This document shows, piece after piece, positions 1-64,000 of a stretch of DNA of 64,000 bases. Source of the stretch: Phyllobates terribilis (Eukaryota). Made by a program: the position numbers and the translations under genes. Below the pieces are notes generated by a model. The model searched no databases. It was not told where the DNA came from and worked only from the letters and a program-made list of their open reading frames with translations. Position 1 is the stretch's first letter. Every line of letters begins with the position of its first letter. The stretch is from the NCBI RefSeq assembly GCF_046119375.1, contig NW_027362765.1:61318001-61382000 (forward strand). The letters run 5' to 3'.

Positions 1-1503
1 TATATACTTAACAAAAAAGTGTGAAACAACTGAAAATATGTCTTATATTCTAGGTTCTTCAAAGTAGCCACCTTTTGCTTTGATGACTGCTTTGCACACT
101 CTTGGCATTCTCTTGATGAGCTTCAAGAGGTAGTCATCGGAAATGGCCTTCCAACAATCTTGAAGGAGTTCCCAGAGATGCTTAGCACTTGTTGGCCCTT
201 TTGCCTTCACTCTGCGGTCCAGCTCACCCCAAACCATCTCAATTGGGTTCAGGTCTGGTGACTGTGGAGGCCAGGTAATCTGGCGTAGCACCCCATCACT
301 CTCCATCTTGGTCAAATAGCCCTTACACAGCCTGGAGGTGTGTTTGGGGTCATTGTCCTGTTGAAAAATAAATGATGGTCCAACTAAACGCAATCCGGAT
401 GGAATAGCATGCCGCTGCAAGATGCTGTGGTAGCCACGCTGGTTCAGTATTCCTTCAATTTTGAATAAATCCCCAACAGTGTCACCAGCAAGGCACACCA
501 TCACACCTCCTCCTCCATGCTTCACGGTGGGAACCAGGCATGTAGAGTCCATCCGTTCACCTTTTCTGCGTCGCACAAAGACACTGTTGTTGGAACCAAA
601 GATCTCAAATTTGGACTCATCAGACCAAAGCACAGATTTCCACTGGTCTAATGTCCATTCCTTGTGTTCTTTAGCCCAAACAAGTCTCTTCTGCTTATTG
701 CCTGTCCTTAGTAGTGGTTTACTAGCAGCTATTTTAACATGAAGGCCTGCTGCACAAAGTCTCCTCTTAACAGTTGTTGTAGAGATGTGTCTGCTGGTAG
801 AACTCTGTGTGGCATTGACCTGGTCTCTAATCTGAGCTGCTGTTAACCTGCGATTTCTGAGGCTGGTGACTCGGATAAACTTATCCTCAGAAGGAGAGGT
901 GACTCTTGGTCTTCCTTTCCTGTGGCGGTCCTCATGTGAGGCAGTTTCTTTGTAGCGCTTGATGGTTTTTGCAACTGCACTTGGGGACACATTCAAAGTT
1001 TGCCCAATTTTTCGGACTGACTGACCTTCATTTCTTAAAGTAATGATGGCCACTCGTTTTTCTTTACTTAGCTGCTTTTTTCTTGCCATAATACAAATTC
1101 TAACAGTCTATTCAGTAGGATTATCAGCTGCGTATCCACCTGACTTCTATAGAACACAACTGATGGTCCCAACCCCATTTATAAGGCAAGAAATCCCACG
1201 TATTAAACCTGACAGGGCACACCTGTGAAGTGAAAACCATTTCCGGTGACTACCTTTTGAAGCTCATTAAGAGAATGCCAAGAGTGTGCAAAGCAGTCAT
1301 CAAAGCAAAAGGTGGTTACTTTGAAGAACCTAGAATATAAGACATATTTTCAGTTGTTTCACACTTTTTTGTTAAGTATATAATTCCACATGTGTTAATT
1401 CATAGTTCTGATGCCTTCAGTGTGAATGTACAATTTTCAAAGTCATGAAAATGCAGAAAAATCTTTAAATGAGAAGGTGTGTCCAAACTTTTGGTCTGTA
1501 CTG
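1..1503 (-). mobile_element. Tc1/mariner DNA transposon, DD38E (Intruder-like), left end outside window
   Basis: Terminus ...GGTCTGTACTG at 1503 followed by TA. 1237..1503 is an inverted repeat of the window start (1..~146) and matches the solo end at 22742..22998. Encloses the transposase ORF. Confidence 0.93.
43..1089 (-). CDS. Tc1-like transposase, 348 aa, DD38E triad; WG of the VMVWG motif deleted in frame
   Basis: Paired-like HTH N-terminus, [28 protein letters not shown]; 38 residues between second D and E counted by hand. Reads HGGGGVMVCL where Tc1 proteins have VMVWGCF. Confidence 0.92.
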   Translation of the reverse strand: MARKKQLSKEKRVAIITLRNEGQSVRKIGQTLNVSPSAVAKTIKRYKETASHEDRHRKGRPRVTSPSEDKFIRVTSLRNRRLTAAQIRDQVNATQSSTSRHISTTTVKRRLCAAGLHVKIAASKPLLRTGNKQKRLVWAKEHKEWTLDQWKSVLWSDESKFEIFGSNNSVFVRRRKGERMDSTCLVPTVKHGGGGVMVCLAGDTVGDLFKIEGILNQRGYHSILQRHAIPSGLRLVGPSFIFQQDNDPKHTSRLCKGYLTKMESDGVLRQITWPPQSPDLNPIEMVWGELDRRVKAKGPTSAKHLWELLQDCWKAISDDYLLKLIKRMPRVCKAVIKAKGGYFEEPRI

Positions 1504-3494
1504 TATATATATATATTCACGTCTGGCTCGTAATCCAGGACCTTGGTAAAACTCCGGGGACTGGTAAGAACCCCTTCCCACAAGAAAGAATACTTTAGAA
1601 ACTGCGTCTATACAAGTAACTAGCCCAGACATTTCATGTCGACGTTTGTAATATATATAAATTTTATTTTTAATATATTCAGGACCAGTTATCAAACTTG
1701 GGCTCGGCCTGGAGAAAATAAAGGCCTAAAAGGTGATCCCACTACCATGTGCAAAATAAATGTGGGAACAAGATGACATCTTCTCCGTGATATTTGTACC
1801 CCCGAAATGCGCCCGTGACAGGGATCCTCTGTATCTAGAGGAATGATAGTTTCTTCCCATCACTGAGGGAGATTATTTACTGTGAGACAGTGGGACAATG
1901 GGTTCTTAAATTCCTTATTGTAGACGCCCTGACTGCTGTAACAGTAGTGAGAGTACAGGGTCTTCTGCCATATAATGCTGTACTGTTGATTCACAACAAA
2001 AGTACAAAGAGGGTCAAGATACCCTCCTTGATAAATATAATATTACAGACTATGGGACTAGAGCTTTTTTTTTTTTTTATGATCGAGGAAACTAGACCGA
2101 TCGCCGTATGTGAAGTCGGGAAGGATTCTTTCCCCCGACTCATGGGTTTATCTGCTCCCGGAACAGTAGTATGCTACGTTATAGGATGAACTCAATAGAC
2201 ATTTATCTCCCTTCAACCACAACCCCTAGTACTTAAAGGTAGTAGCTGAATTGAGATCCCTGTTACAAAACAGAATACTAGGCCAATCAGAGCATAGTTG
2301 TTCCTCTGGCTAAACCCAGATGCACAGATTGAGGTAAAGGAATCTGGATCTGGGTCCAGAAATACAAAGATTCTATAACCAGAATCGAGCCCAGAGACAA
2401 AGTGTGAAAAGGTAAGCTGGAGACACAAGGTACGAGGCACGATGCCAGTGTCCCAAGGCATAAGCCGTAGGCACAGAACCACAGGCACAAAGCCACAAAT
2501 CCACAGGGCACAAGGCCACAGGCACAATGAGAGACTATGAAGTACAATGAGGTACTATGAGGTCCAGAGGAACTATAAAGTACAACTAGGTACTATGTAC
2601 TTTATAGTGCCTCTGGACCTCAATGAGGCAATCTGAGGCACAAAGGCTAGATAAGAGACTAGACTTTTCAATCAGGAGAGTAATTAATCTGAACTCAGAA
2701 TGAACCTCCTATATGAGTAGTACAACTCAATTGTCAGACTAGCCCCACCTGAAGGAGCCACTTTAATGAGGTGCAGGTGGAGGGCAGCCTTCATGGAGAC
2801 AGTGTGTCCTTTAGACTGATACTGGTCTGCAGACAACAGTGAAGCGTGTGTTTATTCCACCATATAGAGAGACAAACATGCTTGCCATAAGTCAAACTGT
2901 GAAGCCCAATCATGAGGCCCTGTGCAGCCATGACATGCAGCTAACTGGTCAAACTTTAGCACATGGGGCTCTAGGCCCAGCTTTGGCATAAGGCATGAGG
3001 CTAGTAACTGCCCAGAGGCCTAGTCCCATGCACTTACCTGTGCTGGCTCCACATCGAATAGAACAACAGGGGGAGTTGGTAATGCCGAGAGTCCATCATG
3101 GAGGGAAGCGATGTCACACCGGGACTGCTGCACAGGCTGGCTGAGGGACCTCTCCCAGAGAGGTATCAGCCCCGGACTGCTTGACAGAGGGAAGGGAAGA
3201 GAAGGCCTGTTTGTTAGGCAATCCCTGCATGTGTCACAGCTAATAGTCTACACATACAGCCGTGGCGGCTCGAGCATAGATGCAGAGCACGCCGAAAATA
3301 CTCGGGCAGCACCCGAGCGTGCTCTGTGAAAGGGTAATCCGAGTACGCTTACGCAACACTATAGGTAAGAGATTCATGGTCTCCTGTCCAGCATCCCGTG
3401 AATTGATCCGCTCAGCTCTAGTTCCAACTGTCCTGGATACGGTGAACAGCCCCGTATAAATAAATTACGGCCTTTCTGCTCTGCTATCTGTAGC

Positions 3495-4012
3495 ATGTGG
3501 TCTGGGGCACGGCCGGCACAATCTAGTACCGTCCTCACGTGTGGTCTGGGGCACGGCAGGCACAATCTAGTACCGTCCTCACGTGTGGTCTGGGGAACGG
3601 CAGGCACAATCTAGTACCGTCCTCACGTGTGGTCTGGGGCACGGCAGGCACAATCTAGTACCGTCCTCACGTGTGGTCTGGGGCACGGCAGGCACAATCT
3701 AGCACCGTCCTCACGTGTGGTCTGGGGTACGGCAGGCACAATCTAGTACCGTCCTCACGTGTGGTCTGGGGCACGGCCGGCACAATCTAGTACCGTCCTC
3801 ACGTGTGGTCTGGGGCACGGCAGGCACAATCTAGTACCGTCCTCACGTGTGGTCTGGGGCACGGCAGGCACAATCTAGTACCGTCCTCACGTGTGGTCTG
3901 GGGCACGGCAGGCACAATCTAGTACCGTCCTCACGTGTGGTCTGGGGCACGGCAGGCACAATCTAGTACCGTCCTCATGTGTGGTCTAAGGCACGGCAGG
4001 CACAATCTAGTA
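3495..4012. repeat. 44-bp minisatellite, about 12 copies
   Basis: Unit GTGTGGTCTGGGGCACGGCAGGCACAATCTAGTACCGTCCTCAC repeated with few substitutions. Confidence 0.97.
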
Positions 4013-4019
4013 AGTCCTA

Positions 4020-4423
4020 TTGATGTCGTTGGTCTTCATCCGACACAGTCCTCCTTCTCTGCTTCATGTGGATTACACATCCAACGTCATCCACACAGCC
4101 TCTGCCATCGCTCTCCTGCGCAGGCACACTTCTCTGCTCTGTGGGGGAGAGGGCAGAGAGAAGTGCACCTGCGCAGGAGTGCGATGGAAGACATTGTCGG
4201 GATGATGAACAACGGCAATCTCAGGCAGAGGAGGCGCCGGAATAACACCAGAGAAACACATTGGACGGCACCGCCCTGTAGGCGAGTCTAATATAAGTTT
4301 GTTTTTTTTACATTATGCAGATCAGCTTGGGGACTTTTATACGGCATTCTAGAATGCTGTATATAAATGCCATACAGGTGGTGGTCGTACTTTATATGGG
4401 GGCAACCAGGTGACAGGTTCCCT
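4020..4423. mobile_element. Right end of a T2/Kolobok-type MITE
   Basis: Ends GGTGACAGGTTCCCT followed by TTAA; left end not found, start coordinate approximate. Confidence 0.45.
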
Positions 4424-4769
4424 TTAAGCAGGTTTTCATCGATGCAGGTTGTACAAGTGAACTTCATTGTTTCAAATTAGTTTACCTGTCTAAGCCATGT
4501 TTTAAAATTGTACCTTTTACATGGTTTACACAGATGCATCATGGGCTTTTCCTGTCCTATGCATAAAATGAAAGGCTAAAATGCAATGTGGAAACTTAAT
4601 CAGAGAAATGTTTTATTTACATTCAGAACAGGTTTAAAAGAAACAAATAACCATTACCACAGAAATCTCAAACTTTTAATTGTAGAAATATTATATAAAT
4701 AACATTTTAACATTATATATAAAAATAATTCTAATTTTATAAAAGTGCATTTAGGGGAGGATTGTGGGT

Positions 4770-6400
4770 AAGGTCTTTTGCTTTGCCCCGACCCCTCGGC
4801 CTGCCTCCGGTGTCTGATGTTTCAGCGTCCTGGAACTGAGATTATGATGCCTGCTTTGGATAGCAAATCAATAGCCTTGAAAAACCCAGGAATGAGGGAA
4901 GGGATCTTAGGGGGGTTGGTCTCAAAAACAAGGCAGAGTGGAAAATTCTATTTTGCGGCTGTAGGAGACAACGTCTCGGACCCAAGCGTTGTTGACTACT
5001 GAGAGCCACTCATCCCAGAACCAAAGGATGCCCACCCTGAGAAACATCCCAGGTGGGAACTCCGCGTCATACAGAAGAGAATCTGCTAGATCCAGGCCTA
5101 GCAGACCGGCGCTGGTGGCTTTGTTGACGCCAGGAGGGGGCTAGCCTAAAGGAAGGTCTCTTCTTTTCCTGGCGGGCCAGATAGTTGTCTTGTCAGTTGC
5201 CGTTCTACACTGAAAATTTCCGAAAGGACCAAAACTGGACTGGGCGTCTCTTGGGAGGAGGGCGTTTGGCCCTCTGTTGCGGAAGCAAAATACTCTTACC
5301 CCCCATGGTGTTAGAGATCATCTTATCTAGCTCTTCGAAAAGGTGGGAGCCCTGGAAGGGGAGACTGGTGAACTTTTTGGAAGCCGAATCCACGTTCCAT
5401 GATTTCAGCTATGAGGCCATGTGAATGGTGATGTTGCCGGCTGCCAGGGATGAATAGGCAGCTGCAGGGGGGGCGACACTTTTGTTATAGGCAGTGAGGG
5501 GCTCCTGGGGAGGTAACAGTGGGCGGACTGCAGTCCTGGCAGAGGGACCAGGTCTGACCTGAGGGAAACCTTTTGTTACAGGAGAAACAGGCAAAATTCA
5601 GGACAATGGGAGTGAGACTCCCTGGGGTTAGGCATAGAGAGAAGAGAAAGAAACAGGTGCTAGAGAGTGCTAATCTGTGGATAAAGAGCTGCACCCCTCC
5701 CCAGTGGTAGAGCTTACTCAGATCCTGCATCCTGAGGACCTGGAGACGCTGAAGGCGGCGGAGATCCGGCAGAACCAGGCGATGAGATTGCAGAGTTCAG
5801 GTGAGCTGCGGCAGTGTTATAAACTGGCGACAGAAAGATGGCGCCGAGCAGAAGAGGGAGGAGGAAAAGGAAAAACACGAGGAGGGTTCTCGCCCACCAG
5901 AATGCAAAGTGCGCTCTTATAGGTGGAAAGTGAAAAGCACTGGAGAGACGGCGTGCGTGATTATTTAGGCTGCTAGGGGTGTGGCCCGGCCACTGGAGAA
6001 AGTCTAGACCGAAGCCTGGATTTTTTAAAGAGAGGGGCCGCAGGAACCTCTGGAAAACGTGGAGGTGGCATCCCTCCTTTTGTTTTTTTATTGGAGCATC
6101 CTCACTGCCTGGTAGGATATACCTGTACTGAACAGCCTGAATCCTTCTTCGCAGACCGATGATGAAGATGGGCATGAGAACCTGGACACAGACCTTCAGG
6201 CGGCTGGCAGGTAATGGATCAGTCTTCCCTCCCTGCAACCTCTGAATCTGAGGAGGCGATGAGGCGAGTGGGCAGGGGATTAGTGTCAAGGACCATCTGC
6301 CGGGGAACCTCAAACACTCTTGTTGTGTTAGGGTCCTGCCTTGCAGACCACAGAGGATACAGTAGTGAAACAATTCCACTGTCGCCTTCACAAACCGTAT
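4770..6400 (-). mobile_element. DIRS1-like retrotransposon fragment (gag C-terminus and RT N-terminus), degraded
   Basis: Minus-strand peptides DSASKKFTSLPFQGSHLFEELDKMISNTMGGKSILLPQ (5205..5393, DIRS gag-like) and WDEWLSVVNNAWVRDVVSYSRKIEFS (about 4940..5020, start of DIRS RT ORF). Confidence 0.7.
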
Positions 6401-6461
6401 CTGAAAGAAAAAGGGGAATCATTAATAAAAAATTTTTAAAAAAAAAAAACAAAACACCTAA

Positions 6462-6808
6462 GGCTACTTTCACATTGTGTTCTGTGTCCCAGTCGGGTCA
6501 TACGTCCAGAATCCCCAGCAAAACGGGGTCTGACGTATGCGCTGACGGGGGCCATAGACTGCAATGGTGATGGCAGAGCGAACATGCACTTTTTCCGGGA
6601 GTGTATGCCTACAGGAGGTGGACTCTCAGACACAGTAGCCTATGTGAGTGTCCGCCACCTGTGGGTGTACACTACGGAAAGCACAAGTTTGCTCAGCCGT
6701 TACCATTGCAGTCTATGGTCACTGTCAGCGCATACGTCCAAACCCCGTTTTCTGGGGATCTCAGACGTATGCCCTGACGAGGACACAGAACGCAATGTGA
6801 AAACAACC
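6462..6808. mobile_element. PIF/Harbinger (Tourist-like) MITE
   Basis: TIR GGCTACTTTCACATT / AATGTGAAAACAACC, TAA on both sides (6459..6461, 6809..6811), near-palindromic interior. Confidence 0.85.
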
Positions 6809-6959
6809 TAAGGTAGAAACGGCCTGGGTCCAGACCCGTGATTGCCTCCTACTGGCACTAAGCTAAAACTGATTAGCGTCGTGCAAGTTAATGATGCACC
6901 CTTCTGGAGAAGAGCTAACTTTTTTTGCATAGTGTCATCAGCATACACCCATGTTTTTT

Positions 6960-7740
6960 GTGTCCCCCAATGAAGCATTAACCCCCCACCCCAAATCTCC
7001 CCCAGCATTAACCCCCCCACACAGGGCCCCCAGGATTAATCCCCCCACACCAACCAGAGGACCCCAAAGCCCACAAGACGTCCCCCTCCCCCCAAGCATA
7101 AACCCACACCAGCTGCCTCCCCAAGCATAAACCCCCACCGCAAATACCAGCAGACGACCCACCTCCCTATCAAGCATAAAGCCCCACCAGATGCCTTCTC
7201 CCCCCCTAACACCACCAGATGTACCTCCCAAAGAATAAACTCCCACCAGATGCCCCCCTACAAACATTATCCCCCCCAAAGGTGTTCATAATCCCCCCCC
7301 CCCCAGAGCCCCCACAGGCGTGCATCATCCAACCACCACCCCCAGAGCCCCAACGGGGGTGCACCGTCTCCCCAGAGCCCCCATGCGGGTGCACAATATA
7401 CCCCCCAGAGCCGTGCAAAAAATCCCCCCCAGAGCCCCCACGGGCGTGCATCATCCAACCCCCCCCTCCCCCCCACGGGCGTGAATCATCCACCCCCCCC
7501 CTCCCCCCCACGGGCATGCACAATATCCCCCCACCAGAACCTCCACGGGCGTGCATAATATCCCCCCCCCAGATCCTCCACAATCGGGCACTGTCACTCC
7601 AGAGCCCCAGCACAAGCGGGCACCGTTGCCTCAGAGCCCCACGAATCTGCACAGTCCCCCCAGAGCCCCCAAAAGCATACATTATCTTTGCATTATTCCC
7701 CAGAGCCCCCTAAGAGTTCCACAAGCATTAATTAACCCTG
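6960..7740. repeat. C-rich imperfect tandem repeats
   Basis: Recurrent CCCCCAGAGCCCCCAC(G)GGCGTGCATCATCC and poly-C runs; source of the Pro/Gly-rich spurious ORFs. Confidence 0.8.
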
Positions 7741-7859
7741 CAAATCCCACACCCCCAAGTATCAGCCCCCTCATCCCAAAAACAACAAGAAGAGAAGACA
7801 TCAAACCAGCAATTAATAAACCAAACTCCTGTAGGTCAGCTCAGGACACTGACCTCCTC

Positions 7860-8000
7860 CTGCAGCTTCACATGAGACTATGGGGTCTGGTGCTGAACTA
7901 GAACACGCCCCCGGAAATGACGTCATATCCGGAAGAAGCCCATACATTCTAGTGTGCTTACAGGACCTGTGATGATGTCACATGGAGGGGAGGAGCCATA
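7860..8000. promoter_or_regulatory. Candidate promoter with abutting ETS and CRE motifs
   Basis: CCGGAAA (7911..7917) directly followed by TGACGTCA (7918..7925) and a second CCGGAAG (7929..7935). Confidence 0.35.
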
Positions 8001-8116
8001 CTAGAGTTTGCAGGAAGTGAAACGATTTCTTTCATAGGAAGCGGCCACATGTAAGACAACAAGCTGGAGGAGCTGAGTGTCCGGTAAGGAGGTTTAGCAC
8101 CTGCTTCTGATGGGCT

Positions 8117-9690
8117 CCCCCTTCATGACCGGAGACATTTTCCGTTTTTGTATTTTTGTTTTTTTGCTCCCCTTGTTCCCAGAGCCATAGCGTTTTTATT
8201 TTTTGGTCAATATTGCCATGTGAAGGCTTATTTTTTGCGGGACGAGTTGTACTTTTAATCACCATTACTAGTTTTACCATATTGTGTACTGGAAAACGGG
8301 AAAAAAGTTCCAAGTGCGGTGAAATTGCAAAAAAAAATGCAATTCCACAGTGTTTTTTTTACCACCTTCACTGAATGCTAAAGCTGACCTGCCATTGTTA
8401 TTCTCCAGGTCATTATGAGTTCGTAGACACCAAACATGTATAGGTTCTTTTATATTTAAGTGGTGAAAAAAAAATCCAAAGTTTGCTAAAAAAAGAAAAA
8501 AAAATAGCACCATTTTCCAAGACCTGTAGCGTCTCCATTTTTCGGGATCTGGGGCCGGGTGAGGTCTTATTTTTTGCGCGCCGAGCTGACTTTTTATTGA
8601 TACCATTTTGGGATAAATCCGATGTTTTGATCGCTCGTTATTGCATTTTATTGCAATGTTGCGGCGACCAAAAAAACGTAATTCTGGTGTTTAGAATTTT
8701 TTTTCTCGTTACGCCGGTTATCGATCAGATTAATTATTTTTTTATATTGATTGGTCGATTCTGAACGCGGCGATACCAAATATGTGTATGTGGTTTTTTT
8801 TATTATTTTATTTTGAATGGGGCAAAAGGGGGGTGATTTAAACTGTTATATTTTTTTAGGCTGCGTGCCCACTATGCATTTTTCAAGCATTTTTGATGTG
8901 GAATTTCTGCAGCGGAAACGCTTTAAAAACGCTTGGTAATACGTGCCCCATGGTCCCCAATGAAAATCCACATGTTCTTTGCTCATGCTGTGGAATTTCC
9001 TTGTGGAAAAATCCACGGCATGTCCATTATTTGTGCGTTTCTGCATGCGGATTTGAGGTCACATTGCATTTGAAAAACGCAAGTCAAATCCGCATGTAAA
9101 AACGCGTGTAAAATCTGCAAGCGTTTTTACTGCCAAGGACATGCAGAAACGCTGCCGAAATTTTCTGCTTCAATTCTGCATCGTGGGCACATAGCCTAAA
9201 AAACATTTTTTTACACTTTCTGCATGCTTCAATAGTTTCCATAGGAGACTAGAAGCAGCAGTTTTCTGATTGCTTCTACTGCATACAGGCGACGAGCAGA
9301 TGCAGCAGAAATGCTCATGTGCTATGAGTGCCGATAACTAGGTGACGCTCATAGCAATCTTTACATGACAACCACAGGGGTCTGCTGCAGACCCTGGGTT
9401 GCCATGCCCACCCATGAGTGACCCGCGATCTCGTGACTGTGTCACCGATGGGTGGGGTAAGTTACGCGCTTCCGGCACTGTTAAATGCCGCTGTCAAAGA
9501 TTGACAGCAGCATTTTACTGGTTAACAGCCGCGGGTGGATCGCGATTCCACCCTCGGCTGTTGCGGGCACATGTCAGCTGTGAGAATCAGCTGACATGTG
9601 CCCAGTTCAGCATGGGCTCAGAGCCGGAGCCCCTGCTGAAAAGGCCTTTCCGACGTGGGGCGTACTATTACTGACCATGTTGGAAAGGGG
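8117..9690. mobile_element. Non-autonomous piggyBac-like element
   Basis: Left end CCCCTTCATGACC (TTAA lost); right end GGAAAGGGG followed by TTAA (9691..9694). No transposase ORF. Confidence 0.6.
8859..9196. mobile_element. PIF/Harbinger MITE nested in the piggyBac-like element
   Basis: TIR GGCTGCGTGCCCAC / GTGGGCACATAGCC flanked by TTA and TAA; same terminal family as 39305..40718. Confidence 0.8.
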
Positions 9691-10272
9691 TTAAGCAGAC
9701 CTAATGATGGGCCCTTTCGATCTTTCTCTTGACAAAACCCCACTAAAAGCTCCGTCCTGAGGAACCTTTTGTGAGTTGAGGGGAAACGCGTCGAATGCAC
9801 ATACGTTAATTAAGCACATTATGTTGGGGGATCTTCTTAGCATCTATATATTACCCTGTTTTTTATATTTCTGGTATATTGTGTATCAGCATTTGAGGTA
9901 TTTTTTGTCTATTATATTATATTCATGTATGGGGGGGATAATCTTTACATATTTGTTTCTGGCCATTTATTATCATATAGTGGTTTAGGGGCAACCAAGC
10001 CAACGTTGAGCAGGGGTGCCAACCTCCGCGATTAGGGTGGGTGGAAATAGAGGGCTAAACAGAAAAGAGGGATAAACAGGACCCTCTCTTTACATCCATA
10101 AACAATAATACATAATTTAAGTTATTAATAAAGCATGTAATTTTAGGTATATTTTCTTATCGCCACGACAGCACTCACTGAGAGAGGGGATCCGCCCACA
10201 AGGACAGGAAACCTACAGATAAAAAGGGGTGGTCCCCCTTGCTTGCCCCCTCAGTTGGTTTCCTGTCCTTAA

Positions 10273-10524
10273 AGGGGTATTCCCATCTCCAAGATCCTAT
10301 CCCAATATGTAGTAGGTGTAATAATAATAATATTAGCAAATACCTCCAATTAGAAATGTAGTATAGTATTTTTGAATCGCTATGTCTCTCTTTCCTCATG
10401 TGCAGGCATCGCAGGACCTTAGGTTTCCATGGTTACGTCCACTGATAAAGAGACAGTTAGTTAACTAGCTGCTAGTGGTCGTAACCGTGGATACCTAAGG
10501 TCCTGTATTGCCTGCACATGAGGT
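10273..10524. mobile_element. Truncated T2/Kolobok-type MITE inside the DIRS element
   Basis: TTAA followed by AGGGGTATTCCC; internal inverted repeat (GCAGGACCTTAGG...CCTAAGGTCCTG). Right end missing, joined directly to DIRS pol. Confidence 0.65.
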
Positions 10525-12120
10525 AAGTGGCATAGCAAATCAAAAATATTCCCCTCTATTCCTGGTTCCCAAACCTAATGGTTCCTTTAGTACTATTATT
10601 AACTTACGGAAATTGAACTCCTTCCTTAGATCCCAAACTTTTACAATGGAATCCATAAAGTCTATTTGGCTTCTGCTTCCCAGGTGTTTCATGGCCATAG
10701 TGGATCTAAAGGATGCATATTATCATCTTCCTATTCATCAAGACCACCAACAGTTTCTAAGGGTTGCACTGCATTTGGACGACCAGGTCAGGCACTTCCA
10801 GTTCACCGCAGTGCCATTTGGCCTGTCCATGGCTCCACTTATCTTCACAAAGGTGATTGCAGAAGTAATGGCCCATTTGCCAGAAAGGGTTATCCCATAT
10901 CTCCCATATCTAGATGACTTCCTGATAGTGGTGAAGTCTGCAGCTCAATGTGCTTCCCGACTAAACCATATTATATCGTCCTTACAGGATCTGGGTTGGA
11001 TCATAAACCTGCAAAAATCAAGACTGTCTCCATCAACCTTGCAGAGTTTTCTGGGTCTACCGGAAGACAAACTGATCAATATTATAAGCAAGGTCCACAG
11101 GGTAGTGCACAATCCATAACTGTCTCTAAGAGACGACATGTCCCTGATGGGATACCTGACCTCTTGTATCCCAACAGTCCAGTGGGCATAATTCCACTTC
11201 AGGGATCTACAATGCGAGGTTCTCAAGGTGAACAAAATCTTGCGAGGACATCTAGAAGGGAAGATGCGTCTGTCAGCTTCCACAGTAGACTTTCTATGTT
11301 GGTGGCTAGATCCAGCTCATTTGTCCAAGGGGGTCCCATGGGTCATAACACTGGACAACATAGTGATGACAGATGCTATCCCCTCGGGGGTGGGGGGCCT
11401 ATATAGTGGATCACATAGCCCAGAGACGGTGGACAACAAGCAATGCAATAGGTTCCTCAAATCTGAAAAAGTTAAAGGCAGTGAAATATGCCCTCTTAAG
11501 ATTCCTGCCCATTCTTCGGAATTCCCATGTGCGAATACACACCGACAGTACCACGGTAGTTGCTTATCTGAGTCACCAGGTAGGTAAATGGTCACCTTCT
11601 CTGATGTCCACGGCGGAGGAGATTTTCTTACTGGCAGAAAAACATCTCCTCTCCCTCTCAGCCCTGCACATCAGGGGGATAGACAATATCAGAGCAGACT
11701 ACCTCAGTCGTCATTCTCTACACCAAGGAAGTGGGCATTGAACAAACAGATTTTTCAACAAATAGTTCAGCTATGGGGGGTTCTGGCCATAGACCTCTTT
11801 TCAACCAGAAGCAACAGAAAGATCAAACGGTTTGCTTCACTACGGACATCGGATCACCCAGAAGTAGTGGATGCTCTACAGACTCGGTGGTCTTATGATC
11901 TAGCCTATGCCTTTCCCCCAATGTGTCTCATTCCAATAGTCCTCAGAAACATCAGGGAGGAAGGAGCGAGAGTGATCCTAATTACTCCTTTCTGGCCCAG
12001 GAGGCCTTGGTTTTCGTGGCTGAAAGCCATGTCAGTAACCGACCCATGGATCCTGCTATCAGGTCTGGAGCTGCTCTCTCAGGGTCCATTCCGTCACCCT
12101 CAAGCAGAGAGTCTCCATCT
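10525..12120 (+). pseudogene. DIRS RT / RNase H / methyltransferase-like ORF with frameshifts
   Basis: YSPLFLVPKPNGS, DLKDAYYH, PFGLSMAP, YLDDFL; HTDSTTVVAYL and HIRGIDNIRADYLSR (RNase H); IDLFST...DAL...LAYAFPP (methylase-like). Confidence 0.88.
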
Positions 12121-13415
12121 GACGGCGTGGAATTTGAGAGGATTCTCTGAAGCTTTAGTGTCAACTCTTCTTCAAAGTAGGAAAGAAGTTACTGCAAAAA
12201 CCTACTGTAGGGTATGGAAAAAATTCCTACAATTCTATTCAGGCCCCCTTACTACCCAAGCGCCTTTTCCAGCTATCCTAGAATTTTTACAGAAGGGGCG
12301 TGAGGTGGTTCTATCTACCAGCACTTTAAAAGTGCAAATCTCGGCTCTGGGTGCATTGTACAACTGCAGTATAGCGGGGGACTGATGGGTCTCCAGGTTT
12401 TTACAGGCTTGTGAGTGTAGCGACCCTGTACACATACCCAGGCTTCCACCCTGGGACTTAAACTTTATAGTAGACGCTTTGATGGGTCCCCCCCTTGAAC
12501 CCGTGGCTTCTTCCACTATCAAAAATCTGACTATGAAGACAGCCTTAATGTTAGCCTTAATGTCAGCTAGAAGGGTGGGCGATATACAGGCTCTTTCAAT
12601 AGATGCCCCCTTCCTTTTAGACTTTCAGAACAAACTAATCCTGAAACCTGATCCAGCTTATCTACCAAAGGTTGCTTCCAGATTTCATAGGAGTCAGGAG
12701 ATATGTCTACCCTCCTTTTATGAAGACTCGTCTACACCAGAGGAACACAGGTTCCATACTTTAGACGTTAGGTGAATAGTACTAGAATACAGGACTAGAA
12801 CTCAGTCCTGGAGGAAGAGTAGGGTCTCCTTCCAGGGTCACATAAAGGGGTCTGGTGTCACAAAGAACACTATCACGATGGATACGGGACACGATCTACA
12901 CAGCCTACTCGGCCAAAGGTGAGCGCTCTCCTGACGGCAAAAAAGCCTATTCTACTCTGGCCATGGCCTCCTCCTGGGCTGATAGAGCTGATGTCTCTAT
13001 AGATTTAATTTGTAAGGTGGCAACTTGGGCCTCACCTTCCACCTTTTTCAGACACTATAGTCTTGATTAGTGTTGAGCAAGTATGTTCTATTAACCCTTT
13101 TGCCGAATATGCTCGGGCCGAGCTCCGAGTATTTACAGCTGCTCGGTGATATGCTTGAATCGCTCCCGTGTGCATGATTTGCAACTGTTTGACAGCTTTA
13201 TTACATTCCTCACATGTAATAAAACTGTCAAACAGTTGCAAATCATGCACACCGGAGCGATTCAACCATATCACCGGGCAGCTGTAAATACTCGGAGCTC
13301 GGCCCGAGCAAACTCGGACAGAACATACTCGCTCAACACTAGTCTTGATTTGTCTTCTTCCTCGGACCTTGATTTTGGGAGATCAATTCTCAATACTGTG
13401 GTCCCTCCCAGGTGA
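12050..13415 (+). pseudogene. DIRS tyrosine recombinase ORF, broken by stops and a MITE
   Basis: LLQSRKEVTAKTYCRVWKKF, LKVQISAL, SARRVGDIQAL, HTLDVR, ICKVATWASPSTFFRHYSLD, resuming LSSSSDLDFGRSIL after the MITE. Confidence 0.88.
13068..13341. mobile_element. hAT MITE (TAGTGTTGAGC family), near-perfect palindrome
   Basis: TIR TAGTGTTGAGC / GCTCAACACTA; 8-bp TSD GTCTTGAT at 13060..13067 and 13342..13349. Confidence 0.93.
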
Positions 13416-13899
13416 CAGTCTCTGAAAGTCTCTCAGTGGGTGCTATCGTGGCGTTAGGAAAATCCGAGATTACTTACCGGTAATCGTATATTTTACGGAG
13501 ACCACGACAGCACCCACTCACTTCCTCCCCATTATTATTTACTCACTGGTTCTGCACTTAGAAAAGGTGTTTATTTGCTTTTCACACAATGATAGTATTC
13601 TGATATACTAGTTCATGTATTTATCCTGTTATGGCGGTTCCTCCTAAATTCTCTGTAACCAACTGAGGAGACAAGGGGGGACTGCCCCTTTTTATCTGTA
13701 AGTTTCCTGTTCTTGTGGGTGGATCCCCTCTCTCAGTGGGTGCTGTCGTGGTCTCCATAAAATACGATTACCGGTAAGTAATCTCGGATTTCTGTGAACA
13801 GTGTAAGGAAATGATGGCAACGAGAATGAGAGTGAACAGATTGTGCCTGTGTGATAAAGGGGAACATGATGAAATCCTAGTGGACGGAGGGAGCAGGTC

Positions 13900-14070
13900 C
13901 TTTCATCTACTAGGATTTAGTCACAGCCATAGTCGCTATATCAGGGTCTGTCTGTATTGGATTAGATTGGGTCACTTCCCTCCTGACGTCGCTCGCTGCT
14001 CTGTTACTGTACAGTCTCCATTATGGCCGTCGCCCGCTCCATGTTGTCACTATCAGGAGATATTAATGTT
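13900..14070 (+). promoter_or_regulatory. Putative promoter / first-exon region of the zinc-finger gene
   Basis: Two ATTGG (reverse CCAAT) boxes, TGACGTC half-CRE and CpG-rich tract about 330-500 bp upstream of the first coding exon's acceptor; TSS not demonstrable. Confidence 0.45.
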
Positions 14071-14468
14071 CTATCATTATCTGTTACTGACATCCCCGGT
14101 TCTGCCGTCCCGATCACTGTGGATGTTCCCGGCACTTTATAACTTTGTCTTGTTTTTATGAAATATTTAGTAAATATTCAGATATTTTACATTATTTGTT
14201 TTAGATTTGTTCTGTGTTTTTGGTGCTGGATTGGAAATATTCTGTGATAAATCTCTGTATGTGACTATAATGTGATTGTGTGTTATACTGGGGGCAGGAC
14301 GGGGCCATGGCTGGATGTAGTGATCACGTGAAGCCGGTAACAGCTCCGGAGATTTCTTACATGGGATCTTTATGATCGTCATCTTCTCCCTATTCAGGTC
14401 CCTACAATATCGGATCCTCTCAGTGGAGATCTTCTATATAAGAGAATTTTCCTGATTGACCGTCAAGA

Positions 14469-14546
14469 ATGGATAGGGACAGGGACAAGATGGCAGAGAG
14501 GATATTACACCTCACCCTAGAGATCCTCTTCCGGCTTACTGGAGAG
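14469..14546 (+). CDS. Zinc-finger gene coding exon 1
   Basis: Acceptor AG 14396..14397, ATG 14469, donor GT 14547; [26 protein letters not shown]. Confidence 0.85.
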
Positions 14547-17500
14547 GTGAGAGATTCTGATGACGTCACATTACATCATTCTTATCTATGGGAATAACAG
14601 ATGGACAGAACTGGAGAGGTGAGGACTCTGGAAATGTCTGTAGTGAGATTTATTAATGTGTCTCTCCATAACCAGGATTACACAGTAGTGAAGAAGACCC
14701 CTAGTGAGCGCTGTCAGGACCCTGTGTCTGAGGGATGGGGAAGACCCCTGAGCCCAATCACGGAGCCTCCACCTCACCCCCTGATACATGAGGACATCAA
14801 TGACCAGAAGATCCTAGAACTCACCTACAAGATGATTGAGCTGCTGACTGGAGAGGTGACAGTGCTGGGAATGCTGGGACATTATATAGTAACGCTATGA
14901 AGGGATTGGGGTATGACGGTATCATTGTATGTGTCAGGTTGCTATAAGGTGTCAGGATGTCACCGTCTATTTCTCCATGGAGGAGTGGGAGTATTTAGAA
15001 GGACACAAAGATCTGTACAAGGACGTCATGATGGAGGTTCCCCAGCCCCTCACATCACCAGGTAATAGACAGGACTAAATACACACGGCCTATAATTATC
15101 TCTATGTAAAGAATGAATTCAGTCCCTGTATGTGTTTCCTCCAGTTCTATCCAGTAAGAGGACAACACCAGAGAGATGTCCCCGTCCTCTTCTTCCACAG
15201 GACTGTAAACAAGAAGATCCCGATGTTCTTCTGGATTATCAGGTAGATGGAGAGAAGGTGTCATGAGATCTCCCCTATGATGTGTAGAAGGCTGTGAAGG
15301 TCTTGTGTTCAGTCTTGTTTAGTGATGAGCGAGTCACAGCCATAGTCGCTATATCAGGGTCTGTCTGTATTGGATTAGATTGGGTCACTTCCCTCCTGAC
15401 GTCGCTCGCTGCTCTGTTACTGTACAGTCTCCATTATGGCCGTCGCATTCCTCACATGTATTAAATCTGTCAAACAGTCGCAAATCATGTTCACGGAGCA
15501 ACAAAAAACTTAAATCCCGAGCACGCTATAAATACTTGGTGCTCGGCCGAGTATACTCAGCGAAAGGGTTAACAAAACATACTCGCTCATCACTAGTCTT
15601 GTTTTATCTGTCAGTATTTTATACTGTATACTGAATGGCCAATTAATTACTGATAATGTTCTGATCATGGAAAAATGTGATGTGAACAATCATCATTTAG
15701 GTATCTGCAGCTGAATACATTGATGGTATTCATCTAATATATTAGATAAAATGCATTCATCGTTCCTAGGCACAGATGGGCTATAGCAGCAGACAACCAG
15801 TGTCATTGCTGTCCAAGGGAAAACAAAATATATAAAATTTCATTTGGCAAATGAGAGCAACAATTATATCACTGAGCAGTGGAAGAACCTTGGTTGGTGT
15901 TGTATCCTGATGATGGAAGGGTCAGAATTTGACACAATCAGCATGAATCCGTATAGCCTTCCTGTCAGATGCTAATCTTTCAGACTGGTGGTGATGGTGT
16001 AATGGTGCGGGGAATGTTTTCAGGGCTCTTCCTGTGTTTTTGGGTACCTGTGCATGGATGTTTGGACACTAGAGCTTACCTGAGCATTGTGACAGACCAA
16101 GGTCATCCCTTCATAGCTGCTCTTTACTGTTTGGTAGAAGGACAATGAGCCATGCCATAAGGGTTATGTAGTTATGGATTGATTCCAGTGTAAGGGTCAC
16201 AAGGTGTGTTATTATGATCCTAGACACCGGTGAAACAGTTTCCATGGTGTGCATGTTAACCCAGAAACCCCAGATATAACGCAGGGCTCGACAAACCCAG
16301 GCGCCTGGTCGCCAGTGGCGCCTAGAAAATGTTGCCTGGTGCTTGAGGAGTTGAGGAGTTGAGAAGAAAAAAAAATACTGTCAATCCAATCCCACCTCCT
16401 GCACGGAGTCATCCAATCGGAGGAAGCAGGGACAGTATCGCTCAGGCCGCCTTCTCCACTTTGCTCCGCCCCCCTTATGCTCCGGGACTGGACAGGGAGA
16501 GTTGGGTTACGGGGGAAGCAGGGCCGGCGTCAGCACCCGGCGTACCCGGGCAAGTGCCGGGGCCCTGGAAAATCAGAGGGGCCCAGCCGCCCACACACCC
16601 ACCCGCCCACTCACTGTCGGGGCCCCGCCCACTCACTGTCGGGGCCGGGCCCACACACCCACCCGCCCACTCACTGTCGGGGCCCTGGCCGCTTCCTCGG
16701 CACCTGTTCAGGAACGCAGGCGCTGCTTGATTGCCGGCACTTCCCCCAGACATGGCCGCGCGCTGTCCGGCTGTGTCTGCTAGTAATGACACGGCAGGGT
16801 CGACAGCACTGCACCTTTAATTGTGCTTGCGTGTCGCTCCTGCCGCGTCATTACTAGCAGACACAGCCGCACAGCGCGCGGCCATGTCTGGGGGAGTGCC
16901 GGCAATCAAACACCGTCGGAGCGGAGGTCCTGCACAGATGGGCGGGAGGGGCCCGGACCCGACCGCAAGTGGGCCCCTCTGATGTTCCAGGGCCATGAAG
17001 TCTGTGACACGCCGGGGGCCCTGCACTGCCCCATACCCGAGGAGCTGCTGGACAGGACACTGGACCGGGGACAGGTGAGTGAGGCTTCCCCAATCCCCAT
17101 ATTAAAAATATTAGTAATGGGTCTGTGTGAGTGCATGTATGTGAATGTCAGTGTATATGACTGTGTATATACAGTTATATGAAAAAGTTTGGGCACCCCT
17201 ATTAATCTTAAGCTTATTGTTTTATAAAAATTGGTGTTTTTGCAACAGCTATTTCAGTTTGATATATGTAATAACTGTTGGACACAGTAATGTTTCTGCC
17301 TTGAAATGAGGTTTATTGTACTAACAGAAAATGTGCAATCTGCATTCAAACAAAATTTGACAGGTGCATAAGTATGGGCACCTCACCAGAAAAGTGACAT
17401 TAATATTTAGTAGATCCTCCTTTTGCAAAAATAACAGCCTCTAGTCGCTTCCTGTAGCTTTTAATGAGTTCCTGGAACCTGGATGAAGGTATTTTTGACC

Positions 17501-20500
17501 ATTCCTCTTTACAAAACAATTCCAGTTCAGTTAAGTTTGATGGTCGCAGAGCATGGACAGCCCTCTTCAAATGATCCCACAGATGTTCAATGATATTCAG
17601 GTCTGGGGACTGGGATGGCCATTCCAGAACATTGTCATTGTTCCTCTGCATGAATGCCTGAGTAGATTTGGAGCGGTGTTTTGGATCATTGTCTTGCTGA
17701 AAGATCCATCCCCTGCGTAACTTCAACTTTATCACTGATTCTTGAACATTATTGTCAAGAATCTGCTGATACTGAGTGGAATCCATGCGTCCCTCAACTT
17801 TAACAAGATTCCCGGTGCCGGCATTGGCCACACAGCCCCAAAGCATGATGGAACCTCCACCAAATTTTACTGTGGGTAGCAAGTGTTTTTCTTGGAATGC
17901 TGTGTTTTTTTGCCGCCATGCATAACGCCTTTTTGTATGACCAAACAACTCAATCTTGGTTTCATCAGTCCACAGGACCTTCCTCCAAAAAGAAATTGGC
18001 TTCTCCAAATGTGCTTTTGCATACCTCAGCCGACTCTGTTTGTGGCGTGCTTGCAGAAACGGCTTCTTTCGCATCACTCTCCCATACAGCTTCTCCTTGT
18101 GCAAAGTGCGTTGTATAGTTGACCGATGCACAGTGACACCATCTGCAGCAAGTTGATGCTGCAGCTCTCTGGAGGTGGTCTGAGGATTGTCCTTGACTGA
18201 TCTCACCATTCTTCTTCTCTGCCTTTCTGATGTTTTTCTTGGCCTGCCACTTCTGGCCTTAACAAGAACTGTCCCTGTGTTCTTCCATTTCCTTACTATG
18301 TTCCTCACAGTGGAAACTGACAGATTAAATCACTGAGACAGCTTTTTGTATCCTTCCCCTGAACAACTATGTTGAATAATCTTTGTTTTCAGATCATTTG
18401 ACAGTTGTTTTGAGGAGCCCATGATGCCACTCTTCAGAGGAGATTCAAAGAGGAGAACAACTTGCAAGTGGCCACTTTAAGTAGCTTTTCTCATGATTGC
18501 ATACACCTGGCTATGAAGTTCAAAGCTCAATAAGGTTACAAAACAAAAAAAAAGTGCTTTATTAAGTCAGTAAAAAGTAGGTAGGAGTATTTAAAACAAG
18601 AAAATGATAAGGGTGCCCATACTTATGCACCTGTCAAATTTTGTTTGAATGCAGATTGCACATTTTCTGTTAGTACAATAAACCTCATTTCAAGGCAGAA
18701 ACATTACTCTGTCCAACAGTTATTACATATATCAAACTGAAATAGCTGTTGCAAAAACACCAATTTTTATAAAACATTAAGCTTAAGATTAATAGGGGTG
18801 CCCAAACTTTTTCATATAACTGTATATTTGTCTGTTTTATCTATGTGTATGTCTGTATGTGTACATATGTCTGCGTACCGTGTGTGCGCGCGCATATGTC
18901 TGCGTACCGTGTGTGCGCGCGCATATGTCTGCGTACCGTGTGTGCGCGCGCATATGTCTGTGTACCGTGTGTGCGCGCGCATATGTCTGCGTACCGTGTG
19001 TGCGCGCGCGCGCATGTCTGCGTACCGTGTGTGCGCGCGCATATGTCTGCGTACCGTGTGTGCGCACGCATATGTCTGCGTACCGTGTGTGTGTGTGTGC
19101 GCGCGCGCATGTCTGCGTACCGTGTGTGTGCGCGCGCATGTCTGCGTACCGTGTGTGCGTGTGCATATGTCTGCGTATGTGAAGGATGAGGGGGNNNNNN
19201 NNNNNNNNNNNNNNNNNNNNNNNNNNNNNNNNNNNNNNNNNNNNNNNNNNNNNNNNNNNNNNNNNNNNNNNNNNNNNNNNNNNNNNNNNNNNNNNNNNNN
19301 NNNNNNNNNNNNNNNNNNNNNNNNNNNNNNNNNNNNNNNNNNNNNNNNNNNNNNNNNNNNNNNNNNNNNNNNNNNNNNNNNNNNNNNNNNNNNNNNNNNN
19401 NNNNNNNNNNNNNNTGCATCATGAATCGTGTATGTGTTAAAAGGGCCCACTGAGACTCTTTCGCCCGGGGCCCAGAAAAACCTGGAGCCGGCCCTGGGGG
19501 GGAAGGATCGCTGTGGCCGGGGGCCCGTTCTCATCTCCCGCTACCTGTGTAAGTACATACAATGGCCGTGCTCCCCGGGGAGACTCCGTGTGTGAGGGGG
19601 TCTATATGTACAGTTTGTCAACAAAAAAAATTCTGGCTCCTAAATTTTTTGGCTGGCTCCTAGATTCTGAACAACTTTGTCGACCCCTGATATAACGTAT
19701 TAACAAGGAAGGATTTAGGCCACAATGTGAAAATGAACAGAATTTTACAGATTGATGTATCCTATATAGAGAATAGCAGATACACGATTTGTCAATCAAA
19801 TCATATGTTTCCAACAAAGGAAAATATTTAACAGTTTTGTACAGAGGCACATAACTTATACAGTAACCAGCATTTACATTTATTAGATTTCTGGAGCCCT
19901 TCATCTTTTCTGACTCCTTTTCCTTGCTGCCCATTTCCAGTGTACAATACGTGCCGTGGCTTGCCTATGTAGACTTTTTTTAAACTCTCAAGTCCGTGTT
20001 ACACGTAGCCTTTGTGATAGCCGTCTCAGGGTCCCCAAAAACTGACAGCTACCTTTCTGTATTTATGGCCCAGTACCACTAGAGTTCCTTTTCCTTCTCC
20101 CTTATCGAATTTCTGACATGGTCCCAAGTCTTACCAGATGTACACAAAAATGGTGCAGCCTTCAGTGCAAATTTGAAGCAAGCAGATGACAACGGGCCCC
20201 CCCTTCCTGCACAGGCCAGGTCGAGGTCTCACCCTCAGCATCTGCGATTGTTACGCCTCTGCCTATTGAATATCTTTGGGTAGAATTGGCTGTTCAATGC
20301 TTGTCATCACATGCAAGAAGCTATCATGTCCTCATGGGCCTATAATCCTGCATAATTATTTAATCACCTAGAATCTTTGACACAATAAATTGCTGAGGCC
20401 CTAGTGGGCAAACAATGTACTACATGACTAGATGGGTGTCTCTAATGTGTCCATTCAGTGTATGTTTTGTTTATGGTGGAGATGACAGGATAAAGCTGAT

Positions 20501-23500
20501 CAGACATTAGATGTTGTCTGGATCTTCTCACAATTGTCTGGTTTTGGAGACTCCTGGTTAGAATTAGGAGCCAACAGGTTGGATTTATACAGGAGACCTG
20601 TAGCTATGTGATACCTACTGCCATATTATTTTATGATCTTTTCTGTCTGACATTTACAATATTTGTTTCAGAGTAAAGATCTGCCCCATATTAATACTAC
20701 AGAGACATATGTGAGGGGCGATGAGCGGTGTAAAGAGGAGATTCCTACAGATAACCGCACAGGTGAGTAGTGACCACTAAATGCCGAGAAGTCACATATG
20801 CTACTCAATCCCTGGCTACTCTAATAACCATATATGTTGACTTTTTTGGGGGTGTGTTCACATGGAATTTATGTGGATTTTATGGTTAAATATTTAGAGA
20901 CTTTTCATGAAGATTGGCGCTGTACATGCCAATCTTAATCAAGGATCGTGAAGAAGTAAGATGCACCAAATTAATTAAGGGGCAAATGCCAATTAATTCA
21001 GCACATCTCTGTGGCATGTGCCTCCATGCTCCATTCCAGAAATGCTACTCCATTCAAGGACTAGAGTAGCATTTCTGGCTTAATTTACACCACCACAGTG
21101 TTGTAAGTTTTGATATATTTTGTGGATGGGCGCTGCCACGCCTTCTCCATCTTTTGCTCAACGCGAAACATTGCAAAATTTTGCGACTCTTCAAAGTGTT
21201 TTACACCAGAAAGTTGGCATAAACACTTTAATGATTCAATTTTGCATTCCAATGATGCAAACATATGCTTTTGCATAGTTCAGGGGAAGGTCATTCTGCA
21301 TTCTTTCGTGTTCTCTTGGCTCAGCTGGAGGGTACTGTTTGAAATTCAATAAAAAGCCGTTCAGCTGTCCTTTTGCTGTATACATTGAGATTGATAAGGC
21401 TGGATTTAGACGGCCATGTAAAAAATTGTGATAGTCCTGTTTGCAAATTGTGGACTTGTTTGGCTGCCTTACATTGCATGGAAAATCTTGGTACATTAAT
21501 TGGGTCAAAATAAAGCAAAGATTAGCAAATCAATTTAATCCGAATTGAATTATTTTAGAATTTTCACGGCAAGTTCAAACCACTTGCTATTCGATTTGCA
21601 CAAATCGCCATTTTACTTCTTTGCAGATAATTGCATCAGCCACAGAAGTGTCACGTGACCTCAGGCATGGCCATGCGGGCTTCCCTAAGATGCCCTGTAA
21701 TTATCACATTACAAACTAGAGCACAGCCAATCAGGAGGGACTATTAAATCCTTTAGAAAAGCTGAGGCAAGGAATGCTGCATCCATTTTCGGGTGGTCCT
21801 AGATAGTGAGAGGATGTCAGAGCTCACAGCTCAGCAATAGAGACAAATACTTTAGACAATGTGTGTTTTACAACTTCAGCAGTGAAGAAGATGAGTGTAG
21901 TATTCTGTGATTCAGTTGGCAGGTGGAGAGGGACATAAGAGAGATGCCAACAGCAGTATCGGATCCAGTGTGATTGATCAGTGATATAGTGCAGCTAGGT
22001 TGGCAACTTGCCTTGCTGAATTTGAATTACACATACATTTTTCTTAAAGGGATTGTCCACTACTTTTACATTGATGCCCTATCCGTCGGATAGGGCATCA
22101 ATGTGTGATCGGCCCGGGTCCCACACATTGAATTGAATAGGAGGCGGATGTGCTGTACACCGCGGCGGCCACTACCACTTGACTGCGGAGCCCTGCAGGC
22201 ACCGATAACAGCGGATCGGCGGGGGTGCCGTGTGCGGAACCCCGGCCGATCATACATTGATGCCCTATCCCACGGATAAGAGCATCAATGTAAAAGTAGT
22301 GGACAATTTCTTTAATTCTTCATGCACTGGAAAGTAGCAAGCCAACACAATATTTTTCAAGAAGACAAAATCTGAACTTGGTGTTAGTCAGAGAATATGT
22401 ACATTTCACAATGCTACTACGTTTTTCCATTTTCTGCATATTCTTTTTTTTTTTTTGTGAAGGGGAGAATACTTGTTTTAAAAAAAGCTAAATAAAATTA
22501 ACCAAGGTCCAGACATTTTAACTGTCTACCTCACAAAATGATGTGCGTGTCATAGACCATTTTTTTTTTTTAATGGAAACCTGTTTTACCAGTCAAATTT
22601 TACATCTCTATATGTCATACCAATACAACTGTAATTGTTGGCTTTGCAGGAATGTACCTACCGACCTAGCATTTCTTGTTATGTCCTTTTTTAGAAGGGA
22701 GGAGGGGAATAGAAATTTATTTAAAAAAAAAAAGTGATCTACAGTACAGACCAAAAGTTTGGACACACCTTCTCATTTAAAGATTTTTCTGTATTTTCAT
22801 GACTATGAAAATTGTACATTCACACTGAAGGCATCAAAACTATGAATTAACACATGTGGAATTATATACTTAACAAAAAAGTGTGAAACAACTGAAAATA
22901 TGTCTTATATTCTAGTTTCTTCAAAGTAGCCACCTTTTGCTTGGATGACTGCTTTGCACACTCTTGGCATTCTCTTGATGAGCTTCAAGAGGTAGTCAAG
23001 TATTTCAAGTGTTTGTTTCTGTTAATGTTGATGATTATGGCTTACAGCCCAATGAAAACACAAAAGTCATTATCTCAGTAAATTAGAATACTTTATAACA
23101 ACAGCTTGAAAAATGATTTTAAAATCCAAAATGTTGGCCTACTGAAATGTGTGTTCAGTAAATGCACTCAATACTTGGTCGGGGCTCCTTTTGCATCAAT
23201 TACTGCATCAATGTGGAGTGGCATGGAGGCGATCAGCCTGTGGCTCTGCTGAGGTGTTATGGAAGCCCAGGTTGCTTTGATAGCAGCCTTCAGCTCGTCT
23301 GCATTGTTGGGTCTGGTGTCTCTCATCTTCCTCTCTATGGTGTTAAGGTCAGGTGAGTTTGCTGGCCAATCAAGCACAGTGATACTGTTGTGTGTAAACC
23401 AGGTATTGTTACTTTTGGCAGTGTGGACAGGTGCCAAGTCCTGCTGGAGAATGAAATGTCCATCTCCAAAAAGCTTGTCGGCAGAGGGACAAAATTTCCT

Positions 23501-26500
23501 TGTAGACGGCTGCGCTGACTTTGGTGTTAATAAAACACTGGATCTACACCCGCAGATGACATGGCTCCCCAAACCATCACTGATTGTGGAACCTTCACAC
23601 TAGACCTGAAGCAGCTTGGATTGTGGCCTCTCCACTCTTCCTCCAGACTCTGGGATTTCCAAATGAAATGCAAAATTTACTTTGCATTTACTTAGTGTGT
23701 TTATGACTGCCTTCTGGACATCTGTCAAGCAGGGCTGTGGAGTCTGAGTCTGTATAAAATGGTCCGACTCCTAAAATATGTAATAAATTGGGTACAGTAG
23801 TTCAATGCAGTTTGTGGGGAATATTTTTTCATAAGAATTTGGGAAAGTTATAGTCTGGATCGGTGTCATGGAAATTGAGGAGTCAGAGGTTTGGCTTACA
23901 GACTCCACAGCCCTGCTGTCAAGTCAGCACTCTTTCCCATGATTGTGGAGCCTACTGAAACAGACTAAGCGACCTTTTTAAATGTGTAGCAAGCCTTTGC
24001 AGGTGGTTTTTGTTAATTATAATTTGCTGAGATAATGACTTTTGTGTTTTCATTGGCTGTAAGCCATAATCATCAACATTAACAGAAATAAACACTTGAA
24101 ATAGATCACTCTGTTTGTAATGACTCTATATAATATCAGTTTCACTTTTTGTATTGAAGAACTGAAATTAACTTTTTGATAATATTCTAACTTGGTGAGA
24201 TGTACCTGTAGCAGCCTTTTTGCAGATGCTGGCTTTCTTGTCATGTATTAACCAACCTAGTATGTCTTCATACATCCTTTTTGAGAAGGGGGGAATAACT
24301 GAGATTTGTAGGGTTGTAAAAATGTATGATAAAAGACATAGTGGCAATTTCAATCGGCAGGGTAGTATAAAAGGAAAAATAAATACCACGGCTAAGATTG
24401 AGGGGAGCTGCTGCAGCACCACTATCAATGGCATCAGCAGTCTGTTCAGTAGAGTTATGAAACAGTTCTCAATTGTCTACCTTTTTTATGGCACATCACT
24501 TGTCTCAGACTCTGTTTTTCAGCAATAACTGCACTGATATTGCTTGTAAAATTCAGAGTCACACCAGATACTGACAGTAAAGTTTCAGATACTTTGGAAA
24601 CTCAGTCAAGTGATATTGGATAATTTTCCTCATTTAAAAATAAAAGTCTAATATTTTTAATTAATTTATTTGATTTGGTTATTTTTATCAACTTTTAGTC
24701 TGAAAAATGTGATGTAGCTTTAGGTCAAATTTATTTTGTATTAAAGGGCAGTGTTTCTATTGGCTTGCATAACATATAAAAGAATATAGATGACTTGTTC
24801 TCATTTCTTGTGTCCACTGCTTAGTTTCATAAAAAATACAAAATCTTAAACTTTCTCCAAAGTAGTGGCTTATATGTACATGACCAATATGCTCCTTCTA
24901 TGTGCTTTGCTCCTACTAGAGTACTTGTACGTCTCAGAGGGTATGTAGTGAGCTGAAATCGCCAAATAAAACAAATTCCAATCCCCTTTCTGATTTTTTT
25001 CTGAACATGTAACTTGAAATGATTGGTGACGGGTACAGTGGAACATGAACCTATAGAGAAGGAGGTTACAATACAAAAGTAAAAAATTTTTAAGGGGCAT
25101 AATCTAGTGGCCTAACACGATAATCAGTCCCTCTTTTGTGGTCCACTGTCTTAGTCTGTTGATAATTGAATTGTATTACATTTGTATGTAAATTTTTAAA
25201 CTATATAATTATAAATATTTAAATATTTCCAATGCAGTGTTCTTGAAAAAATATTAAAATCGGTTTTATTCTTGGCAGATAACTGTACGAAGAGCTCAGA
25301 GAGAAATCTGATATTCTCTGATATTGCACCAGATACATGTGAAGAATATGTCATTATACCAGACACCCCTCATGCCAAGATCCTTTCTTCTGCTTCATCA
25401 GAGACAAATACAAAACAAAAAATACAAAAGAAAAACAAAAGTAACAGAAGGGCTGTTGAACATTCCATAGGGAAGAATCCATTTTTATGTTCAGAATGTG
25501 GGAAATATTACCCTACTAAATCAAGATTTATTATACATCAGAGAAGTCACACGGGGGAGAAGCCATTTTTATGTTCAGAATGCGGGAAATATTACACTAC
25601 TAAATCAAGACTTATTGCACATCAGATAAGTCACAGAGGGGAGAAGCCATTTTTATGTTCAGAATGCGGGAAATATTACACTACTAAATCAAGACTTATT
25701 GCACATCAGAGAAGTCACACAGGGGAGAAGCCATTTTTATGTTCAGAATGCGGGAAATGTTTTACAGAAAAATTATATCTTGCTCAACATCAGAGAGTTC
25801 ACACAGGGGAGAAGCCATATTCGTGTTCAGAATGTGGGAAATGTTTTACACAGAAAACACATCTTGTTACACATCAGAGAGTTCACACAGGGGAGAAGCC
25901 ATTTTCATGTTCAGAATGTGGGAAATGTTATAGTGAAAAATCCAAACTTGCTATACATCAGCGAATTCACACAGCGAAGAAACCATTTTCATGTCCAGAC
26001 TGTGGAAAACATTATATTGAGAAATCCATACTTGTTGAACATCAGAGGAGCCACGCAGTGGAGAAGCCATTTTCTTGTTCAGAATGTGGGAAACATTATT
26101 GTATGAAATCGAAACTTTTAAAACATCAGAGAATTCACACAGGAGAGAAGCCATTTTCATGTTTAGAATGTGGGAAATGTTTTAATCAGAAAGCAAAACT
26201 TGTTAGACATCAGAGAATTCACACAGGGGAGAGGCCATTTTCATGTTCTGAATGTGGGAAATGTTTTTCTACAAACTCTATTCTTGTTACACATCGGAGA
26301 ATTCACCCAGGTATGAAGCCATTTCCATGTTTAGAATGTGGGAAATGTTTTATAGACCTATCACATCTTGTTACACATCAGCTAGGTCACAAAGTGAACA
26401 AGGTGTTTTCATGCTCCGATTGTGGAAAATGTTTTAAACGGAAATCAGTTTTAATAGTGCATCAGAGAATTCACACAGGGCAGAAGCCTTATTCGTGTTC

Positions 26501-26768
26501 AGAATGTGATAAATGTTTTGCAGTGAAACACCATCTTGTTAAACATCAAATAACTCACACAGGGAAGAAGCCATTTTCATGTTCAGAATGTGGGAAATGT
26601 TTTACACAGAAACCAAATCTTGTTGCACATCAGAGAACTCACACAGGGGAGAAGCCATTTTTATGTTCAAATTGTGGGAAATGTTTTAATAGGAAAGCTA
26701 GTCTTGTCAAACATGAGCGAATTCACACAGGGAAGAGCCTAGACCTCAGTCCAAAGGCTTTCACCTAG
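14469..26768 (+). CDS. FAX/KRAB-like C2H2 zinc-finger protein (XlCOF/XlCGF-like), join(14469..14546,14676..14855,14938..15061,15145..15242,20672..20762,25279..26768), 686 aa, 15 fingers
   Basis: All introns GT-AG, exon phases join in frame (total 2061 nt). Starts [26 protein letters not shown]; KRAB-like [26 protein letters not shown]; 15 CxxC...HxxxH fingers with TGEKP-type linkers. Confidence 0.9.
14676..14855 (+). CDS. Zinc-finger gene coding exon 2
   Basis: CCAG|GATTAC...GGAGAG|GTGAC, 180 nt; DYTVVKKT...[15 protein letters not shown]. Confidence 0.88.
14938..15061 (+). CDS. Zinc-finger gene coding exon 3 (KRAB-A-like)
   Basis: TCAG|GTTGCT...CACCAG|GTAATA; [41 protein letters not shown]. 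Confidence 0.9.
15145..15242 (+). CDS. Zinc-finger gene coding exon 4
   Basis: CCAG|TTCTAT...TATCAG|GTAGAT; [32 protein letters not shown]. Confidence 0.85.
15320..15595. mobile_element. hAT MITE whose left arm is replaced by a copy of 13919..14033
   Basis: TIR TAGTGATGAGCGAGT / ACTCGCTCATCACTA; TSD GTCTTGTT at 15312..15319 and 15596..15603. 15332..15446 is identical to 13919..14033. Confidence 0.92.
17172..18822 (-). mobile_element. Full-length Tc1 (DD34E) element with long IR/DR-type TIRs
   Basis: TA|CAGTTATATGAAAAAGTTTGGGCACC...GGTGCCCAAACTTTTTCATATAACTG|TA; about 210-bp inverted repeats; 1651 bp. Confidence 0.95.
17400..18422 (-). pseudogene. Tc1 transposase, 340 codons, one premature TGA at codon 31
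   Basis: ATG at 18422 ([16 protein letters not shown]...), TGA at 18332..18330, then uninterrupted through [22 protein letters not shown] (D34E) to AKGGSTKY. Confidence 0.9.
18864..19178. repeat. About 29-bp CpG-rich minisatellite, about 11 copies
   Basis: Unit CATATGTCTGCGTACCGTGTGTGCGCGCG with variable (GT)n/(GC)n length. Confidence 0.93.
19195..19414. other. Assembly gap (220 N)
   Basis: Run of N characters. Confidence 1.
20672..20762 (+). CDS. Zinc-finger gene coding exon 5
   Basis: TTTCAG|AGTAAA...GCACAG|GTGAGT, 91 nt; [30 protein letters not shown]. Confidence 0.88.
22048..22311. mobile_element. T2/Kolobok-type MITE
   Basis: TTAA flanks (22044..22047, 22312..22315); TIR AGGGATTGTCCACTACTTTTACATTGATGC / GCATCAATGTAAAAGTAGTGGACAATTTCT. 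Confidence 0.85.
22742..22998. mobile_element. Solo terminal repeat of the DD38E Tc1 family seen at 1..1503
   Basis: TA|CAGTACAGACCAAAAGTTTGGACAC...; nearly identical to the reverse complement of 1247..1503. Confidence 0.9.
22999..24208 (-). mobile_element. Internally deleted Tc1 (DD34E) lacking the outer part of one TIR
   Basis: ORF remnant 23168..23572 (QQDLAPVH...SPDLNTIE...AKGAPTKY). End ...GAGATGTACCTG|TA at 24208; 23001..~23056 is inverted relative to ~24050..24103. Confidence 0.85.
23730..23915. mobile_element. hAT MITE (CAGGGCTGTGGA family), 186 bp
   Basis: TIR CAGGGCTGTGGAGTC / GACTCCACAGCCCTG; TSD CTGTCAAG at 23722..23729 and 23916..23923. Confidence 0.92.
25279..26768 (+). CDS. 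Zinc-finger gene terminal exon with 15 C2H2 fingers
   Basis: TTGGCAG|ATAAC acceptor in frame with ORF 25272..26768; 15 tandem fingers. Confidence 0.95.
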
Positions 26769-27188
26769 CCAAATCAGATCTTAAACTTTTCACTGATGGG
26801 GGGCCCCTATGTTCACTTCTAAGGGAGGTCATGCCGTGTATCGTGTTGGAAGAAACCCAAAACAGCTAGCCCCCCACATCTCCCATGTGGCTGCCAGCAC
26901 CAAGGCCTAAAAACGAGCTGGTAACTAACTATTGTTTCATCTGCGTATACTTATTGTACTACCATCTGTATTTGCATATCTGAACATTGTATATGTATAT
27001 AGTGTTTTGACTATTGTGTCCTTAAGGCGAATAAATATCCAATTTAACCTTAGGTTGCTCTTTTATCCATCCACGAATCCACATGTCCGTGTTCTTGATT
27101 TAACGTCTTATGCGACTTGGGCTGGGTTCTGTCCCGATATAATCCCATTAACGGATTGGGCTTATATCTAACAAGGAACTGGTGGCAG
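26740..27188 (+). mobile_element. Possible truncated LTR followed by a partial tRNA-Leu PBS
   Basis: AATAAA 27030..27035, ...TAACA ending 27173, then TGGTGGCAG (27180..27188), matching the first 9 nt of a tRNA-Leu PBS. 5' TG end not identified. Confidence 0.35.
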
Positions 27189-27789
27189 TCCATAACGGGC
27201 TGGCAAGGCTCTTTTTCACTGGTGCTAATGAAAGGCGTCTCTCAACCACCTGTCAGAGTTGTGAGCAGGTGTTGTGCAACGCCAGCAGATGTGTGAGCCA
27301 CCCTCTATTACCTCCCTGTGCTCGTGTGGACAAGGGGTATCTGTGTAAAACTTATGTATCCCCAGGGGGTGCGGAACGTCACGTTGGTGAAAGTGGGGAG
27401 ACCGTACCGCGTGACTCCCATGACGTATTCGTGACGTCAGGCAGGGCTGTGAGGTGCAGTTCTTCACACCTTCCATGGTGTTCACACAGTAAGATATTAC
27501 CACTATGGCCCTCCACATTGTACGATGAACTGGAAGATGCGTCCCACACAGTATAAGGTCTCCGCTCCACATTTTATCCCTACCATAATGCACACGATGC
27601 TATGATGCCTCCATAGTACATTTCCTTACACAATATAACCCCACAGTTCCCCCACAAAGATTATGAAGTTCTCACAGTGCCATCGATGCAGTATGAGGCC
27701 TTCACAGTGTTCTCAATATAGTGTGAGGTTGCCACAGTGTCCCCAATCCAGTATGACGATGCCGTCTTTCCCCCACTACACTGGAGAGG

Positions 27790-28545
27790 CACGACAATGT
27801 TAACAGGGAGGCCACAAAGGAGGATTTTGCAGAAGTCGAGGTTGGGAGAAGATGAGGGCATGCACTAACATTTTAGTAGATTCTGGGTTGAGGAAAGGAA
27901 GGATTCTAGAAATACTTTTGAGCTGGGGGCGGCAGGTGATGGTAAGAGCTTGGATGTGCAACATGAAGGACAGGGGAGAGTTGAGGATTACACCGAGGCA
28001 GTCGACTTCCAGTACAGGGGAAAGCGTGATGTAATTTATTGTGATATTTAGATCGGGTGTCAGCGTTAGGTTAGATAGAGGAAAGATGATGAATTCAGTT
28101 TTGTCCACATTGAGCTTAGGAAGCTTGATGAGAAAAAGGATATGGCTAAGATAGACACTCTGGGATTTGGGACAGCAGAGAGGTGACATCTGGGCCAGAG
28201 AGGTAGATCTGCATATCATCAGCATATACTGTAGATGGTACTGGAAGCCATGAGACTTTTTGTTGTGCCAGGCCAAGAGTATAGATGGAGAAGAGTAGGG
28301 ATCTCAAGACTGAGCCTTGAGAGACATTAGCAGAGAGAGGGCGGGATGAGTAGGCAGTATGGGAATAGGAGACGCTAAATGTGGCGTTAGAAAGGGATGA
28401 GGAGATCCAGGGGAGGGCACGGTCTTTGACCCCAAGGGAAGAGAAGAATTGTAGTGGCAGGGAGTGGCTGACTGTGTCGAAGGTAAAGGACAGGTCTTTA
28501 AGGAAGCGTATAGAGAATTGTCTGTTAGCTTTGGCAATAAGTCAT
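27790..28545 (-). mobile_element. L2/CR1-clade LINE RT fragment
   Basis: KLNVDKTEFIIFP, CLGVILNSPLSF, KSISRILPFL, homologous to the L2 at 37700..41785. Confidence 0.8.
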
Positions 28546-29271
28546 TTCCAAATGTATTTATGTCCTGAGGAATTAGATACCATTGAAATTGAGATACCAG
28601 GCAGGCCCTACCTTCTAACCCCTGGCTCACAGGCTTCATAGCTGTTACGTAGTCTGTGTCATTGGCAGTATGCCAAAAGATGAGACAAGTTGAGCATGCA
28701 CTAATTGTTTTGACAATTGTCATGATCATGTTCAGTAGAGTTTCACATAGCCTAATGTTAGATCAAGTGGATCAGGGAGGTTTTAAACACTTCATTTTCA
28801 AACTTTTATAAATTGGAAGGATTGCGTTTCTTTCGAAACACGTCGATGAACTGTGGCCCTATCTGGATCTTGTAGTACTCAGCAGTGGCGTCATCCACTT
28901 CATCTACACAGCCCCTGTACATGCTGAAGCAGCGCTTCCAGCCGGAGCGCACTGCCAGCATCGGACAGACACAAGACAAGGGGACACCCGGGAGGACTCT
29001 CCCAGAACGGCTTTTCATATACAGGATCCCCTCCTACAGGAGCAACGTTACATTCAGAGCCTGAGGACCCCAACTAGTAAGTACTCCAACAGTAATTCTA
29101 ACTGTTACTTGCATGCAGTAAAAGTTCCAGTAGTAGCCTTATGAGTTATGGCACTTTATCTCTTTTATCATCTATTCAACTGAAACGAACTGAGACAACT
29201 ATTAACCACAGGCTCCTTTCCCTGTATCAAACAAGGGACTTTTTGGTATTCACCTCTTAGTATTTGGGATA

Positions 29272-31337
29272 CAGTAGTGTTCAAAATAATAGCAGTCCAA
29301 TATGACTAACCAGATTAATCACTGTTTTTGGTATAAATCATATTACCACATATCAAACAATTTACCAGTTGTTGTAGTAGATTCTAAGAAAACCAACAGA
29401 CTCGGCATTCATGATCTGCATGTGTTTTAGTCTGTGTATTTGAAAAATTGAAAGGGAGTGTATTAAAAATAATAGCAGTGTGGAGTTCAATTAGTGAGGT
29501 CAATCATTCTGTGAAGAAACAGGTGTGAATCAGGTGGCCCTTATTTAAGGATTAAGCCAGCACATGTACATGCATTTCTCCTTTAAAGTCTGAGAAATAT
29601 GGGTCATTCGAGGCATTGTTCAGAAGAACAGCGTACTTTGACTAAAAAGTTGATTGGAGAGGGTAAAACTTATAAAGAAGTGCAGACAATGAGGGGCTGT
29701 TCAGCTAAAATCTCCAATGCTTTAAAATGGAAAGCAAAACCAGAGATGCATGGAAGAAAACGGAAGACTACGATTCAAATGGATCGAAGAATAGCCAGAA
29801 TGGCAAAGGATCAGCCAATGATCAGCTCCAGGATGATCAAAGACCGTGTCAAGTTACCTGTGAGTACTGTGACAGAAGATGCCTGTGTGGAGCTAATCTC
29901 TTAGCAAGAAGTCCCCGCAAAGTCCCACTGTTAAAAAAAAAAAAAAAAAAAAAAGACATGTAGTGAAGCGGATACAATTTGCCAAAGAAACACATCAACT
30001 GACTAAAAGAGAAATGTAGCAACATTTTGTGGACTGATGAACGTAAAATAGTTCTTTTTGGGTCCAAGGGCCACAGACAGTTCTTCAGACGACCCCCAAA
30101 CTCTGAATTCAAGCCACAGTACACTCTGAAGACAGTGAAGCATGGTGGTGCAAGCATCATAATATGGACATGTTTCTCTTACTATGGTGCTACCGCAAAC
30201 CAGGGATCATGGACCAGTTTGCATATATTGAAATACTCGAAGAGGTCATGTTGCCTTACGCTGAAGAAAGCGGTATTTCAACAAGACAACGACCCTAAAC
30301 ACACTAGTAAACTAGCAAAATCTTGGTTCCAGTCCAATCCTCGGATCTTAATCCGATAGAACACTTGTGGGGTAACATCAAAAATGCCGTTTCTGAGGCA
30401 AAGCCAACAAATGCCAAAGAGTTGATGGGATGTAGTCAAAGCATCCTCGGCTGGAATAACAGTTGACAGGTGCCAGAAGTTGGTTGACTCTATGCAACAT
30501 AAATGTAAAGCAGTTCTAAAAAACTGTGGGTATACAACTAAATATTAGGTTAGTGATTCACAGGAATGCTAAATTCTCAAAACAAAAAGTGCATATTGTG
30601 AGTTTGTGAAGACAAAAGCAAAAACTGCTATTTTTTTTTAGAACAGCCCAATGTAAATTTTTTGTTATTTTCTGTAAAGTAGTTAAAAATTATGTACATT
30701 TCTCTTCATGTTTTGAATTATAAAACAGTGTGCCAAGTTCCCAATGCATAGGAATAAAAACTAGTATAAGGCTGTGTGCCCTCAATGCGGATTTAACGCA
30801 TTAAAATCGCTTAAGAGGTCTGGGATGTATTCCAATGATAATCCGCATGCGGAAATTTCTGCTGCGGATTATCATTGCGGAAAAATCTGCAGCACAACCA
30901 ATTTGGGCGCGATTTCTCGGCGAACTTGTGCGCAGGCGCCGGTGAGTCACTCTGACTTCCCGGTGCCTGCACACAAGTTTCCTGCTGCAAAACACTGCAC
31001 TAACAGCAGGGAGAAGAGCGCCGTCCGTACAGAGGAAACAGCGCAGGCGCAGGATGTGGCCAGGAACTGCACGTCACTGGGCCCTGTGACATGCAGGGGT
31101 GGTGGGGTGAGTATGGAAATAGGGCTAGTAGGCAGGCATTTCTTGGCATCCGGGGGACGCGAAGCTTAGCAGAAATAATTTAATACAAAAGCTATTACAC
31201 AGCAACCAGACCGCTAATATGGGCCATACAGGTAAGTATAGATTCACACTTCTATCACCTGTATGCCCATATAAGCGGCCTGAAAAGTCCCAGGGGGTGA
31301 CAGATTTCCTTTTAACTCATGTTTTTGAACACTACTG
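29272..31337 (+). mobile_element. Degraded Tc1 element with nested MITE fragments
   Basis: TA|CAGTAGTGTTCAAAA...TTTTGAACACTACTG|TA; fragments [32 protein letters not shown]. Harbinger-type start at 30770 and T2-type end near 31310. Confidence 0.85.
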
Positions 31338-32008
31338 TAGTAATATAGCCCCCTTTCTTTTCATTATCAGCCATTTTGGGCAGCACCAACCACAGCCCCC
31401 AGACACTGATCAAGGCGGTTACTGTTTTCCTTCACCTTAAATCTCCCGTTTAACCCCTTTACTCCTGAAAGTGGCTTGCACGTTAATGACCAGGCCAATT
31501 TTTTACAATTCTGACCACTGTCACGTTATGAGGTAATTACTCTGGAATGCTTCTACGGATGCCACTAATTCTGAGAGTGTTTTTTCGGGACATATTGTAC
31601 TTCGTGATAGTGGTAAAATTGATTCAATATGACTTTATTTGTGAAAAAAATCGGAAATTTGGGGAAAATTTAGAAAATTTCATAATTTTCAAAATTTTAA
31701 TTTTCATGCCCTTAAATCAGAGAGATATGTCACACAAAATAGTTAATAAATAACCTTTCCCACATGCCTACTTTACATCAGCACAATTTTGGAACCTACA
31801 TTTTTTTGGGGGGGAGTTATAGGGGTTAAAAGTTGACTAGCGATTTCGCATTTTTACAACAAAATTTTCAAAACCATCTTTTTTAGGGACCACATCGTAT
31901 TTGAAGTCACTTTGAGGAGTCTATATGCAGAAAATACCCAAAAGTTACACTATTCTAAAAACTGCACCCCTCAAAGTGCTCAAAACCACAGTCAAGAAGT
32001 TTATTAAC

Positions 32009-32350
32009 CAGGGCTGTGGAATTGGAGTCAGTGTCCATTTTGGTGGAGTTGGATTCGGTATAAAATGGACTGACTCCGACTCCTAAAATATAATAAATTG
32101 GGTGCAGTAGTTCATTGCAGTTTGTGGGGAATATTTTTTCATAAGAATTCGGGAAAGTTATGAAATGTCCTATAAATGTCTGTCCTATTCCTGATCTAAG
32201 GATCTAGACTTTTAGCTGACCTGAATCTGTGCTACAGTAAAATTATCACGTAAACATGAGCCATGTATGAGGGAGTCAAGAGTCTGAGTCGGTGTCGTGG
32301 AAATTGAGGAGTCAGAGTTGGAGGTTTGGCTTACCAACTCCACAGCCCTG
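32009..32350. mobile_element. hAT MITE (CAGGGCTGTGGA family), 342 bp
   Basis: TIR CAGGGCTGTGGA / TCCACAGCCCTG; TSD TTATTAAC at 32001..32008 and 32351..32358; shares internal sequence with 23730..23915. Confidence 0.92.
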
Positions 32351-33563
32351 TTATTAACCCTCCACGTGCTTCACAGCAATTAATCGAATGTGAAAGGAAA
32401 AAATGAACATTTAACTTTTATTTTTACAAAAATTTAACTTTAGACCCCAATTTTTTATTTTCACAAAGGAGAAATTGGACCCTAAAAGTTGTTGTGCAGT
32501 TTCTCCCAAGTACGCTGATACCCCATATGTGGGGGAAAGCCATTGTTTGGGTGCACGGCAGGGCTCGGAAGGGAAGGAGCACCATTTGACTTTTTCAACG
32601 CAAAATTGGAATTGAGAGCGGACGCCATGTTGCATTTGGAGAGCCCCTGATGTGCCTAAACAATAGAAATCCCTCACAAGCGACCCCATTTTTGAAACTA
32701 GACCCCTTTAAGGAACTTATTTAGATATGTGGTGAGCACTTTGAACCACAAGTATTTCAAAAAAGTTTATAACCTAGAGCTGTGAAAAAAAAAATCACTT
32801 TTTCCACAAAAAATATCTTTTAGCTGCAATTTTTTTATTTTCACGAGGGGAACAGGAAAAATTGGACCCCAAAAGTACTCTGATACCCCATATGTGGGAG
32901 AAAACTACTGTTTGGGTGCATGTCAGGGCTCGGAAGGGAAGGAGTGACTTTTTGGAATGCAGACTTTGATGGAATGGTCTATTGGCGTCATGTCGCATTT
33001 GTAGAGCCCCTGATTGCCTAAACAGTGGAAATGCCCAACAAGTGTCCCCATTTTGAAAACTAGGTTCCCCAATGAATTTATCTAGATGTGTGGTGAGCAC
33101 CTTGAACCCCCAGGTGCTTCACTGAAAATTATAACATTGACTTGTGAAAATAAAAAAATCTAATTTTTTCCACAAAAATGTTTTTAGCCAAAAAAAGAAT
33201 TCAAAAGGGTAACAGGAGAACGTTGATCTCAAAATCTGTTGTGCAATTTCTCCTGAGTGTGCTGATAAAAAAAAAACTGTTTGGGTGCACTTCAGGGCTC
33301 GGAAGGGAAGAAGCTACGTTTTGGAATGCAGACTTTGATGGAATGGTCTGTGGGCGTCATGTCACGTTTTCAGGACCCCTGATGTTGGACATTTCCACTG
33401 TTTAGGCACAAGTGCCCCCTTTTTGGAACTGATCTACTGATTCCTGATATGTGAATTTTATAATGTGTCATATGTCAGTTGTGTAGCGTTCATCAGGTTG
33501 TCATATGTCAGTTGTGTAGTGTTAGTCAGGTTGTCATACGTCAGTTGTGTAAGTCAAATGAAT

Positions 33564-34800
33564 TTAGCAGTCACTGGATGTGTGGTACAGTCTGAAGCAT
33601 TCTTTCATACACAGGCCAGGTTTGCCGGGGCAGGTGTCACATTCATGAGTGGTGTCCTTGCATATCCCCCTTCGGTAACACACGCACTTCTTTTGTGACT
33701 TACTTTTTTTTGCTCTTTGAGGGACCTCCCTTGGGAAATGCTGGCCTGGTTCAATTCGAGGTCCTTCAGCTCCGGAAGTACTGGGGCCCACTCCATCACC
33801 ATTGCTAAATATCAGGGCCTTGATCACTACTTCCTGGAACTGAAGGTACAACGTAGAAGTGTGGCCTGCACATCATGATAGCAGGAAAGCGTTGTGCATT
33901 GCCATCTGTATCATGTGCATGGCCAGCTTCTTGTACCACACCTTGGCCTTTCTCAAGGCACTGTACGGCTGGAGGACTTGATAAGAAAGATCAACTCCCC
34001 CCCATTTTTTTGTTGTACCCCAGTACACAGTCTGGTTTGACAATCTGTGTAGAGGTACCTTGTACAGTGCTGGGAGTGCTACCATCACCACATATGGTGT
34101 TCAAGAAAAGGACATCCCTCTTGTCCTTATACTTGAACACCTGCAGGTGGTCGCTACATTGGGTTCTGCTCTCACCCCTTCTGACCTGCGGTCCCATCAG
34201 CATCTTCTGGAGGCCTCTCTGATTTTAGCAGACAGTACCGCAGGCTGCGATACCTTGTGCAGAGAGTGACTTGAAGAGTTGGATGCTGGTATAAAAGTTA
34301 TCCATGTAGAGGTGATAACCTTGATCCAGCAGTGGGTGCACCAAATCCCACACAATTTTCCCACTCACTCAAGACATGGGGCATTGAGGGAATTCAATAT
34401 GGGAGTCCTTCCCGTCATAAACCCTAAAATTGTGAGTGTACCCTGAGGTACTCTCACGGAGCTTGTACAGCTTAATTCCGCACCTGGCCCTCTTACTGGA
34501 CAGGTACTGCCAGAATTTAAGCTTCCCCTTAAAATGAATTAGGGACTCATCCACGCAGATGTCCCTTTGTGGCATGTACACTTCAGCAAACTTGTTGAAG
34601 TGCTCGATGACCAGCCGAACTTTGAAAAGGCGATCAAAGTTGGGGTCATCTCGTGCAGGACACAGTGCATTATCGTTGTAATGCAAGAACTTGTGGATGG
34701 CCTCAAAACGTATCTGGGTCATTGCCATTCAGAACACTGGAGTGTTACAAAACGTCAACACTCCAATATTGCTGAACTTCTGGCTTCTTCAGTATCCCGA
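33564..34800 (-). pseudogene. piggyBac (PGBD4-like) transposase remnant
   Basis: DPNFDRLFKVR, ICVDESLIHFKGK, KRARCGIKLYKL; GGVDLSYQ...KVWYKKLAMH; C-terminal Cys-rich CVC...CDTCPGKPGLC...CFRLYH. Confidence 0.9.
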
Positions 34801-37800
34801 TATAAAGGACCAGGCCCCAAAATGTCATCATTTCTATTGCGCCTGCAGGAGTCCAGTTAGAAAATGATGAGCGTTTTTTGTGCCAAAAATTGTTGAGCGT
34901 ACAAATTAGTTTAGCCCACCATGAAGTTTACTAAATACTCAGAGAAAAAAGGACTTTGACACCACCGGCCTCACAGAAACAGACTTTTTCAAACTTGATT
35001 CAGCCACAAAATCAGGAATCAGTGGCTCATAATTTTTTGGGGGGCGAGGTCCATATGGGGTCAGTAATGGGGGGCGCTGGTTCATCTTCTGTCCTGGGGC
35101 ATCTTTGTGGCGGTTCAGCAGCACCTGAGGAGGAGGAGGAGTCAGAAAAATAAAGGTCCGATCCTTTCCCTCACTCTGTGTCGGAGGCAAGGAAAGCGTA
35201 TGTCTCGTCCATTGAATAGCGGGTTTGGGACGACATTTTTTTGTTTATGTATGTGGTGTTTGTGTCAGTACTTTATTCAGTTGTGTTTATATGTGTGGCA
35301 GTGTGCTTGGTGTAAACTTTTTTTTTTAAAGAAAAAGATAAAAAACAAAAGGAATTACCGGAGGTGGAGCAAACAGCGAGCATGAAGGCGGATCAGTGAT
35401 CAGAGCTCAGCCGCTGCAGGACGCAAGAAAAATAAAACTCTCAAAAATCGACCGATCAAGTATTGATCAGCGCTCTGTGGCAGAACGGGGGGATGGAGAG
35501 GGGGAAGTGGGGAGAGGTGGATGAGGAGTGTCAGGGATTCCACAGCGACGACACCGGGGAGATCACGCAATATCTCACCGTGCCGTCACTATATCACGGA
35601 TTTCGTCTGGAATCGCGAGCACTTGATCCTGACTACTCACTTATTAGGTATCGGCAAGCGACCAGTGAGCGTATGGTGTCACGCCTCTGGATTCCAGCGC
35701 ATAGAATACGTGTTTACGCCCTCCGTACCGTCACTGTCTTCTTCACAATAGCCCAATAAATATTATTATTCGCTGCCACCACCGTCCAGATATGAAATAT
35801 AATACAGGTCTGTGCGGATGCCTGTGTTCTGGTAGCGTATATAGCTTGGGGGAGGGAACGATTACAGGACAAAAGAAACTACTATTAAATTTTATATTTA
35901 ATCCAACAGAGAGGCAGTGTTTAGGAAAATTATATACAAGGATTTTACAAAGGAGACATTAAAATACATAAGCAGTTACACAAAATAATAAGGATTAAGG
36001 AAGAAACTTACTATACGATCGCTGAGACTCAATATAGGTGGAGGAGGGGCTCCCCGATTTGATTAGACAGTTATCGAACAGTTCGATCCGTTGCTGAATG
36101 AATCTCCAACCTATGCAAACTATTTTATGCTTAAGGGAGAGACCTGTCCAGACCCCCTTGTGCTGCCATCACAGGGGCTGGGGCTCCACCCTTCATGTTA
36201 TCGCTGGCTGATCCCAGTTGCTCAAAAGTGGTACCATATTTTCTATTATGATTTTACCTTCATTTAGAGACCACACATGATATAGTTGCAGTCTGCTATT
36301 TTGCCACTTTTGCACCACAGCTTCCCGGTTTGGCTTACAGCAATGAGAAAATATGCATACGTTCCTTTGCTTCCCCTGCCACTAAAAGTATAGGTCCCGT
36401 TATTATCGGACGTACGGAACTTATGAAATATGGAATATTGGAAAATCCTGCAATCTGTAGCTGGGAAATTGTACTAATTATTTGTGAGTGCCTTTGAACT
36501 TAACGAGCCATTTCCTCTTTCCTTCAAACTCTGGCCCGTGAGAAGGTGTCAATCTATCTCATTTCTGTGTTAAGAGTAAATGCATTTGTATGTTAAGTGG
36601 GTCCTGTAGCCTTCTCTTTGTGCCAGCATCTGGCTAATTAGCCGATTTTCCTGTGTGCTGGGACTTGCACACAGCTGCGTGGAGTGTCAGCTCTGGTCTC
36701 GTGACAAATGATGGATCAGGGAAGGGTGAGGGAGGGCGGGTTTATATTTTCTTAATATTTTCTTAATATCTCCCTGACAAGGAGGGATCAAAAAAATCTT
36801 ACAGTTGTCTTCTTTCTTCTGTCTGATGTCCTCTGTCATAGCTGGAGCAGCGATTGTGGTGTCACAGGCTTCTGTGGTACCACAAGGCCCAGCACGGTGC
36901 ACAATTGGACAGTGTGACCACCCTGTAAAACAGCGAGCATGAGTGCTGATCAGTGATCTGCTGGATGCACGCACGGAGGTGGTGCAAAGGTGGGCGGGGG
37001 GGGGTGGACAGGTACAAAATAAAGTCCTGGAAAACGGCAAGCACGGACATTGATCGAGCTTGGCCGCTGCAAGACGCACAAAAAAAAAAAACCTGACAAA
37101 AATCTAGCGATCAAGTACTGATCAGTGCTCAGTTACAGAAAGGGGGATGAGGAAGAAAGTAAAAAGATGGTGGGGAGGGTGTAGAGGGGGTGTTGAGGTG
37201 GATGAGGAGAGATCAGGCAGGGATATTTTTACTGATGGCTTTTCTCTTCAGCAGCAGCAGGCAACAAGAGCAGGGAGTGTGGTGTCACAAAGGCCCTGCA
37301 CAGCGCAGTACAGTTCAGCAGTGTGAAAGCCCTATACAAATCCTCAGCTACTATGAGGACATTCAGGGCGGTCTGACAGCGGTCACGCGCTGTGATTGGT
37401 GCGATCAATCAGAGCAGGTTCAGGAGATGCCTGGCCATGCCTATGACCAGCCTATGATCGGGGCTCTTGCACAGCCAATCACAGCAATCGTATTTGCCCC
37501 CAGGATGATGACACCATCTACCCTGTGGTAACATGGCGCCGGAATTTTAATGCGATCACCTCGAGTTCGGTCACGGTGACGCATTAAAGATTTGTCGTAA
37601 TAGTACGTACCTGGTCCATAAGTATTAGGGACGTACTATTACTATGTCAGAAAGGGGTTACTAAGGGCTAACAAGTTCTCAATAGGGTTTAGCTCAGGTG
37701 AAAAAGGGATCATGTCATTAATGAACCTGTTTTTTTCCAGTCTCTGCTCGCTGGATGACTTTACCAACTCCCCTCTCCCGCTCTCGGACCACAACCTTCT

Positions 37801-39304
37801 TTCCTTCTCTGTTAAGAATTGTCTCCTCACCCGGGACACCCCCACTTACCACACTTATAGGAATACACGTACCATTAATACCCAGCAGCTTGTGGACAAT
37901 CTCCACACATCTTTAGCCCCCATCTCCTCCTTCTCCTGTCCAGACTTAGCATTGTCACACTACAATAATACACTGAAGAGTGCCCTAGGTGAAGCAGTTC
38001 CTCCTACTCGCATAAAGATCCGACACAGACAACGGCAGCCCTGGCACACGATGCAAACATGTTTTCTTCAACGTTGCTCAACGTGTGCTTAGCGTCAGTG
38101 GAGAAAATCTCTTTTAGCAGAGGACTTCATCCACTATAAATTCATGCTCAAAACCTATAACTCTGCCCTTCATCTGGCGAAACAATCCTACTTCACCACC
38201 CTCATCACTTCAATGTCCAACAATCCAAAACGACTTTTCGAAACCTTAAACTCCCTCCTGAAAACTAAAGCACAGGCCCCCACCACCAACCTCAGCGGGG
38301 AGGATCTGGCCACTTATTTCTTTGAAAAAATCAACCACATCCATCAGGACATCTCAGCCCAATCTCCTCAGTGCCTGGATCCCCTTCCCTGCCGCACTTC
38401 AAGCTCACTTGCCATCTTTGAGCCTGTCACAGAAGAAGAAGTTACTTCTTCTCAGCCTACAACCTGCAACAGTGACCCATTTCCTTCACATCTCCTGCAG
38501 TCCCTCTCACCGGTGGTCACCACTCACCTAACTAAAATATTTAACCTCTCTCTTTTTTCAGGTATCTTTCCCTCCTCATTTAAACATGCCATCATAACCC
38601 CTTTACTTAAAAAGCCATCCCTGGACCAGAACTGTGCTGCTAACTACAGACCTGTCTCTAATCTTCCTTTCATCTCTAAACTCCTGGAACGCTTGGTCCA
38701 CTCCCGTCTAATCCGCTATCTCTCAGATAACTCTCCCCTCGACCCTCTACAATCTGGTTTCCGCTCCTTACACTCCACTGAAACTGCCCTCACTAAAGTC
38801 TCTAATGATCTACTAACAGCCAAATCCAAAGGTCACTGCTCCCTGCTGATTCTCCTGGATTTCTCTGCAGCATTTGACACTGTGGATCACCAGCTCCTCC
38901 TCACTATGCTCTGCTCTATAGGCCTCAAGGAAACCGTTCTCTCCTGGTTCTCCTCCTACCTCTCTAACCGCTCCTTCACTGTATCTTTTGCCGGCTCCTC
39001 TTCCCCTCCTCATCCCCTTACTATTGGGGTTCCACAGGGCTCAGTCCTAGACACCCTCCTCTTCTCTCTATACACTGCCCCTATTGGACAAACAATCAGC
39101 AGATTTGGGTTCCAGTATCATCTCTATGCTGACGACACCCAATTATACACTTCTTCCCCTGACATCACCCCTACCCTAATACAAAATACCAAGGATTGTT
39201 TGTCTGCTGTGTCTAGCATCATGTCCTCCCTCTATCTTAAACTGAATCTCTCCAAAACTGAACTTCTTGTGTTTCCCCACCTCTACTAACCTAACTCTAC
39301 CTAA

Positions 39305-40718
39305 GGCTATGTGCCCACGATGCAGAAATGCTCAGGATTTTTTCCTGAGTGTTTCTGCATCTCCCTGGCAGAAAAAAACGCATGCGGATTGTACATGCGT
39401 TTTCCTGCCAGGGACATGCGGAAATGGAGCGTTATTCACTGACATTTCCGCATGTGGATTGACAAGCGCTTTCCAAGCGATTAGCATCACTTGGAAAGTG
39501 CTTGTGACAACTAGGTCACACTATATAAATCCATGCAAACAGCATGGATTTATATAGTGTGAACCGAGAGAGTGGTAAAAATAAAAAAATAAATATATAC
39601 TTACCCTCCGATGACCCGCGCTGGCTTGTTTCGCTCCGTCCCGGCTGTCGGCAACAATGAATTGAAAGACCTGCCGACGTCAGCGTCGCGTGACCCGTCA
39701 CATGACTCTGACGTCAGCGCAGGTCCTTCAATTCACTGCAAAGTGTCGGGAAGCAAGTAGGAGCGCAGCGCGGGCCGACAGAAGGTAAGTATACATTTAT
39801 TTTTTATTTTATTCTTTTTTTACAGATTTTTTAATGGTACCTGGGTGTGGATGAAACTCTCCTCTCATCTACACCCGGGTACCATCCGCACATTAGAACG
39901 CTTGGATTATGCATCTACATATACAGTGATGCGTAATCCATGCGGTCTAATGCAAGTCAATGGCAGCGAAGACGCAGCACTTCCGCAAAATAATTGGTAG
40001 TACTGCGTTTTTTTCCGCAATGATAATCCGCAGGTTCTTCTAAGGAGACCTCCAGATACACAGTGCTATCAATAATCCCTTTGTAAGTATAATGGCCGGC
40101 TCAATTTAGATACTACTATAGGCATCTAATACTTGGGTCCCAATTACACTATATTTACTTGAACTACTTTGGCACTTTATAATATGAATATATTCTCTAA
40201 TTATTTTGGTACTTGATATTTATCTATGATACTTGGCTTTGTATTCTATATACTGTGCATAATATTAATTAAGAGCATTTTTTGTGGGAATAGTGCAATT
40301 TTTTCTGATGTCCTAGTTTATATGGGCCTGGAGTCACATCAAAATTCTTATTAATTAGGGATAACACTATATGTGACTGAATTGATTTGGATAGGTCTCC
40401 TTTAATGTTTTTAGGTTTCTGCTTTTACTTATCTTTTATTGTATGTTCATGAATTATATTCTTAAATTGGCGAAATAAAAGAATGATTTTATTAGATTTT
40501 GTTGTATATCTTCCTTAAACCAGGTTTATAACTGTGGTTTGTGTGTGTAATGATAATCCGCAGCGGAAATTTCCGCAGCATGTGCACAGCACGTGCGGAT
40601 TATCATTGGGGAACATTGCTGCCCTTCTACCATGCGTTTTTAATGCGTTTTTAATGCGTTTCCGCAGCTGCAAAATCGCTGCGGAAACGCATTAAAAACG
40701 CATCGTGGGCACACAGCC
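39305..40718. mobile_element. Non-autonomous PIF/Harbinger element, 1414 bp
   Basis: TAA|GGCTATGTGCCCACGATG...CATCGTGGGCACACAGCC|TAA; removing it restores the L2 coding sequence. Confidence 0.9.
40034..40548. mobile_element. 515-bp AT-rich insertion with 15-bp TSD (retroposition-type, family unknown)
   Basis: AATGATAATCCGCAG at 40019..40033 and 40549..40563; AATAAA near the right end and a (GT)n-like tail. Confidence 0.7.
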
Positions 40719-41789
40719 TAACATCGAAATTACCTTGGAGGGTTCAACCATAACTCCCAAGCAGCACGCCCGCTGCCTTGGGGTCATATTTGACACTAAC
40801 CTTTCCTTTACTCCCTATATCCGATCACTCACTCGCTCTTGTCAACTGCATCTTAAAAACATCTCCAGAATCCGATCTTTTCTCACTTTTGAAACTGCTA
40901 AAACTCTTACTGTCGCTCTTATTCACTCTCGTCTGGACTACTGCAACTCTCTTCTGATCGGTCTCCCTCTTACCAAAATTTCCCCTCTCCAATCTGTCCT
41001 GAATGCGGCAGCCAGGGTCGTATTTCTGTCCATCCGCTTCACCGATGCCTCCACCTTGTGCCAGTCATTACACTGGTTACCCATTCGCTACAGGGTCCAA
41101 TATAAACTCATTGCTCTCACCCACAAAGCTCTCCACAGTTCTGCACCACCTTATATCTCCTCTCTCATCTCAGTCTATCATCCTACACGTGCCCTTCATT
41201 CCACAAATGACCTAAGACTAACATCCCCCATAATCCGAACCTCGCACCTCCGTCTCCAAGACTTCTCTCGTGCTGCACCAGTTCTCTGGAATGCTCTACC
41301 CCAGACGATCCGATTGATGCCTAGCCCCGATGTCTTCAAGCGCGCTTTAAAAACCCATCTCTTTAAACAAGCCTACCATCTCAAATACCCAGTAAACTAA
41401 CTTTCCCCTGTTCCCTCCTAAATACTACACAGAATCTGCCCCCTACTGTTCATCTGTCTCTACACCCTCCATGCACACGATAACTGCACTCGGTAATTGA
41501 GTATTGCACTTGAACATACAGGCTGATGACCGGATCATACAGCTTTATATGATAATCCCGACTTATTATAATTGCCTGACCTGAAATAACTAGCACTTTC
41601 CACCTATAGTGTCCCCCCATTTCCGTGTAGAATGTAAGCTTGCGAGCAGGGACCTCACTCCTGATGTAACTGTTAAACTGTCTCACCTTGTATTGAATTT
41701 ATTGTCTGTACATGTCCCCGCTTAATTGTAAAGTGCTGCGGAAAATGTTGGCGCTATATAAATAAAAATTATTATTATTATATTAATCT

Positions 41790-42330
41790 TTACCTCCCTC
41801 AGAGAAGTGCAAACTTCGATCTTGTGATGGAGAATTGTCCTGCAGAAAAATTATTATTTTTTTTAAAGACGCAGACTTTTTCTTGTACTACTGCTTGAAG
41901 AAAGTATCAACTAAAACCTGTCAGTAGATTTCGGGGTTGATTTTGAGTCGATCTTCAACTCAAAAAGGTCAAACTAGCTCATCTTTAATAATACCAGCAC
42001 ATAGCAGTACCCACATCCACCTTGCTAGCGTCTGAGTATAAGGGGAGGTCTGTGCCCTTTACTGATCTAGCCCTGGGACCATCCATCTAGTCCGTCAAGA
42101 TTCACTCTCATCTCATCAATCCATAAAACCTTTGAAAAATCTGTCTTCAGATATTTCCTGGCCCAGTCTTAACACTTCCACATCTGTGTCTTGTTCAGTG
42201 GTGGAGGAGTTTCAGCTTTCCGTACCTCGGCCATGTACCTGAGCACTGAACACCTTGTAGGTCTGGGCTCCATGGAGATTGTAGTTCTAAAATAAGATAG
42301 CACGGTAGGAGAATGGCTTCCTGGTCGCTT
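41790..42330 (-). mobile_element. Degraded Tc1-like transposase fragment (WTDEMRVTLDGPDGW type)
   Basis: Minus-strand PPLNKTQMWKC*DWARKYLKTDFSKVLWIDEMRVNLDGLDGW...IIIFLQDNSPS; third catalytic residue absent. Confidence 0.8.
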
Positions 42331-43301
42331 CACATTTGAGGGTGGCCGGAGAGCTGATGCGAGAGGACCAGGGGCACTTGCCGAGTGCAGCATCTGAACG
42401 CCTTTTCATCCCATAATGCTAGCTAATTCACCCGTCCTATTGGGCCGGTGCAGACTTAATGCCTCAGCGGTAGCTCATTTCCCGACAGCTGCCGAGGCAC
42501 TGGATGCCTTTCTGCTGAACAACTCAGGTGCCTTTGGTGTTCCAGCGCTATCTTGGATCTTGTCAGTGGCGGCTTCCATCTCTCCCTGCTCACAGAGATA
42601 GAGGTGAGGTGGGGGTACTACAGTCCTATAGACCACTGTGCAGGAGGAAAACAGGACATCCCCAAGAACTTCCTTGCTGTCGGGGGACCCCGGAGGGGTA
42701 CTCAGGGCCGGGACCCCCAGACTATGGGGCGTCACTAGCAGTCCAGGAGCCTGTCAGTACCTCCTGCATCATGCCCTATGGATCACAGGCATACACCTAC
42801 ACATAATTTCCCAGGTCCTGATGCATGCTCCCAGCTTCCCCTAAGGCCTAAAAAATCCGCCTCCAAACGCTGCTACACGGAGTGGAGTTTCCAAGGCAAC
42901 ATGGACACTGATTTCAGATGTTTCCCTCCTTTCATTGAACAAACAAATGTAGATGGTTGATCTTCATCTCCTGCACAATATGATGATGAGTGGAGTGGAC
43001 AGTGACCCCCACTCTCCGCTGCCTCATGGAATAAATACTTAGCACACTTGTGCAGGCAGGAGGACTTTAATGCCCTGATAGCAGAACTGAAATTACATGC
43101 ATGAGATAGGAACTGCATCAGTTAGCGGGTCATTTGGACACTTTGAAGGAGGATCACAATGTCACCATATCCCACATGGCCAATCTCCAACAGATGATTT
43201 TTTACAAGATAAGGAACAATGCTGGACTTGCACACTCATAATATCAGAATGAGGCTTCTCCCTGAACCAGATGACTGGGAGGACCTGAAAGCTATGCTTA
43301 A

Positions 43302-44460
43302 CCCCTTCCCAACCTTGGACGCACCCAGTCGTTCATGGAAGGCAATGATTTCCCTCCCTTGGACCTACTGGGTACGTTGTGAAGATTTTGCACGCACAGG
43401 AGCTGTGCACACGCAATCGCCAACAGGTGTTCAGCTAACACCATAGCAAACACCAGATTCTCACTGCCAGGAGTGGTGCCCACACCGCTCCCAGCAGTTT
43501 AACCCCCTAAATTCTGCAATTGATATTGATCACAGCATTTAGAAGACGAGGAGAGGGGGTCCCGATCGTTGCCATGGTGACCCTAGGTCATTATGACAAC
43601 ATCCGAGTCACCAGGCTACCAAGCTTGTTAGATCATGCTCAGTGCATGGTCTAATAAGCTTGTGTATCAATGCAAAACTGACGGTTATAAAGCATTGCAA
43701 TATTAGTGTATTGCAAGGCTTTACAACAGCGATCAAGCACATGAAAGTGAAAGTTCCATAGAGGGACTAAGTAAGAAAAAGTAAAAAAGAAAAAAATAGT
43801 AAAAAAAATGGAAAAAAAAAAATCACAAAATAATAAAAAAATATATATATTGTACCCATAAATGTGTGTCTTTATGTAAAAAACAAAACAAAAAAAAGTA
43901 CATGTTTGGTATAGCCATGTCCGGAACGACCCGCCCCATAAAACTGTCACATTAGTTTAACCCCTTCAGTGAACACTGTAGAAAAAAAATAAGTGAAAAA
44001 CTGTAAAAATGCTTTTTCATCATAACCCCAAACAAAAAGTGGAATAAAAAAATGGTATCGCTGAAAATATCAAAATAAGCCGCCATACAGCTGCATCAGT
44101 TGAAAAATAAAAAAATCAATAGCTCCCAGAATACAGTGATGCAAAAATAATTATTTTTTATATAATAGTTTTTGTGTAAAAGCACCAAAACATAAAACAA
44201 CCTATATCAATGTTGTATCACTATAATGATACTGACCCAAAGAATAAAGCTGCCTTATCAATTTTACGACACGCAAAATAGCATTAAAAAAAAGAAAATA
44301 ATAAATTTCTGAATTGCTGGTCTTTGTTCATTCTGCTTCTCAAAAATTGGAATAGAAAGCAATCAAAAAATGTTGTGTGACCGAAAATAGTACCGATAAA
44401 CATGTCAACTTATCCCACAAAAAACAAATCCTCATATGACTCTGTAGGCTGAAATAAAGG
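43302..44460. mobile_element. Non-autonomous piggyBac-like element, left part
   Basis: TTAA (43298..43301) followed by CCCCTTCCC; right end not found, end coordinate approximate. Confidence 0.6.
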
Positions 44461-45825
44461 CTCGGCTCACATTTATCCTGTGCTCTACGCTGAGTTTAAG
44501 TGTATATCTCTGAAATGCGTGATTCAAACGGAAACACAGATGGAAGATGGAAGCCATTTCAATTTCATCGTCATGTCCAATTCAAATAGTTAAAACTCAG
44601 ATTGACCCTGGGAGAAGATATGTAATCTTGGAAGGCTCCTTGCAAGGTAAACCTATCATTTTATGGAATGTATAAGCACCAAATACTAGCCAAGTCCCCT
44701 GTCTGCAGAATTTTTTCCCTCCTTCAAAAATTATAGCCGGCGGTTCTACTGATTGGAGGGGATTTTAATATTCCATTCTTGGAGGTCTCAGCTAGACTTA
44801 TCAAGTGAGGGGTTACATCTTCCTCTAACCCGATTTGTTTTTCATTTGAATTTAGAAAGATAATTAGATCTAACTCGCTATTTGATCTCTGGAGAATAGA
44901 TCATCATACAGAAAACGCATACACTATTCACCTGCTCATCATACTCATACAAGAATTGATTACTTCTTTGCCAATATTATAATTCTCAGAATGCTAAAGA
45001 ATGGAGGTGGATCTAAAACCTGGATGGATCTGGCCCCGGAGATATTAGATTTAAAATCAAAACACCCCTCAACTTGATTGTGCCACTGGCGTTTGAATGA
45101 GTGCCTGGTCAAGGACTTCAATATCAGGAGTTCCTTGTCTGAACATCTGCGTCAATACTTCCAGTTAAACTCTGATTCTATGTCCTATCCAACCATTTTG
45201 TGGGAGGCGTATAAGGTCAAGATGAGCGGCTGTTATATTGCTGAAGGGACTAGATTAAAACAAAACGCATGCCAACTTCACTAGATTCTTGCTTCTCAAA
45301 CATTTGGAGCACAGATTGGCCTCTTCCAAGTCGACTGGAACACTGAGGAGGCTGATAGCCAAGAGAGACAAATTAAAAGATCTATATATCGTAAAGTGGA
45401 TAAGCTTCTCTGTACAAAACTGAAGTATTACGAAAAAGGCAACAAGATTCATAAAATGCTTTCTCAGCAACTTCAAGAACGTTCTGTGACCCGGTAGCTA
45501 TGTCAAATATTTTTTCTAAATGTTACAAGAACTCATACAATCTGCAGGACCCTCTTCTAGGAAATCTAGACTTTAGGTACTCCCTAATTAATAAACTCCT
45601 ACCTATTCTCAAATTGCCAGTTCTTCCCTCTGAAGCTGCTGACTCCCTTATAGGCAGGTATTGAATGAAGAATTACTTATGTCCTAAAAGATCTTCACAA
45701 GGGTAAATCACCAGGATCAGATGGTCTGATCTACTTATATTCTAAAACATTTTCAAATATAGAAAAACAAGGATTCCAGCAGCAGGCAGGTCCGAGAAAC
45801 TTCCCAAAGTTTATTGAAGCATGTA

Positions 45826-46007
45826 TGATATAGGGAATATATATATTCTTGTACCGAGCTAGCTAGTAGATAGAAAAATATTTAGATTTGAGAGTCCTCA
45901 GTGGTTGATACCTTTTAATGGCTAACTGAAAAGATGGTAACAAGTTAGCCATTTCAGTTAGCCATTAAAAGGTATCAACCACTGAGGACTCTCAAGTCTA
46001 AATATTT
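45826..46007. mobile_element. 182-bp fold-back insertion with 12-bp TSD
   Basis: TSD TTGAAGCATGTA at 45814..45825 and 46008..46019; 58-bp inverted arms 45874..45931 / 45952..46009 with one mismatch. Confidence 0.75.
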
Positions 46008-46059
46008 TTGAAGCATGTAAAAGTCCATAAAAACCTCACCCTCCACCACCTATAGAATT

Positions 46060-46975
46060 AAGAGGTCTGGCATACACGTTTCAGATGTATGTTCTTATTC
46101 ATTGCAGTGAACATTGTTAAAAAACTGCATGTTTTGTCATATTCTGAATAGGTCAGCTGACCAAATCCAGCTAATTATTTAGATGATTCAACAAACAGAT
46201 GGTACATAATTAAACAGAGTCATTATTCGTAATGGTAAATCAGGTCTTGCCTGACGTTCATAGCAAGTAGAGAACGTGTTTTAAAAGTATACATCCACCA
46301 TGTTTCTCTACTAATAAGCTAATGATCACCTCCTCTATGAGGTTTTTTACTTTTTCAATCCCTTGTCCTTTAAAGGTGGAAACATCTCCATTGTGAACAG
46401 TTGCGAAGTGTTTTGATAGGCAGAACTTTTAAATAGTAATTTATTAACTCCTGATTCTGGTTTTTAAAGAAGTGGTAGGGCACCCAACGTACTGTATATT
46501 ACAATGGATGCATGTGGTCAAATACACTACATTTAATGTATGTATATATATCATGTGTTTGTCACAGATGAGGAAAAATGTTTCATGTTTTGCATATATT
46601 TGCAACGTGCAAATAGTGTGACCACGTTTATATCGGTATATATATAATTGTTTTTAAGGATTCATTCAAATATAAACTGGGTGAGAGACTATCTCCTATC
46701 GTAGGTACTTTTTTAACCACAAAACACACTGGTATAGATAAATCAATTCTAAGTTTTTATCCTGGAATAGTATAGGGATGTTTTTTTTTCTAAGTTTACT
46801 GATCACACTAAATTGTGGACCATAAATTTAAACAAGTGTCACAGGATTATTTGTGGATATTTTGTCCTCTAAAATCGATATTTTGTCTTTCAGCATATAA
46901 TCTCGATTTTTTTCACGCACTATTTTTTCGGCCCTATCTAATGTCCATTGTAGGTAATATCGTGCTCTTAAAAAA
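46060..46975 (-). mobile_element. Penelope-like element, thumb/linker and GIY-YIG endonuclease remnant
   Basis: RARYYLQWTLDRAEKIV, KKVPTIGDSLSPS, NVVYLTTCIHCNIQYVGC..TSLKTRIR, LSKHF...QGIEKV..RGGD...RETWWM. Confidence 0.8.
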
Positions 46976-47339
46976 AAAAAAAGACTAACTGCCTGCGATT
47001 CCTTTGGACCCATAAAAGCGTGCGTGCCACGTGAAACGACCGTCGTCCAACAGGGGACCCGCTCCCCCACATCCATGTTTTTATTTTTATGTGAATAAAA
47101 GAAGATTCTATCCCTGCAGTGTGCCACCCCATGCACTTCTATTTGCTTGCTATGAACTTTACCTGAGGAGGTGTTGCACCTGCTGAAGAAGGAAGTGGTT
47201 CCAGCTGCCTCAGTCTCCGGAGTTCCGGATGAAGGGTATGTGCAGCGTGTGTAGTGCCGGTCACTGAACTTTGCAATCCGATATTGGGGGCATGGCCTGC
47301 TCCCTGATAATAGCGGCCTTCCCCTGACTAATGTCTCCT

Positions 47340-47980
47340 TTACTGCAGTTCAATATTGGGGGATTGGCGTTGGTGTGGCTTGCTCCCTGCTAGCAGCAAC
47401 TTGCCCACTGATACTATCTGCTTGTATGTGGTCCGATATTATCAGGGGGCTGCCTGCTGCATCTAGCAACCGGGAGCAGGCCATGGCTACAACATTTTTT
47501 GATCGCTTTCTATTCCGTTTTTTGGGAAGCAGAATGAACAAAAAACAGCAATTCAGGATTTGTTTTTGGAGGGTTTTTTTTATGCCGTTCCGCGTGTGGT
47601 AAAATTGATAAGGTAGCTTTATTCTTCGGGTCAGTACGTTTACAGCAGTACCACATTTATATTTTTTTTATGTTTCGGCACTTTTACACAAAAACTTTTA
47701 TATAAAAAATAATTGTTTTTGCATCGCTTTATTCTGAGAGCTATAACTTTTTATTTTCCCACTGATGGAGCTGTATAGCGCCTTGTTTTTTGCAGGACAA
47801 GATTACATTTTTAGCGGTACCATTTTTATTTCCAATTGGCTTTTTGATCGCGTTTATTCCACTTTTTGTTTGGCAGTATGATGAAAAAGCATGCGAGACC
47901 GCCGACCGTTCATAAACGTCTGCGCTGCACAGAGCCCTGCAAGTGAAGACGTTTATATACAGTGGACAGTTGGGAAGTGG
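47340..47980. mobile_element. Right end of a non-autonomous piggyBac-like element
   Basis: GGGAAGTGG followed by TTAA (47981..47984); AT-rich interior similar to 8117..9690. Start coordinate approximate. Confidence 0.55.
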
Positions 47981-47984
47981 TTAA

Positions 47985-48790
47985 TTGTTGGATCCAGTGT
48001 AAGTATTGGCTAATATTTCTCTATGAAACGCCATTGTGAATGAAATTGTGTAACCATTCTTACCTCATTGTTGATAGTGATTGTGGAAGTTGGGTAGAAT
48101 AATTCCTGCCAATTTGTATTTCGGGCACGTATGCTCTTTTAATACTTCTGTGGCTATATCCTCGATGTTTAATTTCTCTGGCACGAATTTCAAAATCTGT
48201 AGCAGTAGAACATATCCAATGGATCCTAAGGAACTGGCCAGTGGGATCAGATTTTATTACATGAGATGGATGTGAAGAAGAAGCATGAAGCAGGGCGCTA
48301 CTGCTGTATTCTTTCGATAAATGTCAGACAACCCAAACTCATCACATTTGAGTTTTACATCCAAAAAGATCGATCCCACGAATGTCATATTTATATGTCA
48401 GTCTGAAGTTAAGATTATTCTCATTAGGATGTTCAAAAAAGGATCTTAAAAGAATCTATATACCGTCAGACATATTTAGTTAAAACTTCCAATTCCTGAA
48501 ATAATTGACCTACCTGGAGGCGTCCGTGCATCCTTGTGAATCTTGGGTAATAGATAAGAAACCTTCTATACCAATGCTTTAACAGTGAGGATATATTTTG
48601 GATTTCTTTTGCAATCAGATAATCTCTTCCAGTTTGGAGTATTTTTGTCAGATCAGATCTGTAGGACAGCAATGGATTGAAGGCAAGTTTTTTATAACAT
48701 CGATCTCTCAGGAGTTGATGTGCCTCCTTTTTGCAAAGGTTACAACAATATTTTCGCCCTTGTCAGCTGGTTTATAAACGTCTTCTTTTC
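47985..48790 (-). mobile_element. Second Penelope-like element, RT remnant
   Basis: YLLPKIHKDARTPPGRSIISGIGS, DIYRKN, HPSHVIK...TGQFLRI, RGYSHRSIKRAY. Confidence 0.8.
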
Positions 48791-49209
48791 TTCAATTGGT
48801 TGGGAGAAGAAAGCTCATAAGATGTTAAATCATTATAGATAATCGGGGGTATTTTCTCAAAGGCTGTGGAGACTAGAGTTGAGCCACCCCCGTAGTGTTC
48901 GAGTTCGGTTCGGTTCGTCGAACACCCGTATGTTCGTCGAACTGTTCGGGGAACACCGTCGAACACCGTTAAAACCAATGGCATGCAAACAAAAACACAT
49001 AGAAACACATAGAAAACACATAGAAAACACTTCAAAGGTGTCCAAAAGCTGACAAACTGCTCAGAAGACACAACTAACACATCGAAAAGTGACATGTACA
49101 TATAGTCATGCGAAAAGAAAAGAGGTGGAGGAGTAAAAGGAGGGGGAGACACAGATATAGGCATGTCATGCCCTTCTAAAATCAAGAACGTCGTGACAAG
49201 AAAATTAAA

Positions 49210-49737
49210 AAAAAAGAAGTATCTTTAGGTAGAATGGCGGTTCCATTCAGAACACTTTCCTTACAAGACGTAGTGGTATCCCCGTTGTGAGTTGTGCCAA
49301 AAACGGAACCCAATACATTCGGACTAATCCACAATTTGTCATATCCAAGGGGCAGGTCCGTAAACGATAACATCGACGCGGAACCAAGTACAGTAGTATA
49401 TACTGTACATCCTTTGACAAGGCAATCAGGCGGATCAAGAAGTTGGGAAGGGTCACCCTAATGGCCAAAACAGACATTGATGCGGCGTTCCGGTTACTTA
49501 CTACCTGTGCCTCCGAATAGTGTCCACCTATTGGGCTGCTTCTGGGAAGGAGCATACTATATAGATCGCTGTTTGCCCATGGGGTGCTCCAGATCCTGCT
49601 CACTATTTGAGGCGTTTAGTTGCTTCCTTGAATGGGTTGTAATGGACTTTTCTAAGGGGGCACATATTATCCATTACCTCGATAACTTCTTATGCCTGGG
49701 CCCAAAAGATTCGCCACAGTGTGAATACACGCGGTAG
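49210..49737 (+). pseudogene. Ngaro/DIRS-type reverse transcriptase fragment
   Basis: VVPKTEPNTFGLIHNLSYPRGRSVND, MAKTDIDAAFRLL, YYIDRCLPMGCSRSC, HYLDNFL. Confidence 0.85.
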
Positions 49738-50817
49738 TGCACCTGTGAGAAGGAGAGAGCTGGAGGGAGAGCGGACACCACAGAGCCGAGGGGTTAGATG
49801 GAGAACGGAAAAAGGAAAGAGGGCGAGGGAGGTAAGGGAGTACAGTGGAAGGCCGACCTGAGCTCCCCCACGTTCCTGCTTGGCGGGGAACAGCCCTGGG
49901 AAGAAAAGCCGCTTGCGCATCCCTTTGAGGTTACGGGCGCGAGCGGGCTGAGGGACTACGCTGGAGTGCGAAGCCGACATGGCCAGTCCGTTCCTGCCCG
50001 TGCGACCTCCGTGTCGCCGGGTTTGTGCCAGAGCCGCGGTGGACCCTGACAGCCATCCCCCCTCTCCCAATACTGGTGCCTGTCCGCTGGTGGGTCTAGC
50101 CCCCCCACAGTGTGGGGGGGGGGGAGTAACATCTGCAGAAGAAAGACCATCTTCCAGCCAAACTAAGATGTCTACTTCCTTTCGTGGACAATGTGATACG
50201 ATCCCTTTCTTACGGACACGCCCATCGCTACAAGTTCCAGATGAGGCACAAAAACAGCAGGTGCTTCAACGGATATCAAGTGCTCCTTCAAGTGAGCTCT
50301 CCTCCACCTCAACTTCAACATCACAAATACTCCAGTCCTCAGAGGTGTCACCCCAATCGCACTTGCTTCGTCACAGCTCCCAAGTCTCCAGCTGCCCGTC
50401 TGAGTATGGGGTAACACAGATGGTTGAGTCTGCACAGCTGTTTACTCATACTACAGCCTGGGAAACGGAGGTCTGCTCCAGAGCTTCTGTTAATCCAGAT
50501 GAGGAAATGATCTGCACTGATGCCCAGAATCTTTGAGTCGGATCCAGGACCAGATGAAGAAGGTTCTGAGCATAATGTAGACCCTCGTTCCCAAACTGTA
50601 ACTCCTGTTGGTGGAGACAATGATGAAGACGATGATGAGACTCAAATACCTGATTGGAGCGACAACTTGACTTTTCGGTCAGGGCAGGAAGAGGTTGACT
50701 CTGAGGACGACGGGTGTGAGAACACACAGGGTGATAATGACGAGGTTGGAGATCCCATTTACTGTCAACCCACAGTCAGCCAGTCGATGAGGTCAGCAGA
50801 GGTGGTGGAGGAGGATG

Positions 50818-51950
50818 TGACTAGCCCAGGGGATGGGGATGACTCGGTACCCGGGCCTTTGCCTGGCCTTTGGGATGTCGCGGTGGTCGGCTCCTGGACC
50901 CGTACCCTGGGGTCACTCTTTAAAAGGGTGGATAATTGTTAAGTTTATAAGAGTTCGTGACGCCACCTGTGGTATCTGGTGAGAAGCACCAGCGCTGCAG
51001 CAGTCCACTGAGGCCGCTCGATGGTACAGCTCCCCACAGGTGGAGCTAGGCCTCAGAAAAGCGTATGCAGGGGGAATGCAGGACAGGAAAGACCCAGCTG
51101 GGTCAGAGCAAGAACAGGAATGGACACGGAAGTCACTTCAGTACCTTTTACTGGTGGAAATTCAGACACATCCCGGAGCACTGTAGGGTGAAGGGTGCAT
51201 ATCAGGATCCTCCCCAATGAGCGGGTGTAGGGCCTCCTGTTTCTTGCCTCTGTGTAGTAAGTTTCTGACCTGCCTGGAGCTAGGCCTAACTTTGTCTCTG
51301 TCCTGCGCTGGCTGACCTTGTGGTAGGGCCTTGTCTTGGAGTTCACGCTCCCAGTATGCGGGGCCTAAGCGTCTCCTGGCTCTGTTACGTATCAGCACCT
51401 TAGCGATCCTGGGACTTGTAGTTCTCCAGGGATTCCGGTTATGCCTTACTGGGTCATAGAGATCCCGGTAAGCTCGGATCCAGTGTCCGGTAAATGCTTC
51501 GGGGTGAGCTGGTTAAGCTCCTCTGCCCCCTATGTACTAACTCTCCACTCGCCTTCGGCCTACTCGGGCCCTCACTAGGCTATACACACTAACGGCAGCT
51601 TGCCGCGCTTCACCGATCTTATGGCGCCAGCACACCTTAAGCTCTAACTGGGCTCCCTGAATCTAGCTAGCAGGAGCCTCGTGCTCCACTGCTGAACTAT
51701 TAACTGAGTTCTCTAGACTAGACTGAGCTCCACTGCAGACTGACTTCTCTTAGGCTTCTCTACTGCAGGAACTCTTCAGAGGAACTGAACTGCGTAGCTC
51801 CACCTTCCCTATTTATATCCCTAACTGGCTCCCTCTGCTGGTCTGAGGTGGAAGGTGGAGATGTGTGAATGTTTATGGGGGCCTCTTGTGGAGGATTCCA
51901 TCAATGCACTCTTCTAGGATCTGTGATACCAAGCGCAGCTGGGCATCACA
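50818..51950 (-). mobile_element. Solo LTR (1133 bp), Gypsy-type TGT...GTCA termini
   Basis: 4-bp TSD GATG at 50814..50817 and 51951..51954; removing it restores VVEEDAIDDEV in the hAT ORF. Confidence 0.88.
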
Positions 51951-53685
51951 GATGCTATTGACGACGAGGTGAGGTTGCGCCTTCCTGGACAGAGACGGAG
52001 TACTGGAAGCACGTCAACAACTGCATCCTCAACCACAACTCTGCCTCTCACCACAAGTCGTGGTGGCTCTTCAGGTCGCATGGGTGCTAAGCCTTGCATA
52101 GCCTGGGCATTTTTTCAGATCGATAAAGATGACCCAACTCGTGTTATCTGTAACATTTGTCAGCAAAAGCTAAGTAGAGGCCAAAAAATACATAGTTTGA
52201 GTACTTCATGCATGAACCGGCACATGGACATGAAGCATAAGTTGCAGTGGGAAGCTCACTGTGCTACAATGCGGCCTAGCCGGCCGGGCCAACCACCGTC
52301 TGCCACATCTTGTGCATCTGTGGCCTCTTCATCCTCTGTAACTGGGGGGACAGCAGTCACACCTGTTTTGGGACTCAGACCTGCCACCCGCAACAGCCAG
52401 TGTGATTGGCAGGTCATCATTTCATTTGGAAGTGGAAACACCAGCTGGTGTTGAGCTCTCTGACATCGAGAGCACCACCTTTGGATCAAGGCAACCTAAC
52501 TTTTCCGCCTGCATCTTCCTCACAGACCGGCAGTTTGCCGGGGACACCCTACTCAACCCCGTCTAAGCACAACAGCCAGCCCTCGGTCCCTCAGATGTGG
52601 ACAAGTAAAAGACCATTTCCTCCTAGCCATGACAAAGCTAAGAGGTTGAATTTCACCATCTGCAAGCTGTTGGCTACAGAAATGCTGCCTTTCCGCCTGG
52701 TGGACACAGAGGATTTTCGAGACCTTATGTCCGTCGCAGTGCCCCAGTACCAGATGCCCAGTCGGCACTACTTCTCAAAGAAAGGTGTGCCTACGCTACG
52801 CCAGCATGTCATACACAACATCACCGCTTCTTTGAGAAACTCTGTGTGTGACAGGGTGCATTTCACCACAGACACTTGGACGAGTAGGCATGGACAGGGG
52901 CGTTACATGTCGCTGACTGGGCACTGGGTAACTATGGTGACAGCAGGACAAGGGGCTGCTGTCCAAGTCTTGCCGTCCCCACGAGTTGTGCGTCAATCCT
53001 CTTTATCTAGAAGTTCCTCCACTGCTTCTGCCTCCTCAACCTCCTCTCGGTCCTCCACCTGCACCCAAAGCCTGTCTGGTAATGCCACCCGCTTTCTAAC
53101 TGCGCAGAAGGAATCCTGCACACCTCTTTACTATGCTGGCAGCAGGGCTCAACGGCATCAGGCGGTGTTTACTTTGAAATGTCTGGGAAATGTGAGTCAC
53201 ACAGCTGAGGAGTTGTGGTCAGCTCTGGAGACCCAGTTTCATGAATGGTTGTCTCCACTGGACCTGCAACCAGGGAAGGCCGTGTGCGACAATGCTGCAA
53301 ACCTGGGTGCGGCCCTTCGCCGGGGCAATGTCACACACGTGCCTTGTATGGCTCACATGTTGAACCTAGTTGTCCAGCAATTTTTAGCCCACTATCCCGG
53401 ACTAGATGGCCTTCTGCAGAGGGCACGGTCGCTGTGTGCTCACTTCCGCCGTTCGCATCCCGCAGCTCAACAACTTACATCTCTACAGAAGTCATTGGGC
53501 CTGCCAGTTCACCGGCTGAAATGCGATGTGCCGACACGGTGGAATTCAACTCTGCACATGTTGCAGCGACTGTGGCAGCACCGACAAGCCCTGGTGCAAT
53601 ACGTTCTGACGTATAGCCTGGGCCAACGAGATCCAGAGGTGGGGCAAATCACGCTGCAGGAGTGGTCTCAGATCAGGGATCTATG

Positions 53686-54864
53686 AAGTTGACGCGCCCC
53701 CTGGGCCGTGGGGTACCCGGAGCCGGGCCGATAGAAGCTGGGGGTTGTAGTCACTGTGGCGGTGACCCGGTCCGTGACCCAGGGCGGTCAATCCAAGGGT
53801 AATTTGTATATATGGGTTTTATAATGTCCGACTAAACCACCTGTGGAGTGCGGCCAAAGGGGCCGCCGCTGCGGAACAGTCCTCTGAAGCTGGTGGTTTT
53901 GCAGCAATGGTATTATTACTCCCCACAGGACGAGTGTAGCTTCAGGGCAGTGTGGGTGGATGATGGTGGTTGTAGTGCAGGGAGTCAGTAATGAACACAG
54001 AGTCCGTGTGATGCAGTCCCAAGATCTTTACTCACAGTTGTTGCAGTCCAGATTACAGGTACCAGAGCAATCTCTCCCGTCGTGCTGTGCGTACTCAGTG
54101 AGGGGCTCAGTCCACCCCCAGATAGCTCCGGAGTACTTAGCAGGACCCCCTTCTGTGTGTCCTTTCTCTGGCCTTCTCCCTGCACCTCACACCCAGTGAC
54201 ACTTCTATCCGGTATCCTGGGGCCTTGGCGGGCGACGTGTGTTCCGTCCCCTGGGTCCTATGTGGCTACCTTCTTAGTGAGACTGGTGTGGACTTTGGCC
54301 TGTAGTACATGAAATGCTGCAGCCTCCGGTTTCTAGTTGAGCCTTGCAGTTTCTCCGCTAGTTGAGTGACCGGTTCCCCTTATCTCTACCTCCTGGTAGC
54401 AGCGGGCGTACGGGTGGCCTTCTGCACGGCCCGTACCCCTAGGGTCCCTTCGGTTCCGGGAGCCTTCCTGCTCCCACTCATCTCTTCTCTCCTTCAGTCC
54501 TGGGCCTCCCAGGCTAGGCCCACCTCCGGGGCAGAGCTCATGCAGAGCCTCTGCTCCTGTCACTTCTCCTCCTCTGACTGGCTTGCTCTTTCTAAGATGG
54601 CTTCCTATTTATACTCTCCCTGTCATGTGCTCCTCTAAGCTGCTTTCTCCACCCACACCCACTACATAGGACCCTCCCGCCAGCTAGGGACCTGGGACTG
54701 GGCTCTCCCTTAGGAGCAATCTCGCCCTACCCCCACTGCTGGTATGTGTTGGATGCAGGTGTTAGGGTCCCAAGCCATACTCCTTCCTTACCTGAGGGTG
54801 AGATACCACACCTCTGGGTGAGATGCAGTACCTCTGTGGCGACTGAACCCTCAGGGGCGCCACA
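53686..54864 (-). mobile_element. LTR (53690..54864) plus 4 extra nt, no TSD; related to the LTRs at 58436 and 62283
   Basis: Minus-strand start TGTGGCGCCCCTGAGG and end GCGCGTCA resemble TGTAGCACCCCGAGG...GCGAGTCA. It interrupts IRDL|TLQHSFE of the hAT ORF. Confidence 0.85.
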
Positions 54865-56399
54865 GACCCTACAGCACAGTTTTGAAATGGCGACGAAGAT
54901 GTTTAGTGCTGACGATGCCATTATCAGCATGACTATTCCGGTGATTTACATGCTGGAGCACACGTTAAACAGAATTCAGAGTCAGGTGGTGGGACAAGAG
55001 GAGGTGGAGGAAGTAGAGGAGGAGTCGTATGAGGAAGGGATAACATCTCCAAGGTCCAGACGGTCGGCAGCACCAAGGCGGCAGGCATGGGAGGGTGGGG
55101 GAGAGGGATTAACCAGGGCGCATGGTTGCAGCCAAACTGCTGAGGAAGGTGCAGGAGCCGAGGAAGAAGTGCAGGACGAACTGGCGATGGGCATGGAAGA
55201 CTCATCAGATGAGGGAGACTTTGATCACATTTCTGTTGTGCGAGGTTGGGGGGAGAGGGCAGAGGAAGGAAGCATGATTCTTACCTCACTACCAACACAA
55301 CAAGGACTTGGTCCTCCTGGATGCGCAAGACACATGAGTGCCTTCTTGCTGCACTACCTGCAACATGACCCTTGGATTGTCAGAATTCGAAGTAATCCCG
55401 ACTACTGGGTTGCCAGTGCCACACTCTTAGATCTCCAGTACAAAAGTAAATTTGCCGAAATAATTCCTGCCATAGTAAGGGATTCACGCATGCAGGAGTA
55501 TCAGCAGAGGCTGTTGCAGAATCTTACATGTGCTTTTCCACAAAACACCAGTGGTGCACGTAGTGAATCTCACAGTTCTAACTTGCAAACCGTGGGACTG
55601 TCGAGTCTTCATCACTTAAACCGTAACAGTAACACAGTATCTGCTGGTAACAGCAATTTTGTGGAATCGTTTCACCACTTTTTTAGACCATCCTTTGCAA
55701 GGCCACAGGAGACAAGAAGTCTGACACATAGTCAACGCCTAGAGAGGATGGTACAGGAGTATCTCCAAGTGAACATCGAAGCCATGACTGTGTCACTGGA
55801 CCCTTGCTCATTTTGGGATTCCAATCTGGAAAAATGTCCGGAGCTCGCCACTCACGCCTTGGAGATCTTGTCATGCCCTGCAGCCAGCGTTCTCTCTGAA
55901 TGTGTGTTCAGCGCTGCTGGTGGTGTGCTGACAGATAAGCGCACGCGGCTGTCCACTGAGAATGTAGACAGACTCACGTTCATAAAGATGAACAAATCAT
56001 GAATCCGCAAGGACTTTTCTACCCCTGTGTCATCCTGGGGAGACTAAAAGCTTGAGGATTTGGTAAAATCACCTCACCAACTGTTTTAAGCAACTCTGGG
56101 GCAATTTATGCCACTTAAGTGGTGTCTGTGCCACAATTTTTGGAAAAAATGGAGACTCTTTTTGGAGTCCCCTTGCTATGTTTTACGTGACGTTGGCATC
56201 GTCAATTCCAGGTGGGTTGGGTCGCTCCCCCCTTTTAACTGTAGGAAACTACATACACTATGGCTTGGGGTAACACAGATGGTTGAGTCTGAAGAGCACC
56301 TTGCCATACCGCTATCGGCACAATCTCTGACCATACTGTAGTTAGTTTTGTGAAAAATTCTCTGAAGCGCTCAGTGTCTAGTTTCATTATTGCCATTAG

Positions 56400-56690
56400 T
56401 TATGCGCTCTTGTGATGATCTAGGTCGTTTCCCCCGGCCTGTATAACTAAGATGACCGGACCTCTTGCCTCTCTCCCTACCTTGATTACCTCCATTAATA
56501 CCTGTGGCCATAGCAGGCCTCTAATACCTCTCCAGTTGAAATATGTGTTATGAAACTCTAATTTCCTCCCGCCTGGGTGGACTTTCGCCCTTTTTTCTGC
56601 CCAATATATATACGAGTGGCCTATCACCCACAATGTTGGCTTAGCGTCACCTGTAAAAGAAACAAACCACGTTAGGATAAAAAGTCCGGT
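56400..56690 (-). pseudogene. SGNH hydrolase-like ORF of Ngaro, truncated
   Basis: LWVIGHSYIYWA (block I), WRGIRG (block II), VILVIQAGGNDL (block III). Confidence 0.8.
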
Positions 56691-57540
56691 CTTATGTATC
56701 TCGCCAAACACGTGGATCGCCATCTCCCTATCCTATGAACTTCCGTTTCTGACAGCCCTGCTCTTGCTGCTTCCGTGGCCGCGCCTATGCGGAATGAGTG
56801 TGTCCCATAATCTTTGGGGTGGTTCCCTGCCGATGTTATGCATTTATTAAATATAGCTTGGAACTGGTATCTTGATAATTGCATTCCATCAATGTGTGAT
56901 AGGAAGAAATTACTTTGTGATCTGATGGTTATATATGTTTTTACTATTGTTATCCGACTCAGTGTACCGTTTGTGGGTTGTAGAAGTACCCAAGTGCCCC
57001 TGCCCGCTGGAACCGTTTTCGATTGGCGTATGCGTAGACGTATTGCATTATTGGCTATGACTACGTCCTGGTGTAATAAGCCTCCACTGGTGGTAATTTT
57101 GGATTGAGGGACTAATTCGCTTATGCATAGCGCCCCGAACAAGGCAATCGCAAATGTATTAGACAGTAGTGTTGCTTCAAATTGTGAGTGTCATGATAAT
57201 GGTGTTAGGGATATGATGTGAGAAATCAGTTTTAGTGACACGGGACGGGACGTCTACACTCCTGACTTGGCTGACCCCTTTTCCACCCTTTTATGGATTG
57301 TCTGATGATGAATCTCTTTGTCACATCTCCCCAATTCAGTAGTTGGAAGTGAAATGCTACTCCAGTCATACACCGCTGCGCTGACGTCCCTGATATGCCC
57401 CTCATCATTAGCTGGTGGAGAAATTCTATGGTGACTTGTAATCTGTCTTGTTCACATTGGTCAACCCGTCTGCCTGCTACTAGTCATGTCCACTCTTCCC
57501 ATGCCTTACCGTATGCTTGCCACGTCGACGGGGCAACTGA
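56672..57540 (-). pseudogene. Ngaro tyrosine recombinase
   Basis: FGALCISELV, LRIRQSKT, YGTHSFRIGAATEAA, IGRWRSTCLARYIRP; frameshifted N-terminal part upstream. Confidence 0.9.
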
Positions 57541-57887
57541 CGCTCTGATTAATGGCATCAACTATTCGCCACTAGATCCCATAGGGAGGGTGGGCAACTG
57601 TTGCCCGATGGGTGGGCGTTGGGGAGGAGCTCTGTGAAAATCTGCCAATTGAATTGTGATAAAGCGTTAGCAGCAGCTTTAGACCCCTCAGCATCGTGGC
57701 TAGCGCGGACCCATACATTGTGTTTTAGGCACAGGAATGCTAGCCGGCGTAGTAGGCCTAGCACTGGGAGAGACGATGATGCCATCTTATTAATGCAGTG
57801 CGCTAGGCTGGTGTTTTTTGTTATGAAGCGTATATTTTTGTTAGCCAGGCGCGCCCCATATTTCTATTGCTACCACTATTGGGAAGA

Positions 57888-58435
57888 AAAATTATTTTCC
57901 GGGCTAGATGCAGCTAAAAATTATTATTAATTTCAAAGCTGGTGGAGCTTGGTATAGATGGCCTAATACAATGAATACCACACACTGCTACTATGCCCAA
58001 AATTATTTTCCAGGCAAGATGCAGCTACAAATTATTATTAATTTGAAAGCTGGTGGAGCTTAGTATAGATGGCCTAATAGAATGAGTACCACACACTGCT
58101 ACTATGCCCAAAATTATTTTCCAGACAAGATGCAGCTAAAAATTATTATTAATTTCAAAGCTGGTGGAGCTTGGTATAGATGGCCTAATACAATGAGTAC
58201 CACACACTATTACTATGCCCAAAATTATTTTCCAGGCAAGATGCAGCTAAAAATTATTATTAATTTCAAAGCTGGTGGAGCTTGGTATAGATGGCCTAAT
58301 ACAATGAGTACCACACACTACTACTATGCCCAAAATTATTTTCCAGGCAAGATGCAGCTAAAAATTATTAGTAATTTCAAAGCTGGTGGAGCTTAGTATA
58401 GATGGCCTAATAGAATGAGTACCACACACTGCTAA
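57888..58435. repeat. 111-bp tandem array, part left of the LTR element (about 5 units)
   Basis: CTATGCCCAAAATTATTTTCC recurs at 57991, 58102, 58213 and 58324. Confidence 0.95.
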
Positions 58436-59699
58436 TGACTCGCCCCCTGGGCCATGTTGCAGTGCGGCGCACGTGTGCGCGGGGGAATACCCGGAGCCGG
58501 ATCCGATGGGGGTTGTAGTCTCCGAGTGGCGGGGACCCGGTCCATGCCCAGGGTGGTCAAACCAAGTGGCGGTTATTGCTATGATGGTATTAGTGTCCGA
58601 CTACGCCACCCGTTGAATGCGGTTATGAAACCGCCGCTGCAGGGCAGACCGCTGAGGCCGGTGGTATGGTTGTGCAGCGTGGATGGTATAACCCCCAACG
58701 GGAGGGGTATAGCCTCAGGGCAGCTGGTGAAGCAGGAAATGATGATAGTGGTAGTGGTGGTGTGACAAGGAATCGCAGAGACTTGTAGTGCAGGTTTAAA
58801 GCTTTACTCACAGTTGGTGTTCAGATCACTTCGGCCAAGAGTGACCACCCGAGCCGTGCTGCGTCCACCAGGTGCGGGACTCGGCCAACTCCCAGGCAGT
58901 TCCAGAGCGTGGTCCTGAGCTCCCCTCTCCTGCTTCCTACTGGCCGTCCCCACCAGGGATCCACCTTTGTCCGGCTCCCTCGGGCGTTCTGGTGGTGAAA
59001 CCTTTCCCGGCTTCCCTGACCCTATACGTGGTTTGCCTTCCTGGTGGATGTGGCGAGGGGTCGCGCCAAAACTTGACCACGACCTCCGGTTCCTGGCTGA
59101 GGATAATTGGCCTCCACCAGTTTGGGATCCGGTACCCTGTTCTGCCAACCCTTCACCCGTTAACTCGTGGGATCTCAGGGTTCCCTCTCTTCTTGCGTCT
59201 CTGGGCCTTTCCTGGTGTTTCTGTTCCTCCTTCTTCTTCTTTCTCTCTCTCTCTGCCTCAGGCCTCCTCTCCAGGCCTGGCTCTGGAGCTGGGCCCAGAC
59301 TGAGCCACAGCTCCCTGTCAGCCCTCTCTGGCTGAGCTCCTCTCTGAACTGACCGTTGATCCAAGATGGTGCCCACCTTTTATACTCCCTCTGACACCCG
59401 AGCCCAGGTGACCAGCACCCAATGGGCTCCTACCTATGCCCAGAGTCCCTCCCCTCTCTGCTCCTACACCACTGGGATGTTCCTCCCCCCTCCCCACTCC
59501 AGCCAGGGACAGAAGCTGTCGTACCTGCACATCTATCTGGTGGGAGTACCGTTGGTCTATCCCCCGGAAATGGGGTGAGTGTAGTGCATGCAGCTAACTG
59601 AGCTCAGTTCCACGCCCCATCCTTACCCGGGAGTGGAATACCACACCTCTGGTTCGAGGTGCAATACCCCTGTAGCAGCCGAGTCCTCGGGGTGCTACA
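58436..59699 (-). repeat. 3' LTR
   Basis: Direct repeat of 62283..63546, preceded on the minus strand by the PPT. Confidence 0.95.
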
Positions 59700-59711
59700 T
59701 TCCCCCCTGGT
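59700..59711 (-). other. Polypurine tract
   Basis: ACCAGGGGGGAA immediately before TGTAGCACCCC on the minus strand. Confidence 0.85.
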
Positions 59712-60322
59712 AAATCACAGCACGTCCTCGGGCTGGAATAGAATAAAACAATATAAAACATACAAATTTTGAAAGTGCACTCATATATAAAACATTAACT
59801 GAAAACTCATCCCTTTATGGGAGGTACTTTTCTCTTTTAACGTTACGGGTATAAAACATTTTTCTAAGACATTCTATTAATGCCACCGGAACTCTTTTGC
59901 AAAACACTATATACAACTTTTTGGCATTATTATTTTAGCAGCATATTTAGCTTTCCATTATAAGACATTCTTAAATAAAACATTTTCAAACATATTCTTG
60001 ATCTCCGGCCGCTGTGCAACTTGCGACCAGGTAAAGCGCAACAGTCACTAATTCCACGATAGAAAAACAGTTTCTTATAAAACCAGTAGGGGGCACTTTA
60101 AGAAGCGCAACTATTTACAGGGTGACCGCTCTCAGTCCTCGGCCAGTGGGGATAAGGGAGTGGCTGCTCACAGTCCTCAGCCTGATTAGGGAATAGGGCA
60201 CACAGGTAACAGTCCCTTTAATAACTCGACTCTAGTCCCAACGGGGACCACACTCCAATTAGCAGCAATCCTTGTACCCCGACGGGTAACTATATACAGT
60301 TCTTTGTTCATGCTACTTCCCT

Positions 60323-62302
60323 TCAGTAGCTATGTCCTCTCCGTGCTCTCTCCTGAGGGTAGTCTTCAGACCCGTCCGGGTCCTCTTGGTCTTCCTCATA
60401 CTGCAACTCCTCCTCAGTCAGCCGGTGTACGTGAAGGGCGTACGGTCCTTTAGCACACTGATGCCGGGTGAAGGCGACCACATCACCCGGGTAGAGGTCA
60501 CGTCCGCAGTGTCCCTCCGGCAGGTGGCTCTCGACATCCCTGCGGGTGACAAAGACGTCGCCGGGGGTTCGGTGATCCCGGATAAAGCCCCAGCCGTTCT
60601 CCAGTTGAAACTTTATTACGGTCCCGGTGGTGCGGGGGCCGTGGGCCGTACGGGGGTTTCGTCGGGCCCGGCGTTTCTGCTCCGCGCTTTGGGCCTGCAG
60701 CTGTTCCTCGCGGATTCGCCTCTCTCGCCGTTCTCTCCCAAAGACCTCCAGCTGTTGACGGCAGCACTCCTCACGCCGGGCTGCGGCCGCCCGGGTCTCC
60801 TTGGTGAACCCCATGAGGTCCTCACCGGTCGGATCCCATGCGAATTGGGCGTCTTCCAACGGGAGCGGGACAATTTTGGGGGGTGCCGGTGCCGGGATCA
60901 GAGGCTCACACAGGGGCCGTTCCCTCCGGAGTCGGGGGTTGATGTACTCCGGTGGCCACACGAAGGGCAGCCCGTCCGGGCTAGTATGCTGCGCGAAGAG
61001 ATCTTCGCCCAGGGGCAGCACTGTGGAGGTCGAGGGCGCTGTGGGGGCAGCGGTGCCCGGAGGTACCCAGCCTTGCGACCAGGCCGGCGGCACAGTGGAG
61101 GTAGAGGGCGCTGTGGAGACCGCGGCGCCCGGGGGTACTCGGCCCTGCGACCAGGCCGGGGGAATCCTATTTGGGTCAAAGGACGGCACCCTTGAGGAAG
61201 AGGGCGCTGGAGGGGCATCAGCGCCCGGGTTCACCAGGCCCTGCGACCAGGCCGGTGGCACTTCCTGTTTTACCGCGCTCAGGGTCAAGGGGCGTGGCGC
61301 GGAAGAGGGTGTGACCGCGGCTCCTGCCGCTTGAGGCCTAGTTGGGAGTAGTGGCGGTGCGGCAACGGGCGTGGTGAGTAGGACTTCGGGCTCTGCGACG
61401 GGGAGCTGGGGCAGGCTTGCGGCTACTGGGCTCGGGGTAGTGACGTCCCCATTACCTGCTTCCATCCTTGCAGCTCCCTCCGCGGCGTCGTCTCCGGCCT
61501 TCGTCCCTCCTGCACCATCCTCAGGGGCAGACATGCCCCACGTTGCGGGTGGCGTCCTCTGCTGGCGGGTTCCAGCCTGCTGGGCCATCTCCCTTCTCCA
61601 TTCGGCCAGTGCTTCTTGCTGTACTCGGGCCATCTTCCAGGCCAAGGCCTCCAGCGCAGCCTGTGCACGCTCCGGATCTCTGGGGAGCTGTGCCAGGATC
61701 TCCACTAGGCTGTCTGGCGTTGCGGCCTGCAGCAGGCCCCGGCCCGAGGTGCTGGCATTGCTGGGCGCTTCCTCCATTCCCGGGTGCAAACCATCCAGAC
61801 TCCTCCAGGCTGCACCCATCTTCTCCGTTTTGTTCTCTATCCGCCCCCCTTGGGAGTGGTCCCGGGGCAACTTAGTGACAGTCAGTTTCAGGGGCAGACC
61901 CCCCACTTTGATGGACATTTCCATGGTGGTAGTCTCAGCTGGTGGGGGCGGTCTCCGCTTTTGGCGCCCTTCTGGGACCGCGCCCACGATGGGAGGTGGT
62001 CTCTTGCCACCCTCTGGCACGCCCATAATGGCGTCCGCTCTGCCAGGGCGGGAAATCGTCTCAGATCGCGGGAATCGTCTCCCGATGGCGGGAAACTTCG
62101 CAGATGGCGGGCAAAGACTGCAGATGGCGGGCAAACGGCGGGAAACGACCCCAGATGGCGTCCGATGGCGGGAACCCTCTGGAATTGGCGGGAGACTCCT
62201 TTTTGCGGTAAATGTGAACTTTTCTTCAGGCACGCAGTACCCGGTGGTTGCGGGCACGTAATCCTGCCGACTACGCCAAAGTTGACTCGCCCCCTGGGCC
62301 AT
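60323..62302 (-). CDS. LTR-element protein with C-terminal cold-shock domain; 659 aa from ATG 62302 (alternative ATG 62026)
   Basis: Uninterrupted ORF (track gives 60323..62407 from a TTG). CSD at about 60419..60632: GTVIKFQLENGWGFI (RNP1-like), DVFVT (RNP2-like), PGDVVAF...KGPYALHV. Preceded by a Pro/Ala-rich linker and a charged coiled-coil-like stretch. Confidence 0.85.
   Translation of the reverse strand: MAQGASQLWRSRQDYVPATTGYCVPEEKFTFTAKRSLPPIPEGSRHRTPSGVVSRRLPAICSLCPPSAKFPAIGRRFPRSETISRPGRADAIMGVPEGGKRPPPIVGAVPEGRQKRRPPPPAETTTMEMSIKVGGLPLKLTVTKLPRDHSQGGRIENKTEKMGAAWRSLDGLHPGMEEAPSNASTSGRGLLQAATPDSLVEILAQLPRDPERAQAALEALAWKMARVQQEALAEWRREMAQQAGTRQQRTPPATWGMSAPEDGAGGTKAGDDAAEGAARMEAGNGDVTTPSPVAASLPQLPVAEPEVLLTTPVAAPPLLPTRPQAAGAAVTPSSAPRPLTLSAVKQEVPPAWSQGLVNPGADAPPAPSSSRVPSFDPNRIPPAWSQGRVPPGAAVSTAPSTSTVPPAWSQGWVPPGTAAPTAPSTSTVLPLGEDLFAQHTSPDGLPFVWPPEYINPRLRRERPLCEPLIPAPAPPKIVPLPLEDAQFAWDPTGEDLMGFTKETRAAAARREECCRQQLEVFGRERRERRIREEQLQAQSAEQKRRARRNPRTAHGPRTTGTVIKFQLENGWGFIRDHRTPGDVFVTRRDVESHLPEGHCGRDLYPGDVVAFTRHQCAKGPYALHVHRLTEEELQYEEDQEDPDGSEDYPQERARRGHSY
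62260..62278 (-). other. Primer binding site complementary to tRNA-Ser
   Basis: + strand AATCCTGCCGACTACGCCA equals the 3' end of vertebrate tRNA-Ser(AGA/TGA) including CCA; 4 nt from the 5' LTR. Confidence 0.9.
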
Positions 62303-63546
62303 GTTGCAGTGCGGTGCACGTGTGCGCGGGGGAATACCCGGAGCCGGATCCGATGGGGGTTGTAGTCTCCGAGTGGCGGGGACCCGGTCCGTGCCCAGGG
62401 TGGTCAAACCAAGTGGCGGTTATTGCTATGATGGTATTAGTGTCCGACTACGCCACCCGTTGAATGCGGTTATGAAACCGCCGCTGCAGGGCAGACCGCT
62501 GAGGCCGGTGGTATGGTTGTGCAGCGTGGATGGTATAACCCCCAACGGGAGGGGTATAGCCTCAGGGCAGCTGGTGAAGCAGGAAATGATGATAGTGGTA
62601 GTGGTGGTGTGACAAGGAATCGCAGAGACTTGTAGTGCAGGTTTAAAGCTTTACTCACAGTTGGTGTTCAGATCACTTCGGCCAAGAGTGACCACCCGAG
62701 CCGTGCTGCGTCCACCAGGTGCGGGACTCGGCCAACTCCCAGGCAGTTCCAGAGCGTGGTCCTGAGCTCCCCTCTCCTCCTTCCTACTGGCCGTCCCCAC
62801 CAGGGATCCACCTTTGTCCGGCTCCCTCGGGCCTTCTGGTGGTGAAACCTTTCCCGGCTTCCCTGACCCTATACGTGGTTTGCCTTCCTGGTGGATGTGG
62901 CGAGGGGTCGCGCCAAAACTTGACCATGACCTCCGGTTCCTGGCTGAGGATAATTGGCCTCCACCAGTTTGGGATCCGGTACCCTGTTCTGCCAACCCTT
63001 CACCCGTTAACTCGTGGGATCTCAGGGTTCCCTCTCTTCTTGCGTCTCTGGGCCTTTCCTGGTGTTTCTGTTCCTCCTTCTTCTTCTTTCTCTCTCTCTC
63101 TGCCTCAGGCCTCCTCTCCAGGCCTGGCTCTGGAGCTGGGCCCAGACTGAGCCACAGCTCCCTGTCAGCCCTCTCTGGCTGAGCTCCTCTCTGAATTGAC
63201 CGTTGATCCAAGATGGTGCCCACCTTTTATACTCCCTCTGACACCCGAGCCCAGGTGACCAGCACCCAATGGGCTCCTACCTATGCCCAGAGTCCCTCCC
63301 CTGTCTGCTCCTACACCACTGGGATGTTCCTCCCCCCTCCCCACTCCAGCCAGGGACAGAAGCTGTCGTACCTGCACATCTATCTGGTGGGAGTACCGTT
63401 GGTCTGTCCCTCGGAAATGGGGTGAGTGTAGTGCATGCAGCTAACTGAGCTCAGTTCCACGCCCCATCCTTACCCGGGAGTGGAATACCACACCTCTGGT
63501 TCGAGGTGCAATACCCCTGTAGCAGCCGAGTCCTCGGGGTGCTACA
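62283..63546 (-). repeat. 5' LTR
   Basis: Direct repeat of 58436..59699; TATAAAA on the minus strand at 63231..63225 and AGTAAA variant polyA signal near 62655..62650. Confidence 0.95.
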
Positions 63547-64000
63547 CTAATATGCCCAAAATTATTTTACAGGCAAGATGCAGCTAAAAATTATTAGTAA
63601 TTTGAAAGCTGGTGGAGCTTAGTATAGATGGCCTAATAGAATGAGTACCACACACTGCTAATATGCCCAAAATTATTTTACAGGCAAGATGCAGCTAAAA
63701 ATTATTAGTAATTTGAAAGCTAGTGGAGCTTAGTATAGATGGACTAAGAATAAGTCCCACACACTGCTACAAGCCCAAAATTATTTTCCGAGCTAGATGT
63801 AGATAAAAATTATTTGTAATTTGCAAGCTGGAGGAGCTTAGTATAGATGGACTAAGAATAAGTCCCACACACAGCTACAAGCCCAAAATTATTTTCCGAG
63901 CTAGATGCAGATAAAAATTATTTGTAATTTGCAAGCTGGTGGAGCTTAGTATAGATGGACTAAGAATAAGTCCCACACACTGCTACAAGCCCAAAATTAT
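63547..64000. repeat. 108-111-bp tandem array, continuation right of the LTR element
   Basis: Units start at 63547, 63658, 63767 and 63875; later units form a diverged subtype (CTACAAGCCC, GGACTAAGAATAAGTCC). Confidence 0.95.

Follow-up and report, generated by a model that had tools for sequence, protein, structure and literature searches.

Non-autonomous LTR elements have so far been known as non-coding or Gag-only. As far as the available portions of the reports describe them, zebrafish Bik-1/Bik-2 (BHIKHARI) and Xenopus 1a11 and xretpos are expressed in embryos (PMC12067270, PMC4585706), and among plant elements TR-GAG is defined by its Gag domain and LARD and TRIM by the absence of domains (PMC6022998). 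Cold-shock domains (CSDs, PF00313) occur in 46 bird ERVs, the result of several captures according to the accessible part of that survey (PMC12287698). Here we describe an LTR element, found in a 64,000-nt window of the Phyllobates terribilis genome (the whole stretch of DNA that was analysed), whose only gene starts at the position of its likely helper's gag and ends in a CSD. A satellite with its own selected non-Gag protein must gain something from that protein, and the question of how a parasite's RNA beats helper RNA to packaging therefore becomes testable.

The element, hereafter the satellite, lies on the minus strand, as do the features given below other than the target-site duplication. 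It is bounded by two 1264-nt LTRs with TG...CA ends (5′ LTR, 62283..63546; 3′ LTR, 58436..59699) that differ by 9 substitutions and no indels, and is flanked by a CTAA target-site duplication, the left copy of which (58432..58435) falls within a 111-bp satellite array and the right copy at 63547..63550. Four nucleotides after the 5′ LTR lies the primer-binding site (62260..62278), a 19-nt match to the 3′ terminus of tRNA-Ser(AGA) genes in the same genome (3/3 genes fetched), and the polypurine tract (59700..59710) separates the 3′ LTR from a 3′ untranslated region (59711..60322). All of this bears out the architecture proposed in an earlier note made from the sequence. Motifs in the LTRs include a TATA-like box in U3 (63227..63231), a candidate promoter by motif only, an AGTAAA poly(A)-like signal in the 3′ LTR (58803-58808) and, within U5, a second, 12-nt primer-site-like sequence (62444..62455, repeated at 58597-58608) that helper and satellite LTRs have in common. 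Four runs of contigs, of uncertain kind, cover the element in short pieces.

This copy is one of a large, young family with thousands of dispersed copies. Exact LTR-end/primer-site junctions of this type number 31,079 in the genome, with none for the reversed control; the first 60 on one contig comprised 31 satellites, 23 elements with gag and pol, one with gag only, one with pol only and four that were unresolved. The LTR-2.5 kb-LTR build recurred in all 20 fetched relatives, 4-bp duplications flanked 33 of 39 satellite copies and 9 of 10 helper copies, and the frame was open in 23 of 31 sampled satellites. Many dispersed copies of one build, the terminal and priming signals described above and the absence of RT, RNase H and integrase place the family among the non-autonomous LTR retrotransposons. 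In protein searches, single-CSD relatives appeared only among gene models of Phyllobates, Ranitomeya and Anomaloglossus, none of which contained RT or integrase. Repeats are routinely masked ahead of gene calling, so the absence of relatives from other animals is weak evidence; the satellite does account for the chimeric gene models, and those labelled 'CSD domain-containing', in the annotations of poison frogs. We found no description of such a family in the literature searched.

The gag- and pol-bearing type at the shared junctions is an 8-kb Ty3/Gypsy element with a PNMA-type Gag, RT, RNase H and integrase, and its best solved relative is Ty3. Identified through the LTR-end/primer-site junction pattern, this likely helper is an autonomous partner in the same genome of the kind that the earlier note had envisaged, with the same LTR end and primer site. 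Candidate partners reached through the SCAN and integrase zinc-finger families belonged to other Gypsy lineages, and a SCAN-Gag (Gmr1-like) partner was rejected, as 0/30 SCAN loci had this junction. Helper and satellite have in common U5 (the last ~290 nt of the satellite 5′ LTR), the tRNA-Ser primer site with its 4-nt spacer, the leader (61778..62259, homologous up to about the helper gag start), the polypurine tract and the 4-bp duplication. The satellite U3, ORF and, save beside the polypurine tract, 3′ UTR have no extended similarity to the helper, which rules out a simple deletion derivative. The leader is likely a packaging region, and the satellite is very likely mobilised by helper Gag and Pol.

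The longest open frame spans 659 codons (60323..62302), with its ATG inside the LTR end. The earlier note took this for the protein. That length is likely an overestimate: codons 1-150, although in frame in this copy, have a dN/dS not different from 1, lack protein-level constraint and can be aligned with the untranslated leader of the helper. The first ~160 codons evolve like leader, and we rejected Met1 as the start. Among 52 aligned ORFs, Met176 is present in 50, Met162 in 37 and Met1 in 28, and translation probably begins at Met176 to give a 484-aa protein (60323..61777). From its amino terminus, this protein comprises a helical module (residues 176-245; 61568..61777), a Pro/Ala-rich linker whose coding sequence contains three copies of a 72-nt repeat (61014..61253), a conserved motif region of no known family (residues 431-500; 60803..61012; dN/dS 0.14-0.36), a long charged helix with a basic stretch (residues 501-556; 60635..60802) and the CSD (residues 559-626; 60425..60628). 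The CSD is the sole Pfam family in the ORF (30.6 bits, cut-off 27), and the Pfam search detected no Gag and, in agreement with the earlier note, neither a zinc knuckle nor protease, RT, RNase H or integrase. Three regions of the protein are under purifying selection, with dN/dS of 0.08-0.28 for the CSD, 0.09-0.42 for residues 431-556 and 0.21-0.66 for residues 195-250 (ranges from six comparisons between subfamilies, each under two transition weightings). The mobile, non-autonomous family retaining a diverged CSD that the note had proposed thus stands, and the outcomes it had set against itself did not appear: the CSD matches by profile and fold, most frames are open and the ORF does not resemble gag or pol of the partner.

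The predicted structure of the CSD is the five-stranded OB fold (mean pLDDT 77), which, with a profile score above the cut-off, assigns it to PF00313. Its best Foldseek matches were Csp and YBX1/2 domains at an rmsd of about 2 Å, bacterial Csp ranking first. By sequence, the best 8 of the 36 solved sequences matched are Y-box proteins, with a lead over CspA of only 3 bits, and the 36 include no sequence under the name Lin28; by these best matches the domain appears nearer to Y-box proteins than to Lin28, and we dropped the 'Lin28-like' label of the earlier note. Tree support at the Y-box question was 66/89, in a tree without Lin28 or a named YBX row. The search for host YBX in this genome gave one decayed copy only, and the tree holds no frog YBX row; within it, the CSD families of this genome form one old clade on a long shared branch, apart from all host CSDs. 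At the nucleic-acid contact positions of YBX1 (PMC7498358), the equivalents of F74 and D83 are kept in 52/52 ORFs, that of F85 in 50 (Tyr in the other two) and that of K118 as Lys or Arg in all 52. RNP1/RNP2 aromatics are partly kept. Two base contacts are altered throughout, W65 to Lys/Arg and H87 to Thr/Asn/Asp, and RNA binding may therefore be weaker or different. The basic helix and CSD together probably bind single-stranded RNA.

A derivative that lacks the CSD (0/18 fetched copies had one) occupies 92 exact dispersed junctions, with its own 4-bp duplication in seven of the eight measurable copies. Since these copies have spread, an element can do without a CSD of its own, and a strict cis requirement is ruled out. 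The first 70 codons of the derivative have a dN/dS of 0.21 (0.12-0.36), compared with 0.79 (0.60-1.07) for the rest. A related CSD is also present in a second LTR family, for which we found no helper: gag or pol of the first helper came next at 0/30 of its junctions. Separately, three LTR-less CSD relics stand in tandem on another contig.

We give an even chance to a model in which this high-copy, enzyme-less element is copied by its helper and the selected non-Gag protein at the gag position works as an adaptor that gives its own RNA the advantage. The helper would package and copy the satellite through the shared U5, primer site and leader, the N-terminal helical module would self-associate or dock on the helper particle, and the CSD would hold the RNA that encoded it, so that satellite RNA would be stabilised and enter particles better than helper RNA. 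The specific combination of N-terminal docking or self-association with CSD-held RNA as the cause of better particle entry is a slightly more tentative proposal. A complex prediction that paired the first 85 residues of the protein with helper Gag, run without alignments, scored 0.02, a value that speaks neither for nor against docking. The CSD would then be a quantitative booster with no absolute need for it. Alternatively, the protein could act off-particle and mostly in trans, as a factor that counters silencing, promotes export or protects RNA, shielding the RNA of the family, and perhaps of the helper, from decay, translational masking or piRNA. Masking and stabilising mRNA are known roles of Y-box proteins, the 56 residues ahead of the CSD include 17 Arg/Lys in a stretch that we take to resemble nuclear or RNA-export motifs, and the spread of CSD-less copies is consistent with a product supplied in trans. 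In a satellite, a gene whose product served only as a common good should decay, yet most frames are open, dN/dS is low in every subfamily comparison and the N-terminal module is still selected in the CSD-less branch, which points to a benefit in cis and leaves the trans factor unlikely.

The relationship between satellite and helper bears on a further reading, in which the two form a mutually useful, two-part element and the CSD protein is the helper's accessory factor, its gene carried on a separate genome. The U5 tree mixes 12 rows from satellites with 13 from helpers, which forces at least 4 label changes, and a one-clade arrangement was rejected (p-AU 0.0002); the leader tree parts satellite from helper save for one chimera. 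Interleaved U5 and separated leaders are the pattern that template switching in shared particles would give, and count in favour of the adaptor model. This repeated exchange, the similar numbers at sampled junctions (31 vs 25 of 60) and the single old CSD clade are all consistent with partnership. However, none of 13 helper copies read over 10 kb has taken in a CSD, and LTR pairs of satellites are younger than those of helpers (25 vs 10 copies, p = 4e-5; helper median 0.96%; identical pairs in 6/25 satellites) in a positional sample whose helper side is 10 copies from one chromosome tip. Such an age difference, which also counts in favour of the adaptor model, is as for a parasite outrunning its host, and we regard the two-part element as doubtful.

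It is also improbable that the ORF encodes a very strongly diverged Gag, able to form a particle by itself and using the CSD in place of a zinc-knuckle nucleocapsid. The ORF does start at the helper gag position, its order of helical domain, linker and basic RNA-binding end is Gag-like, and pol-less fish and frog families encode Gag in the available parts of the sources (PMC12067270, PMC4585706). Against this, no Gag or capsid family was detected in any of 20 satellite members, the ORF profile matched the helper Gag profile with a probability of 0.1%, the whole-protein model, built without an alignment and of low confidence (mean pLDDT 45.7), shows nothing beyond one long helix and a helical hairpin, and the selected blocks, at ~55-70 residues, are short for a capsid. 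Helper Gag retains its CCHC knuckle, and together with the missing capsid match and the 92 CSD-less insertions this speaks against the nucleocapsid substitute suggested in the earlier note. That the CSD came with a captured host mRNA and rides along neutrally, or is kept for frog benefit at a few loci, is scarcely credible and already largely refuted, for although bird ERVs captured CSDs many times in the accessible part of the survey (PMC12287698) and the tandem relics lack LTRs, dN/dS is far below 1 between replicating subfamilies, the CSD branch is long and apart from all host CSDs, and young copies are dispersed in their thousands.

Returning to the adaptor model, helper, satellite, CSD-less derivative and second CSD family offer natural comparisons in one genome, in which a host RNA-binding fold has turned selfish gene. 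It is conceivable, at somewhat less than even chance, that poison frogs harbour an old, undescribed class of protein-coding satellites, in which a two-module RNA-binding protein built on a captured Y-box domain replaces gag-pol in several LTR families and hijacks Ty3/Gypsy particles for their own RNA, so that these families outrun their helpers and have enlarged a giant genome by tens of megabases. Like Bik-1/Bik-2, 1a11 and xretpos as those sources in part present them, the satellite has two LTRs, one ORF and no pol, and relies on a partner, which here is identified in the same genome. Where those accounts describe the ORFs of Bik as Gag and that of 1a11 as Gag-like, the satellite ORF has no capsid match, a low-confidence model outside the CSD, and a CSD at its end. 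Plant TR-GAG, LARD and TRIM are likewise LTR-bounded without RT or integrase (PMC6022998, in the portion available); the satellite differs in its long non-Gag ORF under purifying selection, and its interior, unlike that of LARD and TRIM, holds a coding domain. The satellite CSD resembles YBX1/YBX2 in fold, in the RNP1/RNP2 phenylalanines and in the long strand 3-4 loop, which aligns almost gap-free, and differs in its identity of about 32% and the replaced W65 and H87; the protein lacks the Y-box C-terminal tail and has a different N-terminal part. Finally, bird CSD ERVs are likewise LTR retroelements that contain a PF00313 domain, but are, in the available part of the survey (PMC12287698), classed by RT, with the CSD at varying positions, whereas here a highly diverged, selected CSD ends the only gene of an enzyme-less, high-copy satellite of a Ty3/Gypsy element.

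The element in the window, on the minus strand at 58436-63546, is a real LTR retrotransposon, as the earlier note had claimed: its 5′ LTR (62283-63546) and 3′ LTR (58436-59699) are each 1264 nt long, differ by 9 substitutions, and a CTAA duplication flanks the element on either side. The tRNA-Ser primer site proposed there was borne out by 19 nt identical to a tRNA-Ser(AGA) gene from the same genome. The single long frame of 659 codons has a cold-shock domain (CSD) as its sole Pfam family, above the curated cut-off, and the fold predicted for the domain from a 15-sequence alignment is a barrel of five strands (mean pLDDT 77), superposing on Csp and YBX1/2 structures to about 2 Å, which upholds the original domain assignment. 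The element is inserted in satellite DNA, an array with a 108-111-bp repeat unit (57777-58435 and 63547-64000). Elsewhere in the window, a solitary diverged LTR of the same superfamily (53690-54864; about 70-77% to relatives, flanks without a duplication) sits between two long frames that we take to resemble halves of a hAT transposase; a 517-codon frame at 25215-26768 presumably encodes tandem C2H2 zinc fingers, and we assume that frames 43-1107 and 17400-18329 resemble Tc1 transposase, 10499-12385 DIRS and 38093-41400 a LINE RT.

When the C-terminal 125 residues were searched against the 10.6-Gb genome, 150 of 150 scored matches were at least 92% identical, and all 20 matches that were fetched had two LTRs around a like interior of 1.7-2.7 kb. 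The junction of LTR end and primer site, used as an exact pattern, occurs 31,079 times (reversed control, 0). The first 60 junctions on contig C1 led into a satellite-type ORF in 31 cases, gag and pol in 23, gag only in 1 and pol only in 1, with 4 unresolved, in keeping with the mobile family that the earlier note had proposed; extrapolation from these sites, which cover the initial 16 Mb of one chromosome, gives a rough estimate of some 16,000 satellite-type junctions. Both LTRs could be measured in 39 satellite copies, which show a median LTR divergence of 0.34%, and a 4-bp duplication flanks 33 of them. LTR pairs of the satellite are more recent than those of the gag-pol type (25 vs 10, p = 4e-5, in a positional sample with few of the latter). 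Among named proteins, the nearest are gene models from Phyllobates, Ranitomeya and Anomaloglossus. Tandem LTR-interior-LTR-interior-LTR satellite arrays were also seen (locus L031; spacing ~3.8 kb on contigs C1, C256 and C518).

The gag-pol type, about 8 kb long with 1.0-kb LTRs, is the kind of autonomous partner that had been anticipated, and, as it probably mobilises the satellite, we refer to it as the helper. Helper and satellite are alike over the final ~290 nt of their LTRs, the primer site together with the 4-nt spacer, and the leader as far as roughly the start of gag; U3, ORF and 3′ UTR are unrelated between the two. In the one copy scanned, Gag is PNMA-type with a CCHC knuckle (full pattern, but under the Pfam cut-off), and Pol has RT, RNase H, integrase and a weak protease match; Ty3 is the best solved relative. 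No CSD was found in 13 helper copies, each read over 10 kb. Both types of LTR also have, some 170 nt short of the LTR end, a second sequence of 12 nt that resembles a primer site (62444-62455 and 58597-58608 in the window), which in the older relative L090 matches another primer type. In a tree of U5 built from 12 satellite rows and 13 from the helper (24 picked from the 60 C1 sites, with the window copy added), satellite and helper rows intermingle, and a topology with all satellites in one clade is rejected (p-AU 0.0002), while the leader tree splits satellite from helper, one chimera excepted. Template switching between co-packaged RNAs is established for LTR elements, and repeated U5 exchange is the trace expected of it; we infer that such switching occurred between co-packaged satellite and helper RNAs.

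To gauge selection, 52 ORFs whose frame is open for 430 codons or more were aligned, and 39 were compared pairwise in three subfamily groups with codon bootstraps. The CSD is kept, with dN/dS of 0.08-0.28, far below 1; values were 0.09-0.42 for residues 431-556 (two saturated), 0.21-0.66 for residues 195-250, 0.51-0.82 for the Pro/Ala linker, and 0.50-1.16 for residues 1-150. Because every interval for residues 1-150 includes 1 and Met176 is present in 50/52 ORFs (Met162 in 37/52, Met1 in 28/52), the protein likely starts at Met176, near the position of the helper gag start, and is thus likely 484 aa rather than the 659 aa first proposed. The frame from leader to a stop behind the CSD is open in 23 of 31 copies of an unbiased sample. 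At the LTR end (window 62300-62302), an in-frame ATG or CTG occurs in several satellite subfamilies, at a position taken by ACG or CAG in most helpers; among the 56 copies whose primer site was located, 32 have a frame open from this codon to the CSD. The leader codons in that frame show no protein-level selection, and the opening possibly reflects selection against upstream stops. The available text of PMC7498358 names nucleic-acid contacts of YBX1; of these, F74 is kept in 52/52 ORFs, F85 in 50/52 and K118 as Lys/Arg in 52/52, while Y72 is Trp and W65 is Lys/Arg in all 52, and H87 is Thr/Asn/Asp. By this alignment, the contact surface is changed, yet kept under selection.

The satellite CSD profile, compared with 36 solved sequences (none named Lin28), placed Y-box proteins in the top 8, 3 bits over CspA. 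In a 40-row tree, a long branch (100/100) sets the 18 element-type CSDs apart from all other rows, and their link to Y-box-like rows is weak (66/89). On these sequences, the CSD was probably captured just once, long ago, from a Y-box gene. The clade takes in a second LTR family, older relics, and gene models from other poison frogs. The second family (L288-L303, L305-L319, L325-L354) has ~1030-nt LTRs unrelated to the satellite's, the same tRNA-Ser primer site, and a 2.6-kb interior with a related CSD placed mid-ORF; it has 466 exact junctions, and among 30 sampled the ORF was matched in 28 and no helper was found. At G000:C4:791483613-791520259 (L285-L287) lies a tandem of three partly decayed CSD ORFs, 78-91% similar at the DNA level and lacking recognisable LTRs, which are either an old relic or a domesticated copy; two of their CSDs form the deepest branch of the clade, with the RNP2 histidine kept. 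Older relatives at L090, L103 and L105 (L279, L280) have a different Ser-type primer site and just a short CSD frame remaining, and one of their junctions has 14 exact copies. Intronless tandem copies at G000:C1:734437889-734449260 (L081-L086) are presumably CSDE1-like and likely processed pseudogenes.

Different deletions removed the CSD from 4 of 31 sampled copies. One of the four deletion junctions, when counted, gave 92 exact dispersed matches, and none of 18 fetched copies had a CSD. Seven of the eight copies that could be measured carry a 4-bp duplication of their own; the start was located in 15, and in 12 of these the frame is open as far as the deletion junction. In these 12, dN/dS is 0.21 (0.12-0.36) over the first 70 codons and 0.79 (0.60-1.07) over the remainder. 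Copies can therefore do without a CSD in cis, at least in one branch numbering about a hundred, and the N-terminal helical module (residues 176-245) is still selected without it.

In the mechanism that we propose, the LTR promoter would likely drive satellite RNA, which helper Gag would package via the common leader; tRNA-Ser would then prime, helper RT would copy the RNA, and the DNA would be integrated with a 4-bp duplication, each step being likely. The satellite protein has two selected modules with a flexible linker between them and may serve as an adaptor, its helical module self-associating or docking on the helper particle and its basic helix and CSD predicted to hold RNA, favouring RNA under translation. 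We give this adaptor role close to an even chance, or slightly less; it would explain selection in the satellite, the young copies, and the survival of the CSD-less branch at lower copy number. Its main rival is that the protein acts in trans, in anti-silencing or RNA protection. A simple reading of the CSD as needed in cis is ruled out by the spread of CSD-less copies.

That the satellite is a selected, protein-coding satellite retrotransposon is well supported. We did not find a family like it in full-text literature searches, though an unannotated Repbase or Dfam entry may exist, and text searches gave no occurrence of "cold shock" in two frog transposon papers (PMC11152451, PMC12822217). 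For 46 bird ERVs, CSD capture is described in the available text of PMC12287698, whose supplementary table S6 may include pol-less cases. Pol-less single-ORF families occur in fish and frog, according to the accessible text of PMC12067270 and PMC4585706, but there the ORF is Gag (Bik-1/2) or Gag-like (1a11), whereas the satellite ORF gave a Gag family match in 0/20 members. The defining trait of plant TR-GAG, LARD and TRIM elements, in the excerpted text of PMC6022998, is either Gag or the lack of any domain; the satellite, in contrast, is distinguished by its CSD ORF.
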